Virus record (IMG/VR): IMGVR_UViG_3300005842_000001
Span: 1 to 64,000 of that record
DNA from: a virus
DNA length: 64,000 nt
Direction: 5' to 3' (one strand)
Shown: positions 1 through 64,000 of the stretch, one piece after another
Position numbering within the stretch: the stretch's first letter is position 1
Layout of the letters: every line of letters begins with the position of its first letter
Made by a program: the position numbers and the translations under genes
The notes under the pieces: generated by a model
Told to the model about the DNA's origin: nothing
Database searches by the model: none
Seen by the model: the letters and a program-made list of their open reading frames with translations, nothing else

Positions 1-2
1 TC

Positions 3-164
3 GTGCCAGAAGATTTCACGTTGGTAGCTGATCTGAAAATCAGTCTGCCATTCGGCATGACACCGGAAGAAACTGCTCTCGTTGCGCCGATCATTGAGAG
101 AGCTTGGAACGATATGTATTTTGGCATACTCAGGACTTGCACTGAGCAAAGGGCGGGCAAGTGA
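3..164 (+). CDS. partial hypothetical protein (5' truncated by window)
   Basis: Open frame from base 3 (VPEDFTLVADLKISLPFG...RAGK*) ending at a TGA that overlaps the next start. Confidence 0.5.
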   Translation: MPEDFTLVADLKISLPFGMTPEETALVAPIIERAWNDMYFGILRTCTEQRAGK

Positions 165-352
165 TGCCGATAGTAGAGCGATCACAATCGCTGACAGTCA
201 AGATGATCCAGACCAAGATTAAAGAAGCTGGCGAGAAAGTAGCTGAACAGAGACGGGCAGCGTATCGAGTGCAAGAAGCGAAGGCGAGCGATCTGCCACC
301 ACTTCCAAAAGACAGCGAGCGACTTTTCAACAGTCTCAGAACTCCTAGGTGA
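161..352 (+). CDS. hypothetical protein
   Basis: 63-aa ORF translationally coupled to the upstream stop (GTGATG). Confidence 0.5.
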   Translation: MMPIVERSQSLTVKMIQTKIKEAGEKVAEQRRAAYRVQEAKASDLPPLPKDSERLFNSLRTPR

Positions 353-459
353 TCTGATGCAATGCCCTGACTGCGGTAGCGGCGATCTGATATGTGTCGA
401 TGATTACTATGACTGCCTCGAATGCGGGGCAATCTGCATATCACCACGAGACGTGATCT

Positions 460-1155
460 ATGAAAACGGTGACTCAGTTTGTGAATGAACTCAACAGCAT
501 CGGTGCCTACATCGGCATCGGTGCTTCACGAGTGTTCCCAGACTGGCTGCAAATGATCTTTTGCGCTCTTCAGATGCAACGTGATGAAGAGACGTACCTC
601 AAAACAATCGAGCGATGGAAGGCTAAGCCTGAATCACTGAAGCGCCTTGCGATACTCTTTGCTGAACTCACGACAGCAATGGAGCAACAGGGCGACATGC
701 TCGGCAACATCTACATGGAAGCTGTGAGCTTCGGACAGCATGGGCAATTCTTCACGCCCCAAGAAGTCTGTGACATGATGGCACGAATGACGATTGGCGA
801 CACAGCCGAAGATGGCAAGAGCGTACACGATCCAGCTTGCGGGTCAGGTCGAATGCTGCTGGCTTCAGCGAAGCTGTGTCGATCAATGGTATTCGTCGGG
901 CAAGACGTGGATGAAGCCTGTTGCCAGATGACAGCGATCAACATGGCTCTGAACAGTCTGCGGGGCTGGGTAGTGCATGGGAACTCACTCACCCTTGAAA
1001 TCAGAAACGTGTGGCAAGTGATATGGCCCGGCATCATTGTCAGATCGAGCTATCAAGCATACCAGCGCCGGTTCTGCTATGCAGTCGAGACGGTAAGCGA
1101 AGTAGAGCTACCAGCACAGAGAACGATTCAGCCAACCCTTTTCGGAGATATTTGA
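460..1155 (+). CDS. N-6 adenine DNA methylase, HsdM-like (short, solitary)
   Basis: GQFFTPQEV motif and SAM-binding motif I VHDPACGSGRML; no clear NPPF catalytic motif. Confidence 0.8.
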   Translation: MKTVTQFVNELNSIGAYIGIGASRVFPDWLQMIFCALQMQRDEETYLKTIERWKAKPESLKRLAILFAELTTAMEQQGDMLGNIYMEAVSFGQHGQFFTPQEVCDMMARMTIGDTAEDGKSVHDPACGSGRMLLASAKLCRSMVFVGQDVDEACCQMTAINMALNSLRGWVVHGNSLTLEIRNVWQVIWPGIIVRSSYQAYQRRFCYAVETVSEVELPAQRTIQPTLFGDI

Positions 1156-1557
1156 ATGGTAAACTTCACCAGCATGGACGATCACAAAAACCCTGATGGT
1201 ACGCTGAACTGGAACAGCTATCGACAAGCGAAAGTCGCCAACGGCGAAGACTGCATGAAATGCGGGAAGTTCATCATGTTCGCCAAGGGGCATCCCGAAG
1301 AGTGCTACAACTGCAAAGCGATGAAGATAGAGAAAACAAAAGAAGTGAGCCACGAGGATCAATTGCGTTGTCCCAAGTGTGGACATATATATAAACTTCC
1401 TGATGAGTGGTATCTTGATTGCAAGTCAGGTGCTGAAGAGATGCGTACCTGCTGCCCTGAGTGTGACCATGATTTTGAAGTGATCGTCGCCACGACATAC
1501 ACCTTTACTAGCCCGGCGATGCTGACTGAAGAAAGCGAAGGGACGAACGATGATTGA
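1156..1557 (+). CDS. zinc-ribbon protein
   Basis: Four CxxC pairs (CMKC, CYNC, CPKC, CPEC). Confidence 0.65.
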   Translation: MVNFTSMDDHKNPDGTLNWNSYRQAKVANGEDCMKCGKFIMFAKGHPEECYNCKAMKIEKTKEVSHEDQLRCPKCGHIYKLPDEWYLDCKSGAEEMRTCCPECDHDFEVIVATTYTFTSPAMLTEESEGTNDD

Positions 1558-2101
1558 TCCAGCGAAAGTGGTCATACCCGAACGCCTCAAAGACTTCCCA
1601 CTCTACAAGGGCCGCTACCTCGTGCATTACACGGTGTACGTCGACCCCGATGGCAAGCCAGATTTCAGAGTAGTCGATGAAGCCAACCGAATGAACGCCC
1701 TTACTTACGATCTGTGCCATTTATGCGGTCAGACGCTGGATCGGCCAGTGGTATTCATCGGCGGGCCTCTCTGTGCTGAGAATCTCGTTTTCATGGATGG
1801 GCCAATGCACGAGGAATGCGCTCTCTATTCAGTCAAAGTCTGTCCGTATCTTGCCAACCCCCATCACGGCGATGAAGCGAAGCAACTGGCTCGTGGCGAA
1901 GCCACGGTCAATAAGCATGCAGACACCGAAGGCGTAAAGATCAAAACCAATGAAGACATGCAAGCGGGACGCCCGGCGAGAATGGCACTGATCTATGCAG
2001 AGAGATACTTTTGCGGTCGAACGCCGAGTGGTACTATCGTGGTGATCGCTCGTGACGTGATCAAGACAGATTTCACCACCATACCACAGGCGAAGCCATG
2101 A
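1550..2101 (+). CDS. conserved phage hypothetical protein (Cys/His motif)
   Basis: CHLCG...GPMHEECALYSVKVCPYL motif; overlaps the upstream stop. Confidence 0.65.
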   Translation: MIDPAKVVIPERLKDFPLYKGRYLVHYTVYVDPDGKPDFRVVDEANRMNALTYDLCHLCGQTLDRPVVFIGGPLCAENLVFMDGPMHEECALYSVKVCPYLANPHHGDEAKQLARGEATVNKHADTEGVKIKTNEDMQAGRPARMALIYAERYFCGRTPSGTIVVIARDVIKTDFTTIPQAKP

Positions 2102-2298
2102 TCGAACCACTGAAGCTGAGCGAAGAACAGCAACGTCAACTTGACGAACTCACCGAACTGCAAAGCTATCTCAAGGCTGAACAGGTTAAACTCTTCAGCA
2201 CATTCCTCCTCCCTGCCCACTTACTCGAATCAGGAGTCCCTACTTATGCTCATGCGAATGCTCAGCAACTTGCTTTTGAAGCTCGGCTTGGTCTATGA
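2098..2298 (+). CDS. hypothetical protein
   Basis: ATGA coupling to the previous gene. Confidence 0.5.
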   Translation: MIEPLKLSEEQQRQLDELTELQSYLKAEQVKLFSTFLLPAHLLESGVPTYAHANAQQLAFEARLGL

Positions 2299-2875
2299 GG
2301 ACCGTGGCTTCTGGGAGCTTCACCCAGAGAGCAATTTCTTCTCTGACAAGCTAGCGCCCCATCAGCGAATGATCGAAGTCAGATGGAGCATTCCGAGAGC
2401 AGCCGGACACTACTTCGTTCACTCGACTTTCAGGCAGACAGCACAGCAGATCGAAAGAGCTAATACAGTATGCGATGGCCTTAACCGACACGCCTTGCTG
2501 CCAATCTTACCAGATCGTCACAGAGACACGATCAGGTATCCACCCGCATCATACGGGCGAAAGTGGTTTTGGCAGTCTAAAACGAGACGCCAGGAGTTCC
2601 TATTGCTTTCCCCACCCACTCAGTACAACTGTCGTTGCAGACTCGAACCCATCGCATTTGATTTAGGCGATCAATCTCATTCAATTGATTGCATTAAATA
2701 TGCCACTGAAAGCATAACTAAATTGAGCGATCAAAATAAACGACATGACAAGCGCTAGCAAAGACAGTACCACCTAAGCTAAGTATATACCTAATACCAG
2801 CTTAGAACTTTATACCATAGCTGATTATGGTGAAACATGAAAACTTGAACAGTACGCTTAACAGAGAGACTTGAC

Positions 2876-3214
2876 ATGGCTATTGAATTGAACGCTCAGA
2901 ATGAAAACTCATTTGAGAAGATGGCTTCTCTATTGTTGGAAGGCGATTGCGTAATTGCAATCGATCTTGCGACTGGCGAAGATGTTGTCTTGGTCGATGC
3001 TGGTTTTGATTGGTGGCAACATTCTATTCCAGTTCATTGGTGGGATGGTGGCATCAAAATCAAATCTGAAAAGAACGTATGGGGGTCGGACTGGAATGGC
3101 CCGGCCTACTTCGCTCAACCGCAACCCTCGCCGTGTCAGCACTGCGGAGAGCTTGGCTGTGTCCGTGTCTGCAAGAAAACGGTGCAACGTGGCTCTGATC
3201 ATGTCGAGTGCTGA
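2876..3214 (+). CDS. hypothetical protein
   Basis: ORF with AGAGAG upstream; C-terminal CxxC. Confidence 0.55.
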   Translation: MAIELNAQNENSFEKMASLLLEGDCVIAIDLATGEDVVLVDAGFDWWQHSIPVHWWDGGIKIKSEKNVWGSDWNGPAYFAQPQPSPCQHCGELGCVRVCKKTVQRGSDHVEC

Positions 3215-3217
3215 GAG

Positions 3218-3481
3218 ATGAAATCGAAGTCAACAGCCCTGGCGATCATTGCTGACAGCCCCGGTACCACCAGGGGCGAGTTCGTTGAGCTAGAAGTAGG
3301 AAAAGAGTGGATCAAGATTCGAGCGCCTTGGCGAGCGTACACCGTCAAGGTGATCAAGTGGGAAGATGTTCGATCTGACACACAGCGAATGGTCGAAGAG
3401 TACACTTGGAATTACTTCAGGTACACGCAAAAGAAGGCGACTGGATTTCCCAACGTCAAGAGACCTTACCGAAAGGATTGA
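3218..3481 (+). CDS. hypothetical protein
   Basis: Tightly packed ORF in + strand operon. Confidence 0.55.
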   Translation: MKSKSTALAIIADSPGTTRGEFVELEVGKEWIKIRAPWRAYTVKVIKWEDVRSDTQRMVEEYTWNYFRYTQKKATGFPNVKRPYRKD

Positions 3482-3483
3482 TA

Positions 3484-3948
3484 ATGCGCGCCGTTGCTTG
3501 CGATCAGTGTCCATGGCGAAAAGTCAATCAGTCAAAGCGGCACAAGTTCGGTTTCTTCACGCAAGCAAACCTGAAGAGATTATGGAACGGTCTACGAAAA
3601 GGCAATCCGATGAGTTGTCACAAGACTGATACTGGTCATCCTGATCACGTTGCTTGTGGTGCTAAGGGCGACAAGCCCAAAGAGTGTGCCGGGTCGATCA
3701 TCGTCATAAGGCAAGAGCTTCAGATGATCGCCAACTGGAATGACAACACTGTGACAGATGATGGCATCATTGAGTACAAGAAGCGTTTCAAACAATCGAG
3801 GATAACAGTTGTCGGCTTCATGTATTGGGTTTTCGAGAGAATACAGATGGCGGGAGTTCCGATCATTGGCGGTAAGAAGCTGCCAGAAGTTGACCACAGT
3901 GATGAGGCGATAGGATTGCCAGAGTCATTGAAAGCAAAAGAGGAATAA
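3484..3948 (+). CDS. DUF6283-like Cys-rich phage protein
   Basis: CDQCPWRK...SCHKT...ECAGS pattern; start at ATG 3484 after AAGGA. Confidence 0.6.
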   Translation: MRAVACDQCPWRKVNQSKRHKFGFFTQANLKRLWNGLRKGNPMSCHKTDTGHPDHVACGAKGDKPKECAGSIIVIRQELQMIANWNDNTVTDDGIIEYKKRFKQSRITVVGFMYWVFERIQMAGVPIIGGKKLPEVDHSDEAIGLPESLKAKEE

Positions 3949-3949
3949 C

Positions 3950-4357
3950 ATGTCAAAGTTTCCGAAGATCACGCTTCAAGACGAACTGCTGGCGGTGACG
4001 AAAATGAATAAGCGTACACTGCAACGCAAGATCAAACAGGCGTTCCAAAAACTGATCGATGGCCCTGCTCTGACTTCAGAGAACAGCCGCCTTGCTTCTG
4101 AACTCGATCAAGCTCTGTCAGCGGTCAAGTTGCGTGACATTGAAGTGAAGCGGCTTGATGAAATCATCAAGCAGCACGAGGAATGCAGAACGAATAGAGA
4201 GAGGGCATTCTCAGTAATTCAGGCGGGGTCTGCTCAGGCAGTTACCAACATGCTCGACATATCAAACGAAGCTGAGCGAAACGGTCAGAGAGTTTACGCT
4301 CTTGCGCTCAGACATGCAGTACATTTACTTGAGCATCAGAAAAAATCTAGCAATTGA
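3950..4357 (+). CDS. hypothetical coiled-coil protein
   Basis: GAGGA RBS; heptad-like sequence. Confidence 0.6.
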   Translation: MSKFPKITLQDELLAVTKMNKRTLQRKIKQAFQKLIDGPALTSENSRLASELDQALSAVKLRDIEVKRLDEIIKQHEECRTNRERAFSVIQAGSAQAVTNMLDISNEAERNGQRVYALALRHAVHLLEHQKKSSN

Positions 4358-4388
4358 CTTGCACAAAAGATAAAGCATATATATACTA
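4354..4388 (+). promoter_or_regulatory. putative phage promoter (TTGACT...AAGCATATATATACT)
   Basis: Copy of the recurrent GCATATAT(C/A)TA motif about 20 nt after a TTG hexamer, in an intergenic gap. Confidence 0.55.
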
Positions 4389-4537
4389 CACATTGAATGA
4401 TTAACCCATAAGGAACATGCCATGATCACCTTTATCACTTTCGCCATGTGCGGCTCACTTGTTTGCTTTATGATTTCAAGCGATAAGCCAATCCCACGCT
4501 AGGAAAATCAACGAACTGCCAGCATAGGAACAGGTCT

Positions 4538-4900
4538 ATGACGAGGAAACTGCCAGATCGATTCAAAGACACTCAGAAGGCCGAAGGCGTCTCAGAGTTC
4601 AAGCCCGTTCGATCTGAGGGCTATAAGTCTCGTCACACTCGCCGACTGATCAATGCCAATAGGCAGCACGATCAACTGAAGGAGTGGTGCGATGTAATGG
4701 GCGTGGCATTCAGAACAGCAAACAATGAACTACATTGGATGCTCAGGTATGAAGGCCATGGCGCTGAGTGGTGGCCTTCTACCGCCAAGCTGGTAATCGA
4801 TAAACAGTTCAAGCAAGGCATCCACGCTCACACAGTTCATCAAGTCATGGACACGCTGGCTAAGAGATGGGGCATGCTTCAGGAGTCACGGAAGTCATGA
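4538..4900 (+). CDS. hypothetical protein (paralog of 43510..43896)
   Basis: C...G..F...(E/D)WWP..A.L..D pattern shared with 43510..43896. Confidence 0.6.
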   Translation: MTRKLPDRFKDTQKAEGVSEFKPVRSEGYKSRHTRRLINANRQHDQLKEWCDVMGVAFRTANNELHWMLRYEGHGAEWWPSTAKLVIDKQFKQGIHAHTVHQVMDTLAKRWGMLQESRKS

Positions 4901-5262
4901 ACGATCAAGAGATGACAAACGTGTATAAGCTCGAATGCTATTACATCGATCACGATGGCATTGGTCTTGATGCTGTCATTCAGTTACTAGAGAACACGCA
5001 TTACGCGAATCATTCACCATCACCAGATGTAATCAGCGGTGAGACAAGACAAGTCGATTGGGTGGATGATAACCCGCTGAACTATGAACAAACTAAAGCT
5101 GAAGCATTTAGAAAACTATTTTCAGATGCTATTACTGATCATCTGCTGAAGCATGTCATTGATGAACTTGGACCATTTGCTGGTAAAACGAAAACCAATA
5201 GCCTGGGAGAAATAGTCTCGGTGCTGAAAGCGAAACTACTTTCTGCTGAGCAACCTAAATGA
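4897..5262 (+). CDS. hypothetical protein
   Basis: ATGA coupling, AGGAG upstream. Confidence 0.55.
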   Translation: MNDQEMTNVYKLECYYIDHDGIGLDAVIQLLENTHYANHSPSPDVISGETRQVDWVDDNPLNYEQTKAEAFRKLFSDAITDHLLKHVIDELGPFAGKTKTNSLGEIVSVLKAKLLSAEQPK

Positions 5263-5558
5263 ATACCATCTTCCGCATAGCTCTTGTCGCCTTATTCGTT
5301 GCAGTCTGCGTGGCATCGTGGGATCGATACCAAGACGACGGATCAGCCATCAAGGCATTCGTGTGTGGCAAACACGATGAGTCTACCTTGCGAGTCACCG
5401 GCGATCAATTAACGTATGACGAGTTGGCTGCTGACTGTCCGAAACTCTACTACCTTGATGTTGAAATAAGTGGCGAGTTCAGAACCATCACAGTCGATCA
5501 GGCGACATACGAACTGGCGACGATTGGCGATGAAATCAAACTTGGGAGCAATCAATGA
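5259..5558 (+). CDS. membrane-anchored or exported hypothetical protein
   Basis: N-terminal hydrophobic helix IALVALFVAVCVA. Confidence 0.55.
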   Translation: MNTIFRIALVALFVAVCVASWDRYQDDGSAIKAFVCGKHDESTLRVTGDQLTYDELAADCPKLYYLDVEISGEFRTITVDQATYELATIGDEIKLGSNQ

Positions 5559-5749
5559 CACCTAAAGTATCGTTCGTGAGATTCATGATCGGCTTAACTG
5601 AAACGCTTTGCGCTATGTCGCTGATGGCTTACGGTGTCATCGGTACGCTCGATCAATTTCTGGGAAATGGCAGAGAGCATCTCATGCTGTGTCTCGTGAG
5701 CTTCTGGCTGTCTGTGTTGATGTTCAGATCAATCAAGGAGTCGAAATAA
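5555..5749 (+). CDS. small two-TM membrane protein
   Basis: Two hydrophobic segments; ATGA coupling. Confidence 0.55.
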   Translation: MTPKVSFVRFMIGLTETLCAMSLMAYGVIGTLDQFLGNGREHLMLCLVSFWLSVLMFRSIKESK

Positions 5750-6015
5750 TGTCACTATCCGACAGGGCTAGAGAGCTTGAAAACTCTTATTATTGTCTGC
5801 TCAGGCTTGCTGGCGAGATACTGGCGACAGTCGAGGTAAATCACCTGAGAGAGATTCTGGTAGTCATGAAGGACGGCGAAAGAAATCATGATGGTGATGC
5901 TGACTTCAAAGGTATGATCGAGCGATGGAAAGAAGAGCTAAAGCGGCATGACTTTACTCCTGCTGTCGAAGTGCGGTCAAGTAAGCAGGGAATATATATA
6001 GCTACATTTGAGTGA
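5749..6015 (+). CDS. hypothetical protein
   Basis: TAATG coupling, AAGGAG RBS. Confidence 0.5.
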   Translation: MSLSDRARELENSYYCLLRLAGEILATVEVNHLREILVVMKDGERNHDGDADFKGMIERWKEELKRHDFTPAVEVRSSKQGIYIATFE

Positions 6016-6061
6016 TCGTCGGATAACCGCAGTTATGTTTCGTTCAAATGGAGAAGATGCG

Positions 6062-6328
6062 ATGGCTAAGAAAAGGAAGTTGACTCTAGGGCGACTCATC
6101 AAAGAGCTTACTGCCTTGAAGTCGAAAGGCTTGAGCGATTCGATTCAGGTGTGTGTTGATAAGACCACGTTGTTCGATGGCAATGGCACATTCAATGCAT
6201 GCAATCTTAATGATGTTGAGCATACCTATGTCAACATTGTTGATGGCGACGGATTCACGATAGAGAACAAAAACGGTTCAGAGCGAATACGAAGCACGAT
6301 TCTACTCAAAGGCTTGTATTCTGAGTAA
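6062..6328 (+). CDS. hypothetical protein
   Basis: GGAG RBS before ATG 6062. Confidence 0.55.
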   Translation: MAKKRKLTLGRLIKELTALKSKGLSDSIQVCVDKTTLFDGNGTFNACNLNDVEHTYVNIVDGDGFTIENKNGSERIRSTILLKGLYSE

Positions 6329-6347
6329 CCGACCGGAGGTCAGGACG

Positions 6348-6563
6348 ATGAAGAGTAAAATTGAACCACTGAAAAAGAGAACCATGAACCTTGACCAACT
6401 GCAACGCAAGACGATCAAGGTTATCAGACTCATGCAAAAGCAGTTGAAGAGAAAGCACTATCATGGCGGCATGACCGATGAAGAGTTTTCCGATGAAGTC
6501 CTGAATGCATTTGCCAATGACATACTCATCGACAGAGTGATGCTTGGCTATGACAACAAGTAA
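6348..6563 (+). CDS. hypothetical protein
   Basis: Bounded by junction repeats; GGAGG RBS. Confidence 0.6.
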   Translation: MKSKIEPLKKRTMNLDQLQRKTIKVIRLMQKQLKRKHYHGGMTDEEFSDEVLNAFANDILIDRVMLGYDNK

Positions 6564-6581
6564 CCGCCCCGGAGACGAGTC

Positions 6582-6773
6582 ATGCATACTCGGCAGATTC
6601 AATTGCATGGTGGCCCTTACGATGGCCGGGTGCATGAGCAACAAGGATGGCTGAGACCGTCAAAGATTGCTCTGCCCGATCCTGATGGAATCCATATTCA
6701 CTGGTACGATCTGACAATGGATGGTGATGCGGTATTCGACAAAACAGAGAAACGCCCCGGAGACGAGTCATGA
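6582..6773 (+). CDS. small hypothetical protein (GGPxDG motif)
   Basis: LHGGPYDG motif common in small phage proteins; bounded by junction repeats. Confidence 0.6.
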   Translation: MHTRQIQLHGGPYDGRVHEQQGWLRPSKIALPDPDGIHIHWYDLTMDGDAVFDKTEKRPGDES

Positions 6774-7012
6774 AGCGACGGAATGATCCAATGCTTGATC
6801 GAGCTTGCCATGATCTTCGTAAGGTCATTAGGGAGAAGGGACTTGGCAAATGGGATTTCACAGTGTCAGCAGACAAGGGGAAGTTGCATGTATCTGTGAA
6901 CTCAGACGAGATGATCGACAAGGTGCCTTTTCGCTTCAACGGCTACAAGGTCGTAGCTACCGCAATCCTCATCGGCCATGCCAAGGGTAGGCTGAAGCAC
7001 GTTGTCAGGTAA
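6770..7012 (+). CDS. hypothetical protein
   Basis: Starts at the ATG of a junction repeat. Confidence 0.6.
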   Translation: MKRRNDPMLDRACHDLRKVIREKGLGKWDFTVSADKGKLHVSVNSDEMIDKVPFRFNGYKVVATAILIGHAKGRLKHVVR

Positions 7013-7375
7013 CGCACGCAAAATAGTGTAGAAACATAAGAAAACTTACCGGACGAAGGATGCGAGACAAAGACGAATACAGCAGGATCGACCGCAGGGA
7101 GACCGCTGAAAGATGCCGGAGGAAATACTACCACGCAGACAGGTACAGGCTGCGCCGAACCAAACACAAACACAAAAACAGACGGAGATAAACTATGTGC
7201 AGATTGTGCGAAAGATACGTTGCTAAATGCCCGTGGTGTTGGGCAGCGTTCATGGTGTGGATGAGAACAAAAGGCAAGAAAGCCTAAAACTCTAACCGGA
7301 GCGAACGAATGTGCCTTCGCATGGTTTCACAAGTGGCCGCTGGCCAAGTAACTTACCCATTTTGGAGAATGAACG

Positions 7376-7546
7376 ATGGCTATGTCAGCGAAAGCGAAAA
7401 AGGTGTACGAGGAAGTCCGTAGGCACGTCATGGATGCCGTGGTGCCTCTCAGCGATGCCGACTACTTGGAAGTGCTTGAAAACCTCTCATGCGATGTTGA
7501 CTCTGCTGTAGAGGCAAAGCGTGAAGAGATGGGTGACGACGACTAA
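7376..7546 (+). CDS. small acidic hypothetical protein (56 aa, not in the ORF track)
   Basis: Read manually: MAMSAKAKKVYEEVRRHV...EEMGDDD*; GGAG RBS; stop is the TAA of a junction repeat. Confidence 0.6.
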   Translation: MAMSAKAKKVYEEVRRHVMDAVVPLSDADYLEVLENLSCDVDSAVEAKREEMGDDD

Positions 7547-7564
7547 CCGCCCCGGAGACGAGTC

Positions 7565-7765
7565 ATGAGTGACAGAAAAATTGTAGATGCTCTCACGACC
7601 ATCACCAGTAATCAAGAGGCGCGCAGGAAATCAACCATAGATCGCCACGAGAAACAATGCAAGCAACGGGAAGCTATCGCATTCTTGTGGGGCGTGATCG
7701 GCGGATTGCTGCTAGGCATGGCTGTTGCTTTGATGGCGTGGATGTACAGCGACTCTCACCGGTAA
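7565..7765 (+). CDS. small membrane protein
   Basis: C-terminal TM helix; starts at a junction repeat. Confidence 0.6.
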   Translation: MSDRKIVDALTTITSNQEARRKSTIDRHEKQCKQREAIAFLWGVIGGLLLGMAVALMAWMYSDSHR

Positions 7766-7798
7766 TGAAACATAAGGTTTTTTATCAGACGGAGAGCA

Positions 7799-8026
7799 GT
7801 GATGTTGAAAAGAGAGTCACCTGTGATCGGGATAGTTCTTCAGGAAATACTTGACGGGTGCAACGACTGCGGGAGCAAGATGAGTCCTGGGGCTGGATGC
7901 AATGCTCACGCCAGCCTAATCGACCACATCATTGTTGCCCCGAATAAATGGATCGACGAGAAGACAGGAAAGTTAAAAGGAACGGTCGAAGACATGACGA
8001 AGCTGGCGAACGAAACAGAACTTTAA
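7799..8026 (+). CDS. hypothetical protein
   Basis: GGAGAG RBS; CxxC...CxxH; ends at a junction repeat. Confidence 0.5.
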   Translation: MMLKRESPVIGIVLQEILDGCNDCGSKMSPGAGCNAHASLIDHIIVAPNKWIDEKTGKLKGTVEDMTKLANETEL

Positions 8027-8037
8027 CCGGAGCGAAC

Positions 8038-8586
8038 ATGAAAGAACCTTGGATTCAAACGTACACAGGCAAGCAATTCAGCTATCTTGAGGCTTCTGCC
8101 GATCAGATCAGCATTGAAGACATTGCCAGATCATTGTCACACCTGTGTAGGTTTACTGGCCATTGCAAAACCTTCTATTCAGTTGCACAGCATTCTGTTC
8201 TTGTGAGCCAAAAGACACACAACCCATTCTTTGGATTGATGCACGATGCCGACGAAGCCTACACCGGGGATATGAATAGGCCGTTGAAGCATTTTCTTGG
8301 GGCTGGATCGTTCTTCGAGAGGGCAGCCAATACAGCTTGGTATGCGATTCGAGACAAGTTCCCATTGCTGAAAGAAGTGACGCCAGATGAAGAGGCTGAT
8401 TGCAAGAAAGTAGACTTGAGGATGCTTGTCACAGAATCCTATGAGTTGCTCCTAAACGGCCCGCACCCTGACTGGCAGATCAACAAGTTCACTCATCCAC
8501 GGTACGACGGCGAGATAACACCGTGGCTGCCTGACTATGCAATGCGCAGGTTCCTTGATCGGTTCAATGAACTGAATGCAACATAA
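8038..8586 (+). CDS. HD-superfamily phosphohydrolase (YfbR/YfdR-like 5'-deoxynucleotidase)
   Basis: WIQTYTGK..IEDIA..LS..CRFTGH..FYSVAQHS..LMHDADEAYTGD motifs. Confidence 0.85.
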   Translation: MKEPWIQTYTGKQFSYLEASADQISIEDIARSLSHLCRFTGHCKTFYSVAQHSVLVSQKTHNPFFGLMHDADEAYTGDMNRPLKHFLGAGSFFERAANTAWYAIRDKFPLLKEVTPDEEADCKKVDLRMLVTESYELLLNGPHPDWQINKFTHPRYDGEITPWLPDYAMRRFLDRFNELNAT

Positions 8587-9055
8587 TCCTAATTATCAGA
8601 CGATGCTCAAACCAAGACCTACAACCCTGAAAGAAGCCAATGCCTTTGTGGGCGAAGAACACAGGCATCACCCGCCTGTTGCCGGTCACAGATGGAGCAT
8701 GGGCTGCAAGGCAGAAAGCAAACTGGTAGGCGTTGTCATTGTTGGACGGGCAGTTGCAAGACAGACTGACCAGTATGAGGTGGCAGAGGTTACTAGACTG
8801 GCGACTAACGGACACCGCAACGCCTGTTCGTTCCTCTACGCCAGAGCGACACACATTGCCCGGCTAATGGGCTTTAGAAGCATTCAGACTTTCACACTAG
8901 CCAGCGAATCAGGATCGAGCATCAAAGCCCTAAAGGAACTTGGGTGGAAATGTCTTGGGCCAACGAAAGATGGCGGGTGGAAGACTAGAAGCGGAAGGCG
9001 CGACCAGCTTGAAGAAAAAACGATCAAGTGGGAATGCCTTCTCAATGATACATAA
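8576..9055 (+). CDS. XF1762-family / Mom-like GNAT-fold protein
   Basis: LKEANAFV..HRHH..P..GH...VGRAVAR..EVTRL..NACSFLY..ESGSS pattern. Confidence 0.7.
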   Translation: MQHNPNYQTMLKPRPTTLKEANAFVGEEHRHHPPVAGHRWSMGCKAESKLVGVVIVGRAVARQTDQYEVAEVTRLATNGHRNACSFLYARATHIARLMGFRSIQTFTLASESGSSIKALKELGWKCLGPTKDGGWKTRSGRRDQLEEKTIKWECLLNDT

Positions 9056-9077
9056 GCAAACTTATAGGACGTAACAC

Positions 9078-9323
9078 ATGAGCAAGGGGTACTTTGTGGC
9101 GCTCGAAAGCGAATCGAAACACCTGGAAAACAGAAACGCTGAACAGATCGCCAAAGAAAAAACAAAACTGATTGCACTGGCTGACAAGCTCATCCACATG
9201 AGCAACGGATTGTCATCTGAGCAGCGGGAAGACGTGATAGCAATCGCTGTCGAGTTCTATCCGCTTGCTCAGTACGTCATAGAGTCTTTGAAGGAACAAC
9301 CCCGGCCAGTGGCATCGTGTTGA
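9078..9323 (+). CDS. hypothetical protein
   Basis: AGGA RBS; helical ORF. Confidence 0.55.
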   Translation: MSKGYFVALESESKHLENRNAEQIAKEKTKLIALADKLIHMSNGLSSEQREDVIAIAVEFYPLAQYVIESLKEQPRPVASC

Positions 9324-9417
9324 TGCAACTGACAAGACTGCTATGCTTTTCTGTGAAGCAAAACGGGATGCCAGTTACGGAAACACTGGCCTGGGTTACT
9401 TTTGAAAGGGTATCGAC

Positions 9418-9624
9418 ATGGCACGGGTTCGCTTAATCGTTCTGGTCAGCTTCATTCGACTGATTTCAATCATGCTCTCCGCTTCGTTTATCACTGGCGC
9501 TGGCATGCTGTTCTGGTGGCATCCTATCGCTGCTGTCTATGTGGGGTCGTGGCTAATCGGATTTATCGCCCTTGGTGTGATTGCCATCGCTGTTGACAAC
9601 GAAGCCAAGCAGCAAAAGAAATAG
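9418..9624 (+). CDS. small two-TM membrane protein
   Basis: Two hydrophobic helices, basic C-terminus. Confidence 0.55.
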   Translation: MARVRLIVLVSFIRLISIMLSASFITGAGMLFWWHPIAAVYVGSWLIGFIALGVIAIAVDNEAKQQKK

Positions 9625-9627
9625 CTC

Positions 9628-9662
9628 TTGCAAGTTGATCGATTGAAGCATATATCTATTGT
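9628..9662 (+). promoter_or_regulatory. putative phage promoter TTGCAA-N14-GCATATATCTAT
   Basis: Same motif and spacing at 14034; near-identical at 16154. Confidence 0.65.
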
Positions 9663-9909
9663 CATCATCAAGGAATGATTCGATGAAGAAAAAGCCAAGC
9701 GTGATCAAGCCGCCGACGTGGTGCAGCCACCCAACTGACCAGATTCTTGATGAAGACAAGAAGGATCGGGTAATGCGATGCGTTTATTGTGGCGATCCAA
9801 TTATTTCATTCGATCAGTTTGATAAATGGAAAGGATTATTGCCCGGCTTATTTGTCAGTCGTTTTATGTATAGCTTCCACACCGCCATTGCTCGAATTGA
9901 GTTCTGATC

Positions 9910-10197
9910 ATGACTGAAGAAACAATGGTAGCACGTCTCAGAGCGTTCGCAGATCGTCAAGGCATCAAGCTAAAAAGCTGGCATGGTGTCTATAAAGACA
10001 AAGCAGACAAGATCACGAGAATTGAAATAGCTCTTGCTTCTAATCTTGGCGATGCTGCTGCTCAGGCTATCGAATGGCAGACGATCAGACCGCACAGAGT
10101 AAGATTGCTCTCCTGGGTAAAAGGCCGAACTACCGAAGTCGGTGGCGTTTCTCTATGTGAGACATTCGGACACAAGGAACGATCAGATGAAGAATAA
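9910..10197 (+). CDS. hypothetical protein
   Basis: Packed ORF in operon. Confidence 0.5.
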   Translation: MTEETMVARLRAFADRQGIKLKSWHGVYKDKADKITRIEIALASNLGDAAAQAIEWQTIRPHRVRLLSWVKGRTTEVGGVSLCETFGHKERSDEE

Positions 10198-10398
10198 CAT
10201 CCCCAAGAAGATCGTGGCGGCGATCATCAATGAATTGACCGACCGAGTTGGACTCAGGCAGGCGATTGAAGACATTGACCGAGACACCTACGAAGAGCTT
10301 CAAGAAGAACTTGAGCGAATCGTTGACACAATTCTAACCAAAGCACAAAGGAACAAAAAACATGGGCGCAGCAACTAAGATCGAGTGGACAGATATAG

Positions 10399-10797
10399 AT
10401 GCCACCAACTGACAATAAGAAACTTGCTCGATACAAGGTCAACTTGGAAGTCATGACGGGAAGAATGACTAATCCAAATGATCTGAACTGTGTCGATTGT
10501 GGTCACAAGGGAAATGATCGAAGACATGAATATGATCATCACCTTGGCTATGATGTATCTCATCACTTAGACGTTGAGGCAGTATGCACAATTTGTCATC
10601 ACAAGAGAGATTGCCCAAAGGCGAATCAGACTCATTGCATTCATGGACACCTATTCGATTCAGCCAACACGATCATCAAAAGTAACGGCATGAGACAGTG
10701 CCGTGAATGTCGAAAAGCATTTGACAAGAAACGTGGAAGAGATGCTGCCTTCTGGCGAGCATACAGAGCTAAAAGGAGAAGCCGTTATGGGCCGTGA
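10399..10797 (+). CDS. HNH-like homing endonuclease / Zn-binding protein
   Basis: CVDCG..HEYDHH..GY..VEAVCTICHH core plus C-terminal THCIHGH..NT..RQCREC motif seen in phage HNH proteins. Confidence 0.65.
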   Translation: MPPTDNKKLARYKVNLEVMTGRMTNPNDLNCVDCGHKGNDRRHEYDHHLGYDVSHHLDVEAVCTICHHKRDCPKANQTHCIHGHLFDSANTIIKSNGMRQCRECRKAFDKKRGRDAAFWRAYRAKRRSRYGP

Positions 10798-11767
10798 AAC
10801 AGGAATTGAATGGTGCAACCATACCTTTAATTGTTGGATTGGTTGCGAGAAAGTCAGCCCAGCATGTACCAACTGCTATGCCGAGAACTCGACACCGGTT
10901 CGGGTGGCAGCCACCAAGTTCAGTCTGAAGCTCTGGGGCGCTGAGTCAACTGGCGCTGTCAGACGGGTGGCATCTGAAGCGATGTGGAAAGAGCCAGTGA
11001 AATGGAACAAAGAAGCACAGAAGCTCGGAGTCAGGCGTAAAGTGTTCTGTGCTTCGCTGGCAGACGTGTTTGAAGACTACAATGGTCCGATAACAACGCA
11101 TGAAGGAGTTCAGTTGTTCAAATTGGCCGATGGATCGATTGGGCCTCTTCCCGATGACGTAACGGTCTACAGTGACACGATCAAGCCGTTGACACTGACT
11201 GACATCAGACAACGCCTTTTTTCTCTAATCGATTCAACCCCTCACCTTGACTGGCTCTTGCTTACGAAGCGCCCAGAGAACGTACAGAAGCTCTGGCCGT
11301 TTGGTTGGTACTCTGATGAGTTCAGTTGGTCGAACGTCTGGATGGGAATCACTGTCGAGAATCAAAAGTATCTGGACGAACGCTTGCCCCATTTGCTCAG
11401 CATTCCTGCTGTCGTGAGATGGCTCAGTATCGAGCCAATGCTTGGGCCGATGCGATTGCCTTTCGGCAAGGTCTGGTGTCGTGCATGCAATCGCTATGAA
11501 GAGAAGTTGTGTATGGATCATGGTTCGCCTTGCTTCATTGGTCAGGCTTCAGCTACTGACCTGATTGATTGGGCCATTGTCGGCGGTGAAAGCGGTGATC
11601 ATCGTAGGTCAATGAACCTCGACGATGCGCGCAGTCTTAGAGAACAATGCAAAGCAGCAGGCATTGCTTACTTTTTCAAACAAGTTGATAAGGTGATTGC
11701 TGTCCCGTCTGATCTTGAAATCAGGCAGTTTCCAAAAAGTGTTTACGTCGATTCCTTGGTGCATTGA
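10787..11767 (+). CDS. phage Gp37/Gp68 family protein (DUF5131)
   Basis: TGIEWCNHTFN.WIGCEKVSPAC.NCYAE, VFCASLADVFE, WLLLTKRPEN, SIEPMLG, VGGESG, FFKQ motifs. Confidence 0.9.
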   Translation: MGRETGIEWCNHTFNCWIGCEKVSPACTNCYAENSTPVRVAATKFSLKLWGAESTGAVRRVASEAMWKEPVKWNKEAQKLGVRRKVFCASLADVFEDYNGPITTHEGVQLFKLADGSIGPLPDDVTVYSDTIKPLTLTDIRQRLFSLIDSTPHLDWLLLTKRPENVQKLWPFGWYSDEFSWSNVWMGITVENQKYLDERLPHLLSIPAVVRWLSIEPMLGPMRLPFGKVWCRACNRYEEKLCMDHGSPCFIGQASATDLIDWAIVGGESGDHRRSMNLDDARSLREQCKAAGIAYFFKQVDKVIAVPSDLEIRQFPKSVYVDSLVH

Positions 11768-12221
11768 GACGTGTGACCTTCTCCCAAAGTGCATGACGTT
11801 TTTTCGACAAAGCCGCTGGCACACGGTATGGCGGCTTCTGAGTTTTTTTTATTTTAATCCAGTCACTACGAATCATTCTAATCAGCTTCAGCGCCATGAC
11901 CGCTTGCTTTCCCTTGTATCTAAGATACGGCATTATAGCCACTAATGCCTTTTCGGCATTCTTCCCATCAGCGTACCACGTCTCTGTTTTCTTGTGGTTC
12001 TTATTCTTCGGAGTGTAACTATATATACTCCCGCCAAAATGCTTTTTCAGAAGATCATGAACTTTCCTGCCAGACGTTCCAATGAACCCCATTTTGGCGA
12101 TGTAATAGATCGGATGGCTACCGTACCGTTTGCCGACAGTCCTCTTGAGTCTGCCAATTGTGATGAATCCATCGGCGTCGATTGCGCCAGCAAAATAAGC
12201 ATAGACAAGTTTGTTGTTCAT
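11721..12221 (-). CDS. free-standing single-motif LAGLIDADG homing endonuclease
   Basis: YAYFAGAIDADGFITI motif; ..FGGSI.. and IMPYLRYK..QA pattern; strongly basic. Confidence 0.8.
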   Translation of the reverse strand: MNNKLVYAYFAGAIDADGFITIGRLKRTVGKRYGSHPIYYIAKMGFIGTSGRKVHDLLKKHFGGSIYSYTPKNKNHKKTETWYADGKNAEKALVAIMPYLRYKGKQAVMALKLIRMIRSDWIKIKKTQKPPYRVPAALSKKRHALWEKVTRLNAPRNRRKHFLETA

Positions 12222-12266
12222 CGATACAGTCTATTAGTGGGGTGAGTAGAAACAAGGAGCAGTCTC

Positions 12267-12791
12267 GTGTCTTCGATTATTCTGCGGGAAGTGCCTAAAG
12301 CCATTGCTGTTGATGAAACGAAAAGCAGGGCGACATTTTCACCGTGTCGCCTTTATCGTTATGAACTCTTCAGGCAGTGGGGCGGTAACTCACTGAACGC
12401 TGTCATGTTTATCGGATTAAACCCATCGACTGCTGATGAAGTCAACAACGATCCAACTGTCAGGCGTTGCATGCGGTTCGCCTACGCTTGGGGCTTCGAT
12501 GCAATGTACATGATGAACGCCTACGCATTCAGAAGCACTGATCCAAAAGGTCTGAATCGTGCTGATGATCCAGTTGGGCCACGCAATGACCGATGGCTGA
12601 CTGATGCTCAGAGCTATTGCCATCTGGCGGTAGCATGTTGGGGCAATCATATCTGCGCTGATCGACATAAGCGGGTCATGCAGTTGTTCAGCTACTACAC
12701 GCTTCAATGCCTGGGCGTCAATGCGAACGGAACGCCAAAGCATCCACTCTACATCGCTCACAAAACACCACTCATCGATTTCAAGGGATGA
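12267..12791 (+). CDS. DUF1643 family protein
   Basis: FSPCRLYRY.L.R.W...MFIGLNPSTAD..NDPTVRRC...CWG...PKHPLY. Confidence 0.85.
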   Translation: MSSIILREVPKAIAVDETKSRATFSPCRLYRYELFRQWGGNSLNAVMFIGLNPSTADEVNNDPTVRRCMRFAYAWGFDAMYMMNAYAFRSTDPKGLNRADDPVGPRNDRWLTDAQSYCHLAVACWGNHICADRHKRVMQLFSYYTLQCLGVNANGTPKHPLYIAHKTPLIDFKG

Positions 12792-13153
12792 TCATGAAAC
12801 CTGTTGCAACTGACACTCAGAAGCCAAAGATACCAGCGCCCCAGAGAGAGAAGATCAAGCCTAAACAGCCCTGGCAACATCGAGAGCAGTTGCTCGACTC
12901 TCTGCTGGTGTTCATGGCCGAATTGAAACCATTCTGGGATGTATGCTTTCAGATGGGCGTTGGCGGCATCATAGTCAGGGTTAGAAAGGTCGATACTGTC
13001 AACTCAGCAGTAAAGGTCAATGATCGATCTTGCATCATCCAGAAGCACGAGCTAGAGACACTGAGCAAGCTCTCGCCAGATGCCTATCGTGAGTTTGAAA
13101 TAAAGCTCATTCAAAACCTCAGAACGCTTGTCAGAGAGATTGAACTACAATAG
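12788..13153 (+). CDS. hypothetical protein
   Basis: ATGA coupling with the DUF1643 gene. Confidence 0.5.
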   Translation: MIMKPVATDTQKPKIPAPQREKIKPKQPWQHREQLLDSLLVFMAELKPFWDVCFQMGVGGIIVRVRKVDTVNSAVKVNDRSCIIQKHELETLSKLSPDAYREFEIKLIQNLRTLVREIELQ

Positions 13154-13231
13154 ATATATACTTGCTGTCGTGGTCGTTCGGGTATGAGTGTGGTTACCCA
13201 TCCGATGATCACGACAGCAATTGGAGAAAAT

Positions 13232-13528
13232 ATGAGCAAGTATAATCGTCTGATCGGCACCGCAAAGAACACAACCGGCCACAAGGTTTCTGTTGACGTG
13301 TATGACGTGCTGGTGGCGTTCGCTGTTACTTGCCCTGCTCGACAGCATGCGATCAAAAAGCTACTCTGCGCTGGCATGCGTGGAGGCAAGTCAGAACTAC
13401 AAGACCTTCAGGAAGCTGGGCAATCGGTAGCACGAGCTATCGAACTGGTTGAGTCTTATTCAACGTGCAAACGAGACGAATTAAGTTCGCCTATCAGTAT
13501 GTCAGAGAATCGAGAGAACCCTTTATAG
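13232..13528 (+). CDS. conserved phage protein (DUF3310-like)
   Basis: DVYDVL.AF.VTCPARQHAIKKLLCAG.RG.K...QDLQEA motif; GGAG RBS. Confidence 0.6.
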   Translation: MSKYNRLIGTAKNTTGHKVSVDVYDVLVAFAVTCPARQHAIKKLLCAGMRGGKSELQDLQEAGQSVARAIELVESYSTCKRDELSSPISMSENRENPL

Positions 13529-13542
13529 GAATGGGGTGGACG

Positions 13543-13932
13543 ATGCCGATAGCACTTGAGCAGCCGCCATACCGCAAGCGGAGATTCTACAAAGAGCATC
13601 GGGTAAAAATCTGGAAACGAGCCGGATCATTCGCTGTCAATCCGAGAGGCATTCTCACTCATCGTGTGAAGCACGTTGTTACCTATCTTGACGCCAATGG
13701 AGAAAATCGGCATCATCATGTCGATTACTGGTGTGGAAACGGCTGTTGCTTTGATGTTGGCTTTGAAAAAGAAGTGCTGACAGATAGCCCGCCAATAGAT
13801 CGCATGCTTTGCCATTTCTGTGAGAACAACGCGCAAGCGAAGGATCAACCGAATGCAGGCAAGTTGGCAGGGAGACACATTCACCGAGGCGTCTTGAAAG
13901 CTCACCAGGTTTGTTGCGGGGGCTGTAAATGA
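13543..13932 (+). CDS. hypothetical Cys/His-rich protein
   Basis: WCGN, CHFC and terminal CC..C. Confidence 0.5.
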   Translation: MPIALEQPPYRKRRFYKEHRVKIWKRAGSFAVNPRGILTHRVKHVVTYLDANGENRHHHVDYWCGNGCCFDVGFEKEVLTDSPPIDRMLCHFCENNAQAKDQPNAGKLAGRHIHRGVLKAHQVCCGGCK

Positions 13933-14033
13933 CGATTCTAGAAACAGGCATGTTGGCATTCGTGTTAGTTGTTTCAGTTGCTCTGCTGATTCTGACAGTG
14001 CTGGCATTGTGGCTGAAAAGAAAATGATTGCTA

Positions 14034-14068
14034 TTGCAAATGCTCCCTAGCAAGCATATATCTATATG
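14034..14068 (+). promoter_or_regulatory. putative phage promoter TTGCAA-N14-GCATATATCTAT
   Basis: Recurrent motif directly upstream of the exonuclease gene. Confidence 0.65.
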
Positions 14069-14090
14069 CTACGCTAGGGAGTTCTCTTTC

Positions 14091-14864
14091 ATGGCTCAAG
14101 TGGTGGTGTTAGATGCTGAAACAACAGGCATTGATCCGGTGTATGATCGTCTTGTGTCTCTGGGGCTGTGCTTTCTCGACTGCCCTTTGGCTGGCGAGCA
14201 ATCGCTATGGCCAGAAGAGTATCGATTCAATCCTGAAAAGGTCATGCCGCCTGAAGTGATCGCCATTCATGGCATCACGAACGAAGAGGCGACGACATAT
14301 CCCAAGTTCGCTGAGCATGCTCAAGAGCTTTATGCTCGACTGATCAAAGTTGACGCTATCGCTGGCTTCAATCTCTTTGGACTCGACCTGCCTATTCTGT
14401 GGTCAGAGTTCAACAGGTGCGGGCTTGACTGGAACGCTCTCAGTTTCGTTGTCATTGATGCTGGCACGTTGTTCAAGAAGAGAGAGCCTCGAACCTTAAA
14501 AGCGGCTGTCGAGTTCTACCGCAACGATCCAGAATGGCAAGGCCATTCAGCGGGCGAAGATGCCAGCGCAACTGCCAACGTCTTAATCAGTCAGCTAGAG
14601 AGGTACGGTCTGCTTAGCTCTGATCTTGAGAAGATCAGCGAAGAGAGCCTGTACCATCGGCCAGTAGATATGGGCGGCAAGCTGAAGCGGCGGGAAGATG
14701 GCATGATCTGCTACGCATTCGGACAGCAGAAAGATGTACCAGTGATCGACAACCCTGGCTATGCTCGTTGGATGATCGATAAAGACTTCCACCCGCATAC
14801 CAAGAAAGTGCTTCTGTCACTCATTGAGCCTGAAGAGTTCTCAGGCCGGGAAGGTGAGTTCTAA
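14091..14864 (+). CDS. DEDDh 3'-5' exonuclease (DnaQ/Pol III epsilon-like)
   Basis: VLDAETTG (ExoI), GFN...DL (ExoII), HSA..DA (ExoII-III), IHGITNE; C-terminal FGQ..PGYARW domain. Confidence 0.85.
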   Translation: MAQVVVLDAETTGIDPVYDRLVSLGLCFLDCPLAGEQSLWPEEYRFNPEKVMPPEVIAIHGITNEEATTYPKFAEHAQELYARLIKVDAIAGFNLFGLDLPILWSEFNRCGLDWNALSFVVIDAGTLFKKREPRTLKAAVEFYRNDPEWQGHSAGEDASATANVLISQLERYGLLSSDLEKISEESLYHRPVDMGGKLKRREDGMICYAFGQQKDVPVIDNPGYARWMIDKDFHPHTKKVLLSLIEPEEFSGREGEF

Positions 14865-15232
14865 TGAAGTGGGATAACAGCAACACGCTCTGGCTTCACT
14901 TCCCGAAAACTGGCCCGGTTGTCATTGATCATGACTTGTATATGGTCTGTCTCGTCAAACGCTCAATCACAGTCGAGATGGACTATATGCAGTTCATGAA
15001 AATCAGATCACAGTGCCATTCTCTTGTGTACGTCTGGAACAAAGAGATTGATGGCACATATTTCCGTGTCAAGGACTATCGGTCTAGCTCGTGGCTTCGT
15101 CCCATTGTCATTATCGAATTGGAACCTGACAGATCGCCGGTGGAAGAGTATTTGTTGAATCGGGCCATGTTGCGTGATGCAACGTGGTACATACCAGACC
15201 CCAGGATTTTCATCAGAAACATCACGGAGTAA
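14864..15232 (+). CDS. hypothetical protein
   Basis: TAATG coupling. Confidence 0.55.
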   Translation: MKWDNSNTLWLHFPKTGPVVIDHDLYMVCLVKRSITVEMDYMQFMKIRSQCHSLVYVWNKEIDGTYFRVKDYRSSSWLRPIVIIELEPDRSPVEEYLLNRAMLRDATWYIPDPRIFIRNITE

Positions 15233-15236
15233 GCAG

Positions 15237-15920
15237 ATGCGTGGAATCATGTTCAGCGACGAAATGGCGTTGGCGATCAAGACAGGAGAGAAGACTCAGA
15301 CTAGGCGGCTGACTGGCCTTGATGCTCTCAACAAAACTACGAATACTCGCAACGCCATCAGATCGTCAAGCCTGTTCTATGATCGATGGGAGTTCTACAA
15401 GTTTGCCACCGATTCGATCATCAGCATGAAATGCCCGTATGGTCTGGAAGGCGACACGCTATATGTCAAGCAGCGCTGGCGAACTTATCAGCCGCCTGAT
15501 CGTCCAGGTGGTATTCTCTTTGCTAACAACTCATTCGTGAAAACGCCCGACAACGTAATTGATCAAGCTCATTGGCTCAAGTTGCACCAAAAAAGAAATG
15601 GCGACAACTTCAGGCCAGCAATGTTCATGCCTTCGCATTGGGCGCTACAGCATGTCAGGCTTGACAAGATCGAAGTGAAACGACTTCAATCTATTAGCTG
15701 GGGTGATGCCGCTGCTGAAGGCGTGACAGCATGGGGTGAAAGATCATGCCCAGGTTGTGTAGGCAATCAATGCCCGAAGTATGTGACAGAATGCCCGATC
15801 TTTGTTCGGGGCTACATCGAAGAGTACCGCAAGCTCTGGAACAAAATCAATGGAGCGAAGATGCCTTGGGAATTGAACCCTTGGGTGTGGAAGCTCACTT
15901 TCACGAGGATGAAGCCATGA
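15237..15920 (+). CDS. ASCH/PUA-like conserved phage protein
   Basis: IMFS.EMALAI..G.KTQTRR..CPYG..GD.LYV..RP.MFMP..RLQ.IS..DA.AEG..W..NPWVW. Confidence 0.75.
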   Translation: MRGIMFSDEMALAIKTGEKTQTRRLTGLDALNKTTNTRNAIRSSSLFYDRWEFYKFATDSIISMKCPYGLEGDTLYVKQRWRTYQPPDRPGGILFANNSFVKTPDNVIDQAHWLKLHQKRNGDNFRPAMFMPSHWALQHVRLDKIEVKRLQSISWGDAAAEGVTAWGERSCPGCVGNQCPKYVTECPIFVRGYIEEYRKLWNKINGAKMPWELNPWVWKLTFTRMKP

Positions 15921-16153
15921 TCATGTTCAGAGTTCAGAAGTGCTATCAACCATTCATCAACGGCAAGCACCACGACAGATTCACCAACGTGTTGAGAGCA
16001 GCACAGCGCTACACTCTCACGACAGGAAAACCTTGCATCTTCAAAGCTCATCAGCTTTACGTTGTAATCAGACGGAACAAACTTCAGAAGCACGAGCTAA
16101 GGCACTCACTCACAGCATTCGGCATGGGGCTTGTTTGGCCCTGGCAAGCTCAT

Positions 16154-16187
16154 TTGCAATTCAATTAGAATTGCATATATCTATTGT
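16154..16187 (+). promoter_or_regulatory. putative phage promoter TTGCAA-N13-GCATATATCTAT
   Basis: Third copy of the motif, upstream of the 16207 gene. Confidence 0.6.
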
Positions 16188-16206
16188 CACCTAACAGGAG
16201 AGCAGT

Positions 16207-17436
16207 ATGAGCAGCGAAGTCAAAGGCGTATATCTGGGCGATTCATCCGGTAAACGTGTTGGCATCATCACGAGAGAGTATAAGGATGAGAATGGCAGGG
16301 ATCGTATTGATATTCAGATTGACAAAGAAGCGTATGAATACATCCAGCAAGTTTTGAATCATCCAGTGGTATCATTCAAAGCGAAAAAAAGAGACAATAT
16401 CACACTTGAGCCAGTGACGTTGCTTGGCGATCAGGTGCCTACGGTCGATTGGGACAGACCAGCAAAGTCAACACCGCTTGCAGACATTCAGAAGGCTGTC
16501 AAGGATTCAGAGTTATACACCAGACCTGTCGAGCAATCATTTGAAACGATTACAGAACAGGACTTGGAAGAGATTGCCACCAACACGAATAATTACTTTG
16601 ACAAAAACAAAGAGGGATTGCTATTAGCCCTGAAGGAAGAACTACTAGAAGCTCACAGAGAGCGTGGCGAGAGCTTCATTCACCTTTACCCGTTGGTTGA
16701 GTCAGCGATTCATCGTGAGCGCTACAGTAAGTTCCAGAAGCTCGTCGAAGGCCAATCGTTTGAAGCAACAGTCCAGACAGCGATGCAAGCATGGAACGAA
16801 GCGCTGATCGAGCTAGAGAAGGCTGGCGACATGCTGGCGAAAGAGCCGAAGCTCAAGAAGTTCAGCTACACCGATGAGGATGGTACTGAGATAGAAATTG
16901 CGCATTGGGGCGTTCGTCATATTGCGGCCTCTGTGATCGACACTTTAAGTGATGCCAAAAACTATGTCACCGTTGAATTGCCATTTATTGACGGCTCTGG
17001 ATATATAGATGTTGTTGTTCAGCGACGAGGACATGAAACACCTGTAGAGCATCTCTACCATGCCCGCAGACTTATTGAAACAATTGTCAAGCTCTGCAAC
17101 GATGGCAAGAGAGTTAGCTTCTCTGAAGACACAGGCGGCAATACTCTCACCGTCTCAATAAACGCTCGGCATTCGCATGTCGGTACTCACGAGTGTACTA
17201 CTCAAGAATTGCTTGATCAACTGCATGGGCTGCTGGTAGAAGGTCGTGGGCTATCGTGGCATGATGAGACTGAAGAATATAAAGATTCAGGCCAGATGGC
17301 CTTGGCACTCAAGAATAGAATCGAGTCAGGCGATGAAATCACAGACGAGATGAGAAGGCAGATCGGCATTATGTTGATCTGCTACGAAGGCTTGATCTGT
17401 CAGCAGTTCTTACCGGAGAATCGAGACAATGTTTAA
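16207..17436 (+). CDS. hypothetical protein (409 aa, probably mosaic)
   Basis: Long ORF with AGGAG RBS; no recognised motif. Confidence 0.7.
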
Positions 17437-17725
17437 GATCAGTGGTGGTACTAGCGCAGGCAAGACAATGACACCTATGGAATGGGAGACATTCATGAAC
17501 CGACACCAGAGAATCCTACTTGATTGCGGTGTCCAGCACTCAGTAACTGTCAAGCAGCGTGTTGACACTTTCAAGAAGACTGGCCGACTGCCAATCCTCA
17601 ATCGCTACACAGAGCCGGGCAGGAACGACCCATGCCCTTGCGAGAGTGGCAAAAAATATAAGCATTGCTGCATTGACAAGAATCGCCGCAACGTGGGAGT
17701 AGCCAACTTCATCGCTAACCAGTAA
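17429..17725 (+). CDS. SEC-C motif protein
   Basis: [19 protein letters not shown]. Confidence 0.85.
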
Positions 17726-17782
17726 GGACGATCAATGTACTTTTCGACACGCTTCACAGCAGAGCATCGACAGGCGATCAGT

Positions 17783-17816
17783 AGCACAGCGCATCGCCGC
17801 TGTGCTTTTTTATTTT
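17783..17816 (+). terminator. Rho-independent terminator ending the early region
   Basis: AGCACAGCG-loop-CGCTGTGCT followed by a T tract. Confidence 0.8.
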
Positions 17817-17879
17817 CGCTCATCTTCCAATCGGGCATGAAAGTTAGTACATTGTTGAACAACAAGGGGAGCCAGAAGC

Positions 17880-18305
17880 ATGGCGGCATCAGCGTGGGCA
17901 TTCACTGACACTGGACGGACAAGTCTACTCAATGGCACATTCGACATTGATTCTGACAGCTTCAAAATGGCTCTATTGCAGTCTACCAGCAATATCGGAG
18001 CATCAAGCACCACTCATGCTGGTGTTACAAACGAAGTGGCAAACGCCAACGGATACACTACTGGCGGCATAGCAGTAACCTTGACGCTGGCCGGTACTAC
18101 CACAGTCACTGTTGACATATCGACTGACCCGGTGTGGACAGCTTCAGGCGGTTCGATCACTGCTCGGTTTGGTGAGATTTACGAAGTTGCTGGCAACGTG
18201 CTTTGCTACAGTACGCTTGACACGACGCCAGCAGATGTGTCAGCAACAACCGGCAACACGTTGACTGTTGCTGCCAATGCCAGCGGTGTCTTTACCTTAG
18301 CTTAA
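17880..18305 (+). CDS. putative virion structural protein
   Basis: D.D.D.FKMAL..S..TNEV.NANGYTTGG...W.ASGG.ITAR..G.F.L pattern of small phage structural proteins; T/A/G rich. Confidence 0.65.
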   Translation: MAASAWAFTDTGRTSLLNGTFDIDSDSFKMALLQSTSNIGASSTTHAGVTNEVANANGYTTGGIAVTLTLAGTTTVTVDISTDPVWTASGGSITARFGEIYEVAGNVLCYSTLDTTPADVSATTGNTLTVAANASGVFTLA

Positions 18306-18306
18306 A

Positions 18307-18819
18307 GTGGGAGTCATCACCGTGAGAGAATCAGTATTGCGAACGCTGCCAGAAATGGCAAAAACAGAATCCGGCCCATTCTGCAAGCTGGCTCTCAGTT
18401 GCATGAAGGTTGACGTTAGAAACTATCCACGTTTTGAAAAGCTAGAAGACGTGATCAAGGCTGCTGGTCACAAGATCGATTACAAAGAGAAAGAAAACAT
18501 CACCATCTGTACCGTCAAGGGCAAGGGTGGTCACATTCGATCTGATGACAACGGCAATGAAGTCTTTCACGAAAATCCTGAAGCGCTATTGGCTCACGGC
18601 GTTGACGTTGACAAAGATGAAGCATTGCTACAGGCTCTCTTGGGCGCTATGCGTGAAGAGATAGCACGAGCAGAGGTAGCCAAGGCTCTCGCTGACAAAG
18701 GGCATAAGGTCAATCAGGAACTCAGGCAAGAGCTAGAGAGTCGATTTATTCAGAAGGGTGGACACGAGAGACTGAAAGCAGACATGGAAACTCTTGACGC
18801 TGCCAAGCCGGTCAGTTAA
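18307..18819 (+). CDS. hypothetical protein
   Basis: Packed ORF in late operon. Confidence 0.6.
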   Translation: MGVITVRESVLRTLPEMAKTESGPFCKLALSCMKVDVRNYPRFEKLEDVIKAAGHKIDYKEKENITICTVKGKGGHIRSDDNGNEVFHENPEALLAHGVDVDKDEALLQALLGAMREEIARAEVAKALADKGHKVNQELRQELESRFIQKGGHERLKADMETLDAAKPVS

Positions 18820-18834
18820 ACCAGCGGGGGCATC

Positions 18835-20694
18835 GTGGCTACTCGCTTCTATTTCTCAGCATCAACAACACCGACAAACAGTCCAGGCTTTGCCGCCTGG
18901 ACTCGTACCTCTGAAGGTGTACGCCGCAAAATGTCGCCCACCAAAGATGGTAGCGCCATGACGGGGCTAACGACATTCGCCAACACTTCACCAGCAGCCA
19001 ACGCCTCATCGTTAGTCGTCCAGTTTTCGAGTGATCCGCTGTCAGTCGGAATTGCTTTCTCTTCGCTCGATACTGTCAAGTGCCAGATACGTTGCAATGA
19101 ATCAGCAGTCAATGACAACATCAATCGCGCTCCGATCTGTGTGAAGATTTACAACGGTACGACTCTGCAAGCAACGCTCTTGGCGTTGGCAGCAGTCGGC
19201 CCAAACACGACTGAATGGCCTACTTCAGCCACCAATAAATCAGTTGCTGATGGTGATGCTTGCTCAGGTATTGCACCGAGCTACACAACGGTGGCCGGTG
19301 ATTATCTCGTCGTGGAAGTGGGAGCGCAAGTTGACGCCACTGGCGGTACGTCTGTCACTGGTACGATGAGCATCGGCTCGAATAGTGGCACTGATCTTGG
19401 TCAGAATGAAACTGATACATCGGCTTTTAACCCTTGGTTTGAAATCAGTCGAACGCTCTCTTTCGATACGACGATTACCGTTCCAACTAAATCGCTGACA
19501 CTGACAAAGTTTGCACCGTTGGCCAACCTGACAGTGATTCCACCAGTGAAGTCGCTGACACTTACGAAGTTTGCGCCGACAGTCAGCGTACCTAACAATC
19601 AAACAGCAACGCCGCCAACAAAGGCACTGACACTTACCAAGTTTGCACCACAAGCCAATAAAGCGATCATCCCACCTGTGAAGGCATTAGCCACTACGAA
19701 GTTTGCACCTTCAGCGATCATCGGGCAGATCGTTACCGTTCCTGTCAAGACGCTGGCGCTCACCAAGTTTGCCCCTGCTACTGTCTTTGGTCAGTCAGTC
19801 ATTGTGCCAGTCAAGACGTTGACACTGACAGCGTTTGCACCAACAGTACAGACGCCGAGACTCGTGACAGTGCCACTGAAGACGCTGACCACTGCAAGGT
19901 TTTCTCCTCAAGTCAACAAGGCGATCATCCCGCCAGTGAAGTCGTTGACCATCAGCACATTTGCTCCGAGCATCGGCAAAGGCTACATCGTTCCAGTGAA
20001 GCAACTCACCATCACCAAGTTCGCTCCTTCGATTGGCAAGGGCTATGTGGTGCCAACGAAGTCACTCACGTTGAGTACATTCAGCCCGGCGATAGCGATG
20101 CCTAGAACAGTCACACCACCAACACAATCATTGCTGCTGACACGCTTTGCACCTACCGCATTTGCCAATGCTGGACTCACGATCACACCAGGAACAAAGA
20201 ATCTGCTACTGACTCGGTTCGCTCCTGTTGTCGTCAATCCTCGAACGATCACGCCGAATACATCGTCTCTGAGTCTTACCCGCTTTGCCCCTGTGATCGC
20301 TGTACCTCGCACAGTGACACCGGCAACAGCGTCTCTGTCTCTTGCTAGATTCTCGCCATCAGTGAATGTGCCTACTATGATCACGCCGCCCACACTGGCG
20401 ATGCACTTGGCTTTATATTCACCTGAAGCGTGGAGTCCTGTTAGAGTAATTCCTCTCCCTCTCAGCTTGACGATCAGCACCTTTTCACCTGTTATCACCG
20501 GCAGGATTTATGAAACGTACATGGTGTATGGTGTGAGACTGACAAACGATCCTTTCAGGATGAGAGGTGTCTCTCTCGTCAATGATCCTATAATCATGAC
20601 TGGCGTTTCACTGGCCAATGATTTATATATAGTCAGCCCGTTGCTAACTCATCTTAGGATAGTGACGGGTGGAGTGATGCCAGATGGAGGGTGA
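18835..20694 (+). CDS. tandem-repeat fibre-like virion protein
   Basis: About 16 copies of xxPxKxLTLTKFAP after a globular N-terminal domain. Confidence 0.7.
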   Translation: MATRFYFSASTTPTNSPGFAAWTRTSEGVRRKMSPTKDGSAMTGLTTFANTSPAANASSLVVQFSSDPLSVGIAFSSLDTVKCQIRCNESAVNDNINRAPICVKIYNGTTLQATLLALAAVGPNTTEWPTSATNKSVADGDACSGIAPSYTTVAGDYLVVEVGAQVDATGGTSVTGTMSIGSNSGTDLGQNETDTSAFNPWFEISRTLSFDTTITVPTKSLTLTKFAPLANLTVIPPVKSLTLTKFAPTVSVPNNQTATPPTKALTLTKFAPQANKAIIPPVKALATTKFAPSAIIGQIVTVPVKTLALTKFAPATVFGQSVIVPVKTLTLTAFAPTVQTPRLVTVPLKTLTTARFSPQVNKAIIPPVKSLTISTFAPSIGKGYIVPVKQLTITKFAPSIGKGYVVPTKSLTLSTFSPAIAMPRTVTPPTQSLLLTRFAPTAFANAGLTITPGTKNLLLTRFAPVVVNPRTITPNTSSLSLTRFAPVIAVPRTVTPATASLSLARFSPSVNVPTMITPPTLAMHLALYSPEAWSPVRVIPLPLSLTISTFSPVITGRIYETYMVYGVRLTNDPFRMRGVSLVNDPIIMTGVSLANDLYIVSPLLTHLRIVTGGVMPDGG

Positions 20695-20697
20695 GCG

Positions 20698-20985
20698 ATG
20701 AGGCAGATCGTAGCTGAAGAGACTGGCAGAACTCTTGTTTTCGATGACTTCGGCATTGATTGGCAGGGGCTTGGCTACACACTGAAACTTGAAGCCACCG
20801 ACGCCAACGAGGTTACAAGAATACATGCAATATCGCCAAGCGTGACTTACCCACACGGCGGGCAGATCGTCGGCACAGATGATATTATGCCGATTTCTGG
20901 TCGGTACACTTGCGTTGTCTACGAAGAGAACAACCTCTACATCAGTAGCCGATTCACTGTTACAATTGGTCAGGGACATTATTAG
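20698..20985 (+). CDS. hypothetical protein
   Basis: GGAGG RBS; beta-rich. Confidence 0.55.
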   Translation: MRQIVAEETGRTLVFDDFGIDWQGLGYTLKLEATDANEVTRIHAISPSVTYPHGGQIVGTDDIMPISGRYTCVVYEENNLYISSRFTVTIGQGHY

Positions 20986-21032
20986 TAGGTTGGCATCTTC
21001 CAATTCAAACGGAAGAATATATCTATAGGCAA

Positions 21033-21680
21033 ATGAGCGAAGAATCACAGACACTGATTCCACCAAGAGAAGATCGACCGAAGCGCAAGCCTTCAGTTGA
21101 CAAGATGGTGATTGAGTACCGCAGAATGTTGGTGGCTCAAAAGTATTTGCGCGGGCAGTCAATGGACAAGATTGCTCAAGAGATGCCCCCAGAGTTGGCT
21201 TGCTCAAGAAGTTCTGTTTACCGTGACTTACAAGCGCTTCGTGAGATATGGCGAAAAGAAGCCAACCTGCCTATTGCAGACATGCGAGCAAAAGAACTCG
21301 CCAAGATCGATGAGCTTGAACGAACTGCATGGGAAGCGTATGAGATAAGCAAGGGCGACAAGATCGTGTCTCGATTCGGTACAGTGCTGCCAGCGACTAC
21401 AGCAGGAAGCAAGCCATCAGTGACTGGCGCCCACACTCGGACGATCACAAAATCAACCGCTGGTAATCCGCGCTTTCTAGAAATGATAGAAAAGTGCATC
21501 AATCGTCGGTGTGAAATCTTAGGTCTCAAACGTCAAACGACTCTCGATCCTATGGCTGACATGCCCATACTTGGCATATCATTCATCGTCCGTAAGCCAC
21601 AAGAGCCAAAGCAGATCGAAGCAACACAATTGGATTCAATGGAACCAAGCAATGACGGCGAGAATGAACCAACTGCCTGA
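21033..21680 (+). CDS. terS: terminase small subunit (putative, HTH)
   Basis: HTH-like YLRGQSMDKIAQ..SRSSVYRDL; GNPRFL...RRCEILGL; directly upstream of terL. Confidence 0.7.
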   Translation: MSEESQTLIPPREDRPKRKPSVDKMVIEYRRMLVAQKYLRGQSMDKIAQEMPPELACSRSSVYRDLQALREIWRKEANLPIADMRAKELAKIDELERTAWEAYEISKGDKIVSRFGTVLPATTAGSKPSVTGAHTRTITKSTAGNPRFLEMIEKCINRRCEILGLKRQTTLDPMADMPILGISFIVRKPQEPKQIEATQLDSMEPSNDGENEPTA

Positions 21681-23130
21681 GCCGCCATTCTGGAACCCGC
21701 TGGCAACTCAGAACGAAAAAGACCCAACCGTAAACCCCGGCAAGTTTTCGTGGATGGGTTCTGATGGTCGTGTGTACTTTGATCTACATGAGGGGCAAGA
21801 GAAAGCTCTTGAGAGTGAAGCAAGATTCATTGCGATCATTGCTGGCACTCAGTCGGGTAAGACAGAAAGTGGACCGCCTTGGCTCTATAACGAAATAGCA
21901 AAGCGTGGCCCTGGCGATTACATCGTTGCATCACCTACCTATCCGTTGCTTCAGAAGAAAGCTCTCCCAGCGTTCATTGAGCTATTCGATACCAAGCTGA
22001 AGCTCGGTCGATACTTTCCAGGTTCAAAGCAGTTCAAGTTTTCCAAAGAAGGATCGAGACGAATCTTTGGACGCTATGTCGACGAAAAGACCATCGTGTT
22101 CTTCGGTCATGCTCAAGACCCAGAGAGCTTGGAGTCAGCGACAGCGAAGGCAGCGTGGCTTGATGAAGCGGGACAACGCAAGTTCAAGCTGGCGTCATGG
22201 GAAGCGTTGCAGCGACGTTTGGCGATGCACATAGGCCGGGCGTTCATCACCACGACGCCTTACGATCTTGGCTGGCTCAAGAAGCAAATCTATGACCGCT
22301 GGAAAGCTGGCGACAAAGATTATGAAGTGATCAACTTCCGTTCGACGATGAACCCGGCTTTCAGTCTGAGAGAATACAACCGGGCAATGAAGACACTGCC
22401 CCGGTGGAAGTTCGATCTGTTCTATAACGGCATATTTACCCGCCCAGCCGGTGCGATCTATGATTGCTTTGAAGAGAAAAAGCATACTTGTCCACGGTTC
22501 GCCATCCCTGATCATTGGGAGCGATTGCTCGGAGTCGATTTCGGCGGCATCAATACTGCTGGCGTGTTCTTTGCCAAAGAGCCGAATACGGGGCGGCTGT
22601 TCGGTTATCGAGAGTACAACAAAAACTATTTCAACGGTGTCTTGCACGAGGGACTACCTCACACTGGCGGCACTTTGTCATGCAAGAAGCACGTTGAGAA
22701 TCTGCTCACTGGTGAAGTGATGATACCTTATGCCGTGGGCGGGGCTAAGTCAGAAAATCAATGGCGTGAAGAGATGCGAAGCGCTGGGCTTCCGGTTCGT
22801 GAGCCTGATCAGAACGAAGTAGAAATCGGCATTGGCCGGGTGTATGGCGGCATCAAAGAGAACCTGGTGGTGTTCTTCGATGATCTGATTTACACGCTTG
22901 ATGAGTTTTCCACTTACTCACGAGAGATGGACGATCAGGGAGAAGTCACCGAAGAGATTGAAGATAAAGAAACGTATCACCATCTTGACGCCTGTAGATA
23001 TATATTAGGCGACGAGTTCAGAGACATACTGACATGGAAGGATATGAAGACTGGCGAAGATCATCAAGAATCTGTAAATCAATACACAGCGCATCGTCAA
23101 TCGGCCAGTGAAATCCTGAAGACTCTCTAA
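21664..23130 (+). CDS. terL: terminase large subunit
   Basis: Walker A AGTQSGKT, Walker B AAWLDEAG, motif III ITTTP, RNase-H-like GVDFG and HHLDACRY; start uncertain (21571/21652/21664). Confidence 0.92.
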   Translation: MNQLPEPPFWNPLATQNEKDPTVNPGKFSWMGSDGRVYFDLHEGQEKALESEARFIAIIAGTQSGKTESGPPWLYNEIAKRGPGDYIVASPTYPLLQKKALPAFIELFDTKLKLGRYFPGSKQFKFSKEGSRRIFGRYVDEKTIVFFGHAQDPESLESATAKAAWLDEAGQRKFKLASWEALQRRLAMHIGRAFITTTPYDLGWLKKQIYDRWKAGDKDYEVINFRSTMNPAFSLREYNRAMKTLPRWKFDLFYNGIFTRPAGAIYDCFEEKKHTCPRFAIPDHWERLLGVDFGGINTAGVFFAKEPNTGRLFGYREYNKNYFNGVLHEGLPHTGGTLSCKKHVENLLTGEVMIPYAVGGAKSENQWREEMRSAGLPVREPDQNEVEIGIGRVYGGIKENLVVFFDDLIYTLDEFSTYSREMDDQGEVTEEIEDKETYHHLDACRYILGDEFRDILTWKDMKTGEDHQESVNQYTAHRQSASEILKTL

Positions 23131-23143
23131 GTCAGGAGCAATC

Positions 23144-23476
23144 ATGCAAGTTGTCGTCCTGCTCGTCAAGGATCACATTCAGTACAAGTGTCCTGCTTGC
23201 GGCTGGCATGATCTGCCTGTGAAGGTGAACGTAAAAGAAAACAGATCATGGGAATGGAACGGCGATTTAGAAAAGCCGACGATCACTCCATCAGTGAGGC
23301 ACTTTCACAACGGCATGCCAGCAGAAGGCATCAAGCCTTTTTGTTGCCATTACTACATCAGAAATGGCGTGTTTGAGTTCCTGCCTGATTGCACTCACGA
23401 CAAGGCCGGGCAAACTATTCCAATGACACCGTACACAGATGCGGAAGTTAAACTTCATTCACTCGAAACGAAATAA
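23144..23476 (+). CDS. DUF6527-like Zn-binding protein
   Basis: CPACG.H..WEWNGD.EKPT.TPSV..CHYYIRNG..FLPDCTH..AGQT. Confidence 0.7.
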   Translation: MQVVVLLVKDHIQYKCPACGWHDLPVKVNVKENRSWEWNGDLEKPTITPSVRHFHNGMPAEGIKPFCCHYYIRNGVFEFLPDCTHDKAGQTIPMTPYTDAEVKLHSLETK

Positions 23477-23485
23477 GGGACAGTC

Positions 23486-26400
23486 ATGAATCAATTACCA
23501 ATGAATCCTGGCAACGACATGACCGACGTTCGCATCAAGTCGGGACTATTCGGCGGCATGGGCGGTATTGGCCGACAGATGGGCCGGGTGATGTACCGCA
23601 CCGGGCAGTTCCTCGGTGTCATGCCTTGGGAGACGCCGAGACGTTCACAGATCGGGGTCGATCCCATCGGTGAAGAGTTCATGCTCAATGAGGATCAGCA
23701 AGCTAAGGCCCGCTTGATGGGTCAGAAAATCTATCACGAGTTTGTTGCTGGTCGTTTCAGCTTCTTGTCCAACGACGATGGCAAGAGCAACGAAACGCCT
23801 CAGATGCGTGAAGAATACTGGAAGTTTGCAGTCACAGAGCCAGCGCTTGACGCTGCTCTGTGGACAAAGATCACCGCAGTCATCGCCAATGAATTGATCA
23901 TCAAGCCATCATCGAAGTCAGGCTTTGATCGATACATTGCCGATTGGGTGCATGACTGCATTATCAGATGCAAGGGCGGCTTGCGCAACATCGGTGAGCA
24001 GATTCTCTTTCATGGTCAAGTGTACGGCAATGTGTTATGTGAACCGAAATGGAAGCACGAGCATCGGCAAGTCCACTCAACGATGTTCCCTTATGGTTTC
24101 TGGACGCTGAAGGATTTCGTTGCAAAGCCACCGGGCGATTACAAATTGGAAATCGATGGCTTCAGAAACATCACCGGCGTCTGGTCGGCAAAAACTGCTG
24201 AATGGTTCGATCCTACTTACTTCGTTTATTGGGCTCACAAGCCGATCTATGGCAACATGGGCGGCACGTCGGGCGTTCGCAGTGTCAGACGAGCTTGCAC
24301 TCTTCTAAAGCTGGCCCACAACTATCGAGGCATCTACCTTGAGCAGTTCGGCTTGCCGATGATCAAGGCGACTTACCCCCAGAACGATGACGACTCTCAG
24401 CGCATCGCAAGAGCAGCGATTCAACACGCTCGATCACTCGGCTACATCTTGATACCAGAAGGTGTTGACGTTGAGGCATTGACACTGGCACAGCGCGGCG
24501 AGTCTGACTATCAGGATGCCATTGACGATTACCGAAAAGAAATCTTCCTTGGGCAGACAGGATCGTACCTGTATGCGATGGAAGGAAGCGTAGGTCATGC
24601 TGCTGGCAATTCAGAGACTCACCGCAGTACGCTTGATCTGTGGGTTGGGTATCTCAGCAAGATTCTGGAAGAGATTCTCAATGATCAGATCATTCCCTGG
24701 CTGATCACGCTAAATATATACAACGCTGATCCGCCACGAGCTATGATCGGCGGCGTCAACGATGAAGATTTGAAAGCATCACTTGAGGTTGACGATAAAT
24801 TGATTAGCTGGGGTGTTGAGCTTGATGAAGATGAACTACGAGATCGCTACCACCGATCAGCGCCAAAGAATGGCAAGGGCATTGGCGGCATGAATCGCTT
24901 GATGCTTGGGATGAACAATGGCATGGGAGCAAACAATGTACAAGGCAACCCGTTCGCTGGGCAAGCCGCTTCATTCCCGTTGCAGAATCAGGGGCAAGCC
25001 GCGAATAACAATACACCGCCGCAAAGAGATGATCAGACAGTTAAGTTCTCAGCAGATGACGAGGACTTTACACAGCAGCAAAACTATACTTGCGGAACGG
25101 CATCACTCCGATTCGCCATGAACCATTTTGGTGTCACTCCGCCTGAAGAAAGTGTGCTGTCCCTATTACTTGGTACGACACCAGCACAAGGCACGAATGC
25201 AGCCTCAATCGTGAGGCTGGCAAAGCAGAATGGGCTAGAGGCTGAAGGCCAGTCCAACATGACAATGCTCGAAATGTCAGAGCGTCTGAAGGATGGGGCA
25301 GTCGTACTGGCTCCCATTCAGAAGTTCGGGTCACCTGAAGAGAAAGCGAAGAATCAGACTGGTCACTGGATCGCTGTAACACGTCTTGATGGTTCAAGCG
25401 GTATGCTTGAATACTTCGATCCAGTTTTGGGCAGTGACAAGCCCTGCTGGGAGTCGTTGCAGACGTTCGCTGCCAACTGGCATGATCGAGATGGTGATGG
25501 GAAGATGTTGCCCAGGTATGCGATCACGATCAGCGAACCTAAAAAAAAAATGACATTCAGCACCGATGATCTGCAACTTGGATACATCTCGATTCCGCTG
25601 CCTGAGTTCGCTGAAGCAATCCAGAAGGTGCAAAGCGCGATCGATCCTGCTGACTTGATCAAGACTGAGAATGATCATCATATCACGTTGCTTTATGGTT
25701 GTGGCGCTGACAGCTTCGATGACAGCGTGAAGCTCTGCGCTAGCATTGCACCAATCAAGATGACTTTTGGCGGCACATTCACACTGTCGCCAAAAGATGC
25801 GGACCATGACGTTCTGGCGTTCAAAGTCTATGGCGATGCTCTTGAGAAAGCAAACTACAGTCTCGCCAGCGGGTTAGAAGTCAAGCAAGACTACGATACC
25901 TTCCAGCCCCACGTCAAAATAGGGCGGCTCAAACAAGGGGCAGGGTCAAAATATACTTCACCATCATTTGCGGGCTTCTCAGCATTGCTGGGCGATTCCA
26001 AGGTGGCTGAGTCTGCTCAGTTCAAGGTAAAGGGTGGTGAAGCGTTAAGCCTCCCTTTTGCCGCAGTGTCTGATTTACCAGTTCTGAAGTTCTCAGAAGA
26101 GCCAGCAAGCGATGAAGTTGCCAAGCCGGGTAAAGATGGCGACAAAGCAGATAAGCTGCTACAGAACGTCAAGGAAGACGGTACAGCGATCCTGGCTCGA
26201 CTTTGCAAAATGGCATATCGCCGCATGCTTGATAATGGCGTTGGTGGCAGTCAGCTATTCACGATGCAAGAGAGGAACGAACTCACCGAAGCATTCTTGG
26301 GCTGTGTGATCAATGCCAATCTGCTTGGTCGATCATCCACCATCAGCAAGTTCCTGAGAGACCAAGATGAATCGAGAGTTGATCGATTCGCTGATGAAAC

Positions 26401-27793
26401 GCCATTCGATGCGTTTTCATCTGCCCTTGATCCTTTGCGCCCTGAGCTAGCGATTGATTATTTCAAAAATCTGTTCCCGATGATCGGCGTTGATCCAGTG
26501 GCGTACATTCCGCAGATGAGGCGATATGCCTTCACGTTGGCGGTTGCAACCGAGACAACTCTTCTTGGTAAGGTTCACGATCTACTGACTGATGCACTAC
26601 ACGAAGGAACGCTTGACACTCAATTCAAGATCGATGATCTGCTAAAGAAGACTGGCGTGGCTCCTGAAAACCCGCAGTACAGTGAAATGGTTTTCAGGAC
26701 GAACATGATGGACGCCTACACGACTGGCACGACAGATCAGGCAAAAGACCCGACCATTGCCGAAGCGTACCCGGTGTGGCGATACGATGGCATCGACGAC
26801 GAACGCGCTGGGAAAGATCATCGCCCCAAGTTCGGGAAGTATTATCCATCGTCAGCAGAGTTTGCTGATGTTCGTGGTGATCGTCCTTATAACTGTGTTC
26901 TCCCTGGGCAGATGACACAGGGAAGAATCAATGGGGCATTAAAAGCCCACTATTCTGGCGAAGCGGTCGAGATTTATAGTGACAGTGGTGATATTATTTC
27001 CCTGACCGTCAACCATCCCGTATTGACCGATAGAGGCTTTATTCGTGCTGGCGAAGTGAAGGAAGGAGATTATCTTGTCAGCTATTCCGGGGAACATCAA
27101 ATCCCTGTTCTTGGTGAAGACTATCAATACTTTCCAACCTTGATCGAAGATGTATTTGAGACGATTAGTGTAGTTAAAGGTAGGTCGGCTAGGGCTTCTG
27201 CCCCAGTTTCCCTTTTCAAGCTCTATGGCGATGAGTTGTTCCTTGAAAGCAAGATCGACGTTGTAGGCTCCTATCGGGAATTGCTGTTCAATGGTGTGCC
27301 CCATGATTCTGAGCGTGTTCGCAACTCTATCCTCTCTGGGGCTACGGTGAAGCTGCATGGCATACCACGAAGCAGCACGCTTCAATTTAACAGCCATGCT
27401 GTCAGTCATCCCTCTTCTAGCGGCGTGGGCCTTAGCGACTTGCTTGGCTCTGATGCGTTTGCTCATCAAACTCCATTTAGTCTTTTCTGCTTCGGATCGG
27501 CCTCGCACCTTTATTCCCAATTTGACGAATTGCTTTCTAAGACAACTTCTGTCGATGTTCAGTTTGTCGGCAAGAGCCTTCATGGAGGCACCGGCAAGGT
27601 AGCGTTTAGCAAGGCGAGAAAGATTAGGAATTTCCATTACGATGGTCCTGTGTTTGATTGCTCAACTGATGTTGGATATTTTATAGTAAATAACATCTTC
27701 ATTTCAAATTGCCGCTGCTGTCCTACGATGATCTACAAGACAACATGGCAACAGTTGCAGGATCAAGGTAAGAGCGTAGAGACAAGCTGGTAG
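23486..27793 (+). CDS. portal (DUF935/Mu gp29-like) - C39-like peptidase - 2H phosphoesterase - MuF (gp30-like) fusion, intein-containing
   Basis: Portal signature YLEQFGLP..IPEG.DVE..LGQT..SETH; Q.NYTCG..GHW..YFDP; HIT/HVK; MuF AFTLA, VFRTN, YDGIDD.R..H, PYN|CRC. Confidence 0.88.
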   Translation: MNQLPMNPGNDMTDVRIKSGLFGGMGGIGRQMGRVMYRTGQFLGVMPWETPRRSQIGVDPIGEEFMLNEDQQAKARLMGQKIYHEFVAGRFSFLSNDDGKSNETPQMREEYWKFAVTEPALDAALWTKITAVIANELIIKPSSKSGFDRYIADWVHDCIIRCKGGLRNIGEQILFHGQVYGNVLCEPKWKHEHRQVHSTMFPYGFWTLKDFVAKPPGDYKLEIDGFRNITGVWSAKTAEWFDPTYFVYWAHKPIYGNMGGTSGVRSVRRACTLLKLAHNYRGIYLEQFGLPMIKATYPQNDDDSQRIARAAIQHARSLGYILIPEGVDVEALTLAQRGESDYQDAIDDYRKEIFLGQTGSYLYAMEGSVGHAAGNSETHRSTLDLWVGYLSKILEEILNDQIIPWLITLNIYNADPPRAMIGGVNDEDLKASLEVDDKLISWGVELDEDELRDRYHRSAPKNGKGIGGMNRLMLGMNNGMGANNVQGNPFAGQAASFPLQNQGQAANNNTPPQRDDQTVKFSADDEDFTQQQNYTCGTASLRFAMNHFGVTPPEESVLSLLLGTTPAQGTNAASIVRLAKQNGLEAEGQSNMTMLEMSERLKDGAVVLAPIQKFGSPEEKAKNQTGHWIAVTRLDGSSGMLEYFDPVLGSDKPCWESLQTFAANWHDRDGDGKMLPRYAITISEPKKKMTFSTDDLQLGYISIPLPEFAEAIQKVQSAIDPADLIKTENDHHITLLYGCGADSFDDSVKLCASIAPIKMTFGGTFTLSPKDADHDVLAFKVYGDALEKANYSLASGLEVKQDYDTFQPHVKIGRLKQGAGSKYTSPSFAGFSALLGDSKVAESAQFKVKGGEALSLPFAAVSDLPVLKFSEEPASDEVAKPGKDGDKADKLLQNVKEDGTAILARLCKMAYRRMLDNGVGGSQLFTMQERNELTEAFLGCVINANLLGRSSTISKFLRDQDESRVDRFADETPFDAFSSALDPLRPELAIDYFKNLFPMIGVDPVAYIPQMRRYAFTLAVATETTLLGKVHDLLTDALHEGTLDTQFKIDDLLKKTGVAPENPQYSEMVFRTNMMDAYTTGTTDQAKDPTIAEAYPVWRYDGIDDERAGKDHRPKFGKYYPSSAEFADVRGDRPYNCVLPGQMTQGRINGALKAHYSGEAVEIYSDSGDIISLTVNHPVLTDRGFIRAGEVKEGDYLVSYSGEHQIPVLGEDYQYFPTLIEDVFETISVVKGRSARASAPVSLFKLYGDELFLESKIDVVGSYRELLFNGVPHDSERVRNSILSGATVKLHGIPRSSTLQFNSHAVSHPSSSGVGLSDLLGSDAFAHQTPFSLFCFGSASHLYSQFDELLSKTTSVDVQFVGKSLHGGTGKVAFSKARKIRNFHYDGPVFDCSTDVGYFIVNNIFISNCRCCPTMIYKTTWQQLQDQGKSVETSW
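26939..27637 (-). CDS. antisense-encoded HTH + DUF559/Vsr-like endonuclease nested inside the intein
   Basis: YLAGASMKALA..I.RS.LR....GI.VR (HTH); SPRE..V...EQQFPIG.YNVDLA...IAIELE.G.W...GWKVL (DUF559-like); AGGA 8 nt upstream. Confidence 0.75.
   Translation of the reverse strand: MEIPNLSRLAKRYLAGASMKALADKLNIDRSCLRKQFVKLGIKVRGRSEAEKTKWSLMSKRIRAKQVAKAHAARRGMTDSMAVKLKRAASWYAMQLHRSPREDRVANTLRIMGHTIEQQFPIGAYNVDLAFKEQLIAIELEKGNWGRSPSRPTFNYTNRLKYIFDQGWKVLIVFTKNRDLMFPGIADKIISFLHFASTNKASIGQYGMVDGQGNNITTVTINLDRFARIVGF
27638..27707 (-). promoter_or_regulatory. sigma70-like promoter and RBS for the antisense endonuclease
   Basis: Minus strand TTGAAA (27707-27702)-N18-TAAAAT (27683-27678); AGGA at 27649-27646. 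Confidence 0.55.
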
Positions 27794-27888
27794 CTGGTCA
27801 TTGCCCAGAGTGTTCCTACTATGAAGACAACGCAACATGGCCCGGAGTTGCTGAAACGTGTCGAGGTAAGTTGGTAGCTTGGAGGCAA

Positions 27889-28242
27889 ATGATGCAAGCC
27901 TTACCGCCCCCGGACAATGATACATTCACCACTCTCTTGAGGGCATTAACTGCTGGTGTGCTGGGCATGATAGGTGCGAGCTTCTCTTCCTTAGATCGAG
28001 CAGTGAAGGGGAAAGAAATGTTCTGGCACCTGGGCTTGTCACTGTTTCTCTCTGGACTTACTTTTTGCACGTTGGTATCTATCTGGCCAGGTATTTATTG
28101 GATCGTGTGGCTTCTTCCTTCGTTCGTGATCGGCTTCTGTGTCTACGGCATTGCAGTTGCATTGAAAAAAAACAGCAAGTCTGCCGAAGACTTCGACGTT
28201 ACTAAAGTCATCAAAAAGAAAACAGGCATAGAAGGAGATTAG
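27889..28242 (+). CDS. three-TM membrane protein, holin candidate
   Basis: Three hydrophobic helices, highly charged C-terminus; GGAGG RBS with tandem Met starts. Confidence 0.5.
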   Translation: MMQALPPPDNDTFTTLLRALTAGVLGMIGASFSSLDRAVKGKEMFWHLGLSLFLSGLTFCTLVSIWPGIYWIVWLLPSFVIGFCVYGIAVALKKNSKSAEDFDVTKVIKKKTGIEGD

Positions 28243-28245
28243 GTC

Positions 28246-28626
28246 ATGTTCGTGATTCTCTGGGTGCTTGACAACATTGGAACCGCGCTCACAGTTGCAG
28301 CGGCTTTAGTAATCTTTGCGGTCGTTTGCGTACCGATGAGTCACCGACCTATAATTGAAAGAGTGTTCGGATTGTTCATCGGAATTTCGACGATGGGATC
28401 AGCACTTGATCGTTTTGCGCAGGTCATGGCTCAATATGACGTAGATGGTAGCGTTCGTTGCGTGGCTATGCTCATCTTCGATATTTCAAAAATGGGCATC
28501 GTGATTACAGGCGGCATGTTGCTCTATCGGTATATCGTGATGAAGAGAATGAACTGCGCTAGTGCTGATCGTTATGTGAAAAAATTGTCTGATCAAAAGA
28601 CTCCATTTTTTGCGGTGTCTCATTAA
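28246..28626 (+). CDS. membrane protein
   Basis: Three hydrophobic segments; AAGGAG RBS. Confidence 0.6.
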   Translation: MFVILWVLDNIGTALTVAAALVIFAVVCVPMSHRPIIERVFGLFIGISTMGSALDRFAQVMAQYDVDGSVRCVAMLIFDISKMGIVITGGMLLYRYIVMKRMNCASADRYVKKLSDQKTPFFAVSH

Positions 28627-28679
28627 GCTACGAATCGTGCCAGTGGTAAAACGCTGGCACGAATTATGAAAGGTAGAAG

Positions 28680-31600
28680 TTGATGCGAACTATTACGCAG
28701 TCAATTGTGCGCAGGAGAGCGCAAAGTGCGATTCTAGGTCAACGTGGCTCCCTCACGCCGCCATTCTATGCCGGTGCTGTTTCAATCGCACCGCCACTGT
28801 CGTCAAGGTATCTTGCCTACCACGAAGGCTCCCTGGGCGTTCTCGATGGTAGCGGCAACCCGCAAACTACTGCGTTCGGCATCGTCGGCACATGGCAGGA
28901 CCAGAGCGTCAACGGCAACCATCGCGTTCAGTCCAACAATGCTCTCCGCCCATTTGCCCGTACAGCCAGCACGCCTGGACTCAAAGTCGTACCAGCAGTC
29001 TACCCGTTCACAGATAACGCTAGAGCGCTTCCTTGTTCGACAATCATCATCGACAAACGAAACACGTCGTTCTATGCCATCGTCGACACCGATTATCAAG
29101 TTGCCTTCAATAATGCAGAATCAAGGGTACTTTGGTCAAGCAGTGCTGGCACGTTGCAATATGATTTAGCATCCTTGAGCTTTGGAAGGCTTCAATGGGT
29201 AGATGCCGGGGGAACGCACGATACTGGACTACGACTCTCGGCAGGATGGAATCTCGTTGGGGTGCAACTACTTGCAACAGCGGTCGTGGTCTGGGTCAAC
29301 GATCAAAGCGTTTCTTATGCTGCTCTCAGTGCCGGCACGGTCACAGGCGACATACTGTTTAACAATGCTGGCGGGGTATCAAGTTGGAAGGGAAGTTGCC
29401 CGGTGGCTGTTCTGCACACTCCCGCCATTACTGCTGGCGAAAAGTCTTCCTTGATTGATCCGTGGGCCAGAAGCCGAAGAGTGAATTACACGACATCAAC
29501 CACCCCGCTCTTGATCGGTTTCGGCAACTCGCTGGCTTCTGGATTATCCGCAAAAGATTGGCAGGGCTACCTCTGGCAGTGCGATTACGGCGACGCGCTT
29601 TACCACAATGTTGCATTTGCCGGCAAGCAGTGGACTGATGCGAACGATCCACTGAATCTAAATGGCGTCAATCTTAATGACATTAACAGGCTTGGCATCT
29701 GTCTCGGTGATCTTGGGACAAATGATATATATTTAGGAGTCCCGGCAGCCACAGCGTTCGCCAATCGTTCTACTGTGATTGCCAGATTGCGTGCTGCTGG
29801 TCTGTTTTTCATTGAGCTATTACTCACCCCTTCTTTGGGGATTGTGAATGCAGGGCATGAGGCAGAGAGACTTGCCTATAATGCGTTGGTGCTGGCGGAA
29901 ACTGATAGGGTTCACAGTAACTATAAGATCGGCATTCCAGCTAATCTTGCTGACTATAGCAACCTTGATTATTACACTGTTGATGGTGTGCATTACACCA
30001 GGCTGGGGCATGCTCAGTATCCGCCTGAGTTCCAGTCTGCATTGAATTCAGTGCTTGCGTTGAGAAGCCAGGTCAGTACGCTGCAAGCTAAGTATTATTT
30101 CAATGGCGATTATTCTGACAGCACCATTTACACCAGAGACTTGACAGTCATCACAGGAAGTCCGTCTTTCAGTGCTGGGATTGGCGGACAACAGCGACTC
30201 ACTCTCGTCAAGGCATCCAGTCAAAGCGTCTCCCACATTGTTGCCAGTAGTGGAAACAATCCGGGTGTCTTTGACTGGTATCCAATGACGATTGCGTTTT
30301 GGTTGACTACGACCAATTCAACAAGTGGTACGATCATAGCCAACAGTGACAATGCCGGCGTTGGCTTCAATTGCTATCTCGATACGCATGGCCAGATTCA
30401 TTTCGACTTGGTTCGGCAAGCAGCGGCAGGCAGTGTCGCATCAGGGCCAACGTCATTTGCAGTTAATGACGGCGTGACACGGTTTGTTGCTATTGTCATT
30501 GATTCAGCCGGAGTGAGGATTTATGTCTCTCCTACCTCCAACCCTGCCCTTGCAGGACTGGAAACATCGACGGCATGGACTGGCACTCCTGGGAAGTTTG
30601 TGCCGTCCAGCCGGGCATTGCGTATAGGCGTGGATCAAGCCGGAACTACTTTCACCGACATGTCGATGCAGACGTGTTACTTCTTTGCGGAATCTAAGTC
30701 ACTGGTAGACCTGCAAGCACTTCAGGCGATCCCCGGAACAGCAGCGCCAGAACCACCAGTTTTGACCACTGGTGTTTACACGACAGGAAGTATGCCGGTC
30801 ACTGCACTCCCACCGCTGAACCACAACAGTACAATTACGCTCTACAAGTTCTACATAGCTTTGCACAGCGGGGGAGCGCATCCTGATGATTTCACCCTTG
30901 CTGGCACTTCTGTCACACCCAATTTCACATACACAGTTACTGACGGTCAGGACTACCACATCAGATGTACGGCAGTAAATGCAATTGGCGAAAGTGCCGA
31001 TAGCAATGTTGTGACGTTTACCGCTACCGCTGTTTCGTCAGTGGCCGGAGCTACAGTGATATTCGATGCCTGGGTTGGCCCTTACACTGACGATGGAGTA
31101 ACGCTCTGCACTGCCAGCGGCGACAGGATTAAGCAACTCACGAATCAAGCCGTGGCTAACTACGGATCGCAGCCGACCGCCAACCTCCGGGGCGTCTACA
31201 AGATGTACCGGCAGAACGGGCGGCCAGCGATTCAGTTCAGCGGTGGCCAGTTCCTGAAGTTCTTGAACGCGATCAACACCTGGCCTTGCACGGTTGCTAT
31301 CGCCGGGTATTGGCGGGACTTTACCGGCGTCAATGGTCGCATCTTGGGACTAGGCGGCCCGCAGAGCTTGTTCAGTACCGGCACCAACTGGACAGCCTAC
31401 GCCATACCAGGCGGGTTTACTCAAGACCTGGGGGCCAGCGCATCAGTTCCTAAAGTAGCTGTCATCCGCTTCGATCATTCAGCGGCCTGGAAAGTTTGTT
31501 TCAATGGTGTGCTTGGCGGCAACCTCCAATTTAACGCTGCGGCATCCGGCAATCTTGCTATCGGTGCTCACGGTGACGATGGCGGGGAATGGGCTGATGT

Positions 31601-31697
31601 TGAGTTTTATCGCTTCAAATTCTGGCCCAGCATTCTCAATGATGCCAATGTGCTGCTGGCCGCTGCCGAAATGAACAGCCTGCTGGCGATTTACTAA
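28680..31697 (+). CDS. LamG/ConA-like + SGNH esterase + FN3 multidomain virion or receptor-binding protein
   Basis: SGNH blocks GNSLASG, LGTND, DGVH; W.DQS.NGNH and LamG-like strands; FN3-like Y.I.CTAVNAIGESADS. Confidence 0.7.
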   Translation: MMRTITQSIVRRRAQSAILGQRGSLTPPFYAGAVSIAPPLSSRYLAYHEGSLGVLDGSGNPQTTAFGIVGTWQDQSVNGNHRVQSNNALRPFARTASTPGLKVVPAVYPFTDNARALPCSTIIIDKRNTSFYAIVDTDYQVAFNNAESRVLWSSSAGTLQYDLASLSFGRLQWVDAGGTHDTGLRLSAGWNLVGVQLLATAVVVWVNDQSVSYAALSAGTVTGDILFNNAGGVSSWKGSCPVAVLHTPAITAGEKSSLIDPWARSRRVNYTTSTTPLLIGFGNSLASGLSAKDWQGYLWQCDYGDALYHNVAFAGKQWTDANDPLNLNGVNLNDINRLGICLGDLGTNDIYLGVPAATAFANRSTVIARLRAAGLFFIELLLTPSLGIVNAGHEAERLAYNALVLAETDRVHSNYKIGIPANLADYSNLDYYTVDGVHYTRLGHAQYPPEFQSALNSVLALRSQVSTLQAKYYFNGDYSDSTIYTRDLTVITGSPSFSAGIGGQQRLTLVKASSQSVSHIVASSGNNPGVFDWYPMTIAFWLTTTNSTSGTIIANSDNAGVGFNCYLDTHGQIHFDLVRQAAAGSVASGPTSFAVNDGVTRFVAIVIDSAGVRIYVSPTSNPALAGLETSTAWTGTPGKFVPSSRALRIGVDQAGTTFTDMSMQTCYFFAESKSLVDLQALQAIPGTAAPEPPVLTTGVYTTGSMPVTALPPLNHNSTITLYKFYIALHSGGAHPDDFTLAGTSVTPNFTYTVTDGQDYHIRCTAVNAIGESADSNVVTFTATAVSSVAGATVIFDAWVGPYTDDGVTLCTASGDRIKQLTNQAVANYGSQPTANLRGVYKMYRQNGRPAIQFSGGQFLKFLNAINTWPCTVAIAGYWRDFTGVNGRILGLGGPQSLFSTGTNWTAYAIPGGFTQDLGASASVPKVAVIRFDHSAAWKVCFNGVLGGNLQFNAAASGNLAIGAHGDDGGEWADVEFYRFKFWPSILNDANVLLAAAEMNSLLAIY

Positions 31698-31706
31698 GGA
31701 ACCGTC

Positions 31707-34013
31707 ATGAAAACATTACTTTCCTTGCTGCTGATTCTTTTCAGTAGCACCGTTGCAGCCCAATCCCCCATCGCCTTATCGACGAGCGATCCCAAGTTTG
31801 CGCCACACTCAGAGATCATACCAAAACCGATAGCAGCGCTGGCGTTTGGCACTAGAGGCCCAGGCTATGCTAACGGTTCACGTCCTGCTGGCCGATTCGA
31901 TGTTGCGTATGCTCTCGTCGATGAACAAAGCAAGCTGTCGCCACTGTCAAAGCCAGTAACAATTGCATCATCGTCATCCGACTGGGATATTGTGGTGTCG
32001 ACGCCGGTGCTTGATCTGTGGACACGCGCGATCGGAACGATGTGGGTATACAGAGCAACAGGAACAGCCGAATGGAAGTCTCTCGGTTGCAATCGTAACT
32101 GTGTAGTGCCATGGGCAGCGACTCGACCATTTATGCCGCTTGTAGGTTGGGATCATTCGTTGGGTGGCTTTCAACTCTTCTCAACACAAAACTTCTGGCC
32201 GACATTCAGTGATGTTTACTGGAAACAAACATCGACGCTGGCACAACCACCACCGCCATCGGTTCGTTTGCTTTCATGCCCGAACATTGCTTTAGAAGCT
32301 GCCTATTCGTGGGCATGCAATGAAGGAGAGACGCCGTTATCAGACGTAACAAGTATCGCTGCTGTTCCTGGCAATCCTGCAACGATTCATGCACCATGTC
32401 AGTTGTACCGCAACATTATACCACCACAAGGCGCTCTCGGTTCTTACGTCTATTTGAGAGTGCCGGGTGGTCAGTGGCATCGTCAAAAATCCCATCAATC
32501 AGCAGACAGCTATCTATGGCCGATTGACTCAAATCAATTACCGATCAATGAATATGTTGAAACAGGCGTCAAGCCCAGCGGCATCGTCGGCAAGTCATGG
32601 CTTAGTTCAATCCATCTGGCGATGCGTGATTGGCGACGAGACGTGATCATTGACACCGATCAGACTATTTGCTGCCCGGTAATTTCAGCTTATGATGGGC
32701 CAAGTTGGGTATATGACCCACGCAATCAGCAGATCGCTTTTGGTGTGAATGCTTTTGCTTACCCCAACGAAGGATGGACTCTATCAATTGATGGTGTCAC
32801 AAGCGGCTACCTTCGCCCTACGTCCGGCTGGCAAACTTGGCAGCAAGTCGCTGATACTGCATTTGGCCCCGGTAATGTTGAGCTTCGATATGGTAGCGGC
32901 TTTGGTGGCGTGGTGATCGTTTTCACTGGCAAGTATGCAGCGACAGACATGACGAATCGCATCAAGACTGATTTCACGAAACTTTATCAGATCAACAACA
33001 ACGATGCTAGCAAGCCGCTAATGGATACATCAGTACCGCCAAAGCCGATTCCTTTTGCAGTTCCTATAGTCGATTCCTATACTCAGTCAGCGCGTAGTTG
33101 GTACATGTCAGCAGGTGGTCAGAAGTTCAATCGAACGATTGCAACAGGAAATGGCGGTGGGTGGGTTCTCAGTGACACAGCGACGACGCCAGAAGGCAAG
33201 TCGAGCTATCCTGGTGACTGGCCTTTGTGGGTAGAGAACAGCCAGCGAACTCGACTGATCGGTTGCAAGATGACACGGAACCAGTCCAATTGTGGAATAG
33301 CTTTTATAGATCATTCAGGCGGCGGTGCTTTTTCATTCACAGCGAAAGATTGTGCTTGCTCTGCTGGCGTAGGAAATAATGGCAACACTTATGGAGTTCG
33401 ATGTACCTGGACAAGCAGAGGGCCAGCTTGGAACAACCATTCAGCGTCTGAGCCATATTTTGAAAACTGTTCTTTCCAAGCGAAACACTGCATAGTCTGT
33501 GAAGGTGGCCAGTCAGTCAACTGGTTATTCAACACTACCTACGGCGCTGGTGATGGCACCATTGAATCTTCAATCGTCACACAAGCCAACTCAGGGGCTA
33601 TGTCTTTCAAAGGCAGAACAAACGTCGATAACTCACGCACCATCGGCGCTATGACATGGGCAGGAAAGGTTGACATTGAAGGCATTTGGCTCGATCAGGG
33701 TGTACCGTGTTGGTTTACGATCACCGGCAACACGTTCCCAGCCATGTCGATCAATGGTACCAAGATCAATCAGTGGCGTGATTGGCTACATGTCATCGAA
33801 GCGCCGACAGGCAGCATAGGCTATCCGGTCAATTTGACGTTGAGCAATCTCGATTCTCAGTTCAATGGCCAGCCGGTAACAATGCTTGCATCGACTCGTG
33901 ACATGCTTACCGTCACTCAGAAAGACCCGGTGAACTTGCTTGCAAATCTTGTGAAGACGGGACTTGTCACGATTCCAGTACCTGTTAAAAAGCAAATGCT
34001 ACGAAGCAGATGA
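31707..34013 (+). CDS. signal-peptide-bearing large beta-rich protein
   Basis: MKTLLSLLLILFSSTVAA signal peptide; C-terminal half has beta-helix-like N/C/G ladders. Confidence 0.65.
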   Translation: MKTLLSLLLILFSSTVAAQSPIALSTSDPKFAPHSEIIPKPIAALAFGTRGPGYANGSRPAGRFDVAYALVDEQSKLSPLSKPVTIASSSSDWDIVVSTPVLDLWTRAIGTMWVYRATGTAEWKSLGCNRNCVVPWAATRPFMPLVGWDHSLGGFQLFSTQNFWPTFSDVYWKQTSTLAQPPPPSVRLLSCPNIALEAAYSWACNEGETPLSDVTSIAAVPGNPATIHAPCQLYRNIIPPQGALGSYVYLRVPGGQWHRQKSHQSADSYLWPIDSNQLPINEYVETGVKPSGIVGKSWLSSIHLAMRDWRRDVIIDTDQTICCPVISAYDGPSWVYDPRNQQIAFGVNAFAYPNEGWTLSIDGVTSGYLRPTSGWQTWQQVADTAFGPGNVELRYGSGFGGVVIVFTGKYAATDMTNRIKTDFTKLYQINNNDASKPLMDTSVPPKPIPFAVPIVDSYTQSARSWYMSAGGQKFNRTIATGNGGGWVLSDTATTPEGKSSYPGDWPLWVENSQRTRLIGCKMTRNQSNCGIAFIDHSGGGAFSFTAKDCACSAGVGNNGNTYGVRCTWTSRGPAWNNHSASEPYFENCSFQAKHCIVCEGGQSVNWLFNTTYGAGDGTIESSIVTQANSGAMSFKGRTNVDNSRTIGAMTWAGKVDIEGIWLDQGVPCWFTITGNTFPAMSINGTKINQWRDWLHVIEAPTGSIGYPVNLTLSNLDSQFNGQPVTMLASTRDMLTVTQKDPVNLLANLVKTGLVTIPVPVKKQMLRSR

Positions 34014-34067
34014 CGCTATATATGTGTTTCGGTATCATGTCAACAACTCTGTTTCAAGGAGAGGCTC

Positions 34068-34304
34068 ATGAATTGTTTACTCGGCTGTCTGATGACAGTC
34101 ATCTGTTTCTTGCTCGTCGGCGCTGATGCTGAGGCATCTCGTCGGCATCGAAGTAAGAATCAATGCAACGGCGAGACGTGTTCTTCGCCTGTAGTCAACT
34201 CTGCTCAATGCAGCAAGCCAGCGCAAGCAGTCAAGAAGGATTGCCCATGCGATAACTGCAAGTGCCAGCAGTGCGAATGCGACAAGAAGTCGAAAAAGAA
34301 GTAA
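34068..34304 (+). CDS. small exported Cys-rich protein
   Basis: Signal peptide ending ADAEA; CPCDNCKCQQCEC metallothionein-like tail. Confidence 0.6.
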   Translation: MNCLLGCLMTVICFLLVGADAEASRRHRSKNQCNGETCSSPVVNSAQCSKPAQAVKKDCPCDNCKCQQCECDKKSKKK

Positions 34305-34324
34305 GCCACTCTGAGAGGTGCGCT

Positions 34325-34792
34325 ATGTCGTGTGTTATCAAAGTCATCGTGGAAGGGTGTCACTGTGATTGCAAACCTGCAACACCACCCGCCCCGAAAA
34401 TCGGTAAGGGAGATTCAGTTACCATGGAAAAGATGCAATACCCCATTTTCGCCATTCCTGAAAAAACAAAGGAGGATGTGACCAAGATCACATTCAACTA
34501 TCAATCGGATGGCGAGCCTCAACAAACTCTTGAACTTGCTGGGCAAGTTGCAACCCCTGAAGCCCCTCAGTTCTTCTATGTCACTCCGAACATTCCTGGT
34601 AAGTGTTGGTGGACTGAGCGTGACAAGAGTGGGCTGGAATCTTTACCAAGTCCCGCCGCTGATTACACTGGCACTGATGAAACACCGCCGCCAGCAGTTG
34701 CAGGAGCGCCAAGCATCGGGAAAGGCGACACGATTGAACTTCCTGATCCACCCGCCCCACCTGAACCGCCGCCACCGGCCCCGCCAGTCTAA
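34325..34792 (+). CDS. Pro-rich hypothetical protein
   Basis: GAGGTG RBS; internal repeat P(K/S)IGKGD; poly-Pro C-terminus. Confidence 0.6.
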   Translation: MSCVIKVIVEGCHCDCKPATPPAPKIGKGDSVTMEKMQYPIFAIPEKTKEDVTKITFNYQSDGEPQQTLELAGQVATPEAPQFFYVTPNIPGKCWWTERDKSGLESLPSPAADYTGTDETPPPAVAGAPSIGKGDTIELPDPPAPPEPPPPAPPV

Positions 34793-34815
34793 ATGAACAT
34801 GGTTCAAATGAACTC

Positions 34816-34851
34816 AACGCCGTACACTTCTCAAGGTGTACGGCGTTTTTC
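34816..34851 (+). terminator. Rho-independent terminator
   Basis: AACGCCGTACAC / GTGTACGGCGTT stem plus T run. Confidence 0.75.
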
Positions 34852-35089
34852 CATGTAGAGACCTGCTGATGATTTATCGATTGATCGTGATTCTACTGGC
34901 TAGTTTTGGCTTCTCTATCATCACTTCTTTTTTTTGGTTTCATTTCGCCACTTTGCATATCTATACGCAACATGGCCCGATCTTCATTCTGGCACAAGAT
35001 CAAAAAGCAGTGCTGATCGTCGGCGGCTGTGCTTTTGTTGTGGGTCTGGTACTGTTTGGAAGAATAGATAAACTCAAAAGGTAACTACG

Positions 35090-35563
35090 ATGGAATTGCT
35101 CAACAAAGCTGTGAACGCCTTCGTCCTGATGCTTTTCGGGTTCATGTCAGGCGTTCTGTTGGGGCCATTCGTCATTCAGTGGATCAAGGGATACTTCATC
35201 TCTGTAGATGCTGCTGATTTAATTCTTTCAATCGAAGGTGTGAATATGTTCAATCAGATGAAGATCGGGACTCCTGGTCGGATCAGCTTGAAGCCGGTCG
35301 ATGCTATCGGCACTCTACTTGCATCGCCGCCGCCGATAACTTTTGACACAGCGCCGTCATGGACGTGCGTTCCTGCTGAACAGGCAAAACTTATTCCAAG
35401 TCCAGATGGGTTATCATGCTCTATCGTACCATCGGGACTGGGTGATCTTCAGATTGGTGTTGCCTTCAAGCTGACTGGCAAAACCGCTGCAACAAAGCAA
35501 GTCACTGTCACGATCACTCCGGGCGATGTTGCCGATCTGTCGCCAGTGTTTGAAGCCAACTAG
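35090..35563 (+). CDS. Ig-like beta protein, possibly membrane-anchored
   Basis: N-terminal TM segment; W...P....L.PS.DGLSC.I..G Ig-like strands. Confidence 0.5.
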   Translation: MELLNKAVNAFVLMLFGFMSGVLLGPFVIQWIKGYFISVDAADLILSIEGVNMFNQMKIGTPGRISLKPVDAIGTLLASPPPITFDTAPSWTCVPAEQAKLIPSPDGLSCSIVPSGLGDLQIGVAFKLTGKTAATKQVTVTITPGDVADLSPVFEAN

Positions 35564-35606
35564 GTTCTGAGTTGGTAGAATTGATTCAACTTGCCAGGAG
35601 AGAGAC

Positions 35607-36269
35607 ATGACTTCCCAGCTACAACGTCCAATCATTTCTACCAAACTCCTGTTGCAAGTTGCCGCCGTTGGTGGCACATTACCTCAGACATTCAAATCGT
35701 CTCTATACCCTTCGCTCTTTGCCATGGCGAAGGGTGCAGTAGCGAACATCACTGATAACAGTTCTAATTTCTGGGCAGTTCGATTGTGGGAACGTGAGAA
35801 AGTATCCTCATTGCGCTGGCTGGCGATTGAAGGTGTTACCCCTGGCGCTGGCACTATCGGCATTGCTATTGCTTTGGTGCCTCGAATCACACCGATTCAC
35901 GGCATTGCCGCTGCTGATGCTGCTGACAATAAGGCAGTTATCGGGTCTGGCAGGTCATTGGCTCGAATTGCACGAGCCACATTAACTGTCGATTCAGCGT
36001 TGATTATTCCTTCCGATTCGTATGAACCATTTACAGGTGCAACTCTCTTGGGTTCGCCGCCGAGAGCTTTACGGCCATTCTCAGGCATCACATGGGCAAG
36101 ACGTGATTCTTCTATCCAGTTTGCCGATGATGGTTTTGCCACTGGAAACATCGGGCAAATCAATCTCGATCTGAGCTATACCGAGTTCGTTTGTGTGTCA
36201 GTCGAAGCCATCTCTTCGGGTACTCCGATTGGTGGCGTTGCTTGCGGCATCGACATTGAATCTCAGTAG
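35607..36269 (+). CDS. hypothetical protein
   Basis: AGGAG RBS; 220-aa ORF. Confidence 0.6.
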   Translation: MTSQLQRPIISTKLLLQVAAVGGTLPQTFKSSLYPSLFAMAKGAVANITDNSSNFWAVRLWEREKVSSLRWLAIEGVTPGAGTIGIAIALVPRITPIHGIAAADAADNKAVIGSGRSLARIARATLTVDSALIIPSDSYEPFTGATLLGSPPRALRPFSGITWARRDSSIQFADDGFATGNIGQINLDLSYTEFVCVSVEAISSGTPIGGVACGIDIESQ

Positions 36270-36280
36270 CAGGTGAGAAC

Positions 36281-37828
36281 ATGCCAGCGGTTTTGGACAA
36301 CGAAAAAATAAAAAATCAGGAAATTGTCAAGCCCTCAAAGATGTACCGGGTTGAGCGTGTTCGTCTATTTGAATCAGGCAACCACAAGGGCATCGTCTAC
36401 GAAAAAAAAGACATTGATGATGCTGTTAATAATTTCAACGCATTCAGCACACCAGAAGTACACAAGCTGGAAGTTCCAATTGTTCTCGGACACGAGGAAG
36501 CGCAAGTCCTACTTGATATGACTGGCCACCCTGCGGCGGGCTGGATCGAATCAGTTTGGGCCGAATTAGAGGGCATTGAAGAGCCTTTCATCGACGACAA
36601 TGGCAATGTGAAATGGCGTCAACGTGAAGCCTATTTTCTGTACGGGAACTTTTACAAAGTCCCTGAAGATGTAGCACAGTGGATCGTGGATGGAGCATAT
36701 AGATATTTATCTTGCGAGTTCAGCAAACGAGAGAAGCCACCCGCTGGCGTCCCGGCGATTGGCCCGATGCTGCTGCGCGTTGCGATTCTTGGTGCTACAC
36801 AGCCTCACGTCAAAAGTTTAGGACCACTGCCCTCCCCGATTCCTGATTACTCTGTAAACTTGTTTTCAGACAGTGATTCAGCAGCCTGTGACATTGTAAC
36901 TTTGCTACTCCCCATCAAGGGAGCAACTTGCTTCAGTGAGGATAAAGCCATGAACGATGCGATGATGAACGCTCTTGCTGCTCAAGGTATCCCTCCTGAA
37001 GCCTGTAAAGTTTTGGCTTCTATCGATCCCACCAAGTATGCTTCAGTCGGCAAGGCTTTCTCTGAAGCTGGCAATCCTCAACCGCCTCAACCCGGTGGTC
37101 AGGCTGGCTCTTTTGATCGTGCTGCTACGATTGAAAAGCTCAGCGCATTGCCCAACGCTGATCGTGACGCCATCGGCAAGATGAGTGATGATGAACTCAA
37201 GTCGATGTACAGCAAGTCCAAGTTTGCTGATGGCGGTGGCAACAATGCTCCTGGCAACAATGACGTTGCCAATCCTGGCACCGGTGGCAATGGCACTCAG
37301 AAGCCATCTTTTGCCGCTGATGACAAGAAGGACGATCAGAAGTTTTCAGTGATCAACCAAAAGACCAAGGAACTCGAAAGCGAAATGATCGAGTTCCGGA
37401 AGTGGCGTCAAAGCACTGAGGGCAAGTTGAACGCTGAAGCGAAACAACGTGCTGATGCCGAATACGCTGCAACGTGCAAAGAGATTGATAAGTTTTGCAC
37501 CGATCAAGTTGCTGCTTTCCGCATTACTGCTCGTGAGGCTCCGCTTCACGCTAATGCAATGAAGGAGATGGCAAAACTGCCAACCTTCAAGACGGATGTG
37601 GTCAAGTTCAGCGACGACAAGGGCAAAGAAGTTACTGGTAATCCTGTTGAGGCGTACAAGGCGACAATTCTTGCCCGTAGTGTGATGAAGTTTTCTCAAG
37701 ATCGAATTGTCTCACCTGCCCCAGGTGGCAAGGAACTCACCCGCGCTCAACGCATGATCGCCGGTTCACGAATCGGCAAAGATATTGCCGAGATGAACCG
37801 TAAGAAGGCAGCGACTGCTACCAAGTAA
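36281..37828 (+). CDS. Mu gpI-like prohead protease with C-terminal scaffold
   Basis: PIVLGH, PAAGWI, YRYLSCEF, LLRVAILGA.QP.VK.L motifs followed by a low-complexity/coiled-coil scaffold. Confidence 0.85.
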   Translation: MPAVLDNEKIKNQEIVKPSKMYRVERVRLFESGNHKGIVYEKKDIDDAVNNFNAFSTPEVHKLEVPIVLGHEEAQVLLDMTGHPAAGWIESVWAELEGIEEPFIDDNGNVKWRQREAYFLYGNFYKVPEDVAQWIVDGAYRYLSCEFSKREKPPAGVPAIGPMLLRVAILGATQPHVKSLGPLPSPIPDYSVNLFSDSDSAACDIVTLLLPIKGATCFSEDKAMNDAMMNALAAQGIPPEACKVLASIDPTKYASVGKAFSEAGNPQPPQPGGQAGSFDRAATIEKLSALPNADRDAIGKMSDDELKSMYSKSKFADGGGNNAPGNNDVANPGTGGNGTQKPSFAADDKKDDQKFSVINQKTKELESEMIEFRKWRQSTEGKLNAEAKQRADAEYAATCKEIDKFCTDQVAAFRITAREAPLHANAMKEMAKLPTFKTDVVKFSDDKGKEVTGNPVEAYKATILARSVMKFSQDRIVSPAPGGKELTRAQRMIAGSRIGKDIAEMNRKKAATATK

Positions 37829-37908
37829 AAAAACGAATCGGTTCTCAGATGCCCAACGGTGGGCATCTTCTCTGGTAAAACAAGGCATCTTGATTCGGAG
37901 AAACGCAA

Positions 37909-38634
37909 ATGGCAACTTCAGCACTCAAAACATTCAGCCCCCGAATCACCCCAGCTTGGCCCGCTGGCAAGGTGCCTGTCGCCACACAGCCTGTTAAACT
38001 TGCTGCCAGCACTTCATACACTGCGGGTGCGATTCTTGGCGAATTGCTCGGCACGAATGAAGTGCAAATCCTGACTCCTGGCGGCACGATTTCAGGTGGA
38101 ACCTGGACGATCACCTATAGCGGTCAAACGACTTCCGCTTTGGCTTACAACGCAACAGCAGCCACCATCCAGACAGCCCTTGAAGCACTGTCGAATGTTG
38201 GTGCTGGCAACATTGCTGTTACCGGTGGGCCTATCTCTTCTGGTGTTGTCACTCTGACATTCCAGAACGATCTGGGTTATCAGAACGTGGCAGCAGTGAC
38301 CGTGGGTACTGGCTCACTCACTGGATCATCGCCAACTCTCACGCCTTCGACGACTACCCAAGGCGCTACGGGTACAGATGGCGGCTACGATACTTACAGT
38401 GCTTCATCTGTGACTGGCCTTCAAACTCCGAAGGCGATCTTGGCTGACACTGTGACCACTGACTCTAACGGCAAGGTCATCAATGATGACGGAACCACGT
38501 CAACGCATGCAACAGCATACTTGACTGGCTCTTTCAGGTCTGATGACGTGCCGACGATCACCGATGCGATCTTGACTGCCAAGGGTGGCCGATGGCTTGT
38601 CGGCAACTCTGCTGGCGGCATCTTCCAGTGGTAA
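37909..38634 (+). CDS. head decoration protein with inserted beta domain
   Basis: AGAILGE....P.AILA....A.AY..G.F pattern of decoration proteins; lies between protease and capsid. Confidence 0.7.
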   Translation: MATSALKTFSPRITPAWPAGKVPVATQPVKLAASTSYTAGAILGELLGTNEVQILTPGGTISGGTWTITYSGQTTSALAYNATAATIQTALEALSNVGAGNIAVTGGPISSGVVTLTFQNDLGYQNVAAVTVGTGSLTGSSPTLTPSTTTQGATGTDGGYDTYSASSVTGLQTPKAILADTVTTDSNGKVINDDGTTSTHATAYLTGSFRSDDVPTITDAILTAKGGRWLVGNSAGGIFQW

Positions 38635-38712
38635 GAGAAATCAACGCTGTACCTGTGCTGTAACGAAAAGTTGCAGCACTCAACTTTGGAACTGAATTGA
38701 GGAGAACGGCAC

Positions 38713-39765
38713 ATGGCATACGACATTCCCGATCTGGTAGCGTTGCAGGAAGTCGAGCAAGAAATCCTGCCCGTTCTCACGATGAATGATCCTTTGTTTG
38801 ATCTGTTCCCTATCGACAGCGAAAATGCTTCGATGATCGAATGGGAACAGAAGGACAACTTTGCTGGCCTGATGGCTGTCCGTGGCATCAATGGCAACCC
38901 TGGCCGAGTCCAGAAAGTGGGTTCAAAGACCTACTCAATGGAACCCGGCTACTACGGTGGCTTCACTCCGCTTGACGAGAAGGAACTCACCAAGCGAAGA
39001 TCGCTCGGCACGTTTGATGAGCCGATCAACATTGATGATCTGATCACAGAAGCTCTTGAGCATCTGATGACTCAGCAGATCAACCGACAGCGGAAGATCA
39101 TCGCTGATCTGATCACCACTGGCACGTTCAGCGTCACGAACGAATTGACTGGCTCAATCGATCACACTGACAGCTTCACGCTGCCAGCTTCGACCGCTTC
39201 GATTCCTTGGACGACTGTTGCAACTGCAACTCCTTTGCTCAACATTCGTGCTGCCATTGCTACCCGCATTGGTTACAGCTACGATTTTGGCAAAGAAGCC
39301 ATCATGTTGATGAATCAGAACACCTACAACAATTTCATCAACAACGCCAACAGCGCTGATCTTGCTGGCAAGCGGGCTTCGTATGGTCAGACTTATCAGA
39401 GTGTCGGTAATCTCAACGACTTGCTGGCGGCTGACAACCTGCCTCAGATTCTGGTCTATAACGAATCTTACTTGGCTACCCCAAGCTCAACGCCTACGCT
39501 GTTGATTCCTGATGGTAAGGTTGTGATCTGCGGCAAGCGAAAGACTGGGCGCTCTCTCGGTAACTTCACAGTGACGAGGAACGCCAATCACCCTGACATG
39601 GCGGCTGCACCTTACTTGTGGATCGTTGACCCGTTCCAAGCTGCCTCTGGCAACATCCTTCCTTCGTCTGGGTCGATTCCTCGAACCATCGAAGTTCACC
39701 GGGGCTTCAATGGTGGCGTCAAGTTGCCCTTCCCTGGTGGCATCTATGTCTTGACCGCCTACTAA
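38713..39765 (+). CDS. major capsid protein (lambda gpE-like family)
   Basis: Position, 350-aa size, and LFDLFP..IEWE..LMA.R..W....ATPL..I....IPDGKVV...P pattern. Confidence 0.85.
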   Translation: MAYDIPDLVALQEVEQEILPVLTMNDPLFDLFPIDSENASMIEWEQKDNFAGLMAVRGINGNPGRVQKVGSKTYSMEPGYYGGFTPLDEKELTKRRSLGTFDEPINIDDLITEALEHLMTQQINRQRKIIADLITTGTFSVTNELTGSIDHTDSFTLPASTASIPWTTVATATPLLNIRAAIATRIGYSYDFGKEAIMLMNQNTYNNFINNANSADLAGKRASYGQTYQSVGNLNDLLAADNLPQILVYNESYLATPSSTPTLLIPDGKVVICGKRKTGRSLGNFTVTRNANHPDMAAAPYLWIVDPFQAASGNILPSSGSIPRTIEVHRGFNGGVKLPFPGGIYVLTAY

Positions 39766-39791
39766 TCTGATCACTCTCTAATACACTGTAC

Positions 39792-39829
39792 AGCGGATTG
39801 GTGATCATCATCAATCCGCTTTCTCTTTT
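39792..39829 (+). terminator. Rho-independent terminator after capsid
   Basis: AGCGGATTG...CAATCCGCT plus TTCTCTTTT. Confidence 0.75.
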
Positions 39830-39843
39830 CAAGGAACTGTGTC

Positions 39844-40419
39844 ATGGCTTCAGCAACAGCGCCCGTAGCATCCCAAAAGAAGTTGGTAGCCATTCAGGAT
39901 ATCAATGGGGCCAGAATGATTTTCAAGGATGCTTTATTCTCAATGAATGAGCTTCCGGAAGGATCGAGCGAAGATCACTTGATTGCCAGCGGTGCTGCTC
40001 GTGTCGCCAGCTTAGCAGAGCTTCACGCTGGCCGGGCGAATGTCGCCAATTCTGACATGATCACTGAGCTTGATGGACTGAGAGCGCAGGTAAACGCTCA
40101 GAAAGCGATTATAGCGACTCAGAGCGCCGACCTCGCAAAGATGCGAAGCCTCGGTAATAATGTCTCTCCTGAGCTTCAGGCAGCGAATAAGGCCGATGCC
40201 GAGAGACTTCAGAAGATGATCACAGAACTGCAAAACAAGCTCAACACGAGCGAACAACAGAGATTTACGCTCCAAGCTCAATTCAATGATCAAGAGACTC
40301 GACTCAAGAAGATCAGAGATGAGCATGCGAAAATGCAGGAAGAGAATGGACACCTACAGCAAGCGCTTGACGAGGCGACGAGTGACAAGCCAGCAGAGAC
40401 AAAGACTGGCGGGAAGTAG
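39844..40419 (+). CDS. coiled-coil protein downstream of capsid
   Basis: Long heptad-rich C-terminal region. Confidence 0.65.
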   Translation: MASATAPVASQKKLVAIQDINGARMIFKDALFSMNELPEGSSEDHLIASGAARVASLAELHAGRANVANSDMITELDGLRAQVNAQKAIIATQSADLAKMRSLGNNVSPELQAANKADAERLQKMITELQNKLNTSEQQRFTLQAQFNDQETRLKKIRDEHAKMQEENGHLQQALDEATSDKPAETKTGGK

Positions 40420-40448
40420 GGCGATCAAGTAAACTATCGAAGAACAGC

Positions 40449-40480
40449 AGCCCGGCTGGATCAGCCGGGCTTTCTTTTTT
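40449..40480 (+). terminator. Rho-independent terminator
   Basis: AGCCCGGCTG-GAT-CAGCCGGGCT plus T tract. Confidence 0.85.
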
Positions 40481-40492
40481 ATGGTGATGATC

Positions 40493-40972
40493 ATGGCGAC
40501 TTATGTTGATGACGTTGTTCTAAAAACGCTATGCGCCAACCTGTACAGTAAAGCAACTTCAGCCGATCTTGCTCCTCATCAAGTCGCCCAGGTTCTTGAG
40601 GCGAACTTGCAAGCATACTCTCAGATCAATCAGTTCCTGAATGATCGTGGCTTCACTGATGCCCAAATATCGACTTGGCGTGATGTTGCTCAGTGCAACA
40701 AAGAACTCGGTGCCTATTGCTTCATCTTGCTTGCGAACATCGGCAAGCGATTAGCGCGCAGTCAGCTTGATCACTTGGGGCGATGGGTAAAGGTTCCAGA
40801 GAACTCGCCGGTCAAGCAACCAATGCTGGTAACAATCAGTCTCTATGACAGCGGTGGCAATAGGATCGAGCCAGAGAATAAAAAGGACGCCAAGTATTAC
40901 GGTGAGATTTCATTCGACCCGCCTTCATCAAGTAGCTGTGGATATGTGATGAGTCCCGACAAGGAATGGTAA
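40493..40972 (+). CDS. head-tail adaptor (Mu gp36-like, putative)
   Basis: Position; MATY....L..A.....I..FL..RG pattern. Confidence 0.5.
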   Translation: MATYVDDVVLKTLCANLYSKATSADLAPHQVAQVLEANLQAYSQINQFLNDRGFTDAQISTWRDVAQCNKELGAYCFILLANIGKRLARSQLDHLGRWVKVPENSPVKQPMLVTISLYDSGGNRIEPENKKDAKYYGEISFDPPSSSSCGYVMSPDKEW

Positions 40973-40973
40973 C

Positions 40974-41678
40974 ATGCAAATTGGCGGCACTATCGATCTG
41001 AACAATCTGGTGCCATACTTGAAGAAAGAGCTTGGCGCTGTCTTCACTCTCGACACGACAGCGATCTGGAAGAAAGTGGCAGTCGCCTTAGAGACGGGGG
41101 CGAAGAACTCTTTTAACTCATCGACGAGTCCAGACGGGGCGCCCTGGACGCCATTGAAGCATAGGCGAATCAGGGGCGGTGATAAGCCTCTATTAGATCG
41201 TGGGCTGTTGCGGGCCAGTCTCACGAGCAATGCACCTTTCCACATTGTGCGCGCTATCGGCAACACGCTCGAATGGGGTACTAACCTCATCAGCGCTGCT
41301 GTACATAACTTCGGTGCTGTGCTTCGTCCGAAAACTGGTAAGTGGTTGTGCATTCCAGCCAGTATTGATGCTTTGCAAGTAGGGAGCCCGACGAGGTTCC
41401 CAGACGCCAAGAATCGTCTCAGATGGGCGATGGGTAAAACCAGCGGCATTGTCTATGAAGACTTAAACAAAACGCCGAAGCGCGTCAAAGGATTCAAACG
41501 CAAGAAGCACAAAGCAGATAAGATGATCGGGAAGAACATTATCATCCACTACTATTTGACAAAGCAAGTAACTATTCCTGCTCGTCGTTTCATCGGCATC
41601 AGCGCCCAGACGAATGAAGAAATAAGGCATATCATTCAAGAGGAAGTATTCAAAGCACTCAAGGTGAAGCTCTTGTAG
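40974..41678 (+). CDS. phage virion morphogenesis protein (Mu gpG-like)
   Basis: F....SPDG.PW.PLK...KPLLDRGLLRASL...GTN...AAVHNFG...IPARRFIGIS. Confidence 0.85.
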   Translation: MQIGGTIDLNNLVPYLKKELGAVFTLDTTAIWKKVAVALETGAKNSFNSSTSPDGAPWTPLKHRRIRGGDKPLLDRGLLRASLTSNAPFHIVRAIGNTLEWGTNLISAAVHNFGAVLRPKTGKWLCIPASIDALQVGSPTRFPDAKNRLRWAMGKTSGIVYEDLNKTPKRVKGFKRKKHKADKMIGKNIIIHYYLTKQVTIPARRFIGISAQTNEEIRHIIQEEVFKALKVKLL

Positions 41679-41699
41679 AGTTTTCTGGGAGTATGATCG

Positions 41700-42464
41700 A
41701 TGCCAGCAACGCCTACCTTGACTGTGACGAATAACAGCGACGGAACTGCCACGTTTGAAATAGCTGACAGTTCTGGCGGTAGCAGCAATGCAATCTATTG
41801 GTCAAGAATCGAGCTTCCTGAAGCGGGCTGGACGCTGGTAACAACGATTACTGGCGATGGCTTGGCAACTGTTGCAGTGCAAGCAGGTCTCAAGTGGTTC
41901 TACTGTGCATCGACACTGACAGGCAGCGTGGCGGCTTGCCCGCCTGTTCCTGCTGTGATCACAACAAATGTTCTGGCGGTGTACGAACGCTTGTTGCAAG
42001 CAGTCGGCACGACGATTCAAGGCGCTGTGGTTGCCGGTAGCATCGACCTCATCGATTCTGCTGATCGAGTGCAACGCATGGATTATATTGCTGACCCAAC
42101 GAGGTTTGACACTGCTGATCTGAAGTGTGATCTTCCTTGCATCATCTATGGCCCTGGACTCATGGAAAACTTTGTGGTCGGTACGAGCTTGAGCGCTAGC
42201 GATGACTTCGATTATCCGATTCTGGTTTCAATCATTGATCGCAAAGAAGCGCGATACATGGCTAACAATCCGGTCTACCTGCAAGGGCGTGAAGTGGTTC
42301 GACAGTTGTTCAATCAGCGCAGAGTGTCAGGCGTTTTTGAGAGCAAGACGAGCCAAGTTCAGTTTGAAATTGCACTTGATCACTCGAAAGAGGAAGAGAA
42401 CTGGCATCAGTTCGCATCGGCTCTTCGCCTCATTTGCTCTACCAGAGAGTTGCGTTGGTCATAA
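41700..42464 (+). CDS. tail completion / terminator-like protein (putative)
   Basis: Position before the tail tube; LPCII motif; C-terminal ..RE.R. Confidence 0.5.
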   Translation: MPATPTLTVTNNSDGTATFEIADSSGGSSNAIYWSRIELPEAGWTLVTTITGDGLATVAVQAGLKWFYCASTLTGSVAACPPVPAVITTNVLAVYERLLQAVGTTIQGAVVAGSIDLIDSADRVQRMDYIADPTRFDTADLKCDLPCIIYGPGLMENFVVGTSLSASDDFDYPILVSIIDRKEARYMANNPVYLQGREVVRQLFNQRRVSGVFESKTSQVQFEIALDHSKEEENWHQFASALRLICSTRELRWS

Positions 42465-42506
42465 ACTAGATTTCAAGTCACGATCTGCCAAGCTGGGGGA
42501 TGATCC

Positions 42507-43382
42507 ATGTCAGCTAACATTACCACATATCGTAAAGTAGCATTCGGCACAGCCAACCCCCCGGTGAATGCGCTCGAATGGTTTGGCGATCTGAACTTTG
42601 GTAAGCGTGGCACTGTGATTGTGCTAGAAGGCGTTCGTGGCACAAGAAGCCGAATTGTCGAGCGTACCCGTGATGGTCTCTATACTGTCGGCGGTGTGCT
42701 TCAGCTTCAGCCTTGCTATCTCGATCTTGATACGATTCTTCCGCTGATCGCTGGCGGCACGAAAAGCACGAACAACATTCCATTCACTGAGTTGCTACCC
42801 ACGTTCTATGTCGGCATCGACAAGGGCGCTGCTCATTATCTTTACAGCGGCTGCAAAACTTCTGTAGCTGTGTTCTCTGGCTCGACTGGCAATCCACTAT
42901 CGCTGCAATGGGGTATCGAAGGGCTGACCGAGACGCCCGGCACGATCAGCGGTTTAACTGCATTGACGCCAAGCGTTGTTACGCCGTATATGTTCCATGA
43001 CGCTGTGCTGACCATCGCCAGCACTTCTTATGAGTTCAGGGAATGCCAAGTCTCTATCGATCATCACTTGATCCTTGATCGATTCATGAACAGCCAGAGC
43101 AGGACTGAGCTACCTGAAACTGATCGCACAGTGACAGTTGCTTTGTCGCTGCCTTACAATTCGACGACTCTTGCTCTGTATGACACCGGCGTGTCTAGCG
43201 CTGCTGTGGTGCTCACCTGGACGAATGGATCGCTATTCTTCAAGATCACTCTCCCTGCTGTTCAATTCCCTGCTCAACCGCCTCAGATGCCAGCACGAGG
43301 CGAAGCAATGCTTCCTCTCGTTGGCGTGGCCCGCAAGACTGGCTCAACTCTGGAAATCACCTTCGATAACAAGAGCAGCTAA
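42507..43382 (+). CDS. tail tube (major tail) protein
   Basis: G.R...R.G...V.G, LP.F..G.DKG..Y.YSGCK, F.....I.H.L pattern; precedes the chaperone and tape measure. Confidence 0.7.
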   Translation: MSANITTYRKVAFGTANPPVNALEWFGDLNFGKRGTVIVLEGVRGTRSRIVERTRDGLYTVGGVLQLQPCYLDLDTILPLIAGGTKSTNNIPFTELLPTFYVGIDKGAAHYLYSGCKTSVAVFSGSTGNPLSLQWGIEGLTETPGTISGLTALTPSVVTPYMFHDAVLTIASTSYEFRECQVSIDHHLILDRFMNSQSRTELPETDRTVTVALSLPYNSTTLALYDTGVSSAAVVLTWTNGSLFFKITLPAVQFPAQPPQMPARGEAMLPLVGVARKTGSTLEITFDNKSS

Positions 43383-43509
43383 TGACATACCTGATGTACA
43401 TCATGGCAATCGCAATGCTCTTGCTTTTCACCATCAAGCCTAGACCCAAGTTAAGTTTCATTGAATTGGCAATGCTGACAGTGGGATATGCCTTGCTTTC
43501 TTTCATGGT

Positions 43510-43896
43510 ATGGCAATGAAACCTCCCTTGTTGATGCGGGCAAAAGCGGGAATGTCGAGATTCATTCCCGCCCAGAGTCCCGCTGAAAGGCATCGTCAAC
43601 GTCTCTCTTGGGCGCTCAAGTGTCAAGAAGAGATGCAATCATTCTGTAATCGATACGGCATCACCTTCACGCTCATTGATCATGAGCGTTTTGTATTTGT
43701 CAAGCGATCACGCCGCATCGACTGGTGGCCTCAAATAGCTCACCTGATGCTTGACGAAAAGTGGACGGATGTTGTTCAGGTGCATGATTGGGATCAGTGC
43801 AAATATATACTCAATCAGTACCTCGTGAAAAAAGTGAAGGGGAATAATCGTAAGTGGTTCATCACAAAGAGAGCCAATATAAAGTCAGACAGCTAG
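43510..43896 (+). CDS. hypothetical protein (paralog of 4538..4900) inserted in the tail module
   Basis: FC..YGI.F...IDWWPQIAHL.LD..W....VHD..Q matches the 4538 protein. Confidence 0.55.
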   Translation: MAMKPPLLMRAKAGMSRFIPAQSPAERHRQRLSWALKCQEEMQSFCNRYGITFTLIDHERFVFVKRSRRIDWWPQIAHLMLDEKWTDVVQVHDWDQCKYILNQYLVKKVKGNNRKWFITKRANIKSDS

Positions 43897-44112
43897 GCGA
43901 TCACCACACTTTCCATAAGCAAAGGACAACGATCATGGACAACACTCTTGCCACTGCTGAACACGTTGAAATCAATGCAGCAACGCTGATGAGACGTGGA
44001 ACAGAATTAGGCATCTCATCGTCTTCGATGGAGTTGTGCCACAAGACGGAAGGAATCGACGCCCTTTCCAAGATGATCGAACAAAAGGCGTCACAGAAAA
44101 AGGATGAAGAAC

Positions 44113-44502
44113 ATGAGCGCAGAACAGACAGCACAGCAGAGCCAATCACAGAAGACAGCACCTCTTGATGAGATGCCTGAGTTCATTGATGATGGGTGGA
44201 ATGCAGATGCTACTATTGATCCAGTTCCCAACCTTCATCGTGGAATGAAGTTCAAGTATCGCCCTCTCGGCTTTTTCAAACGTCGTCAAGAGTCTCGTGA
44301 CTACGAAAAAATCACCGATGAAGACGCCAGAGACATGAAACGCGCTGAGCAGATGAAGACTCGACTCATTAGCTGGTCTTACAATGCTCCGATCACGATT
44401 GAAAACATTCTCAACTTGCCGCCTGTCGTGTTCGTGAGATTGGAAGCGATCATGAACGGTATGCAGCCCGGCGATAGCGTGGTGATCGAAAGAAAAAACT
44501 GA
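44113..44502 (+). CDS. tail assembly chaperone (gpG-like)
   Basis: Between tube and tape measure; ends in slippery A AAA AAC TGA. Confidence 0.75.
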   Translation: MSAEQTAQQSQSQKTAPLDEMPEFIDDGWNADATIDPVPNLHRGMKFKYRPLGFFKRRQESRDYEKITDEDARDMKRAEQMKTRLISWSYNAPITIENILNLPPVVFVRLEAIMNGMQPGDSVVIERKN

Positions 44503-44906
44503 GAAGAGCCTTGTATGTATCTCTCGTACACTCGTACCTGCCGACATGCGAGGAATGCAAGGCTTATATCTACAACATCAAAACAGGGGAGCCTTTAGTT
44601 CGTGGTGGTCAAAAGTGCAAGCGATCATTCGGAGTAAAGACCCCCTGCCATGAATGCCCGAAGTTAAGCAGGTCAGATCAGTTGACAGATCCACGCCCAG
44701 AGAGGGCAGTAGAGCCAACTGATCGAGTGAAGCAGAGCTATTACTACTATCGCCATTGCGAAGTTGACAAGCATAACATGATGCCTGTCGATAGTCTTGT
44801 CCTCGAAACGAACGCAATCTGTAGAATGGCGGAGGAAGATGCTCGTGCTGCCCAGGCACCGCCGATCATCTTGGCGGCTTCAATGTCTAACTCAGGCGGC
44901 GAATAA
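44493..44906 (+). CDS. tail assembly chaperone -1 frameshift extension (gpGT-like)
   Basis: -1 slip at 44493-44499 enters the frame of ORF 44511..44906 with no intervening stop. Confidence 0.75.
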   Translation, partial: KKLRRALYVSLVHSYLPTCEECKAYIYNIKTGEPLVRGGQKCKRSFGVKTPCHECPKLSRSDQLTDPRPERAVEPTDRVKQSYYYYRHCEVDKHNMMPVDSLVLETNAICRMAEEDARAAQAPPIILAASMSNSGGE

Positions 44907-46867
44907 TGTTTCCATCAGGCGGGCAGGAAGTCACTGTCAAGGTCAACCTGAAACTTGATCAGGACTCCTTGTCTGCGCTGAACCCTATTGGTAGTGCTGC
45001 AAAGAATCAGCAGCAAACAATCCGACAAGCAACTGGCGGCAACTCAATGACCGCCGCCATGTCTGCTTATTCAGCAGTGAGCTACCCCAAGCATGGTAGC
45101 TTCAATATGCCTGCGCTGTCGAGCCAAGGCGACTACGAAAATACTCCCTATAGTCTCTCGCCTCATATCGTTGCTCAGAAGAAACAGAGAGCGTGGGACA
45201 ACTACGCCATGAACATTGCTGGCGGGACTGGCAATGCAGCAAGTCTGGGCTGGGGTGGGCTGTCAGAAGAAAGCGCGTTGAACCCTTCAAAGAATCGTGG
45301 TGGTGCAACGATAGCAGAAATCAATGGAACAAAAGAGCATCTGAAAAGTTTTGGTAAAGATGTAACGAAAGCAGCCGCCAGCCTCACTTACTTAACGTCT
45401 CAATCGCATGGCTTCGCCGCTGCCATGCAAAGAGCAATCAGCGTGTTGGCGACAGTTCAAACGATTTCCAGCAGTGCCAGCGCTCTTGGATCGCTTGGCA
45501 GTGCTTTGTCGAGTGGTGGGGTAAGGGGCTTGATCGGTGCTGCTGGCGGCGCTGGTAGCATGCTCACTGCTGGTGCTACGCTTGGCGTTGGGCTTGCTGG
45601 CTATGGTCTCTATCACGGTACTGAAAGCGGCGACAGCTATTTTGGTAGTCTGCGGCGAACCTATGCAGACATTTTTGGTGGCGGTCGTGTCAATAGTCGG
45701 GGGATGTGGATCAGCCAAGATCGACAGCAAGGGAACACGAACTATCGTTTCTCTGAGAGCATGCGTAGGACTGCCATGCAAGCTCCTGGCCAGTCGATTC
45801 AAGCCGAAGCGATGGAAGGCCGGTTCTACAACCAACAGAGCTTTGATCGATCACAGAATCCCTACGGCGGTTTTATCGGCTACTCATCGAACCCATTCAG
45901 CAGAGCGTATCAGGGCAACCTTGCTGGCATTTCAGGCATCATCGGGCAGGGCATGTCTGGCGCTGCTCTCAATCCGTTGCAAGCAGAGTTCCAGCAGTTG
46001 GGTCTACAGCAGCAAGTAGAACAGCAGAGCTACGCTTTTGGCAACAAGGCTGCTGGACTCAATAGAGACTTGAAGTCCAACAGCAGACTGAAAGCGCAAG
46101 TCAACGCTGAAATAGATCAGACGAAAGAAGCCTATGCCGCATTCAGCAATGCACGTCAGGGCGGCGACAAAAACCGTGTCACTGATCAGATGGTTGAACA
46201 GGCAGGGAGGTATGTGGCTGCTCTCGAAAAGATGAAGCAACTAGAGGAAGATCGTGTAGGCATTGAGTCGAAAATTGCTGAACTGAATCGAAGCCAGATA
46301 CAAGACGCTATCGAGTTGGTGAAGATCAGGCGTGATCAAGTCAATGCTCAACTTGCTGGCGAGAAAGGTCAGTATCAGAGTGGCGTAGAAAACTATGGCA
46401 TGATGGACGTGGGCCAGCGTTCGCTATTGGCGATGGTGGGCAGAAAGTACAAGCAAGGCGGCTTTGACAGCTTGACGCCTGAAGAGTCTCGTATGCTACT
46501 TCAGACGCCGCTTGCTGAAGACGTGAAGAAAGATTCACGAGAGAAGTTCGGCAAAGAATATGAGGACATTTTCTACAAAGGATCAGCACAGGAAAAAAGA
46601 ATCAATGCTCTACAAGGCGAGCAAGGCCAGTTGGGTCAGATACAAGTTCAGCTTCAAACAAAACTCGACGCCCGCATTGAAGCGGACGCCGATGAATTGT
46701 CAGGTAAAATTGTCGAGCGACTAGCGCCATGGATCAGAAAGATTGAATGGGCCATCACTGCTGTCGAAGGTCTGAAGCAACAGCGTCAAGATGACGCCAA
46801 CCGCAAGATCGGTCAAGATGCTCAGAACAACAACAACGCTAGAGCCGCTGGGGGTGGAGGCTGGTAG
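44906..46867 (+). CDS. tape measure protein (short)
   Basis: Follows the chaperones; A/G/S-rich hydrophobic stretch plus coiled-coil; 653 aa. Confidence 0.75.
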   Translation: MFPSGGQEVTVKVNLKLDQDSLSALNPIGSAAKNQQQTIRQATGGNSMTAAMSAYSAVSYPKHGSFNMPALSSQGDYENTPYSLSPHIVAQKKQRAWDNYAMNIAGGTGNAASLGWGGLSEESALNPSKNRGGATIAEINGTKEHLKSFGKDVTKAAASLTYLTSQSHGFAAAMQRAISVLATVQTISSSASALGSLGSALSSGGVRGLIGAAGGAGSMLTAGATLGVGLAGYGLYHGTESGDSYFGSLRRTYADIFGGGRVNSRGMWISQDRQQGNTNYRFSESMRRTAMQAPGQSIQAEAMEGRFYNQQSFDRSQNPYGGFIGYSSNPFSRAYQGNLAGISGIIGQGMSGAALNPLQAEFQQLGLQQQVEQQSYAFGNKAAGLNRDLKSNSRLKAQVNAEIDQTKEAYAAFSNARQGGDKNRVTDQMVEQAGRYVAALEKMKQLEEDRVGIESKIAELNRSQIQDAIELVKIRRDQVNAQLAGEKGQYQSGVENYGMMDVGQRSLLAMVGRKYKQGGFDSLTPEESRMLLQTPLAEDVKKDSREKFGKEYEDIFYKGSAQEKRINALQGEQGQLGQIQVQLQTKLDARIEADADELSGKIVERLAPWIRKIEWAITAVEGLKQQRQDDANRKIGQDAQNNNNARAAGGGGW

Positions 46868-47336
46868 AGCCACTGAAGCAAGCGTAGCCGATGCTGTAAA
46901 GAGTGTCGGCATATTTCATCGCTGCCTCATTCAGCTTGCGCCCACTCTGGCTTGGCGGCTTCGATTCTTTGTTGCAGAGTGCATCCTCATATCCTTGGCG
47001 AAGGAAAGAGAAGTAGCTGACGCCTGAAGTGAGCTTGAGCCAGAACTCATCAGCGATCCACTCGTGGTTGTCGCTGAGCTTCAGCGTCTTGCACCACAAG
47101 AGCATCAACAGACCTTGGACGGTAACTTCGCCCTTGTCAGTGGGGGCAGTCATTGGAGAAGCCATCATAGACCATGATCGACCGTTGCCGGTTCCAATTG
47201 CAACATCTGCATAGAGCAGTTCACAATTAGGGTAACGATCAGGAGTTTGGGTAAAGAAAATGCGATTGATCATGTTGATGTTCCTTTGTTTGAGAAGCCC
47301 CCTTGTGTAAGACACTGGCGAGTCATATTGGCTCAC
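46839..47336 (-). CDS. counter-oriented hypothetical protein (moron-like)
   Basis: Fills the gap between tape measure and next tail gene; preceded on the minus strand by GCGCATATATATTTATA. Confidence 0.55.
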   Translation of the reverse strand: MSQYDSPVSYTRGLLKQRNINMINRIFFTQTPDRYPNCELLYADVAIGTGNGRSWSMMASPMTAPTDKGEVTVQGLLMLLWCKTLKLSDNHEWIADEFWLKLTSGVSYFSFLRQGYEDALCNKESKPPSQSGRKLNEAAMKYADTLYSIGYACFSGSTSLHPQRL

Positions 47337-47420
47337 CTATCTATAAATATATATGCGCTGATGCCAATAGTAAAATAAAGCTACGTGGAAACTTGGGTGA
47401 ATCTTTGTAAAATTGCGGTC

Positions 47421-48155
47421 ATGCAACTGTTCCTGTCAAACGGGTACGCGCACCAACCCAATGAAGTCAAGGTGCTGTCGATGCAACGCCGGGAAGAAAA
47501 AAACCCCGGCGATCAGCGGACAGCTACTATTGAAACAATGGAGTTGGAAGGCTACCTATTTGCAGTTGATCAGCCTTCTTTGACACTTGGACTGTTGCGA
47601 CTGAAAGCAGCGTACAGCCTCAATGGGTTCGAGGCAGTCTTCCTCGACAATTCAGGGAACAATTCAGCTTATCATCTTGGCGGGCCGACGAGTCGGGGAG
47701 GTTGTGACGTGATCGCCGGGCCTACTCTCATTGCTCAGTATGGCTCTGACTACACGAACTACCACACCTATCGAATCACTCTTGAGGCTGCATACGATTC
47801 TATCTTTGCCGACATTTGGGACTTTCATGAAACGCTGTCATGGACTGGCGACGGGAGCCCTGAAGTTATCTGGATGCCGAATCTCAACATGAAGCCACAG
47901 AAGCAAATAACGTGGGACTCTACCACGTTTCAATGCGTTCAAAAAGGTGTTGTGGTCGGCATGTTTCGTTATGTCAATCCTCCCCCGCCGATCTTTCCTC
48001 AGTACCTCAAGGGTCGAATGACTCAGCAAGAAGAGGATGCTCCAAGGCGCTATGGGCCTCTAGGTCGTCCGTATTATCGTGAGTTCGCTCTCAGGTATTC
48101 TTACACTTTTGAATCAGATGTACCGTTGCTAGGTCATCCTAACAGGTGGGTCTAA
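47421..48155 (+). CDS. tail tip protein (distal tail-like, putative)
   Basis: First + strand gene after the tape measure; ..Y.YTFES C-terminus. Confidence 0.55.
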   Translation: MQLFLSNGYAHQPNEVKVLSMQRREEKNPGDQRTATIETMELEGYLFAVDQPSLTLGLLRLKAAYSLNGFEAVFLDNSGNNSAYHLGGPTSRGGCDVIAGPTLIAQYGSDYTNYHTYRITLEAAYDSIFADIWDFHETLSWTGDGSPEVIWMPNLNMKPQKQITWDSTTFQCVQKGVVVGMFRYVNPPPPIFPQYLKGRMTQQEEDAPRRYGPLGRPYYREFALRYSYTFESDVPLLGHPNRWV

Positions 48156-48156
48156 T

Positions 48157-49428
48157 ATGCCTTCGACGATTCTTTTTCGTGCTGATGCCACCAAAGTTGC
48201 TGGCCAATCATCGATCACGATCACTGGCTATGACGTGGCAACTACCTACAGCTTGACGATTGGTAACAAGGTTGTCAGTACGCTCGGCGTGGGCGGCACA
48301 GCGGCAACGACTGCGGCGGCGCTGCAAGCGTTGGCAGCGGCATCACAAGACCCAGAGTTCCTTGAACTTAATTTCACTGTTATCAGTGCAACGATCTTTT
48401 GGACTGCCAAAGTTGCTGGTGTGGCGTTCAATGTAACTGGAGCGCCGACGGGTGGCGCTGGAACCATGTCAGGCGTTTCTATCGTTATTGCGAGCAGTGG
48501 CCCTGGCGATCTTAGCGTGTTGGCTAATTACAGCGGCGGTGCATTGCCAGCCGCTGGCGATACTTTGATTTTTGAAAATCTGAGAACTGCCTCAACAGAC
48601 ATTCGATATGGTCTTTCAGCGCTATCAGGCATTGCGCTGGCTAAGATCATCTTCAGAAATTGCAGCATCGATTTTGGTTTGCCACAACTCAATCAACTTG
48701 GCTATTTTGAATATCGCCCTCAGTACCTCACTTTGAATGCTGCCATCATTGAGTTCGATTGTCCTGAGTGTCAGCTTGGACGACTTGATACAGGAGCAAA
48801 TCAAGTTGCGATCACAGTAAAAGCAACAGGCACCAGCAAGGTCAATGGGCTAAAAACTCTGCTCTGGAAAGGCACGCATGCTTCTAATGTCTGTTATTTC
48901 GATAGGGGTCAGATTGGTGTAGCTGTGCTGGCTGGCGAGACTGCTGTGATCGCTACGATGAATTGCGGATATGTTGTCTCGGCTACATCTGATTCAGTTG
49001 TCCAGATCGGATCGAATGCAAGCACCGTAACTCTTGGAACAGTTAATCGAACTGGTGGAACGCTCGACCTCTATTGCGGTACAAGCGGCACGATCACCAG
49101 CAAAGAGAGCGCTGGCTTGATCAGACTGTTCACGAGCAGCACGACAGCATTCCTCTTGAGCTATGCTGGTAGCATTCAGCATTTCGGAAGCGGCACGATC
49201 ACCAACATGACTCTCGGCAATAATGTTTCTTTTGACAGCACTCAGAATGAATATGGCTTCCAGATTACTAACGTGGTGCAAGGGTATAAAGGCTGTTCGT
49301 TCATTGATCCATTCAAGCGGGCTGTTGCTCCTGCGGCGGCTGTTTGGCTTGGCATCAAGGGCAATGGTTGTAAGAATAAGGACATGACCGTAGACCGGGG
49401 CGAAGATTGCATCATCCAGGCTGCTTAA
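48157..49428 (+). CDS. tail or virion structural protein
   Basis: G/T/A-rich beta protein; NYSGGALP.AGD motif and beta-solenoid-like C-terminus. Confidence 0.6.
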   Translation: MPSTILFRADATKVAGQSSITITGYDVATTYSLTIGNKVVSTLGVGGTAATTAAALQALAAASQDPEFLELNFTVISATIFWTAKVAGVAFNVTGAPTGGAGTMSGVSIVIASSGPGDLSVLANYSGGALPAAGDTLIFENLRTASTDIRYGLSALSGIALAKIIFRNCSIDFGLPQLNQLGYFEYRPQYLTLNAAIIEFDCPECQLGRLDTGANQVAITVKATGTSKVNGLKTLLWKGTHASNVCYFDRGQIGVAVLAGETAVIATMNCGYVVSATSDSVVQIGSNASTVTLGTVNRTGGTLDLYCGTSGTITSKESAGLIRLFTSSTTAFLLSYAGSIQHFGSGTITNMTLGNNVSFDSTQNEYGFQITNVVQGYKGCSFIDPFKRAVAPAAAVWLGIKGNGCKNKDMTVDRGEDCIIQAA

Positions 49429-49432
49429 TTCT

Positions 49433-51343
49433 ATGCCACATTTCGAGCAAGGTACTGTCAACTTCCCTGGCATACTCGCCCCCGTAGGGGGGCGATATGC
49501 TTTGACGAGAGGCATCAACCCTGGCATCATTGAGATTCATTGTTGCAATCAGAGAATTGAAAACTTCCGTGGTGCCACTGGCTCTGTTATCTTTCAGCAT
49601 CAGTCCACCGGGTTCTACTTAGAGTTGATCAATTGCAGAGTGTTCCATCACGATCTGATGATTGGTGGAACCAACAAAGAACTCACGATAGCTCTTGAGG
49701 ATCGGCGCTGGCTCTGGCGGTTCCCTAGCATCAGCGGCTGTTACAATCGCAAGACAGCCGATCAGACGATTTACAAAAACTATCGAAAGAATCCGCAAGA
49801 GTTGGCGAAGTTATGCCTTGAAGCGATGGACGAAAAAGGCTATGACGTGTCAGCGCTTCCCACCAACGACTACCCCCCTATTGAGTGGTACGCCAGTAAT
49901 GCAGCGGCGGCGCTGGAGAATCTTGTCAACCTTTATGGTTGCTGTACGACGCTGAACCTCAATGGTTACGTCGTCATCTGCAAGATCGGCGTGGGCAATC
50001 CTCTTCCTCTCAATCTACCATACGACACCAACAACGAAGCGATCATAGCCCCTATACTTCCTGATAGTTACGAAGTGCATTTCGGGCCGACAAAGTATCG
50101 GGTAAATTCCCTGCTACAGTCAGTGGCCATTGACGTGGATGGCGTGATCAAAGGTGCGAACGAAGTAAGCTACAAACCAAAGGTAACAGAAACTGGCGGC
50201 ACTCCTCAATACGCCTGGGACACTGAGATTCCTGGCACGTTCCCTGTGCTGCTTACAAAAGAACTTGAAGGCAACGCTCACTCTGGCCAGCGCCTATTCA
50301 TTATGGACTTGGCCCGAAAGAGCATGTTCAAATACTTCCAGATCAGCACATATCAGCCTGATCCTTCTGCTAGCGACCAGAGCCGTGGCGCTCCGATGGA
50401 GATACCGGGTTGCAAAATCAAGATCGAGGATATTGATCAGTTGTTGCCAATCGACGACACGCTTTACAATGTGTGTCTCGATCCTAGTGCTACTGCTCAA
50501 GACCTGAAGAATAATCGATTCAACCAAGTGTCAGATACCAATTCGATTTCTGAACGGTTGTGGGATGTTGTTGATCTAAGTTTGGTTTGGGGGACGTTCT
50601 TCAAGTCCCTTGGCCACTTCATTGGCACTGCAAAGCAAACAAGTGAGATTGCTTTCAAAAAACCTGAAGGCGAAAACAGTTACAATGCTGGCGGTTATCA
50701 GATCGACAAAGAGCGTGGCATCGTCATGTTCGATGATTATGTGTACAAGATGACTAACCCTGATGATGTAAATAATTCAAAGAGGACTTTTCCCGATCTG
50801 GCATTGAGCTTCATGACCTCAGTGCGTGACAGGAAAACAGGGGCATTCGACCACTATACATATAAACGAGACAGCAAGATCACCAAGAAGAATGGCACCA
50901 AACCTCAAGTGATCATGAAGCCAGAGTATCAACTCGTGGTGACTCACGAGATGTTGAACGGTGGCAACCCTGGCCCGGCAAAACAAGTCAACAAAAAGAT
51001 GCTCGATCAGATCGCTGAATACTACATCAACTTCGTTGAGCAGACTTCCTTGCTTCAGAATCCACAAACGATCAGATACAATGGGCTGCAAGCTGTCAAC
51101 CCTGATGGTGCGGTCGTGAGCGTGACATTTGAAGTGGGCGGCGGCGGTGCGAAGACGACAGCAAGCTACAATGATGAACGCCATCCGTGGCTTCAGCCTT
51201 ATGAAACTCGCCGCCTGAATGAGCGAACTCGACAAGGAATCAATCAGTTCGGCTTTATTCCACCAGCTTTCTTTTTTGCTCCTCGTGCCTTTCCTTATAA
51301 CATGGGTTCTGTATTCTCAAATGTGCAGCCATCAAGGCGCTAA
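49433..51343 (+). CDS. baseplate hub / tail tip protein (putative)
   Basis: DRRW.W..G.YN..P.ELA..CL.AM..P.IEW..AA.AL..L pattern; 636 aa in the tail module. Confidence 0.6.
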   Translation: MPHFEQGTVNFPGILAPVGGRYALTRGINPGIIEIHCCNQRIENFRGATGSVIFQHQSTGFYLELINCRVFHHDLMIGGTNKELTIALEDRRWLWRFPSISGCYNRKTADQTIYKNYRKNPQELAKLCLEAMDEKGYDVSALPTNDYPPIEWYASNAAAALENLVNLYGCCTTLNLNGYVVICKIGVGNPLPLNLPYDTNNEAIIAPILPDSYEVHFGPTKYRVNSLLQSVAIDVDGVIKGANEVSYKPKVTETGGTPQYAWDTEIPGTFPVLLTKELEGNAHSGQRLFIMDLARKSMFKYFQISTYQPDPSASDQSRGAPMEIPGCKIKIEDIDQLLPIDDTLYNVCLDPSATAQDLKNNRFNQVSDTNSISERLWDVVDLSLVWGTFFKSLGHFIGTAKQTSEIAFKKPEGENSYNAGGYQIDKERGIVMFDDYVYKMTNPDDVNNSKRTFPDLALSFMTSVRDRKTGAFDHYTYKRDSKITKKNGTKPQVIMKPEYQLVVTHEMLNGGNPGPAKQVNKKMLDQIAEYYINFVEQTSLLQNPQTIRYNGLQAVNPDGAVVSVTFEVGGGGAKTTASYNDERHPWLQPYETRRLNERTRQGINQFGFIPPAFFFAPRAFPYNMGSVFSNVQPSRR

Positions 51344-51352
51344 CTTGGGGAA

Positions 51353-51670
51353 ATGATCATGAAAGCTGGCACTGTTTTTCCAAAAGATCACGAGACGTTT
51401 GGAGCTTGGGTAGGCAAAGCTGCTACCTACATTTCAAAAGATCAGGGCGTGGTGATCGCAAAGAGCGTGGTAGTTGATAATGGTTTTGAAATTGCTCTGA
51501 GTGTCGGAACCGACGACAAGATCACTCTTCAGCACATTGGGGCAGATGGTAGACTTCATTGGGCTGTTGTGTCACCAGAAGCATACGAAAGAGCAGTCGT
51601 CGAAATGCTCGAAACGCTCAAGGGGAAGGTGAAGCTCATTCCTAAAGACACTGAAGAGGTCGTGTCTTAG
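51353..51670 (+). CDS. hypothetical protein
   Basis: Packed ORF with purine-rich RBS. Confidence 0.55.
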   Translation: MIMKAGTVFPKDHETFGAWVGKAATYISKDQGVVIAKSVVVDNGFEIALSVGTDDKITLQHIGADGRLHWAVVSPEAYERAVVEMLETLKGKVKLIPKDTEEVVS

Positions 51671-51676
51671 AAACTT

Positions 51677-51748
51677 CGCGGGGTGGACCAGCGGTAGGTC
51701 GTCGGGTTCATAACCCGAAGGTCGTGAGTTCGATTCTCACCCCCGCAA
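51677..51748 (+). tRNA. initiator tRNA-fMet (CAT)
   Basis: Cloverleaf CGCGGGG/CCCCGCA with C1:A72 mismatch, D stem GACC/GGTC (A11-U24), anticodon stem TCGGG/CCCGA, loop TTCATAA, T loop TTCGATT; no encoded CCA. Confidence 0.93.
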
Positions 51749-51760
51749 TTTTGGTGAGCC

Positions 51761-52195
51761 ATGCTCGATAGAGAACAATCAACCCCTCATACTGATTTTC
51801 AGCGCAAGATACCTTGCTTCAATAATAGTGAGACCGTCACACTCCCAGCCTTCGGTAGCTGCTCTGCAATTGATATGGATGTGGATGACACTTCAGGCGA
51901 GGGATCGTTGACTGTAGACGTGCCAGCGAACGATAACGACAAGCTGGCTTACTTCGTGACTGAAGCTGCTATCCCACCCCAAAGTTCTGGATTCGTTCAA
52001 GTCGATTTCCCTGCTCTTGCTCTGTATGACGATGCTGATGGCACTCCTGGCTTGGATGAGCAGTGGGGGACAAAAGCTGGTGAGGTCAAGCTCAGAAAGG
52101 GCAAGACGGGATTCCTAACCCGCCCTTGGGCTGCTGGCGTGACTCCTAGAATCTCTAACTCAGTGGTAGTAGAGAGGGAAGTATGCCGGTTCTAA
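51761..52195 (+). CDS. putative tail protein
   Basis: Paralogous to the N-terminal domain of 52183..53283. Confidence 0.6.
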   Translation: MLDREQSTPHTDFQRKIPCFNNSETVTLPAFGSCSAIDMDVDDTSGEGSLTVDVPANDNDKLAYFVTEAAIPPQSSGFVQVDFPALALYDDADGTPGLDEQWGTKAGEVKLRKGKTGFLTRPWAAGVTPRISNSVVVEREVCRF

Positions 52196-53283
52196 TCGGC
52201 CCTGATATGTGTCTGAGACGACTTCCAGTGATCAACAACACTGCTGAAGACTGTCCTGTGTATGGCGCGTGTGAGATTTCTAGGCCAGATGAAAACGGTG
52301 TTTATCAACTTAGGAAGCCTGACAAAGATGATTCAGGCACCGCCTACATCAATACAGAATCAGTGATCAAAGCTAATGGCGGTAGAGGGTATGTTTGCCG
52401 CCAAACTCCGACGTGGGCTTTATATCATGCTGCCGATGGCGATCCTGACAACAGGGAGAGCATAGGCACTCGATCTGGCTTCTGGGAATTGCACCGGGGG
52501 TACGAAGGGTTCATAGTTATTGGTGGTGCTGATGGAACCAAAGTCTATGTAGAAAGAGACGTAACGTGTCGTGATTTAGTGAGCGGTGGGTATTACGGGT
52601 ATTATCCAGCAGGTCGTCCAGCTTCCAATCCATCAGATTGCCCCTCATGCCCAGGAGGAATCGGACCATCACAGATCATTGTTGACGTATTATTTTCTGG
52701 CAGTTGCTCTGGGAATTACACAATAGACGAACACGCCACAGGAACATCTTTATCTTTCTCATGTACTTCAGCAGGAATAGTTGAGCCTGTTTGCTTGCCA
52801 CCGACAGCGCCATCGTCGCATCGCAGCAAAATACAAAGTGTTGTCGAAGAACATTCGTGCTTTTCTAATGTGACGATAACATACACGCACGTTGGTGGTA
52901 ATGTTTTCGTTCCCGATGTGTCAACTCTGCATGGTTGCAAGTTGCATTTCTACGGGAAGATGTGCAACAGCCTTGGCGTGCCAGAGTCATACGATTTTAC
53001 TGCTGAAACTATTTTAACAGTCGAGAATATCACACTAAACGCTGGCTGCACTTCTGCAACCATAGCGTTCACAGGAAGTATCATTTATACTCCGGCGACA
53101 ATAACTTTGATGTTTGCCACCTTTACAGTGCCCACTGATTTCTGCGTATCTATTTGCCCCGAAAACTATTCAAAGACAATTACTGGCTCGCCGTTGTGCA
53201 TTGGTTCTGCAAGCCCGTTCCCGACGGCCCCTCTCTTTACTTGCGATTGCCACATGGCATCTATTGCGTGGAGGCTGGCTTAA
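52183..53283 (+). CDS. putative tail fibre / Cys-rich virion protein
   Basis: N-domain shared with the previous gene; Cys/Thr-rich C-terminal region. Confidence 0.6.
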   Translation: MPVLIGPDMCLRRLPVINNTAEDCPVYGACEISRPDENGVYQLRKPDKDDSGTAYINTESVIKANGGRGYVCRQTPTWALYHAADGDPDNRESIGTRSGFWELHRGYEGFIVIGGADGTKVYVERDVTCRDLVSGGYYGYYPAGRPASNPSDCPSCPGGIGPSQIIVDVLFSGSCSGNYTIDEHATGTSLSFSCTSAGIVEPVCLPPTAPSSHRSKIQSVVEEHSCFSNVTITYTHVGGNVFVPDVSTLHGCKLHFYGKMCNSLGVPESYDFTAETILTVENITLNAGCTSATIAFTGSIIYTPATITLMFATFTVPTDFCVSICPENYSKTITGSPLCIGSASPFPTAPLFTCDCHMASIAWRLA

Positions 53284-53284
53284 A

Positions 53285-54484
53285 ATGAAAATAAGTCTGC
53301 CATCATGTTCTTACCAAGGAGAGATTACAGAGGGACGATTTTTTTGCTCGAATCCACATGTTGTGTCTCGCCTGCCTGATGGCAAGCATGACATATCTAT
53401 TTGCGACAAATGTAATCGACACTCGGAGAGGCCGCAAGAGAAACCGCATGCACCTCAAAACAAATCTAGCAGCAATCTTCTTCGCTCACTTCCTATCGCC
53501 AAGCAATGCAAGTATTTAGGCGACCGGCTCACGCCGGAGGAAGTCAAAGAAAAGCAGTTGACGGGATGCCGAACTTGTAGCGGTGAAGTACCTGCGTTTC
53601 ATTGCAAGTTTCCCGGCATGAAGAAGTTTAATGACGGGCCGTATACTCGGATTGCTGAGTGCATGAACTGCACGGACTGGAAAGGCAAAGACACCATCAT
53701 CGAATCTCCTGCTTACGGCAAGCACGGCGTGGTCATAGGCTCCTACGGCATGCCGGGTGTGGTTGAGCTCTCCATCGCCATGATCCGTGAGACCTGCGGC
53801 CCGGACATACCCATACTCATTGCCGACGACTGCACTCCTGAATCGATGGGCAGGCAGCGGCTACTCTCGCTTCCCACAAAATACCCTGGTGTTTCACTAC
53901 ACATGACTGGCGAGAACTTGGGGCACGCGCCGGGCGATATCCGTGCCTACCGCAACGGTATCAGATGGGCCGAAAAGCACGGCATCAAATACATCTGCAA
54001 ACTCTCCCAGCGGTTCATCTTTTTGTCTGATCGCTGGCTTCAAGATGTTGTTAGGGAGATGGAGATTCACGGATATGCTACGTCTAGCCAACGAGCGGTG
54101 CATCTTCACATGCAGTTCGCTATCCGGTCAGAGTGCGTGTTCATGGATGTGAAGAAATGCGTAAATAGTCCAGGGTTAATGGCGAGGCTCGATCCTCCTG
54201 GCGGTAAAATACCAACTTCAGCAGAGAGTTGGTTGCATGCTGGAATTAACGAAGGTAAATTATTACCGGTCATGCGATGCCGCCTGATGCCGGTAGACAG
54301 GTTTGGAAAACACAGCTCTGTTCTTTGGCACAACTCAGATGCCGATGATAGTTGTCAGGGGGGGGCTGAAGCATATCATAATCTTGCAAAAGAAATGGGC
54401 ATTGACCTTGGGCCTGAGTTTAGTGGCGCTGGCTGGCATGTCATCGCATCAATGCGGCCCGATGCTAATTATAAAATGCTTTAG
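53285..54484 (+). CDS. Cys-rich N-domain + GT-A (GT2-like) glycosyltransferase
   Basis: GVVIGSY...SI..IR..ILIADDCT..NLGH..GD..A..GI..A pattern; N-terminal CxxC clusters. Confidence 0.6.
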   Translation: MKISLPSCSYQGEITEGRFFCSNPHVVSRLPDGKHDISICDKCNRHSERPQEKPHAPQNKSSSNLLRSLPIAKQCKYLGDRLTPEEVKEKQLTGCRTCSGEVPAFHCKFPGMKKFNDGPYTRIAECMNCTDWKGKDTIIESPAYGKHGVVIGSYGMPGVVELSIAMIRETCGPDIPILIADDCTPESMGRQRLLSLPTKYPGVSLHMTGENLGHAPGDIRAYRNGIRWAEKHGIKYICKLSQRFIFLSDRWLQDVVREMEIHGYATSSQRAVHLHMQFAIRSECVFMDVKKCVNSPGLMARLDPPGGKIPTSAESWLHAGINEGKLLPVMRCRLMPVDRFGKHSSVLWHNSDADDSCQGGAEAYHNLAKEMGIDLGPEFSGAGWHVIASMRPDANYKML

Positions 54485-54539
54485 TCTTGACCTTTCTCAC
54501 GCAATGTGTATATGGTTAGCCAATAAGGGGAATCACGCC

Positions 54540-54728
54540 ATGTCGAAAATCTTTACAGTCCTGTCATTATTACTGCTCATCGGCTGTAACCAGCAGCCTA
54601 CGACAGCACAGATCGCTGAAGGCATCATGATAGCCGAGAAAGAAAAGAAGCTCGACAACATGCTTGATCGGCTTAAATCAATGAAGGCACACGCTCAGAG
54701 CATTAAGGATATTTCAGCAAGTAAGTAA
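54540..54728 (+). CDS. small lipoprotein
   Basis: MSKIFTVLSLLLLIG-C lipobox; AAGGGG RBS. Confidence 0.65.
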   Translation: MSKIFTVLSLLLLIGCNQQPTTAQIAEGIMIAEKEKKLDNMLDRLKSMKAHAQSIKDISASK

Positions 54729-54793
54729 TGCGGCATCCTTGCCGACAGTTCTCAATCTCCTAGCTATATGCTACACGGCCAGGAGATAGATAT

Positions 54794-55945
54794 ATGTTTC
54801 GGTTCAAGATGGTTGCTTTTGCCTTTTTAATTCTTTGCGGGCAAGCATTCGGGCAAAACAAAATCAGAATGAGTGTTGTGCCGACTGGATCGCCAGCACC
54901 AATAACCTACAAGGAAGTAACGCTTGAACTTGGCCAGATGTATACTGTTGAGTTCGCTACAGCAGACAATAAAGCTCCTTTTGGTGGCCAGCCTTATTCG
55001 GTCGAATGCGAAGCGGTTGGAAGTAATACACCTTCGACCTGGATTCGTGGCCTTGTGCCTCTCGACAACAACTACAAGAACCTTGCTCCTGAAAATCTGA
55101 TCGACACTGCAACAGTATTTGTCAGCGATGAAACTCCTGATGCCATGGTGTTGCGAGCAGTCTGCAATAACAGAACAGTTTTCAGGGCGAACATCACGGC
55201 GATCAAGAAAAAGAAACCGCCACAACCTAGCCCCTATCTTGCTGCGCTCACCACTGCGGCTGCTCTTGATCATGCCCAGCCAGTCGAGCTATCGACGCTG
55301 GCGATGGCGTATAAAAACGTTGCTGGCATGATGGGTTCACTAAAGACTGGCCGGGACGTTTGGTCAGCAATCGGTATTGAGTACCTAAAAATATCTGCTG
55401 GCAGTTTGATTCAGACACGAGATGCCATCAGCAAGATTCTGATGAGCGATACGGTGCGGTATTACGATCTACAGTTGACAGCAGACGACTCGAAAGCGCT
55501 CAAGCTCATTCTGGTAAACATTGAGACAGCACTTGAGGCGTTGGCAGCAGGGCCAACGCCTTCGCCGCCGACGCCCGGCCCGCCTACCCCTAATCCTGTT
55601 TCCCCTTCGCCTTTCTCTGATCCTGGCTTCAGGGTGCTAATCGTTTACAAGACAGCAGACAAAGGAAAGATTCCACAGTCTCAGGATATAGCACTCAGGG
55701 CGGCTGCTCTGAGGACGTATCTCAATGCAAAGTGTGTCAAGGTCGATTCAACTCCTGAATGGCGAATCTGGCCGGATGATGTTGACACAGCGAACGAAAA
55801 ACCGATCTGGCAGAATGCTATGAAGCTACCTCGTGCCAGCACTCCTTGGATTTACATTGGCGACGGTCAAAAGGGAATCTCTTGCGCTCTGCCCGCTGAC
55901 ACAGATGGCGTTCTAAAGCTATTGCAGCAATATGGTGGGCAATGA
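54794..55945 (+). CDS. exported multidomain protein with Pro linker and thioredoxin-like C-terminus
   Basis: Signal peptide ..QAFG; PTPSPPTP linker; RVLIVY..D...YL..KC...WRIW...PW C-domain. Confidence 0.6.
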   Translation: MFRFKMVAFAFLILCGQAFGQNKIRMSVVPTGSPAPITYKEVTLELGQMYTVEFATADNKAPFGGQPYSVECEAVGSNTPSTWIRGLVPLDNNYKNLAPENLIDTATVFVSDETPDAMVLRAVCNNRTVFRANITAIKKKKPPQPSPYLAALTTAAALDHAQPVELSTLAMAYKNVAGMMGSLKTGRDVWSAIGIEYLKISAGSLIQTRDAISKILMSDTVRYYDLQLTADDSKALKLILVNIETALEALAAGPTPSPPTPGPPTPNPVSPSPFSDPGFRVLIVYKTADKGKIPQSQDIALRAAALRTYLNAKCVKVDSTPEWRIWPDDVDTANEKPIWQNAMKLPRASTPWIYIGDGQKGISCALPADTDGVLKLLQQYGGQ

Positions 55946-56055
55946 GATTATTCGGTTACTTGCTCGAATTGATTGCCTTTTTTGTTCGCTGTCGTTTTAC
56001 GATAGAGAACTGGAAGCAAAGTAGAAAGCGAAGCCAACGCATAGGAGCTTGAATC

Positions 56056-56868
56056 ATGGCTGAAGAAATCATCATACACGATGGCAACTACACCGACTTC
56101 ATCGATTGTGAAGTGAACGGCGAAAAGAAACACCGTGGGCTGAAGCCTCGTAACTATGCTATCCACCCGGTAGGCTGCTTTGCGTTCGCTCCACGCTTTA
56201 GCCTTGACATTATTCCTGAATCACAGTGGCAATCACGTCTTGATGAATTGATCGCCCGCAAAGCTCAGCTATCAGATATTCGCAACACCGGTATGAACGG
56301 CTCAAGGATTCCTTCTCGTGATCAAAACGGAAGAGGGTACTGCTGGGGGCATAGCTCGACGAGCGTAGCGATGATCTGGCGGGCGTTAATGGGGCTGCCT
56401 TATGCTGATCTGTCGGCATATGCCGTTTGTTGCATCATCAAACGGTTCAGAGACGAGGGCGGCAATGCAATCGATTCTCTATCGTTCATGGCTGACAGGG
56501 GCATACCTACCAGTCAGTATTGGCCTCAGCAGTCAACCAACAGATCGAACGATAATCCGCAAACGTGGGCCAATGCTGCTCTGCATAAGTTCGCTCCTAA
56601 CTGGATGGACTTAGACACTGATCAGGATCAGATGCGAGCGCAGTTGGTAACGTGTCTGCTACTTGGCATTCCTGTTGCCACTGATTTCGATTGGTGGGGA
56701 CATTCGGTTGCTTCTATCGATCTTGTCAGTGTCAGACCATTCAGAACACGCATCTGGAACTCTTGGGGCGACGATTGGAGCGATAACGGCATGGGCCTAC
56801 TCGAAGGATCGAAGGCGATTCCCAATGGTGCTGTAGCTGCCTTAACGATGAGCGCTTCGTACAACTAA
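56056..56868 (+). CDS. papain-like (C1 family) cysteine peptidase
   Basis: DQNGRGYCWGH (Q...C), WWGHSV (H), IWNSWG..W..NG (N) catalytic motifs. Confidence 0.85.
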   Translation: MAEEIIIHDGNYTDFIDCEVNGEKKHRGLKPRNYAIHPVGCFAFAPRFSLDIIPESQWQSRLDELIARKAQLSDIRNTGMNGSRIPSRDQNGRGYCWGHSSTSVAMIWRALMGLPYADLSAYAVCCIIKRFRDEGGNAIDSLSFMADRGIPTSQYWPQQSTNRSNDNPQTWANAALHKFAPNWMDLDTDQDQMRAQLVTCLLLGIPVATDFDWWGHSVASIDLVSVRPFRTRIWNSWGDDWSDNGMGLLEGSKAIPNGAVAALTMSASYN

Positions 56869-56929
56869 ATAGATATAAAGTCCGTTGGCGGCACAACGCC
56901 GCCAAGTTCTTTCTTTTGTGGAGTCTGAC

Positions 56930-57541
56930 ATGATGAATTGCATCCGTTTTCTTCTGAGCAACGCTGACCGCATTGGCGGTGACGTTTCTGATGTTGCTGT
57001 CACCCCTTCGCCGCTGGCCACTGATATTGATCACACTACTCTTGTCCTGGCGAACGGGCAAAAGATAGTTGGCTCTGATCTGTCTGTGTTCATCAATAGC
57101 CTTGGTGGACTTTCGACGATCTTCAGCCCTGCCAACATCATCGCTTTGCTCAATCTGTTCTTCCGTCCAACGCCAGCGCCAGCCCCGACACCTGTACCGC
57201 CATCACCAGCGCCAGCGCCGTTCAATCTGGCAGCGTTGCTTACTGGCCTCCTACAGTTGCTTCAGCAGTTCCAGCCTGTCGCCCCGGTTGTTCCCGGCCC
57301 GACGCCTACCCCTTCGCCGGTGCCTACGCCACCTAAGATGATGGCGTTGCCTGTCGAGAAGCGTCCTTCCAAGGAAGACGTGTTGAATGATCTGAAGGCG
57401 AAGGGCGTTGCTGTTGGGATGATTCCGATTCCTCTCTTGGTGATGCTCATTCAGTTGGCGATTCAGTTTGGCTTGCCATTCATCCAAAGTTGGTTGAAGC
57501 CATTCACGCCAGCAGCGAACGGCCCGAAGGTCACTCACTAA
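56930..57541 (+). CDS. Pro-rich membrane-associated protein
   Basis: Amphipathic helices separated by PTPAP linkers; C-terminal hydrophobic helix. Confidence 0.6.
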   Translation: MMNCIRFLLSNADRIGGDVSDVAVTPSPLATDIDHTTLVLANGQKIVGSDLSVFINSLGGLSTIFSPANIIALLNLFFRPTPAPAPTPVPPSPAPAPFNLAALLTGLLQLLQQFQPVAPVVPGPTPTPSPVPTPPKMMALPVEKRPSKEDVLNDLKAKGVAVGMIPIPLLVMLIQLAIQFGLPFIQSWLKPFTPAANGPKVTH

Positions 57542-57563
57542 GATTGGCAGCGATCAACTCACG

Positions 57564-57593
57564 AGGTCAAGAGATGGCTCTTGACCTTCTTTT
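57564..57593 (+). terminator. Rho-independent terminator
   Basis: AGGTCAAGAG-ATGG-CTCTTGACCT plus TCTTTT. Confidence 0.75.
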
Positions 57594-57623
57594 AGGCTCA
57601 CACTTTTCAACAGGGAGGTAGCT

Positions 57624-58151
57624 ATGAAGACTCTAATCTTTCTACTGCTTGCTGTCTTATGCTCTCCAATTGCAGCAAACGACATTCCCACGCCGCCCGG
57701 TTATATACCACGTCCGCCCGGCTGGATCGCTCCCAAGCCAGAAGCGAAGATCACGCCTAAGCAAGACATGCTGGAAGATCAAATTGTTACAGCTACTCCA
57801 CTATCTGTAAAAGCTGGCAGCGGCATTGCTTCTTATGAAGTGCATTGCGATGAAGACGCCGAAATCTTTATCGGTGGCTATCCGACGACTCTGAAAGGCA
57901 CAGTCAGGGTATTCGAGACCCACCCAAACCTGAGCAATGCAACAGGGCATTACATTTTCAAGATGCGTGTTTTCAGGAACGGTGTATACTTTGAATCTGA
58001 GAAGACGGTTGACCACAAGCCCGGTGAGCGCCAAGTTGTGACGTTTGATGAACAAGTTAAGCAAGCCAGATCATTGGACAACTATCGCAATTACAGCCCT
58101 GCCATGTCTTATTCACCGTCGATGGTGAGTAGCGATGAATGCAGCACTTGA
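57624..58151 (+). CDS. exported TIGR03000-like (Planctomycetes) domain protein
   Basis: Signal peptide; DAEIFIGG.PT...GT.R.F.T..L....Y.....V.R.G......V...PG....V.F. Confidence 0.65.
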   Translation: MKTLIFLLLAVLCSPIAANDIPTPPGYIPRPPGWIAPKPEAKITPKQDMLEDQIVTATPLSVKAGSGIASYEVHCDEDAEIFIGGYPTTLKGTVRVFETHPNLSNATGHYIFKMRVFRNGVYFESEKTVDHKPGERQVVTFDEQVKQARSLDNYRNYSPAMSYSPSMVSSDECST

Positions 58152-58167
58152 GGGCGACGATAAACCC

Positions 58168-58196
58168 AAGCCCCCAGTTCGGGGGCTTTTTCTTTG
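58168..58196 (+). terminator. Rho-independent terminator ending the late region
   Basis: AAGCCCCC-AGTTC-GGGGGCTT plus T tract. Confidence 0.85.
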
Positions 58197-58261
58197 TTGA
58201 CTCTTTACGGCAAGCGTGTAAGCTCATATATATATGTGAGCAGTAAACGGGAGAAGTGGCA

Positions 58262-58468
58262 ATGGCTAGCAGATACACGATCTTCAGCTTGGATGACAAG
58301 ACGGTAAAAAAGCTGAATGAGATAACAAGAAAAGTGAAACTTGGCAAGCGTAATAATCGGAGCTTCGCCGTTCGCGCTCTGATCGACTATTGCAGTGACC
58401 CGAAGATCACCGCACTGGTAGCAAAGAAAGTCAAGGAAATAGCTGAATTGGAGTTGGCTAAAGCGTAG
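58262..58468 (+). CDS. ribbon-helix-helix-like transcriptional regulator
   Basis: YTIFSLDD.TV.KL.E......NRS.AVR.LI pattern; first gene after a promoter-like motif. Confidence 0.55.
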   Translation: MASRYTIFSLDDKTVKKLNEITRKVKLGKRNNRSFAVRALIDYCSDPKITALVAKKVKEIAELELAKA

Positions 58469-58485
58469 CACTTTTTCTTGGTGTC

Positions 58486-58875
58486 ATGATGACAAAGGCA
58501 GATAAGCAACCGACATTGTTTGGTGATTTTGACAATGCTGCAAAAGCACAAGCAGCAAAAAGAAATCAGGTGGTGGCAGATGCTGCCAAGCAACAGCGGC
58601 TGGTGTATGGTTTCATCACCAGCAAAGGGCTGATCGGTGCGACTGACAACGAAGGCATTGAGTATTTCAGAGAGCATTTCAAAGCAGAATGGCCCACTGT
58701 CGAGAATGGCTACCGTGCGAGACGTGGCGAGCTAGCTGAAGACACTTTTATTGAAAAACATCCCATTCCACGCATAGCGGGCCGACGATCACATACCGTC
58801 TGGATCGATGCAAAGTTGCTGCCTGATGCTATCAGAGCAGCCGAGTTAGTTTCTACCCCAAGCAAGGAGGACTGA
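58486..58875 (+). CDS. winged-helix-like phage protein
   Basis: G.TD.E.......R.RR.EL.....I.....R....VW pattern. Confidence 0.55.
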   Translation: MMTKADKQPTLFGDFDNAAKAQAAKRNQVVADAAKQQRLVYGFITSKGLIGATDNEGIEYFREHFKAEWPTVENGYRARRGELAEDTFIEKHPIPRIAGRRSHTVWIDAKLLPDAIRAAELVSTPSKED

Positions 58876-58877
58876 GT

Positions 58878-59072
58878 ATGCTCGTGCTAAGCCGAAAAAA
58901 ACATGAAGCGATCATCATCAATGACAACATCACAATCAGTGTGGTTGAGATACGGGGCGACAAAGTGAGGATCGGTATCGTTGCGCCGAAAGAAGTGCCA
59001 GTGCATCGTCAAGAAGTGTATGAGGCGATTCACGAAAAAGAATCTTCCAGAAATCTGTTGCAGCCTGCCTGA
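58878..59072 (+). CDS. csrA: carbon storage regulator CsrA
   Basis: MLVLSRKK.E.IIIND.I...VVEIRGDKVRIGI.APKEV.VHR.EVY. Confidence 0.95.
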   Translation: MLVLSRKKHEAIIINDNITISVVEIRGDKVRIGIVAPKEVPVHRQEVYEAIHEKESSRNLLQPA

Positions 59073-59285
59073 CTAGATATATATTTAGTCGCAAGGTCTG
59101 GAAGGCATGAAAAACGCACCCCCTCTTGCCGATTCATGGTGATTGGTATTGCTCAGTCCGTGAGATGTAAAAGCCCCCATGAATACGATCAAGCGAATCC
59201 TTCGACGACTGCAAAGCACGGTCGGCAATCGTGCCTCTTCAGTGGGTGTGGATCAGACCTTTTACACTTTTCATAAAGGGACAAA

Positions 59286-60191
59286 ATGCTAACAGGAGAA
59301 GATAGGCTAGCATGGCTCATTGAGCGACGAAAAGGCATCGGGGCATCTGATGCCGCTAGCATCATGGGTGTAGGTAAATGGGGAACTGCCCTCAGTGTGT
59401 GGCTCGACAAGACGAGCGATGAACCACCGAAGGAAGAGAGTGAAGAGACTCAATTCCAGCGGGGTAATTTTTTTGAGCCAGTCTGTGCAAGGCTCTATGC
59501 CAACAAGACTGGCGAAGACTTATACAAGCCAGCGCCGATACTCTGGCACGACGATCTGGACTGGATGTATGCTTCACTTGATTATCGCCGCAAGAGCGAT
59601 CACCGGCCTATCGAGTGCAAGACGACACGAACTATGGAAGAGTTCGGAGAGCCTGATTCAGATCAAGTGCCAGCCTATTATGCGATTCAAGCCCAGCAGC
59701 AAATGGAAGTTGCCGACCAGCCGTTTGTAGACTTCTCTGTTCTCTGCGGGTTCGATCACTTCATTTACACAGTGAAGCGAAACTATGAAATTGCCGCCAT
59801 GATCATCGAAGTAGGAGGGCAGTTCTGGGAGAACGTCAAGTCAAGAATTCAGCCCGATATAGATTGGGCTCACAAAACCACGCCAGAACTGATGAAGACG
59901 CTGTACCAAAAGGTAAAGCGCCGTACCATCACACTCGGCGGCGAAGCCGTCTTGCTTCACGATCAGTATGAGCAACTGAAGCTGGAAGAGAAGACAGCAA
60001 AGGAAGCAAAGGAATTGATACATGCGAAGATGAAGGCTTTGATGGGTGAAGCCGATGTAGCCGAGTTGTCAGACGGATCGAAATGGACTAGGGCTGAAAT
60101 CAAAAACCCAGGGTACACGGTTGCACCGTTTACCTACATCACTCTTACCCCAAGACGTTCTAAAGCACAGAAAGCGAACGGTGGCCAATGA
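59286..60191 (+). CDS. YqaJ-like (lambda-exonuclease family) recombination nuclease
   Basis: WL..RR.GIGASD.A.I.G, G...E, ASLD...IECKT, VP.YY..Q.QQQM.V. Confidence 0.9.
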   Translation: MLTGEDRLAWLIERRKGIGASDAASIMGVGKWGTALSVWLDKTSDEPPKEESEETQFQRGNFFEPVCARLYANKTGEDLYKPAPILWHDDLDWMYASLDYRRKSDHRPIECKTTRTMEEFGEPDSDQVPAYYAIQAQQQMEVADQPFVDFSVLCGFDHFIYTVKRNYEIAAMIIEVGGQFWENVKSRIQPDIDWAHKTTPELMKTLYQKVKRRTITLGGEAVLLHDQYEQLKLEEKTAKEAKELIHAKMKALMGEADVAELSDGSKWTRAEIKNPGYTVAPFTYITLTPRRSKAQKANGGQ

Positions 60192-61585
60192 GTTCAGGTA
60201 ATCAGAATGTGAACGCCAACGAGCCAGATCAGGATTTCATTGATGCTGAGCATACTGTCTCAGATTCTATCGTTCAGCTTCCAAGTAACCTTGGGACGAT
60301 CCAGCGGGCTGAAATCGATCAGCAGATTGCTACCGCCAAGCGATACCCACGCAAGGTAAGCGAAGTTCTGAAAGAAGCTCAGTCGATGGCATGCGAAGAC
60401 GAGAAAACCGCCATGACGATGTATTACAACATTCCACGAGGCGGGAAGAATATCGAAGGCCCAAGCATTCGACTTGCTGAAGTGATTGCTTCAACGTGGG
60501 GCAACTTGCGGGTACAAGCTCGAATCGTTGAAAGCTCTGATGACTTCGTAACTGTTCAAGCAATGTGCCACGATCTTGAGCGCAATACCGCAGTGAGTGT
60601 TGAGAAGAGAAGACGTGTCACGAAAAAGAAAACAGCGAAGCGCCCAGACGCTGATGATATTAACATTGCCGGGCTTGCTGGTATGTCGATAGCTTTAAGG
60701 GATGCTGTCTTCAAAGTTGTGCCAAGAGTGTATGTTGATCGAATCATGTTAGCTGCTCAGCGCGTTGGCCTGGGAGACGCCAAGAGCGTTTCAGCAAGTC
60801 GTCAAACATGGTTTGAATACTTTGCCAAAATGCGGATAAAGCCAGAGCAGATTTTCGCTGCTCTTGGTGTTGCAGGCATGGAGGATGTTGGCGTGGAAGA
60901 GATGGTCAAGTTGAGGGGTTATGCTACAGCGATCAAAGATGGTGAAGCGAAGCTAGAAAACGTGTTTCCGCCTCTTGAGCTTCCCAATGACAAGCCCAAG
61001 GGCAATGATGCCACGTTGAATGCCATCAAAGAAAAGCAGCCAGCGAAGCCAGCAGAGACAGCCACCAAACCTGCTACGCCAGCGCCAGAAGCTGAGAAGC
61101 CGAAGGAAGCAGCAAAGATGCCTCCTGTTCAAAAACCTGCCCCTAAACAAGAGCCAGCGAAGCCAGCACCGACGCCAGCGCCAGTCAAAGAGCATGAGCC
61201 GCCGCCCGTTGCTGAAGTGGCATCGCCGAAAGAGGTAGAAGAATCGCCTAGCGAGATTGATGACAGAGAAGAGACGCCAGCTTGGTATGATAACTGGATC
61301 ACTACTATTGCCGCCATGTCTCCGAAGACCTGGGAGAGGACAAGGCAATGTCTAAATACTCTTGTTGGGCAGATTAAAGAAGAAATCAATGCTCACCAGA
61401 AGCCGCACTACGAAGAGCTTATCAAGCTCTGGGCTGAGCGTGTCGCTGAAATGTGCGACAAGCCAAGTATGCTCCTCGTTGCTGAATCAGTAGTCAAGCC
61501 TTTAGAGAAAGTCTTGACGCCGGCAAGTTATGCCCATGTGGTCGACGTTCTGGCAAAGAAGAAAGCGGCTGCAAGTCAATCGTAG
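60188..61585 (+). CDS. single-strand annealing/recombinase partner of YqaJ (putative)
   Basis: Coupled to YqaJ; AEID.QI.TAK.YPR..Y.IPRGGK.IEGPSIRLAE.IA..WGN motif; P/A/K/E-rich linker. Confidence 0.6.
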   Translation: MSSGNQNVNANEPDQDFIDAEHTVSDSIVQLPSNLGTIQRAEIDQQIATAKRYPRKVSEVLKEAQSMACEDEKTAMTMYYNIPRGGKNIEGPSIRLAEVIASTWGNLRVQARIVESSDDFVTVQAMCHDLERNTAVSVEKRRRVTKKKTAKRPDADDINIAGLAGMSIALRDAVFKVVPRVYVDRIMLAAQRVGLGDAKSVSASRQTWFEYFAKMRIKPEQIFAALGVAGMEDVGVEEMVKLRGYATAIKDGEAKLENVFPPLELPNDKPKGNDATLNAIKEKQPAKPAETATKPATPAPEAEKPKEAAKMPPVQKPAPKQEPAKPAPTPAPVKEHEPPPVAEVASPKEVEESPSEIDDREETPAWYDNWITTIAAMSPKTWERTRQCLNTLVGQIKEEINAHQKPHYEELIKLWAERVAEMCDKPSMLLVAESVVKPLEKVLTPASYAHVVDVLAKKKAAASQS

Positions 61586-61612
61586 TTCAGCAGGGGTGCC
61601 TCTCTGCTGTCG

Positions 61613-61648
61613 AGGGTGGGAGCGTTTTAATAGCGGCGCTCCCACCCT
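61613..61648. other. 12-bp inverted repeat hairpin upstream of the replication gene
   Basis: AGGGTGGGAGCG...CGCTCCCACCCT; no strong T tract. Confidence 0.6.
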
Positions 61649-61669
61649 TCCAGCTTCTCAAAAACAAGG

Positions 61670-62602
61670 ATGATCGACGTGGCATTCGTTGACTGGATCA
61701 AAGTCGAACACACGACACCGAACAAGCAAGAGCTTTTCAAAATTGCAAAAATACTGAAGCTCGAACCCGATAGCGTTCTGGGAAAGGTCGTTCGTTTCTG
61801 GATATGGGCTGATCAGAACACCGAGGACGGTAACACAATTGTAACAGATTTATGTTACATAGATCATGTGGTTAACTTCAATGGTTTTGGTTCAGCACTT
61901 CTTGAGACTGGATGGATTGAACGCCTGGGCGAAAACTTCGTCATTCCTAGATTCGATAGACATAACTCGGAATCAGCTAAAAAACGAGCTAATACTCTTA
62001 GAAGAGTGCAAAAGCATAGATCGGCTGGTAACGCTTCTGTAACAAAACCGACGTTACAAAAACCTCAGAAAAATGTTACACTCTCTTCGTCTCCGTCTCC
62101 GTCAGTGTCTCCGTTAGAAAAAGAGGAAGAAAAAATACCAATCACAGATGATGAATTTAAAAAAACGGTCGATCAGTTTGAAACTTACACGGAAGACGAG
62201 TTTACTGGTAAGCCGCCAGCACCGCCGCAAGATCGCCAGGGTGAGCCAGAATCGACGTACCACCCGATCATCGCTGAGTTCGACGACGAGACGAAAGAAC
62301 AGGCTACAGCGTTCGTGGTGTGGTATCAGGAGCGAAGATTTTGCCAGCCGATCACACACACTGAGCAGTACCGCCGAGACTTGCGATCTGTCGCCGGTGC
62401 CATTCGAGCGTTCAAAAAACAAAAGCCTTGGGAGAAGTTGGCCGGTTACATGGCGAACCCGCCCGACGATCACCCGACCGACGTTAAGATTTTCCAGATT
62501 CTTGGTTATCTCGGGCTCGTCACTTCGCTACCAACTCAGAACACTCGACAGCAGGACGACGAGGCGAAGGCCATGGCGATCTTGAAAGGGGGCAAGTCAT
62601 GA
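61670..62602 (+). CDS. phage replication initiator / replisome organizer
   Basis: DWIKVE..TP.K.E..IA..L...G...R.W.WAD, GF..AL...GW..P.F.RHN..SAK.R motif; internal iteron-like repeats. Confidence 0.8.
   Translation: MIDVAFVDWIKVEHTTPNKQELFKIAKILKLEPDSVLGKVVRFWIWADQNTEDGNTIVTDLCYIDHVVNFNGFGSALLETGWIERLGENFVIPRFDRHNSESAKKRANTLRRVQKHRSAGNASVTKPTLQKPQKNVTLSSSPSPSVSPLEKEEEKIPITDDEFKKTVDQFETYTEDEFTGKPPAPPQDRQGEPESTYHPIIAEFDDETKEQATAFVVWYQERRFCQPITHTEQYRRDLRSVAGAIRAFKKQKPWEKLAGYMANPPDDHPTDVKIFQILGYLGLVTSLPTQNTRQQDDEAKAMAILKGGKS
61829..62135. repeat. iteron-like GTAAC/GTTAC repeats, candidate replication origin
   Basis: GGTAAC-N5-TGTAACA-N6/7-YGTTACA at 61829-61859 and 62027-62058, extra TGTTACA at 62074, then an A-rich tract. 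Confidence 0.6.
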
Positions 62603-63363
62603 CGAGCGAAGAGCTGATGGAGTTCAACAAACTCTATGCTTCACAGATGAACACAACACTTGAGACAGCAGCGAAGGTCATGGAACCTTGGCTACATCGA
62701 TTCAATCAATGCACGTTCTCTGCTGTCAAAGATGCGTTCATGGCGTTGCTGATGGAAGAGAGCATGCCGAAAGAAAATCATCAGCGCATGGTTGCACTGA
62801 TCAAGAGAGTCAGAAAAGAAGTGCCGAGAGAGGAAGAGTCACCAGACAAGAATGCTCGCGCCCCCGACGACAGCTATTCGACGTGGTGCAATCGCTGCTA
62901 TGACGGCATTATCTATGTCCCGCATCTTCACAACTTTGTCAACGGCCAGTGGTGGAAGGGCGAGTATGACATGGTGGTGAGATGCGTTTGCAGTCGTGGG
63001 TGGAAGTACGGCAAGATGATGAACATCGACGACTATGAACGCCAGCGCCCAAACTGGCGAGATGAAGTACCGATCAGGAAGATGGACTTCAGAATCAAAT
63101 ACACACAAGCACGCCTTCAAGAAGTGATCGGCGGCAACGACAGAGTGGCTATCGAGCATTGGGAGTCGAGATGTGTCATTGCTGGTCGTGAGTACGATAT
63201 ATATACAGAAGAACAGAAAAAGAAAGCACGAGTAGACGAACCAGTTCCTATGTTCCTTCAAGGAGAGTTAGATGAGCAGCAAGAAAGCCAAGCCAGCGAA
63301 AGTGGATCAGCACACCGAGAAGCTGACACGCAAAATGAAAATCATAAGGAGCTTGCAAGCTGA
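62599..63363 (+). CDS. putative helicase loader-like / Zn-finger replication accessory protein
   Basis: ATGA-coupled to the initiator; CNRC.DG...RC.C..G Zn motif. Confidence 0.5.
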   Translation: MTSEELMEFNKLYASQMNTTLETAAKVMEPWLHRFNQCTFSAVKDAFMALLMEESMPKENHQRMVALIKRVRKEVPREEESPDKNARAPDDSYSTWCNRCYDGIIYVPHLHNFVNGQWWKGEYDMVVRCVCSRGWKYGKMMNIDDYERQRPNWRDEVPIRKMDFRIKYTQARLQEVIGGNDRVAIEHWESRCVIAGREYDIYTEEQKKKARVDEPVPMFLQGELDEQQESQASESGSAHREADTQNENHKELAS

Positions 63364-64000
63364 TCTGGTATCACTCGACAAAGAGCAAGAGGAGAAAGAT
63401 GCTGCCATAGCGTCTGCTACCGAAGAGCTTCACAAGTTCTCTGAAGCTGATCTTGAAGGCGATGAGCTATTTCGAGTGAAGTTCAAACACAAGAAACAAC
63501 TCTTGCAGCGAACGAAGCGCGCCATGGACGTAGCCAAGAGCAAATGGGAGAAGCTCAAGAAAGATCGCAATCAGTTGATCGATGATCTGATTGAACTCGA
63601 CAAGGGTTCGCTGGAAGATTCGTTGCCACTGATCGTGCAAAGCAAGTTGACGAAAGACCCTGACAACGCCTGGAAGGATGTGCCAGTCTCGCATCTCAAA
63701 CAACATGGGCTGGCAGAGTCGATCATCGAACATTTTCAGACTCACGGCATCGACACACTCGGCAAGGTCGAAGAGTTCAGAAAAAAGCACGAGGTCAGCA
63801 CTCTCGACAACATCACTGAGACGATGGAAAAGAAGTTCGACGCTGCACGAGATGAGTTTCTTGAAGCCTACAACTCTTTCCTGACCGGCGAAGAGGAAGG
63901 GGATGAAGCTGAAGCGGAGAAGAAGGAACTCACCATCGACGATCTGAAGCTGTCAGAAGACGTGATCGACAAGCTGAAAGCTGAAGGCATCGCCAGCGTC
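63272..64000 (+). CDS. partial protein, coiled-coil plus RNAP alpha-CTD/HhH-like repeats (runs off window)
   Basis: Read manually from ATG 63272 (AAGGAG RBS): MSSKKAKPAK...VSHLKQHGLAESIIEHFQTHGIDTLG...TIDDLKLSEDVIDKLKAEGIASV; no stop before the window end. Confidence 0.65.
   Translation, partial: MSSKKAKPAKVDQHTEKLTRKMKIIRSLQADLVSLDKEQEEKDAAIASATEELHKFSEADLEGDELFRVKFKHKKQLLQRTKRAMDVAKSKWEKLKKDRNQLIDDLIELDKGSLEDSLPLIVQSKLTKDPDNAWKDVPVSHLKQHGLAESIIEHFQTHGIDTLGKVEEFRKKHEVSTLDNITETMEKKFDAARDEFLEAYNSFLTGEEEGDEAEAEKKELTIDDLKLSEDVIDKLKAEGIASV

Follow-up and report, generated by a model that had tools for sequence, protein, structure and literature searches.

The described systems closest to the protein reported here are the polyvalent proteins of phages, in which several enzymes encoded in the head-gene region share one polypeptide with a portal or MuF domain (Iyer et al. 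2017, PMC5512222; Iyer et al. 2022, PMC9503650). Passages of these papers describe fusions of 2H domains with MuF or portal, predict that they enter the cell by injection and act against nucleotide signalling or as RNases, and name four superfamilies for the peptidases of polyvalent proteins: zincin-like, assemblin-like, DD and LonC (PMC5512222). In the MuF polymorphic-toxin/phage-capsid-like delivery systems, as passages of Zhang et al. 2012 (PMC3482391) describe them, MuF is the head-targeting module for enzymatic cargo; one of the fusions joins MuF to a papain-like Tox-PL1 domain, and the paper also defines a Tox-PL-C39 toxin domain. In the virion structure of phage Mu the last 124 aa of the portal gp29 are missing, and the authors explain this by protease I cleavage (PMC11915804, in part). 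Finally, inteins with antisense homing endonucleases have been reported in minor capsid proteins of actinobacteriophages (passages of bioRxiv 10.1101/2025.01.02.630785).

Here we describe P0001, a 1435-aa protein of an uncultivated soil (rhizosphere) phage, in which a Mu-type portal, a C39-like cysteine peptidase, a LigT-like 2H phosphoesterase and an intein-bearing MuF domain are encoded by a single ORF. With at least two disparate effector domains, a head-gene context and linkage to portal and MuF, P0001 is a polyvalent head protein. The initial annotation of this DNA regarded the four-domain arrangement as undescribed, a view that has to be narrowed, since passages of both Iyer et al. papers (PMC5512222, PMC9503650) already contain 2H–MuF/portal fusions and the idea of a packaged and injected anti-signalling enzyme. 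Unlike the polyvalent proteins in the main texts of those papers, P0001 has a C39-like peptidase, carries its cargo between portal and MuF, and has an intein in its MuF domain; “C39” and “papain” occur zero times each in these main texts, the supplementary architecture lists apart. A literature search returned no paper on a C39-like peptidase between portal and MuF, and the architecture lists of Iyer et al. 2017 and the supplements of the 2025 intein preprint may hold such proteins. P0001 is like the delivery systems of PMC3482391 in joining enzymatic cargo to MuF, whereas in the described passages of that paper the cargo is C-terminal to MuF and resides in prophage remnants, and in P0001 it is N-terminal to MuF and C-terminal to the portal of a complete phage with direct terminal repeats. 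The P0001 portal belongs to the same family as Mu gp29 (Portal_Mu), although the gp29 tail, as the consulted part of PMC11915804 presents it, is short and enzyme-free, and the phrog_976 protease of this phage gives no match to Pfam Mu-like_Pro.

The fusion gene and its relatives

The window is the whole 64,000-nt stretch of DNA that was analysed, positions 1 to 64,000 of IMG/VR record IMGVR_UViG_3300005842_000001. The genome, of 72.8 kb, is complete (direct terminal repeats, CheckV 100%). The fusion gene lies in the head module; it adjoins a small phrog_3362 gene, before which lies the terminase large subunit (TerL) gene, and the protease and major capsid protein genes are downstream. The features discussed below are:

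21571..23130, + strand: terminase large subunit (context; phrog_2, E 7e-29)
23486..27793, + strand: whole polyvalent head-protein gene (P0001; 1435 aa, ATG start; spanned by a contig of the independent run X2)
23486..24880, + strand: Mu-type portal domain (aa 1-465; Portal_Mu, phrog_113, own HMM at aa 60-465)
24881..25060, + strand: N/Q/G-rich linker ending with motif J1, FSAD (aa 521-524, nt 25046-25057; model residues 1-9 with pLDDT <50)
25061..25543, + strand: C39-like cysteine peptidase (aa 526-686; Q530, C536, H627, D645; from Pfam, VIA and residues)
25556..25567, + strand: motif J2, FSTD (aa 691-694), in the C39/2H linker (model block 171-180, mean pLDDT 62)
25583..26083, + strand: LigT-like 2H phosphoesterase (aa 700-866; H732-x-T734, H809-x-K811, K811 codon at 25916-25918; from HMM, AF2 model and fold searches)
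26090..26101, + strand: motif J3, FSEE (aa 869-872), in the 2H/MuF linker (model residues 354-356 with pLDDT <50)
26123..26893, + strand: MuF N-extein (aa 880-1136), containing motif J4 (Phage_Mu_F, phrog_220, own HMM)
26387..26398, + strand: motif J4, FADE (aa 968-971), inside the MuF N-extein
26894..27709, + strand: class-1-type intein of 272 aa (aa 1137-1408), at PYN|C...SN|CRC (from sequence, model, and presence/absence of 816 nt in run X3)
26939..27637, - strand: antisense ORF within the intein (P0172, 232 aa; HTH and Vsr/DUF559-like PD-(D/E)xK nuclease), a putative homing endonuclease
27710..27793, + strand: MuF C-extein (CRCC..., 27 aa) and stop codon, collinear with the intein-free relative P0002 once the intein is removed
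36281..37828, + strand: head maturation protease with scaffold-like C-terminal half (context; phrog_976, E 5.5e-22; four junction motifs)

The portal is the most clearly recognised part, with 134 bits to Portal_Mu (PF06074; cut-off 23.9) over aa 118-455, covering profile positions 10-334 of 336. The four domains and their order, as first annotated, are borne out by HMMs and by an AF2 model of aa 515-870 (mean pLDDT 90.5), in which a C39 fold and a 2H fold are recovered; the N/Q/G-rich linker is likewise present, at aa ~466-520, and the motif positions proposed are exact (C536 at nt 25091, H627 at 25364, H732 of HIT at 25679 and H809 of HVK at 25910). A comparison of related portals with our own HMMs found the order PORTAL-C39-2H-MUF in all eight family members (P0001, P0022 and P0002-P0007). 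Identity in the family is 43-70%, with one further copy at 97% (L002/P0022). The relatives form a series from split portal and MuF genes (L004, L006) through a plain portal–MuF fusion of 813 aa (L007) to the cargo-bearing fusions. Among cultured phages no close relative of P0001 was found, only partial MuF/intein matches; the sole match in a scan of genome contigs for a host was a portal fragment of one Limnoglobus MAG (29% identity), and phmmer searches of PDB with whole P0001 or with the phrog_976 protease gave no useful match.

An intein with an antisense nuclease ORF divides MuF

That the protein ends in a MuF domain agrees with the initial annotation, which had overlooked that aa 1137-1408 of the C-terminal quarter are an intein with a nuclease ORF on its opposite strand. 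The MuF domain, of the SPP1 gp7 type, is recognised by phrog_220 (“minor head protein and DNA pilot”, E 4e-17), while Pfam Phage_Mu_F (PF04233) scores 25.4 bits, below the cut-off of 29.6, because the intein splits the domain; the relatives P0003 and P0007 score 31.3 and 31.9. The C-terminal N-C-R-C motif of MuF is restored only when aa 1137-1408 are removed, and intein-free P0001 is then collinear with P0002 to the last residue (330 aa, 76% identity, 2 gaps). In a contig of run X3, 26877 is joined to 27731 with 37 letters in place of the sequence between them, so that on balance 816 nt are lost, exactly the intein, and intein-free and intein-bearing alleles are found together in this one run.

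The insertion has the signatures of an intein, namely Cys1 (CVLPG...), a block B TVNH, an end in ...ISN and a +1 Cys, and C1, N40, H41 and N272 are invariant in 19 sequences. The penultimate His is absent, with Ser at this position in the window; of 45 related inteins, 27 end in SN, 9 in KN, 5 in HN, 2 in RN and one each in AN and GN. Its Pfam score is 29.5, under the cut-off of 35.8. The ends of its model (aa 1-66 and 235-272) have high pLDDT, and all rows listed by Foldseek are intein, Hedgehog or bacterial intein-like (HINT) proteins, with a best E of only 2e-3. The element, inserted in the N|CRC motif of MuF, is predicted to splice, against which stand the missing penultimate His and the Pfam score under the cut-off.

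The family of this intein is broad, with at least 465 loci in IMG/VR, among 592 stretches, and its relatives also invade other Cys sites, including one in the C39 domain; this breadth appears to be new. Like the inteins of bioRxiv 10.1101/2025.01.02.630785, as far as the available part of that preprint describes them, the element occupies a MuF-type minor capsid protein and carries a non-canonical antisense VSR-like nuclease; unlike them, it resides in a portal–MuF polyprotein of an environmental phage and has its many IMG/VR relatives. The intein is probably a selfish element, and presumably the P0172 nuclease, encoded antisense in its centre, drives its homing into intein-free MuF alleles. 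No relative of P0172 was found among predicted proteins, as expected should gene callers skip an antisense ORF, and phmmer against PDB gave nothing useful. Co-conversion was considered as proof of recent homing, given that L002 shows 100% identity to the window in the intein and ~91-97% upstream, depending on the segment, and was rejected. Their full identity begins at 26468, continues up to 30428, where the L002 contig stops, and is not centred on the intein, pointing to a mosaic breakpoint or a chimeric contig.

The C39-like peptidase and the domain junctions

Scanned alone against Pfam, the C39 domain scores above the cut-offs of Peptidase_C39 (26.4 bits, cut-off 22), C39_2 (26.5, cut-off 24) and DUF3335 (26.7, cut-off 25). 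VIA places it at Z 17.4-18.3 to PCAT1 (18.3), PeiR, LahT150 and ComA (17.4), with which it shares the papain-like fold and the Q/C/H/D residues. Q530, C536 and H627 are invariant in the P0001 family and D645 is replaced by E in P0007; the 47 homologues sampled keep the C, H and D without exception. Judged by these residues, the peptidase is probably catalytically intact. Unlike the leader peptidases ComA, PCAT1 and LahT150, P0001 carries no ABC transporter domain (Pfam scan), its C39 domain being flanked by portal and 2H, and has no conserved Gly-Gly at its junctions.

The C39-like clade comprises 1811 representatives at E <= 1e-3. Among these 47 homologues, MuF is present in 11, a portal of one of three Pfam families in 12 and a 2H domain in 12, and ART, NUDIX and sigma-70 are also among their domains. 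Architectures found with our own HMMs are PORTAL-C39, PORTAL-C39-MUF, MUF-C39-MUF and H2-C39. That portal/MuF fusion proteins include so large a clade of C39-like peptidases appears to be new. Searched for in cultured phages, the C39 domain matched only three records, of uncultured huge phages.

A short motif, F[SA][ADEST][DEG], occurs four times in P0001, only at the four junctions J1-J4 (shuffle P(>=4) = 0.006, for a motif that was defined post hoc). The ORFs of the window (18,473 aa) hold 17 occurrences, 12 of them within four head-region genes: four in P0001, four in the protease/scaffold gene and two each in the ORFs at 35607-36269 and 28680-31697. J1 and J3 keep the motif in seven of seven family members, in linkers that are otherwise unalignable; it is missing from J2 in P0003 and from J4 in P0004-P0006. 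The form F-[S/A]-x-[D/E/G], at every domain junction and in the protease/scaffold gene, would mark candidate maturation cleavage sites, which appear to be new. By analogy with the Mu portal, the linker motifs suggest that the cargo is cut off the portal. We judge the head maturation protease to be the likelier cutter, as the motif recurs in the scaffold-like half of this protein itself.

The C39-like domain could instead be the releasing protease, which would cleave at the linker motifs of its own chain or of another and so take the role of the zincin-like metallopeptidase in other polyvalent proteins. Its location between portal and cargo, its invariant catalytic residues and the recurrence of the clade with portal or MuF regardless of other cargo would all fit, and embedded releasing peptidases are the rule in the consulted parts of the literature on polyvalent proteins and on MuF toxins with papain-like Tox-PL1. 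However, most of the 11 MUF-C39 proteins end at C39, leaving nothing to release downstream, and a further 94 proteins show C39 alone, both counts being from our own HMMs for five domain types only. Protease/scaffold proteins are classic substrates of head proteases, and the junction motif also fills the protease/scaffold gene of this phage. True C39 substrates carry a Gly-Gly cleavage site, whereas no Gly-Gly is conserved at the junctions of the seven aligned members. Nor does the motif hold as a general C39 autocleavage site, being found upstream of C39 in only 3 of 131 other C39-bearing proteins, and in the AF2 model the linkers are disordered, with none docked into the peptidase cleft. We consider release by the C39-like domain unlikely.

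The 2H domain is of a generic LigT type

The 2H domain scores 21.1 bits to 2_5_RNA_ligase2 (PF13563; E 3.4e-4), under the cut-off of 27, and matches phrog_755 (“RNA ligase”) at E 6e-4; seven of nine relatives scanned exceed the PF13563 cut-off (30.5-41.3 bits), with P0002 (23.0) and P0073 (15.2) below it. By VIA it is placed at Z 16.4 to drCPDase, 15.7 to TT0787 and Usb1, and 15.0 to LigT. H732, T734 and H809 are invariant across the family. The second motif, HVK, had been annotated as degenerate; HVK is indeed present, in the window and in runs X1-X3, as an allele of this lineage only, and seven relatives keep HxT (the eight sequences read at this position being L002, which is the copy P0022, L003 and P0002-P0007, all with HxT). 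The two alleles differ by a 2-nt change (AAA vs ACG). With K811 in place of a conserved Thr, this lineage's copy of the 2H enzyme may be impaired.

T4 Acb1 is an anti-CBASS 2H phosphodiesterase, a small free protein. The P0001 domain was initially called Acb1-like, with the proposal that it does the work of Acb1, degrading the cyclic-oligonucleotide signals of CBASS or other systems once the head has delivered it in ready-made form. It has the 2H fold and both catalytic His of Acb1, and Acb1 entries are found in BFVD at ranks 16, 22, 42, 47 and 50, below LigT-type entries, which dominate ranks 1-15. The Acb1 Pfam family (PF23474) matches below threshold in six of the nine relatives (14.5-18.1 bits; the other three have no listed match) and in 6 of the 47 sampled C39/2H proteins (best E 5.5e-6). 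Neither RNA ligase (PF09414) nor RtcB genes were found in the phage genome, leaving no completed RNA-repair pathway, and the same prediction is printed for 2H–portal/MuF fusions in passages of PMC5512222 and PMC9503650. Yet P0001 itself scores only 12.2 bits to PF23474 (E 0.15; cut-off 27) and every scanned sequence with a match falls under the cut-off. All three fold searches put LigT, CPDase and Usb1 at the top, and Acb1 is absent among the matches listed by Foldseek against PDB and among the best 50 of VIA. In addition, K811 alters the second HxT motif in this lineage, and the fold does not reveal the substrate. The domain is accordingly better described as a generic LigT-type 2H, and its role as an Acb1 analogue seems doubtful.

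Proposed mechanism

The reading that we favour, and hold to be moderately probable, is of a polyvalent portal-C39-2H-MuF protein whose intein is spliced, whose linkers are cut and whose cargo is expelled with the DNA. After translation, the intein (aa 1137-1408) would splice out and restore the N-C-R-C motif of MuF. Through its portal part the protein would form a dodecamer whose C-terminal parts point into the head; that fusion to portal and MuF places the enzymes inside the head is plausible, and fixed stoichiometry and delivery at infection would follow from such an arrangement. During head maturation the disordered linkers with F-[S/A]-x-[D/E/G] would be cut, by the head maturation protease or alternatively by the embedded C39, so that peptidase, 2H enzyme and MuF come free inside the head and leave it along with the DNA. 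Once outside, the 2H enzyme may act on phosphodiesters of the 2',3'-cyclic or 2'-5' kind, whether in the signalling nucleotides of host defence or at RNA ends, and the C39-like enzyme on a host protein or a cell-wall peptide. On the opposite strand of the intein, the nuclease with HTH and Vsr-like parts would mediate homing into intein-free MuF alleles.

For the C39-like domain, a more specific role would be that of an ejected cell-wall endopeptidase, a virion-associated lysin aiding DNA passage through peptidoglycan. The best solved sequence relative of the C39 domain profile is PeiR, a pseudomurein endoisopeptidase (E 8.5e-16, Z 17.9-18.1) that we take to be prophage-encoded. BFVD neighbours include a phi29-type “morphogenesis protein 1 hydrolase”, Lysin A, endolysin and tape-measure entries, and polyvalent proteins with wall-degrading domains are described in part of PMC5512222. 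Against this, the leader peptidases ComA, PCAT1 and LahT150 and the toxins 9l5u and CdiA-CT 8ssk score as well, Pfam AvrRpt2 (C70) matches 28 of the 47 homologues, and the substrate is not given by the fold alone; such a role is, in our estimation, distinctly unlikely.

It is very improbable that both stronger proposals hold together, that is, that the C39-like clade is an unrecognised dedicated releasing protease acting at F-[S/A]-x-[D/E] linkers in the maturing head and that the released 2H is a time-zero Acb1 analogue degrading defence nucleotides without phage gene expression. Although portal and MuF genes are separate in some relatives (L004, L006), an assembly or frameshift artefact fusing separate portal, enzyme and MuF genes can be dismissed, since a 5729-nt contig of run X2, from an independent sample, covers 23100-28169 with 8 differing letters and no gaps, the same fusion is present in six homologues taken from ENA, Logan and JGI, and neither stop nor frameshift is seen in the ORF, which is real.

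Significance

To our knowledge, pre-packaged enzymes are the sole phage countermeasures present at DNA entry, and experimental work has covered few of them. The P0001 family would make a compact test case, with 12 copies per head expected by construction. It could tell whether portal-tethered cargo is freed, by which protease and at what sequence, and could show whether a virion-borne 2H targets immune signalling nucleotides or RNA ends. The survey brings to light that C39-like peptidases in phage head fusions form a large group, which seems not to have been catalogued, and identifies the N-C-x-C motif of MuF as a major intein homing site in environmental phages, with the nuclease gene on the opposite strand of the intein. 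The intein and its antisense nuclease are a rare example of complementary codons that serve two reading frames, both under selection.

Genomic setting and authenticity of the fusion

The source record is a 72,805-bp IMG/VR virus with direct terminal repeats and a CheckV completeness of 100%, and genes lie on the + strand throughout the annotated stretches of the window. The features discussed here are as follows.

21571-23130, +, terminase large subunit, upstream of the polyprotein ORF
Between the terminase and the polyprotein ORF, small phrog_3362 gene
23486-27793, +, stop-free portal-C39-2H-MuF ORF of 1435 aa (P0001)
26894-27709, +, intein (aa 1137-1408) with a CVLPG start, T-V-N-H and an I-S-N end, then C-R-C
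26939-27637, -, P0172, 232 aa, within the intein; longest minus-strand ORF of the window
36281-37828, +, head maturation protease, downstream of the polyprotein ORF
38713-39765, major capsid protein, downstream of the polyprotein ORF

The fusion is real and not an assembly artefact: a 5729-nt contig of public metagenome run X2, whose sample is not the possible source of the window, spans 23100-28169 without a gap and departs from the window at 8 letters, and the homologues P0002-P0007 share the arrangement. These six (43-70% identity; ENA and Logan assemblies) are among 21 matches found among 8000 scored candidates in a search of 5.8 billion proteins, and carry the same four domains in unchanged order. 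Among more distant loci, portal and MuF are encoded by separate genes in L004 and L006 and form an 813-aa fusion without cargo in L007, while P0008 is a portal-MuF-intein protein of 2051 aa. These arrangements look like an evolutionary series. Given such split and plain relatives, the enzymes look like insertions into the portal-MuF linker.

Words of the window were found in 14 public runs (X1-X14), all labelled rhizosphere metagenomes of 2017 and filed under 14 study codes, which may represent one campaign; contigs of X1-X4 were compared with the window. Against the IMG/VR contig of the close relative L002, the window has 241 differing aligned positions including gaps over 23089-26467 (~93% identity), and none from 26468 to the contig end (30428); this sharp mosaic breakpoint within the MuF N-extein reflects either strain recombination or a chimeric contig. 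The ORF at 21033-21680 (+), with a phrog_645 “Rnase E” match, has the position expected for the small terminase subunit and overlaps by ~110 nt the 5' end of the TTG-start ORF listed for the large subunit. Two small ORFs separate the polyprotein gene from a 1005-aa ORF (28680-31697, +) with Laminin_G_3 (concanavalin-like lectin) above and GDSL-lipase below cut-off. Its product may be a fibre, or one more protein that lies within the head or is ejected. The next ORF (31707-34013, 768 aa) matches no family.

Domain assignments

The initial annotation named the four domains correctly, as judged from Pfam and HMM scores and from alignment of an AlphaFold2 model to C39-type and 2H structures, and its residue positions are exact (C536 at nt 25091, H627 at 25364, H732 at 25679 and H809 at 25910). 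The portal scores 134 bits with Portal_Mu, and the C39 region scanned alone scores over the cut-offs of three C39-type Pfam models (26.4 vs 22, 26.5 vs 24 and 26.7 vs 25 bits). The model of aa 515-870 (alignment of 53 sequences, mean pLDDT 90.5) matches in its first half the peptidase domains of PCAT1, PeiR, LahT150 and ComA (Z 17.4-18.3, rmsd 2.0-2.8 Å over 130-146 residues). Its second half matches D. radiodurans CPDase (Z 16.4), TT0787 and Usb1 (15.7) and E. coli LigT (15.0), with Foldseek concordant. The 2H fold is thus certain, and the label “Acb1-like” is to be dropped: a place in the Acb1 family finds no support, as the Acb1 Pfam model gives 12.2 bits (E 0.15) and, among predicted viral structures, ranks 1-15 are mostly LigT-type phage proteins, with Acb1 entries from rank 16. 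The 2_5_RNA_ligase2 model gives 21.1 bits, under its cut-off of 27. Among nine relatives scanned it is over cut-off in seven (30.5-41.3 bits), and the Acb1 model matches six (14.5-18.1 bits). P0006 has an extra Cys-rich insert, CPICG...C...C, between C39 and 2H (aa ~650-700, alignment columns 729-775), possibly a small zinc ribbon.

The second 2H motif had been read as a degenerate HVK. The lysine is genuine, but it is not a family trait: codon 811 is AAA (Lys) in the window vs ACG (Thr) in L002 and L003 (97% and 96% protein identity), and H-x-T is retained in all of P0002-P0007. Since contigs of X1, X2 and X3 covering the codon (25916-25918) agree with the window there and relatives keep Thr, K811 is an allele truly carried by this lineage.

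The C39-like peptidase as a recurrent companion

An exhaustive profile-free search with aa 515-870 gave 1811 representatives at E <= 1e-3, of which 153 remain at E <= 1e-10. In a Pfam scan of 47 of the best 150 homologues, C39 was found in 44, 2H in 12 (Acb1 matches, sub-threshold to weak, in 6), MuF in 11, a portal in 12 (three Pfam families between them) and inteins in 3, with ADP-ribosyltransferases, NUDIX, sigma-70 and SET domains in others; all 47 retain the catalytic Cys, His and Asp. Our own HMMs recovered, among others, PORTAL-C39, PORTAL-C39-H2, PORTAL-C39-MUF and PORTAL-MUF-C39 architectures, together with MUF-C39 (11), MUF-C39-MUF (6), H2-C39 (11) and C39-H2 (5). Of the solved sequence relatives, the PeiR endoisopeptidase ranks first (E 8.5e-16), and candidate substrates are the polyprotein itself, a host protein or a wall peptide. 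In its main text, a 2017 census of polyvalent proteins lists peptidases of four superfamilies, none of them papain-like (PMC5512222). A 2012 survey of polymorphic toxins describes MuF fused to papain-like Tox-PL1 and defines a Tox-PL-C39 toxin domain (PMC3482391).

A junction motif and proposed maturation

P0001 has four copies of the motif F-[SA]-[ADEST]-[DEG] (aa 521, 691, 869 and 968; J1-J4), always at domain junctions and nowhere else. At least four copies arose in shuffled sequences with P 0.006 (5000 shuffles), for a motif defined after the junctions were seen. Across the 18,473 aa of ORFs scanned in the window it has 17 occurrences, 12 of these in four head-region genes (polyprotein 4, protease/scaffold 4, ORF 35607-36269 2, ORF 28680-31697 2). 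The F-[S/A] core at J1 and J3 is present in 7/7 aligned family members, in linkers otherwise unalignable; the motif is missing at J2 in P0003 and at J4 in P0004-P0006. Database proteins P0064 and P0119 carry it after the portal, and the MuF-C39 proteins P0079 and P0085 have a similar F-S-E motif after MuF. The model shows disordered linkers (pLDDT below 50 for residues 1-9 and 354-356, and 62 for block 171-180).

We infer that these motifs are maturation cleavage sites. The C-terminal 300 aa of the protease gene product (36281-37828) are low-complexity, helical and scaffold-like with ~8 F-[S/A] sites, which suggests a protease-scaffold fusion that degrades itself; Mu gpI/gpZ form a comparable self-degrading arrangement. 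The abundance of the motif in its own scaffold-like half favours the head protease as the linker cutter, the embedded C39-like peptidase being the alternative. A precedent for such maturation cleavage is the phage Mu portal, which sheds its last 124 residues, a step ascribed to protease I (PMC11915804). Cleavage would free the peptidase, the 2H enzyme and MuF within the head, from which they would be ejected.

An intein with an antisense nuclease gene

The C-terminal MuF call holds, but aa 1137-1408 are an intein that had been overlooked (Pfam Intein_splicing 29.5 bits, below 35.8). With it removed, the last 330 aa are collinear end to end with intein-free P0002 (76% identity, 2 gaps). An X3 contig (depth 12) links 26877 to 27731 via 37 replacement letters, a net loss of 816 nt that is exactly the intein, and reads R-V-F-N-C-R-C over the joint; a second X3 contig (27053-27670, depth 4.4) contains the intein, and both alleles therefore coexist. 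The intein model is confident at its ends only (aa 1-66 and 235-272; aa 126-218 near pLDDT 30), and all PDB matches among those listed are inteins or other HINT domains (best E 2e-3).

Related inteins occupy the N↓C-R-C site (arrow, insertion point) in MuF domains joined to other portal families (P0008, P0089, P0011-P0015, P0017, P0018 and P0020), and those of P0003 and P0010 lie at a second MuF site, N-P-Q-Y↓C. In P0071 a related intein directly precedes the catalytic Cys(-Gly) of the C39-like domain. In P0055 one lies inside the C39 domain, and P0055, P0071, P0080 and P0027, from the C39-like search, hold related inteins at other Cys sites of polyvalent proteins. In IMG/VR, relatives are encoded in at least 465 of 592 candidate stretches among the matches listed. 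Of 45 full-length inteins, 37 sit at N↓C-[RGK]-C, and the remaining 8 mostly at N↓C-[LVT]-C.

P0172 matches REase_MTES_1575 (E 7.6e-6, 26.4 bits, under cut-off 38.2) and DUF559 (E 0.0085), with weak N-terminal HTH matches; in the ESM Atlas it lies nearest to clusters of viral HTH + DUF559 proteins (scores 0.97 and 0.93). Eighty intein loci were fetched and 12 with partial matches excluded. Of the remainder, 68/68 have an open frame of 150 aa or more on the antisense strand and 67/68 have one of 200 aa or more (median 256.5), vs 65/123 and 35/123 in equal-length flanks. The sense and antisense translations were then compared by mean pairwise column identity in a sense-protein alignment of 46 inteins, made up of that of the window and those of 45 loci matching the full 1-272.

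Mean pairwise column identity by intein segment
aa 1-66: sense 0.43, antisense 0.25
aa 67-125: sense 0.28, antisense 0.33
aa 126-218: sense 0.18, antisense 0.29
aa 219-234: sense 0.25, antisense 0.42
aa 235-272: sense 0.41, antisense 0.30

Selection thus acts on the sense strand at the splicing ends and on the antisense strand in the centre, which agrees with the inteins with “anti-sense VSR-like HEN” reported in actinobacteriophage minor capsid proteins (bioRxiv 10.1101/2025.01.02.630785).

Relation to described polyvalent proteins

The gene genuinely belongs to a published class, the phage polyvalent head proteins. The principle, initially considered undescribed, is already in print, as 2H-portal/MuF fusions and a model of packaged-cargo ejection have been published (PMC5512222, PMC9503650). 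What goes beyond the published main texts is the C39-like peptidase as a recurrent portal/MuF companion, an architecture that supplements may already hold, the junction motif common to the polyprotein and the scaffold/protease gene, and the extent of a MuF intein family that carries a nuclease gene on its antisense strand.

Follow-up and report, generated by a model that had tools for sequence, protein, structure and literature searches.

The consensus cleavage site of herpesvirus assemblin places Ala before Ser, and the prohead proteases of phages phiKZ and SPN3US process internal and ejection proteins. T4 gp21 cuts after Glu in the motif I/L-x-E. The last 124 residues of the phage Mu portal are missing from the virion cryo-EM structure, and the authors of that study find possible cleavage by protease I to be a fitting account of the loss (PMC11915804). 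Cargo fused to the portal or to MuF has already been described in print, and the available passages expect such effectors to be packaged and injected (PMC5512222). Neither those passages nor the ones available from a second study contain a prohead-protease motif at domain borders (Iyer et al. 2017, PMC5512222; Jamet et al. 2017, PMC5576092), and the string "cleav" occurs 0 times in the latter.

Two head proteins encoded in the window (the whole 64,000-nucleotide stretch of viral DNA that was analyzed) carry a motif in which a hydrophobic residue, here Phe, is followed by Ser or Ala (or Cys) and then usually by an acidic residue. At the level of sequence, the data support a genuine short linear motif that is conserved and goes with the Mu-type protease family. 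We think it fairly probable, if well short of certain, that the phage's own Mu gpI-type prohead protease, which is fused to scaffold, recognizes and cuts this motif; its conservation in relatives and in Mu-like phages makes it the probable cutting site of the head-maturation protease. The first of the two proteins is a portal polyprotein with the following features.

23486..27793, plus strand: portal polyprotein gene, 1435 aa, comprising portal, C39-like peptidase, 2H, spacer and MuF with intein (Pfam and PHROG matches; 6 homologous fusions)
23837..24850, plus strand: portal core of the Mu gpH type, residues 118-455 (Pfam Portal_Mu PF06074, E 1e-38, 134 bits, cut-off 23.9; PHROG 113, portal protein)
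25040..25060, plus strand: junction 1, VKFSADD (F521), at the border of portal core and C39-like domain (F-[S/A]-(A)-D in 7/7 homologues)
25070..25396, plus strand: C39-like papain-fold peptidase domain, residues 529-637 (Pfam Peptidase_C39, 21.0 bits, cut-off 22; C39_2, 21.4 bits, cut-off 24)
25550..25570, plus strand: junction 2, MTFSTDD (F691), at the border of C39-like and 2H domains (Phe in 6/7 homologues, F-[S/A] in 4/7)
25574..25927, plus strand: 2H phosphoesterase/RNA-ligase-like domain, residues 697-814 (PHROG 755, RNA ligase, E 6e-4; homologues with PF13563)
26084..26104, plus strand: junction 3, LKFSEEP (F869), C-terminal of the 2H domain (F-[S/A] and a nearby acid in 7/7 homologues)
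26123..26380, plus strand: helical spacer, residues 880-965 (helices predicted in homologue P0007)
26381..26428, plus strand: junction 4, DRFADET (F968) and DAFSSAL (F977), immediately before MuF (F968 in 4/7 homologues, F977 in 7/7)
26417..27790, plus strand: MuF (SPP1 gp7-like) minor head protein domain, from residue ~978, split by the intein (Pfam Phage_Mu_F, E 2.3e-4, residues 1029-1128; PHROG 220 and 15127)
26894..27709, plus strand: intein, residues 1137-1408, running from Cys to Asn and followed by Cys (Pfam Intein_splicing, E 1.8e-5, 25 bits, cut-off 35.8)

We compared this protein with six homologous fusions at 43 to 70% identity, seven fusions in all, and the cargo set of C39-like domain, 2H domain and MuF is identical in 7/7. 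The homologues bear precomputed PF13529/PF03412 labels for the C39-like domain, whose Q530, C536 and H627 are invariant across the seven (alignment A2), so that it is probably an active enzyme. The first H-x-T motif of the 2H domain (H732, T734) is also invariant, and the second reads H-V-K in the window protein versus H-x-T in the 6 homologues. In hhalign, residues 930-952 of the spacer align with the terminal helix of 7 Mu-like portals at a probability of only 20% (E 0.0011), and the spacer may perhaps be equivalent to the C-terminal domain that Mu-type portals have; in our own reading, Mu F begins at the equivalent of the residues just after junction 4. The intein is inserted at the N-C-R-C motif of MuF, which is uninterrupted in 5 homologues where the intein is absent.

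The four junction motifs lie within one codon of where the preliminary description had placed them: DRFADET begins at precisely 26381, and the other three begin at 25040, 25550 and 26084 instead of 25043, 25553 and 26087. To that first list we add a fifth site, DAFSSAL (F977, 26408-26428), the Phe of which is invariant in 7/7 fusions. The anticipated conservation of the borders in relatives is complete (7/7) at junctions 1 and 3 and at F977 and partial at junction 2 (F-[S/A] in 4/7) and at F968 (4/7, with Asn or His in the remaining 3/7). The exceptions at junction 2 are P0009 and P0010, which have only F-D, and P0008, which is without Phe and has K-M-S-D instead. In 5 homologues the motif Phe is the sole Phe of the 41- to 49-residue linker at junction 1, and the linkers at junction 3, 33 to 69 residues long, can be aligned at the motif and otherwise not. 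All five junction Phe fall in linkers with pLDDT <50 in homologue P0007 (70% identity), the C39-like and 2H domains of which are well folded: F547 (junction 1), F718 (junction 2, stretch 713-726) and F899 (junction 3, stretch 891-917), with the counterparts of F968 and F977 in a further low-confidence stretch.

The second protein unites a protease with a scaffold and is given here together with the major capsid protein.

36281..37828, plus strand: protease/scaffold gene, 515 aa (PHROG 976, head maturation protease, E 5.5e-22)
36329..36856, plus strand: assemblin-fold serine protease domain, residues 17-192 (AF2 pLDDT >90; H71 and S144 invariant in a 60-sequence alignment)
36860..36946, plus strand: scaffold sites 1-2, LFSDSD (F195) and CFSEDK (F218), flanking the disordered stretch 196-223 right after the protease domain
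37055..37357, plus strand: scaffold sites 3-6, AFSEAG (F260), KFADGG (F315), SFAADD (F344) and KFSVIN (F355) (motif matches)
37490..37705, plus strand: scaffold sites 7-9, KFCTDQ (F405), KFSDDK (F443) and KFSQDR (F471) (3/3 Phe invariant in alignment A1)
38713..39765, plus strand: major capsid protein, 350 aa (Pfam Phage_cap_E, E 1e-11; PHROG 29)

The protease/scaffold protein has 652 relatives at E<=0.001, and its family is linked to Mu gpI-type proteases; the protein itself (P0002) falls below the Pfam Mu-like_Pro model. In the predicted model, the protease domain adopts the herpesvirus/T4 assemblin fold: VIA-align matched it to the protease of pseudorabies virus with Z 8.5 (118 residues at rmsd 3.2) and to T4 gp21 with Z 8.3. 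Herpesvirus proteases and T4 gp21 account for every one of the 30 best structural matches (Z 8.5 to 5.0), the next unrelated match standing at Z 4.2. All nine scaffold motifs reported earlier are present, and all lie past this domain; a loose form of the pattern gives two further matches inside it, F55 and F147. Six or seven of the nine fall within, or border on, stretches of AF2 pLDDT <50: F260 and F315 are helix ends just ahead of the disordered stretches 265-275 and 318-348, F344 is within a disordered stretch, F355 stands at a helix start, and F471, 44 residues short of the C-terminus, comes just before the disordered stretch 474-484. Two sites belong to predicted structure (pLDDT 76-97): F405 is part of a long helix and F443 of a beta hairpin. 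In a comparison with homologues at 66% and 40% identity, 6/9 sites have an invariant Phe. F-S is invariant at sites 1 and 2 in alignment A1, and F344 is the only one of sites 3-6 to be invariant in 3 close homologues (A1). Across the 60 sequences of alignment A3, E220 and F443 are each at least 90% conserved. A pattern scan found no motif match in the major capsid protein, which thus supplies no third, independent substrate.

We counted the motif against the crude window proteome (105 ORFs), which outside the two proteins amounts to 21,499 aa and contains F[SA][DE] 22 times and 51 matches to the loose pattern; the pattern was defined post hoc and its acidic position is loose. The enrichment that had been predicted holds for the scaffold part, residues 193-515, where F[SA][DE] occurs 5 times versus 0.33 expected (Poisson p 2.5e-5) and F[SAC] with a nearby acid 8 times versus 0.77 expected, and where S, A or C follows 9 of the 13 Phe, a count reached in 9 of 20,000 shuffles. 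It does not extend to the whole portal fusion (4 observed versus 1.47 expected, p 0.06, not significant), of which residues 456-1000 contain 3 versus 0.56 expected (p 0.019), and the case for the fusion therefore rests on position and conservation rather than on counts.

Relatives of the protease/scaffold protein carry the same signal, with the caveat that homologues are not independent samples, so that all of these family-wide counts overstate significance. Ser or Ala follows 1007 of 2638 Phe in 151 representatives (448 expected), and in the scaffold parts of 150 of them FS is the top dipeptide (413 versus 94.7 expected), with KF next (376 versus 133.5); in the protease domains of the 150, FS is not in the top ten. 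The family logo over 778 sites, at a median of 5 sites per protein, reads V-x-K-F-[S/A/C]-E, with Glu at +2 in 537. The first site is no more than 9 aa past the end of the protease domain in 54/148 proteins, and the last is 30 to 49 aa from the C-terminus in 90/148.

Mu-like phages have the motif in the scaffold and one copy in the C-terminal linker of the portal. Their scaffold parts contain strict F[SA][ED] 27 times in 2583 aa versus 1.48 expected, and the last 150 aa of 10 Mu-like portals contain it 7 times versus 0.86 expected (p 3e-5), in 6/10 phages. The B3 portal sequence E-F-A-E-G-D is identical over six residues to one of the B3 scaffold copies. Among the 10, F[SA][ED] is absent from the portal tails of Martha and phiT1, and the tail of S-CBWM1 shows no more than a weak variant. 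AFS-2018a has its strict match in the helical C-terminal domain of its portal, not in a linker. In Mu the Phe motif is absent, and the hydrophobic residue changes from Phe to Leu in scaffold and portal together: Leu-Ser-Ala occurs five times in the Mu scaffold (183 aa; 0/20,000 shuffles reach this count), and A-A-L-S-A-E-D occurs once in the portal, at L429, the sole L-S-A copy past the last ordered residue (388).

Could the matches be unrelated, collected by chance or composition through a loose pattern chosen after the fact? The p of 0.06 for the whole portal fusion, the looseness of the pattern and the 51 loose matches elsewhere in the proteome would suit such an origin, but the scaffold enrichment survives shuffling, FS ranks first among the dipeptides of 150 family members, and the junction motifs are kept inside otherwise unalignable linkers; chance is already very unlikely, and the least probable of the readings weighed here. 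We likewise give a very slim chance to a host protease cutting Phe|Ser/Ala. In Staphylococcus, the host protease Prp processes capsid and scaffold proteins of phage 80alpha by cutting between Phe and Ala, and the resemblance of the dipeptide to that site, and nothing else, speaks for a host enzyme. The motif, however, accompanies a Mu gpI-type protease across very different hosts (Pseudomonas, Burkholderia, Stenotrophomonas, Xanthomonas, Pasteurella, Synechococcus and a Bacillus-group host) and co-changes in the scaffold and portal of Mu, a pattern in keeping with phage-encoded specificity.

Processing of the polyprotein by its own C39-like cysteine peptidase, with the Phe motif as the sites of that enzyme, has a low probability in our estimation, though Gln530, Cys536 and His627 are the invariant residues that it would call for. 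C39 enzymes cut after Gly-Gly, and this expected site is present in only 5/7 junction-1 linkers, which are Gly-rich anyway; because the same motif occurs in the scaffolds and portal tails of Mu-like phages without a C39 domain, B3, BcepMu, Bhz63, YPCBV-1 and HXX_Dennis among them, an embedded C39 peptidase is unnecessary to explain it. Autoproteolysis by embedded peptidases has been proposed for polyvalent proteins (PMC5512222). Another reading, unlikely but far from negligible, is that the motif serves docking or assembly and is conserved without ever being cut; through it the scaffold segments and the C-terminal tether of the portal would attach to one shared partner, for instance the inner capsid surface, the portal crown or a protease exosite. 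Conservation and enrichment indicate function and do not by themselves imply proteolysis, and some of the best-conserved copies, F405 in its helix and F443 in its hairpin, could be kept for folding or binding. Against docking, the majority of copies occupy disordered linkers where domains meet, the family positions just past the protease domain and 30 to 49 aa from the C-terminus mirror assemblin release and maturation sites, and the reported absence of the Mu portal C-terminus from virions is, in its authors' view, compatible with cleavage by protease I (PMC11915804), L429 being where the only L-S-A of that region stands.

Cleavage by the phage's own protease, the reading we prefer, and the fate of the resulting pieces are what we infer from the presence, enrichment, conservation and linker position of the motif and from its link to the protease family. 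The bond cut may be F|S or one that lies a residue or two further on; not every site can be cut after Glu, since Asp or Glu stands at +2 in only 7 of the 13 sites first quoted (4 junction and 9 scaffold). The portal polyprotein would nucleate the prohead, with the protease/scaffold protein co-assembling inside. The protease would then release itself at F195/F218, just past the catalytic domain, as at the herpesvirus release site, chop the scaffold at the later sites, and, as at the maturation site, detach at F471 a basic C-terminal tail that is probably capsid-binding. The same protease would cut the disordered linkers of the portal C-terminal extension at F521, F691, F869 and F968/F977, leaving in each capsid twelve trimmed portals together with free C39-like peptidase, 2H phosphoesterase and MuF. 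If this is true, one motif dismantles the scaffold and frees packaged enzymes from the portal, and the released C39-like peptidase, 2H domain and MuF would be cargo that probably exits together with the DNA.

The proposal of a maturation motif is supported, by comparison, as far as a conserved motif, disordered borders, family scaffolds and Mu-like portals are concerned. Its extension to a plug-in cargo system is limited: the cargo set is uniform in the 7 fusions, P0044, a family member in which an ADP-ribosyltransferase is joined to the protease, lacks the motif at that border, and portal- and MuF-fused cargo is already in print (PMC5512222).

Like herpesvirus assemblin, the window protease has the same fold (Z 8.5-5.0), is fused to its scaffold and has one candidate site right after the catalytic domain and another a few dozen residues from the scaffold C-terminus, and P1' would be Ser. 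Unlike assemblin, the window motif has Phe before Ser, nine candidate sites stand against two, the portal is a proposed substrate, and the window sites are predictions. With T4 gp21 and the phiKZ and SPN3US proteases the locus would share a short motif repeated in core, scaffold and packaged proteins and the trimming of cargo inside the prohead, and F-[S/A]-E, the logo of the family, shows the hydrophobic-small-Glu shape of the gp21 site; the window cargo forms a single polyprotein with the portal and is held by that link instead of being directed by an N-terminal propeptide. Polyvalent proteins and MuF-fused effectors also join effector domains, 2H included, to MuF or portal in a head-gene context (PMC5512222), but in the passages available the release is proposed to occur through embedded peptidases, or no release is proposed (PMC5512222, PMC5576092). 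Phage Mu, with its protease I, scaffold Z and portal gpH, has the same portal family (PF06074), a related protease family, the same gene order and the same two-protein motif pattern with Leu instead of Phe, and its gpH C-terminus is reportedly a possible loss to protease I. The piece cut off in the window would comprise ~900 residues of enzymes and MuF, in contrast to the small tail of Mu, and MuF, a separate gene in Mu, is here fused to the portal.

We propose that a short motif in this phage, a Phe followed by Ser or Ala (occasionally Cys) and then usually by an acidic residue, is the recognition site of the phage's own assemblin-fold protease, and we judge it probable that this enzyme processes both the scaffold and the portal fusion. 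The window, 64 kb of a 72.8-kb phage contig, carries its genes almost wholly on the + strand. The gene in which the protease is fused to a helical scaffold lies between the portal and major capsid genes.

Features of the window that bear on the motif
23486-27793, + strand: portal fusion, 1435 aa, with portal core, C39-like, 2H, and MuF domains in one ORF
Fusion residues 118-455: Mu-type portal core; Pfam Portal_Mu PF06074, E 1e-38, 134 bits, above the cut-off of 23.9
Fusion residues 529-637: C39-like papain-fold peptidase; PF03412 at 21.0 bits (cut-off 22), PF13529 at 21.4 (cut-off 24)
Fusion residues 697-814: 2H/RNA-ligase-like domain
C-terminal part of the fusion: MuF minor-head domain, its N-C-R-C motif interrupted by the intein
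26894-27709 (fusion residues 1137-1408): intein, 272 residues, splitting the MuF N-C-R-C
36281-37828: protease/scaffold, 515 aa, two genes upstream of the major capsid gene; PHROG 976, E 5.5e-22
38713-39765: major capsid gene

The fusion has the makeup of a polyvalent protein, with several unrelated enzymatic domains alongside portal and MuF, and a terminase gene adjoins it; 2H domains fused to MuF or portal are described among such proteins by Iyer et al. (2017, PMC5512222). PF03412 and PF13529 are assigned to homologues of the fusion in precomputed tables, and Q530, C536, and H627, the oxyanion Gln and the catalytic Cys and His of the C39-like domain, are invariant in an alignment of this fusion with six homologues of 43 to 70% identity. 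At residues 809-811 (window ~25910-25920), the second of the 2H catalytic H-x-T/S motifs is H-V-K here, against H-x-T in all six homologues; the 2H domain of this phage may be altered or inactive. The intein begins with Cys1137 and ends with Asn1408, followed by Cys. Its penultimate residue is Ser, not His, and Pfam Intein_splicing scores it at 25 bits, below the cut-off of 35.8. N-C-R-C is uninterrupted in five of the homologues, while P0008 carries an intein at another MuF site, after N-P-Q-Y, and inteins also occur in P0013, P0014, and P0015.

Two further gene products lie nearby. A 1005-aa protein (28680-31697), between the portal and protease genes, combines a GDSL-type esterase region (under the Pfam cut-off) with a concanavalin-A-like lectin domain and matches no PHROG; a role in decoration or as a fibre, with esterase activity, is possible. 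A 241-aa protein (37909-38634), encoded after the protease/scaffold gene and before the major capsid gene, at the place of a decoration protein gene in Mu-like phages, weakly matches PHROGs for Ig-like parts of tail proteins.

All 13 motifs that the preliminary description quoted from the protease/scaffold and the fusion junctions are present, within one codon of the places given there. Their expected enrichment over the rest of the proteome holds for one of the two proteins. In a crude proteome of 105 ORFs (23,449 aa), the 21,499 aa that remain once the two proteins are set aside hold 22 copies of the strict form F[SA][DE], a pattern drawn up after inspection of the data, and the 323-aa scaffold part holds 5, where 0.33 are expected (p 2.5e-5). 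Ser, Ala, or Cys follows 9 of the 13 Phe of the scaffold part, a count equalled in just 9 of 20,000 shuffles, and the scaffold signal is solid. The whole portal fusion holds 4 strict copies against 1.47 expected (p 0.06), so that counts cannot support the portal signal. A protein of 619 aa (18835-20694) that belongs to no known family holds 21 of the proteome's 183 F[SA] dipeptides and thereby inflates that background. It contains 16 repeats of ~20 to 24 residues (about 19495-20490), each ending in L-T-L-T-K-F-A-P or a variant, whose [K/R]-F-[A/S] core is similar to the protease motif but has Pro as its next residue; the repeat is visible in the protein only, and Tandem Repeats Finder reports no DNA-level tandem repeat in 18800-20700.

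The motif also pervades the protease family. An exhaustive profile-free search of a representative library returned 652 relatives of the protease/scaffold at E<=0.001, and we analyzed 150 listed representatives together with the query. Among these, Ser or Ala follows 1007 of 2638 Phe (448 expected), although such figures overstate independence since the sequences are kin. Once the protease domain was cut off with a family HMM, FS proved to be the most over-represented dipeptide of the 150 scaffold parts (413 vs 94.7 expected), followed by KF (376 vs 133.5), SE, and FC; in the protease domains of the family, FS falls outside the top ten. The logo of 778 sites reads V-x-K-F-[S/A/C]-E (Glu occupies +2 in 537 of them), and each protein carries a median of 5 sites (range 0 to 12). 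The first site lies within 9 residues of the end of the protease domain in 54 of 148 proteins and the last 30 to 49 residues from the C-terminus in 90 of 148. The scaffold halves that harbor these sites are among the least conserved parts of the family (18% mean column identity in an alignment of 60 members). Of 16 N-terminally extended members, 7 have x-F-S-E-G/S 2 to 5 residues ahead of the protease domain, and in an eighth F-A-E-S stands there; we rejected these as junction evidence because they align with the domain's own conserved F30...G33 strand.

The protease/scaffold of this phage finds no Pfam family even at E<=1, does not reach the cut-off of Mu-like_Pro PF10123, and has no tblastn match among named phages. 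One relative (P0034) passes PF10123 with 26.9 bits against a cut-off of 25.2, and another (P0037) matches BcepMu gp32, the B3 protease, JBD67, and 72 other phage records by tblastn; at the level of sequence, the tie to Mu gpI-type proteases is transitive only. The AlphaFold model has a confident domain at residues 17-192. Residues 19-191 superimpose on the pseudorabies virus protease (Z 8.5, rmsd 3.2, 118 aligned) and on T4 gp21 (Z 8.3, rmsd 3.4, 115 aligned); the first 30 structural matches, down to Z 5.0, are herpesvirus proteases or T4 gp21, the first unrelated match lies at Z 4.2, and Foldseek gives a probability of 0.98 (E 7e-3). As modeled, the N-terminal domain has the assemblin fold of these enzymes. 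H71 and S144 are invariant in the 60 aligned members and are its putative catalytic residues. A family member of 806 aa (P0044) bears an ADP-ribosyltransferase exoenzyme domain (PF03496, E 7.6e-28, residues 147-306) N-terminal to its protease/scaffold, a cargo attached to the protease itself.

Conservation and position, rather than counts, carry the portal side of the argument. The preliminary description had named conservation at cargo borders as a check, and such conservation stands for junctions 1 and 3 and for one Phe of junction 4, and in part only for the rest. Within linkers bounded by conserved anchors, junction 1 (F521, portal core to C39-like) has F-[S/A]-(A)-D in 7/7 fusions, and in five it holds the sole Phe of a Gly/Gln/Pro-rich linker of 41 to 49 aa. 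Junction 3 (F869, 2H to spacer) has F-[S/A] plus an acid in 7/7. At junction 2 (F691, C39-like to 2H), Phe is kept in 6/7 and F-[S/A] in 4/7, with only F-D in P0009 and P0010 and K-M-S-D in P0008. The originally quoted F968 of junction 4 (spacer to MuF) is kept in 4/7; the overlooked F977, nine residues on and directly before the MuF domain, is invariant in 7/7. At junction 2 of P0011, an extra insert of ~50 residues with four Cys in zinc-ribbon-like spacing stands between C39-like and 2H, directly before the motif copy S-F-S-Q-F-D. At the scaffold, Phe is kept at six of the nine sites (195, 218, 344, 405, 443, and 471) in homologues of 66% and 40% identity, and sites 260, 315, and 355 are each missing from one or two close homologues. 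Beyond these sets, an IMG/VR search with the portal alignment retrieved just 2 near-identical short contigs, and one with the alignment of the protease/scaffold and its close homologues retrieved no match.

The predicted structures place most of these sites in flexible sequence. In the model of P0007, the 70%-identical fusion, which rests on shallow alignments and has a mean pLDDT of 63, the C39-like and 2H domains reach ~80 to 90 and all five junction Phe lie in linkers of pLDDT<50. The protease/scaffold model, which has long helices at 352-411 and 485-514, puts six or seven of the nine sites within or bordering the disordered stretches 196-223, 265-275, 318-348, and 474-484, and two inside predicted structure (F405 in a long helix, F443 in a hairpin).

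The head modules of ten named Mu-like phages provide an outside test. Their scaffold parts (2583 aa) contain 27 copies of strict F[SA][ED] where 1.48 are expected; the last 150 portal residues contain 7 where 0.86 are expected (p 3e-5), spread over 6 of the 10 phages, and the other proteins (33,139 aa) contain 19. In the portal, the copy follows shortly after the core, within low-complexity sequence; that of B3, E-F-A-E-G-D, exactly matches a scaffold copy of the same phage. Strict copies are absent from the portal tails of Martha and phiT1, the S-CBWM1 tail offers only F-T-P-E, and the strict match of AFS-2018a falls in the helical end domain. Mu is an informative exception. Its scaffold lacks the Phe motif and instead has L-S-A five times in 183 residues, equalled in none of 20,000 shuffles. 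The Mu portal reads A-A-L-S-A-E-D at L429, beyond its last ordered residue (388); the 2025 cryo-EM study reports that the last 124 portal residues are missing from the structure (PMC11915804).

The most serious rival is that the motif is a docking signal that is never cut. Such a role would suit the two structured copies, F405 and F443, but it fits neither the linker positions nor the Mu precedent, and we consider it unlikely. Self-processing of the polyprotein by its C39-like domain is far less credible: Mu-like phages have the motif without any C39-like domain, which makes this activity unnecessary, and Gly-Gly is present in only 5/7 linkers of junction 1 and lacks conservation at the remaining junctions. 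A host protease cutting at the motif seems more remote again, and a motif arising by chance is the least likely of all.

If the motif is indeed the recognition site of the phage protease, the enzyme would act on its own scaffold, freeing the catalytic domain, fragmenting the scaffold, and removing the basic C-terminal tail, and would cut the four linkers of the portal fusion. The capsid would be left with trimmed portals and with free C39-like peptidase, 2H enzyme, small helical spacer, and MuF. In Mu, the portal gene overlaps the MuF gene. The spacer (880-965) may be the displaced C-terminal domain of a Mu-type portal; hhalign gives E 0.0011 and probability 20%, and BLASTP against Mu gpH shows no match in this region. 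From the gene layout and this weak similarity, overlapping portal and MuF genes of Mu type may have fused into one frame, the putatively cleavable tether of the portal having taken up the cargo.

The further claim of a plug-in system, in which any domain flanked by such linkers is packaged, holds up in part only: the same cargo set recurs in all seven close fusions, and the motif is absent at the ADP-ribosyltransferase-protease junction of P0044. In the more distant P0013, the portal is joined directly to MuF, and three F-[S/A] copies within ~35 residues after MuF precede a C-terminal extension of >800 aa. P0014, a separate or partial gene product of 809 aa, starts at the segment after junction 3 and has a MuF with an intein and an extra C-terminal domain; Tyr-Ala-Glu/Asp replaces Phe-Ser/Ala at its motif-matching places. 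It is conceivable, although we stop short of calling it probable, that Mu gpI-type proteases share a portable cleavage code (a hydrophobic residue, which is Phe or, in Mu, Leu; Ser/Ala; usually Glu/Asp) and that the cleavable C-terminal tether of the portal is a general loading dock for cargo. Were this so, domains between two code copies would enter the prohead at portal stoichiometry, be freed by the protease, and be delivered with the DNA, and mature head proteomes could be predicted from sequence for Mu-like phages and prophages in their thousands. With a peptidase, a 2H enzyme, and MuF loaded in this manner, the present phage would stand at the extreme.

The literature already describes prohead proteases that process their substrates at motifs, possible trimming of the Mu portal, and effectors fused to portal or MuF. 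The motif itself, its assignment to the Mu-type protease family, and its use at cargo borders were not found in the literature searched, which mostly excluded subscription papers on Mu head assembly; the accessible portions of PMC5512222, the phi24B preprint, PMC2628397, PMC11915804, PMC12991175, PMC11445458, PMC5576092, PMC3517404, and PMC4378225 do not mention the motif. The polyvalent-protein literature has yet to settle how effectors joined to portal or MuF come free within the capsid and, where accessible, proposes embedded peptidases or nothing (PMC5512222, PMC5576092). A motif readable from sequence would make release directly testable, since it predicts exact termini here and portal ends near L429 for Mu and near F398 for B3, two phages that are easy to grow. 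It would also improve how mature virion proteins are annotated in a very large family, which counts 652 relatives at E<=0.001 in the representative library, and would suggest a defined route for loading foreign proteins into phage heads.

The motif would also tie the maturation logic of the Mu family to that of herpesviruses and T4. Phe and Ser/Ala are the sole positions constant across lineages, which favors a cut beside them, as in assemblin, which cuts Ala|Ser. The Glu found family-wide at +2 recalls T4, whose protease cuts after Glu; in this phage, +2 is acidic at only 7 of the 13 sites. Like the Mu family, both herpesviruses and T4 have an assemblin-fold protease, with candidate sites after the protease domain and near the scaffold C-terminus.

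What the first reader, a model, noticed from the sequence alone, without database searches (positions are those of the whole stretch)
26894..27709. Intein whose candidate homing endonuclease is encoded on the opposite strand, with its own promoter and RBS
Seen in sequence: a 272-aa intein (C1...TVNH...SN|C) splits the MuF PYN|CRC motif. Its middle has no LAGLIDADG/HNH motif and reads like antisense text (S/L/F-rich). Fully nested on the minus strand, in codon-aligned register, is a 232-aa ORF (27637-26939) with an N-terminal HTH, a basic helical linker and a DUF559/Vsr-like nuclease motif (SPRE...QFPIG.YNVDLA...IAIELE...GWKV). Its ATG is the complement of an intein His codon. The DNA for intein blocks F/G doubles as a sigma70-like promoter (TTGAAA-N18-TAAAAT) and an AGGA RBS 8 nt upstream. 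Established: intein endonucleases are normally in-frame inserts, and Vsr-like/EDxHD nucleases act as phage homing endonucleases. Inference: a dual-coding selfish element that keeps both strands open over about 700 bp and uncouples endonuclease expression from the late structural protein.
Basis: partly seen in the sequence, partly recalled or inferred. Interest (0 to 1): 0.92.

Follow-up and report, generated by a model that had tools for sequence, protein, structure and literature searches.

The report
MuF intein with antisense homing endonuclease
A self-splicing protein insert (intein) in this phage's head-assembly gene carries its DNA-cutting mobility enzyme as a separate gene on the opposite strand, codon against codon; it is real and under selection, but a 2025 preprint already described the layout.

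Summary
Window 26894-27709 (+) is a 272-aa class-1 intein that splits the MuF motif PYN|CRC. Window 27637-26939 (-) is a 232-aa ORF in the codon-aligned antisense register.

The antisense product is an HTH plus helical linker plus Vsr-like nuclease:
- A profile of 28 homologues hits homing endonuclease I-Bth0305I (3r3p, E 1.3e-6).
- The AlphaFold2 model has pLDDT 84.5, and its best Foldseek match is 3r3p.

In the sense frame only the Hint ends fold; residues 127-233 have pLDDT below 50.

The same layout was found in every related locus I examined: 13 of 13 GenBank phage loci and 55 of 55 IMG/VR loci. Both frames avoid exactly the codons that would put a stop on the other strand. Conservation and silent changes switch from the sense frame (intein ends) to the antisense frame (middle).

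In relatives, the nuclease's start codon, Shine-Dalgarno sequence and a sigma-70-like promoter are the complements of intein blocks F and G. The window has a shifted variant of this.

The layout is not new. Gosselin, Arsenault and Gogarten (bioRxiv 2025) reported anti-sense VSR-like endonucleases in full inteins of actinophage minor capsid proteins. This scan has also met it on other DNA (205 findings). Expression, cleavage and splicing remain untested.

The parts
26885..26893 (+). Last three N-extein codons, CCT TAT AAC (P-Y-N), of the MuF NCRC motif
   Evidence: An intein-less relative (L074) reads ...RGPRVFNCRCTF... without interruption.
26894..27709 (+). Class-1 intein, 272 aa (Cys1 ... 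T38-V-N-H41 ... S271-N272)
   Evidence: Pfam Intein_splicing E 5.6e-7, below the curated cut-off. Same insertion site, Cys1, terminal Asn and +1 Cys in 14 of 14 aligned MuF genes.
26894..27091 (+). N-terminal Hint subdomain (intein residues 1-66), including block B
   Evidence: AlphaFold2 pLDDT 86-97 for residues 1-60. Foldseek hits are inteins and Hint domains. The sense frame is the better conserved one here.
27131..27271 (+). Intein residues 80-126. The sense frame is moderately structured (one helix, two strands) and overlaps the nuclease catalytic core on the other strand.
   Evidence: pLDDT 52-85. Sense motifs such as FHGD (LYGD in the window) are as well conserved as the antisense VAVE.
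27272..27592 (+). Intein residues 127-233: sense-frame filler with no predicted fold
   Evidence: pLDDT below 50 over residues 127-233. Sense identity is 0.13-0.20 against 0.21-0.41 for the antisense frame in the same columns.
27599..27709 (+). C-terminal Hint part (residues 236-272, blocks F and G; block F reads GPVFDCS in the window)
   Evidence: pLDDT 85-98. All changes among the three close Gordonia copies here fall at sense third positions.
27710..27718 (+). First C-extein codons, TGC CGC TGC (C-R-C), with the +1 Cys
26939..27637 (-). Antisense homing-endonuclease-like ORF, 232 aa plus a TAA stop (26941-26939)
   Evidence: tblastn found it in 51 phage records, 48 of them with at least 80% coverage. 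Profile against PDB: 3r3p E 1.3e-6. AlphaFold2 pLDDT 84.5.
27521..27622 (-). Helix-turn-helix module (ORF residues 6-39)
   Evidence: Helices 6-14, 19-26 and 30-39 with pLDDT above 90. Weak Pfam HTH_28 and HTH_23 hits. The profile hits resolvase and transposase HTH chains.
27356..27499 (-). Helical linker (ORF residues 47-94)
   Evidence: Helices 47-57, 60-74 and 81-94 with pLDDT 87-94. Conserved RSEA...AAH.A.RG motifs.
27038..27340 (-). Vsr-like nuclease core (ORF residues 100-200). Invariant E102 (27334-27332), D128 (27256-27254) and E139 (27223-27221).
   Evidence: Pfam MTES_1575 E 7.6e-6 and DUF559 E 0.0085. Invariant columns in 28 sequences. Foldseek: 3r3p probability 1.00, then 1cw0, 1vsr and 3hrl.
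26942..27037 (-). C-terminal tail of the nuclease ORF (residues 201-232), antisense to intein block B
   Evidence: Low pLDDT of 50-65. The sense frame is better conserved here. The tail is nevertheless kept stop-free in 34 of 34 non-redundant loci.
27646..27649 (-). Shine-Dalgarno-like AGGA, 8 nt upstream of the ATG; partly the complement of the Pro252 codon
27678..27683 (-). -10-like TAAAAT, the complement of the Y262-F263-I264 codons
   Evidence: Relatives carry TATAAT at the same position.
27702..27707 (-). -35-like TTGAAA, the complement of the last intein codons I270-S271-N272
   Evidence: Relatives carry TTGACA at the same position.

Best explanation
[quoted passage not shown] Its homing endonuclease is not an in-frame domain. 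It is a separate gene on the opposite strand, in the codon-aligned register.

Shown here:
- The antisense product is an HTH DNA-binding module, a helical linker and a Vsr-like nuclease related to the homing endonuclease I-Bth0305I.
- Across the family, both frames are kept free of stops.
- The antisense frame is under purifying selection in the middle of the intein, and the sense frame at the Hint ends.
- In the sense frame, residues 127-233 are a foldless tether between the two Hint halves.

Inferred:
- The nuclease is transcribed from a host-type (sigma-70-like) promoter that is the complement of intein block G. In most relatives it is translated from a Shine-Dalgarno sequence and ATG that are the complement of block F (HVY[N/D]L[E/Q]). 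The window's start has moved four codons, to the complement of His248, with AGGA as its ribosome-binding site.
- The nuclease cuts the intein-less NCRC allele of a co-infecting or resident relative. Repair then copies the intein in.
- After translation of MuF, the Hint domain splices the insert out, so the host gene stays functional.
For: Nuclease identity
- Pfam MTES_1575 E 7.6e-6 and DUF559 E 0.0085.
- A profile of 28 antisense ORFs against PDB sequences: 3r3p_A (I-Bth0305I) E 1.3e-6 and 3hrl E 1.4e-4, plus HTH chains.
- AlphaFold2 pLDDT 84.5, pTM 0.68.
- Foldseek rank 1 is 3r3p (probability 1.00), followed by Vsr 1cw0 and 1vsr.

Intein identity
- Cys1, TxxH, terminal Asn and +1 Cys are present.
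- The Hint ends fold confidently, and the Foldseek hits are inteins.
- An intein-less relative reads NCRC without interruption.

Conserved layout
- The opposite-strand nesting is seen in 13 of 13 GenBank loci, 55 of 55 IMG/VR loci and 2 of 2 plasmid hits. None of the 55 IMG/VR ORFs has an internal stop, and the register is 0 in all 68 phage and IMG/VR loci.

Selection
- There are no antisense-stop codons over 240-323 intein codons, against 6-20 expected in low-GC loci.
- Conditioned on Leu and Ser content, 0 were observed in 34 of 34 loci for both directions (summed log10 P of -113 and -29.6).
- Identity in the middle is 0.21-0.45 for the antisense frame against 0.13-0.28 for the sense frame. 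At the ends it reverses, to 0.34-0.53 for sense against 0.18-0.34 for antisense.
- Among the three close Gordonia copies, the HTH/linker part has 23-35 antisense-silent changes against 9-14 sense-silent ones. At the Hint ends the changes fall almost entirely at sense third positions.

Start signals
- The His codon under the start is CAT in 28 of 30 cases, against 14 of 64 elsewhere (Fisher 2e-11).
- The Leu codon under the Shine-Dalgarno sequence is CTC in 26 of 30, against 45 of 192 elsewhere (3e-11).
- Promoter-like sites with at least 9 of 12 matches occur in 20 of 36 upstream windows, against 4.8% of 2881 control windows. Three are a perfect TTGACA-N18-TATAAT at the same position as the window's site.
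Against: - There is no expression or activity evidence. RNA-library contigs of a Pseudomonas relative cover the whole head module and carry no strand information, and the one raw-read run laid no reads.
- The window's copy departs from the family. Block F lacks the His and Leu that carry the family's ATG and Shine-Dalgarno sequence, an antisense TGA sits there, and the start is displaced.
- The position of the Vsr/I-Bth0305I general-base His (H213) is Gly146 in the window and mostly Arg in relatives. The catalytic mechanism, or activity itself, may therefore differ.
- The window's only near relative is 100% identical over the two stretches matched, so selection in this particular lineage cannot be measured.
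- All Pfam scores are below the curated cut-offs.
- The window's promoter match alone is within chance.
- The summed probabilities treat loci as independent, which they are only approximately.
Confidence: 0.85

Rival explanations
1. The window's antisense gene belongs to a real nuclease family, but this copy is decaying or inactive. On this reading the intein is fixed and inherited vertically, and no longer homes.
For: - The family's block-F start and Shine-Dalgarno sequence are lost here: Pro252 and Cys256 replace His and Leu, and an antisense TGA sits at codon 257.
- Gly146 occupies the position of the catalytic His.
- The tail has low model confidence.
- The preprint notes that some VSR-like groups look vertically inherited.
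Against: - The ORF is intact over 232 codons, where about 8.5 stops would be expected.
- All seven columns that are invariant in 28 sequences are kept: M1, R30, A70, E102, Q119, D128 and E139.
- A replacement ATG with AGGA 8 nt upstream, and a 10-of-12 promoter at the family's position, are present.
- Most family members also lack the His.
Confidence: 0.2
2. The antisense ORF is a mirror artefact. Conservation of the sense protein alone makes the complementary frame look conserved and open, and no protein is made from it.
For: Codon-aligned antisense frames do inherit some similarity from the sense frame. The sense translation of the intein matches a PHROG head-protein family over residues 13-228 (E 3.3e-19). 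High-GC relatives have antisense frames open for over 1000 codons by composition alone.
Against: - The antisense frame matches independent nuclease and HTH families and a solved homing endonuclease.
- It folds confidently where the sense frame does not.
- It is the better conserved frame in the middle, and most changes there are silent in it.
- Stops are avoided in low-GC loci too.
- Synonymous sense codons are fixed so as to spell ATG and GAG(G) on the other strand.
Confidence: 0.03
3. The antisense protein is made but is not a homing enzyme. It could be, for example, an HTH regulator or a nuclease used for superinfection exclusion or defence, merely housed in the intein.
For: One or two HTH modules and a host-type promoter would suit expression from a prophage, and many carriers are temperate phages or prophage-like records. 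The general-base His is not conserved. No target-site data exist.
Against: - Its nearest solved relative is a proven homing endonuclease with the same architecture of an N-terminal HTH-like module plus a C-terminal Vsr-like domain.
- In every case examined it sits inside an intein at one conserved site.
- The preprint reports distributions that suggest horizontal transfer for two VSR-like groups.
Confidence: 0.1

Closest known systems
Full inteins with an anti-sense VSR-like homing endonuclease in actinobacteriophage genes, including minor capsid proteins (Gosselin, Arsenault and Gogarten, bioRxiv 10.1101/2025.01.02.630785). I read the abstract, sections 8, 15 and 28 and term searches; the supplements were not available.
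   Same: - A contiguous intein in a minor capsid (MuF) protein.
[quoted passage not shown]
- The sense middle has no recognisable fold.
- The nuclease is Vsr-like and matches 3R3P.
- My tblastn also hits MuF genes of Gordonia, Rhodococcus REQ3 and a Mycobacterium phage.
   Different: - This copy is in an uncultured 72.8-kb phage, inside a portal-peptidase-MuF fusion.
- The family reaches phages of Cronobacter, Pseudomonas, Vibrio, Haemophilus/Aggregatibacter, Klebsiella, Pantoea, Idiomarinaceae, Edwardsiella and Acinetobacter, and phage-like plasmids of Chloroflexota and Streptomyces.
- The preprint's main text has no occurrence of 'start codon', 'ribosom' or 'promoter'.
[quoted passage not shown] Here the ORF starts in block F and runs through block B.
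Anti-sense LAGLIDADG endonucleases in inteins (Gorbalenya 1998; Gogarten et al. 2002). These are known to me only as cited by the preprint; I did not read them.
   Same: An intein whose endonuclease is read from the complementary strand.
   Different: The nuclease family differs (LAGLIDADG against Vsr-like), and so do the host genes (dnaX, a SpoVR-like protein, and actinophage minor capsid proteins).
'Fractured genes': split inteins with a free-standing Vsr-like or GIY-YIG endonuclease gene between the halves (Dassa et al. 2009, PMC2677866; I read passages only)
   Same: A phage-associated Vsr-like endonuclease gene with its own expression signals sits at the endonuclease-insertion point of an intein. 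Short coding overlaps with the intein parts are reported.
   Different: There the intein and the host gene are split into two genes. My term search of that paper found no 'antisense' or 'reverse', and its three uses of 'opposite' concern electric charges. Here the gene is antisense and the intein stays in one piece, because the complementary frame is kept open.
I-Bth0305I, prototype of the EDxHD homing endonuclease family (Taylor et al. 2011, PMC3239194; I read passages only; PDB 3r3p)
   Same: An N-terminal HTH/NUMOD-like DNA-binding region plus a C-terminal Vsr-like catalytic domain. The acidic residues align (E102, D128, E139).
   Different: I-Bth0305I is encoded in a group I intron of recA, on the sense strand. 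Its general-base His213 has no counterpart in the window (Gly146) or in most relatives (Arg).
ShiLan insertion with a hidden out-of-frame HNH endonuclease in phage DNA methylases (PMC11855218; seen only as a search listing and the start of the abstract)
   Same: An in-frame insertion in a phage gene that hides an endonuclease gene in another frame.
   Different: That insertion could not be identified as an intein or an intron (start of the abstract). The nuclease there is HNH, and the other frame is not described as codon-aligned antisense.

Membership tests
Class-1 intein (Hint domain) | Cys or Ser nucleophile as the first residue | tested here: met
   Cys1 (TGT, 26894-26896). Cys in 14 of 14 aligned relatives.
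Class-1 intein (Hint domain) | Block B TxxH motif | tested here: met
   T38-V-N-H41. TPNHP in relatives; T38 and H41 are invariant in 25 sequences.
Class-1 intein (Hint domain) | C-terminal Asn followed by Cys, Ser or Thr at +1 | tested here: met
   N272|C, in 14 of 14. The penultimate residue is Ser, not the common His; that His is frequent but not universal in inteins (my own knowledge).
Class-1 intein (Hint domain) | Hint fold | tested here: met
   AlphaFold2 residues 1-66 and 236-272 have pLDDT 85-98. The Foldseek top hits are inteins (Mtu RecA splicing domain probability 1.00, TM 0.56-0.59). E-values are only 1e-3 to 1e-2 because of the disordered middle.
Class-1 intein (Hint domain) | In-frame insertion at a conserved host-protein site, with intein-less alleles in relatives | tested here: met
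   L074 MuF (41% identical N-extein) reads ...VFNCRCTF....
Class-1 intein (Hint domain) | Protein splicing | not testable with these tools
   Needs expression of the precursor.
EDxHD homing endonucleases (I-Bth0305I family) | Vsr-like nuclease fold and sequence-profile relationship to I-Bth0305I | tested here: met
   hmmsearch against 3r3p_A, E 1.3e-6. Foldseek against 3r3p, probability 1.00, TM 0.62.
EDxHD homing endonucleases (I-Bth0305I family) | Metal-binding Asp (D196 of I-Bth0305I) and conserved acidic residues | tested here: met
   D128 of YNVD aligns with the D196A position of the crystal construct. E102 and E139 are invariant in 28 sequences.
EDxHD homing endonucleases (I-Bth0305I family) | General-base His (H213 of I-Bth0305I) | tested here: not met
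   By my reading of the profile alignment against the A4 rows, the aligned position is Gly146 in the window (ELEKGNWG) and Arg in most relatives. His is kept only in a few (for example L066). I therefore call the protein Vsr-like and related to EDxHD, not a strict member.
EDxHD homing endonucleases (I-Bth0305I family) | N-terminal HTH/NUMOD DNA-binding modules | tested here: met
   One HTH in the window and two in most relatives.
EDxHD homing endonucleases (I-Bth0305I family) | Site-specific cleavage next to the insertion site | not testable with these tools
   Needs a biochemical assay.
Anti-sense VSR-like HEN inteins (Gosselin et al. 2025 preprint) | Contiguous intein whose endonuclease ORF lies on the anti-sense strand | tested here: met
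Anti-sense VSR-like HEN inteins (Gosselin et al. 2025 preprint) | Sense-frame middle without a recognisable structure; antisense product Vsr-like and matching 3R3P | tested here: met
   The preprint's statements were read.
Anti-sense VSR-like HEN inteins (Gosselin et al. 2025 preprint) | Homology to the actinophage examples listed by the authors | tested here: inconclusive
   tblastn hits MuF genes of Gordonia phages (31% identity, E 1e-23) and Rhodococcus phage REQ3. The preprint's lists of VSR-like clusters are in supplements that I could not open.
Fractured genes (split intein plus free-standing HEG) | Host gene and intein split into two separately translated parts | tested here: not met
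   A single open sense frame crosses the whole element in the window and in 68 of 68 related loci.

The most novel reading that the evidence does not exclude
The intein and its nuclease gene may be physically interlocked.

- The nuclease's promoter (-35 on the last three intein codons, -10 on block G), its Shine-Dalgarno sequence and its start codon (block F) are written in the complement of the splicing motifs.
- Its catalytic core and C-terminus are antisense to folded parts of the N-terminal Hint subdomain.

If these signals work, roughly 75 codons encode two folded domains at once. Neither partner can be deleted or frameshifted without killing the other, or the essential head gene. An indel in the nuclease would also frameshift MuF. 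This would shield the endonuclease from the usual decay to a mini-intein. It would also give it host-type, possibly early or lysogenic, expression that runs convergent to late MuF transcription.

I found this signal overlap in no paper section that I read or searched. Earlier notes of this scan do describe it.
Probability: 0.45. Interest if true: 0.65.

Novelty: new member of a known kind. Interest (0 to 1): 0.5.

Why it matters
This is a clean natural case of long sense/antisense double coding (about 700 bp) in which both products have predicted folds and assignable roles. Genome annotation misses the gene. In the 13 GenBank phage regions I opened, none of the antisense ORFs is annotated.

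Three consequences follow:
- The family is widespread and gives an untapped set of Vsr-like homing nucleases with modular HTH domains.
- It offers a testable model of how a free-standing endonuclease gene and an intein become one unit without splitting the host gene.
- The fixed synonymous codons in blocks F and G predict exactly which silent MuF mutations should abolish nuclease expression. That makes the mobility of the element experimentally separable from splicing.

Tried and rejected
- **Nucleotide search of phage records** (blastn, window 26000-28300) gave no match. All comparisons are therefore at the protein or codon level.
- **Word-indexed protein search with P0002 alone** gave nothing at E <= 0.001. 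With alignment A4 it gave 16 proteins, most of them on contigs of about 1-4 kb.
- **The search for related loci with P0002** found only the window's own phage.
- **The genome-contig scan** gave only 2 loci.
- **Search for free-standing relatives of the nuclease.**
  - Across the two tblastn listings (100 rows shown, with 11 and 5 further records unlisted), every substantial match (43% query coverage or more, 97 of the 100 rows) lay under a single annotated CDS named head, MuF, minor capsid, capsid maturation protease or hypothetical; one of these records has no annotation. The only other rows were three short HTH-only matches to HNH-endonuclease genes at E 0.4-8.
  - Both plasmid hits were nested too.
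  - The profile search returned 1635 representatives at E <= 1e-30. I could not see their DNA context, so whether free-standing forms exist remains open.
- **RNA evidence.** Twelve RNA-library runs, kept as contigs, hold the Pseudomonas relative's stretch. When laid on 5.7 kb, the contigs of X4 and X11 span essentially the whole stretch, and X9 covers 23 of 30 bins. None has strand information, and the raw-read run X24 laid 0 reads. This is no test of antisense transcription.
- **Sigma-70 promoter in the window alone** is within chance. I rely only on its positional conservation in relatives.
- **Split-intein (fractured gene) reading:** rejected, because the sense frame is open everywhere.
- **Class-3 intein reading:** not pursued, because Cys1 is present.
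- **Paper searches.** Searches found the preprint only. Supplements of the preprint, which hold its cluster lists and structures, were not available and may already contain points that I present as additions.
- **Regex failures.**
  - In one search my boundary pattern failed for 7 of 55 loci (the residue before the intein is not N or Q, or the site is shifted). They are left out of the codon counts, but all 7 had both frames open.
  - In one search the block-F pattern missed 4 of 36 non-redundant inteins (L002, L008, L013, L014).

Full report
**1. What is in the window**

The + strand carries one 1435-aa ORF (23486..27793). The - strand carries a 232-aa ORF (27637..26939, ATG start, TAA stop) nested within it.

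Pfam places three domains on the long protein: a Mu-type portal (E 1e-38), a C39-like peptidase (E 3e-4) and Phage_Mu_F (E 2.3e-4, below the curated cut-off). The intein-splicing model matches residues 1147-1406.

The 272 residues encoded by 26894-27709 begin with Cys and contain T38-V-N-H41. They end in S271-N272 and are followed by C-R-C. The preceding codons are P-Y-N. [quoted passage not shown]

A relative with a 41% identical N-extein (L074) reads ...RGPRVFNCRCTF... with no insert.

The two ORFs are codon-aligned, so sense residue s faces antisense residue 249 - s. The minus-strand ATG is the complement of the CAT codon of His248.

**2. The antisense product is a nuclease with a DNA-binding head**

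- Alone, it matches Pfam MTES_1575 (E 7.6e-6) and DUF559 (E 0.0085), both Vsr-like restriction-endonuclease-fold families. It also matches HTH models weakly. All these scores are below the curated cut-offs.
- A profile of 28 homologous antisense ORFs (A4) hits the PDB chain 3r3p_A, the catalytic domain of the homing endonuclease I-Bth0305I (E 1.3e-6). It also hits 3hrl (E 1.4e-4), and resolvase and transposase HTH chains with its N-terminal part.
- AlphaFold2 on A4 gives mean pLDDT 84.5 and pTM 0.68. Every 10-residue block up to 140 averages 87 or more. The model has three short helices (6-39), a helical linker (47-94) and an alpha/beta core (100-200). The tail (201-232) is poorly predicted.
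- Foldseek ranks 3r3p first (probability 1.00, TM 0.62 on the target). The Vsr structures 1cw0 and 1vsr follow at ranks 3 and 8, and 3hrl is further down (rank 22, TM 0.70).
- E102, Q119, D128 and E139 are invariant in the 28 sequences.
- The crystal construct of I-Bth0305I carried D196A and H213A. By my reading of the alignment, D128 aligns with position 196. The position of H213 is Gly146 in the window and mostly Arg in relatives.
- I therefore call the protein Vsr-like and related to the EDxHD family, not a strict member.

**3. The sense product is an intein with a foldless middle**

AlphaFold2 on 25 sense inteins (A5) gives pLDDT 86-97 for residues 1-60 and 85-98 for 241-272. Residues 80-126 score 52-85, and residues 127-233 score below 50. 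The Foldseek matches are inteins and Hint domains: the Mtu RecA splicing domain (probability 1.00), VMA and RadA inteins, and hedgehog. No match reaches E <= 0.001.

The moderately confident stretch 80-126 faces the nuclease's catalytic strands. The confident N-terminal Hint part faces the nuclease's last helix and tail. The overlap is therefore not limited to a filler region.

**4. The layout recurs widely**

- tblastn of the antisense protein found 51 phage records at E <= 1e-3, 48 of them covering at least 80% of it, at 25-31.5% identity in the rows shown. There was no nucleotide-level match.
- The hosts named include Cronobacter, Gordonia, Pseudomonas, Vibrio, Haemophilus/Aggregatibacter, Klebsiella, Pantoea and Idiomarinaceae. 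At looser thresholds Rhodococcus, Mycobacterium, Edwardsiella, Acinetobacter and Escherichia appear too.
- In 13 of 13 regions opened, the match lies opposite a long CDS annotated as MuF, head morphogenesis, minor capsid or hypothetical. The antisense ORF itself is not annotated in any of them.
- In all 13 the antisense frame is open and in register 0.
- Two scans of IMG/VR gave 55 further loci. In 55 of 55 the nuclease frame has no internal stop, and a 468-1080-aa frame on the other strand, in register 0, covers it.
- Two plasmid hits (Candidatus Promineifilum breve and Streptomyces platensis) are nested in the same way.
- In 14 of 14 aligned MuF genes the insert begins with Cys, ends with Asn, is followed by Cys and occupies the same site.
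- One locus (L065) has the insert two codons further along, at NCR|C.

**5. Both frames are under selection**

- *Stops in the antisense frame.* Sense codons TTA, CTA and TCA give antisense stops. In low- and mid-GC loci they make up 2.4-6.8% of extein codons, yet none occurs across 240-323 intein codons, where 6-20 would be expected.
- *The same test conditioned on Leu and Ser content.* I used each locus's own extein codon usage on 34 non-redundant loci.
  - The nuclease ORF never uses the three codons that would stop the sense frame. 1-13 were expected per locus in 33 of the 34 loci (one high-GC locus has none in its extein), and the summed log10 P is -113.
  - The N-terminal Hint part never uses the three that would stop the nuclease's tail. 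0.2-4.4 were expected in those same 33 loci, and the summed log10 P is -29.6.
  - The loci are not fully independent.
- *Conservation.* On one codon alignment of 12 sequences, pairwise identity in the middle is 0.21-0.45 for the antisense frame and 0.13-0.28 for the sense frame. At the Hint ends it is 0.34-0.53 for sense and 0.18-0.34 for antisense. The alignment was built on the antisense proteins, which favours that frame.
- *Codon positions.* The three close Gordonia copies (86-89% nucleotide identity) need no such alignment choice.
  - In the HTH/linker part, changed codons are silent in the antisense frame 23-35 times and silent in the sense frame 9-14 times.
  - In block F/G and in the first 16 codons, 33 of the 35 differences fall at sense third positions.
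  - In the nuclease core the two frames are nearly balanced: 7-8 antisense-silent against 4-6 sense-silent.

**6. Expression signals are written in the splicing motifs**

- *Start codon and Shine-Dalgarno sequence.* In most relatives the nuclease starts at an ATG that is the complement of the His codon in block F (HVY[N/D]L[E/Q]). It is preceded at 7-9 nt by GAGG, GGAG or GAGA, whose GAG is the complement of the Leu codon (CTC) of that motif.
- *Fixed synonymous codons.* Among the 32 of 36 non-redundant inteins matched by my block-F pattern:
  - His is CAT in 28 of 30 (CAC, giving GTG, in 2), against 14 CAT of 64 His codons in the first 70 intein codons (Fisher 2e-11).
  - Leu is CTC in 26 of 30, against 45 of 192 elsewhere (3e-11).
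- *Promoter.*
  - A sigma-70-like site with at least 9 of 12 matches lies within 120 nt upstream in 20 of 36 loci, against 4.8% of 2881 control windows on the same strand.
  - Eight of the 36 score 11 or 12. Three of these are a perfect TTGACA-N18-TATAAT.
  - Four of the 36 had no site passing the filter.
  - In that clade the -35 is the complement of the last intein codons (V-S-N), and the -10 is the complement of D-Y-I/T in block G.
- *The window.*
  - It has the same promoter geometry. TTGAAA is the complement of I270-S271-N272, and TAAAAT is the complement of Y262-F263-I264.
  - Its block F reads GPVFDCS, so the family's ATG and Shine-Dalgarno sequence are gone and an antisense TGA sits at codon 257.
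  - The ORF starts four codons further on, at the complement of His248. AGGA lies 8 nt upstream and is partly the complement of the Pro252 codon.
- All of this is comparative inference; no transcript was seen.

**7. Attempts at direct evidence**

Twelve RNA-library runs hold a Pseudomonas relative's stretch, but only as contigs. When laid on 5.7 kb, the contigs of X4 and X11 span essentially the whole stretch and X9 covers 23 of 30 bins. They carry no strand information. The single raw-read run laid nothing.

I could therefore not tell whether the 1635 profile hits at E <= 1e-30 include free-standing or split forms.

**8. Comparison with what is known**

- *Closest report.* The bioRxiv preprint by Gosselin, Arsenault and Gogarten is the closest (abstract, sections 8, 15 and 28 and term searches read).
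  - It reports a foldless in-frame middle, and an HHpred match of the VSR-like protein to 3R3P.
  - It cites earlier reports of anti-sense LAGLIDADG inteins (Gorbalenya 1998; Gogarten et al. 2002), which I did not read.
- *Split-intein relatives.* Dassa et al. 2009 described Vsr-like endonuclease genes between the halves of split inteins. My term search found no mention of an antisense arrangement (passages only).
  - The breadth beyond actinophages.
  - The codon-level evidence for two-way stop avoidance and frame switching.
  - The location of promoter, Shine-Dalgarno sequence and start inside blocks G and F.
  - The overlap with folded Hint parts.
  - The preprint's main text has no hit for 'start codon', 'ribosom' or 'promoter'.
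- *Earlier notes of this scan.* They describe the same layout on other DNA (205 findings holding the search words, in at least 147 genomes). They also describe the promoter, ribosome-binding site and start in blocks F/G. I consulted them after reaching my reading, and they agree with it.

**9. Verdict**

The window's element is a new member of a recently described kind. Its own activity is unproven, and its start signals differ from the family norm. I give about 0.85 to a true antisense-encoded Vsr-like endonuclease in a functional intein at the family level. I give about 0.2 to this particular copy being inactive.

Noticed in passing
window 23486-27793 (+): One 1435-aa ORF fuses a Mu-type portal (Pfam E 1e-38), a C39-like peptidase (E 3e-4) and a MuF domain with the intein. 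In the 13 GenBank relatives, portal and MuF are separate genes.
   Followed up: partly
L065 2339-5578 (- strand ORF): The intein sits at NCR|C, two codons downstream of the usual N|CRC site in the same MuF motif, and still has a Cys at +1. It carries the same kind of antisense nuclease.
   Followed up: partly
A4 alignment columns 1-75; loci L004, L006, L037-L061 and others: The nuclease has two HTH modules in most relatives. The window has only one, as do the ES2-like and Pseudomonas-like clades and L062. A whole module has therefore been gained or lost in multiples of three bases, without breaking the intein frame.
   Followed up: no
window 26942-27037 (-) and the equivalent part of 34 loci: The nuclease ORF's tail is antisense to intein block B. 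It models poorly (pLDDT 50-65), and the sense frame is the better conserved one there. It is nevertheless kept stop-free in 34 of 34 loci, and the stop recurs at sense codon 16, 6, 5 or 2. Why the tail is retained is unexplained.
   Followed up: partly
protein catalogue hits P0003-P0152; P0153, P0156: Gene callers have already predicted many of these antisense ORFs: 1635 cluster representatives at E <= 1e-30. The few catalogue hits with contig data lie mostly on contigs of about 1-4 kb. One carries the JGI name 'very-short-patch-repair endonuclease' and one the NCBI name 'protein of unknown function'.
   Followed up: partly
window 26764..26749 (-): A weak terminator-like hairpin lies on the minus strand about 175 nt downstream of the nuclease stop. 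The count of such sites in the region is within chance.
   Followed up: no
L025 1-5699, runs X4, X9, X11: The head-gene module of the Pseudomonas prophage relative is assembled in RNA libraries from three studies (the full 5.7 kb in X4 and X11, 23 of 30 bins in X9). In X9 the word depth is very high, which suggests prophage induction or DNA carry-over in those samples.
   Followed up: no
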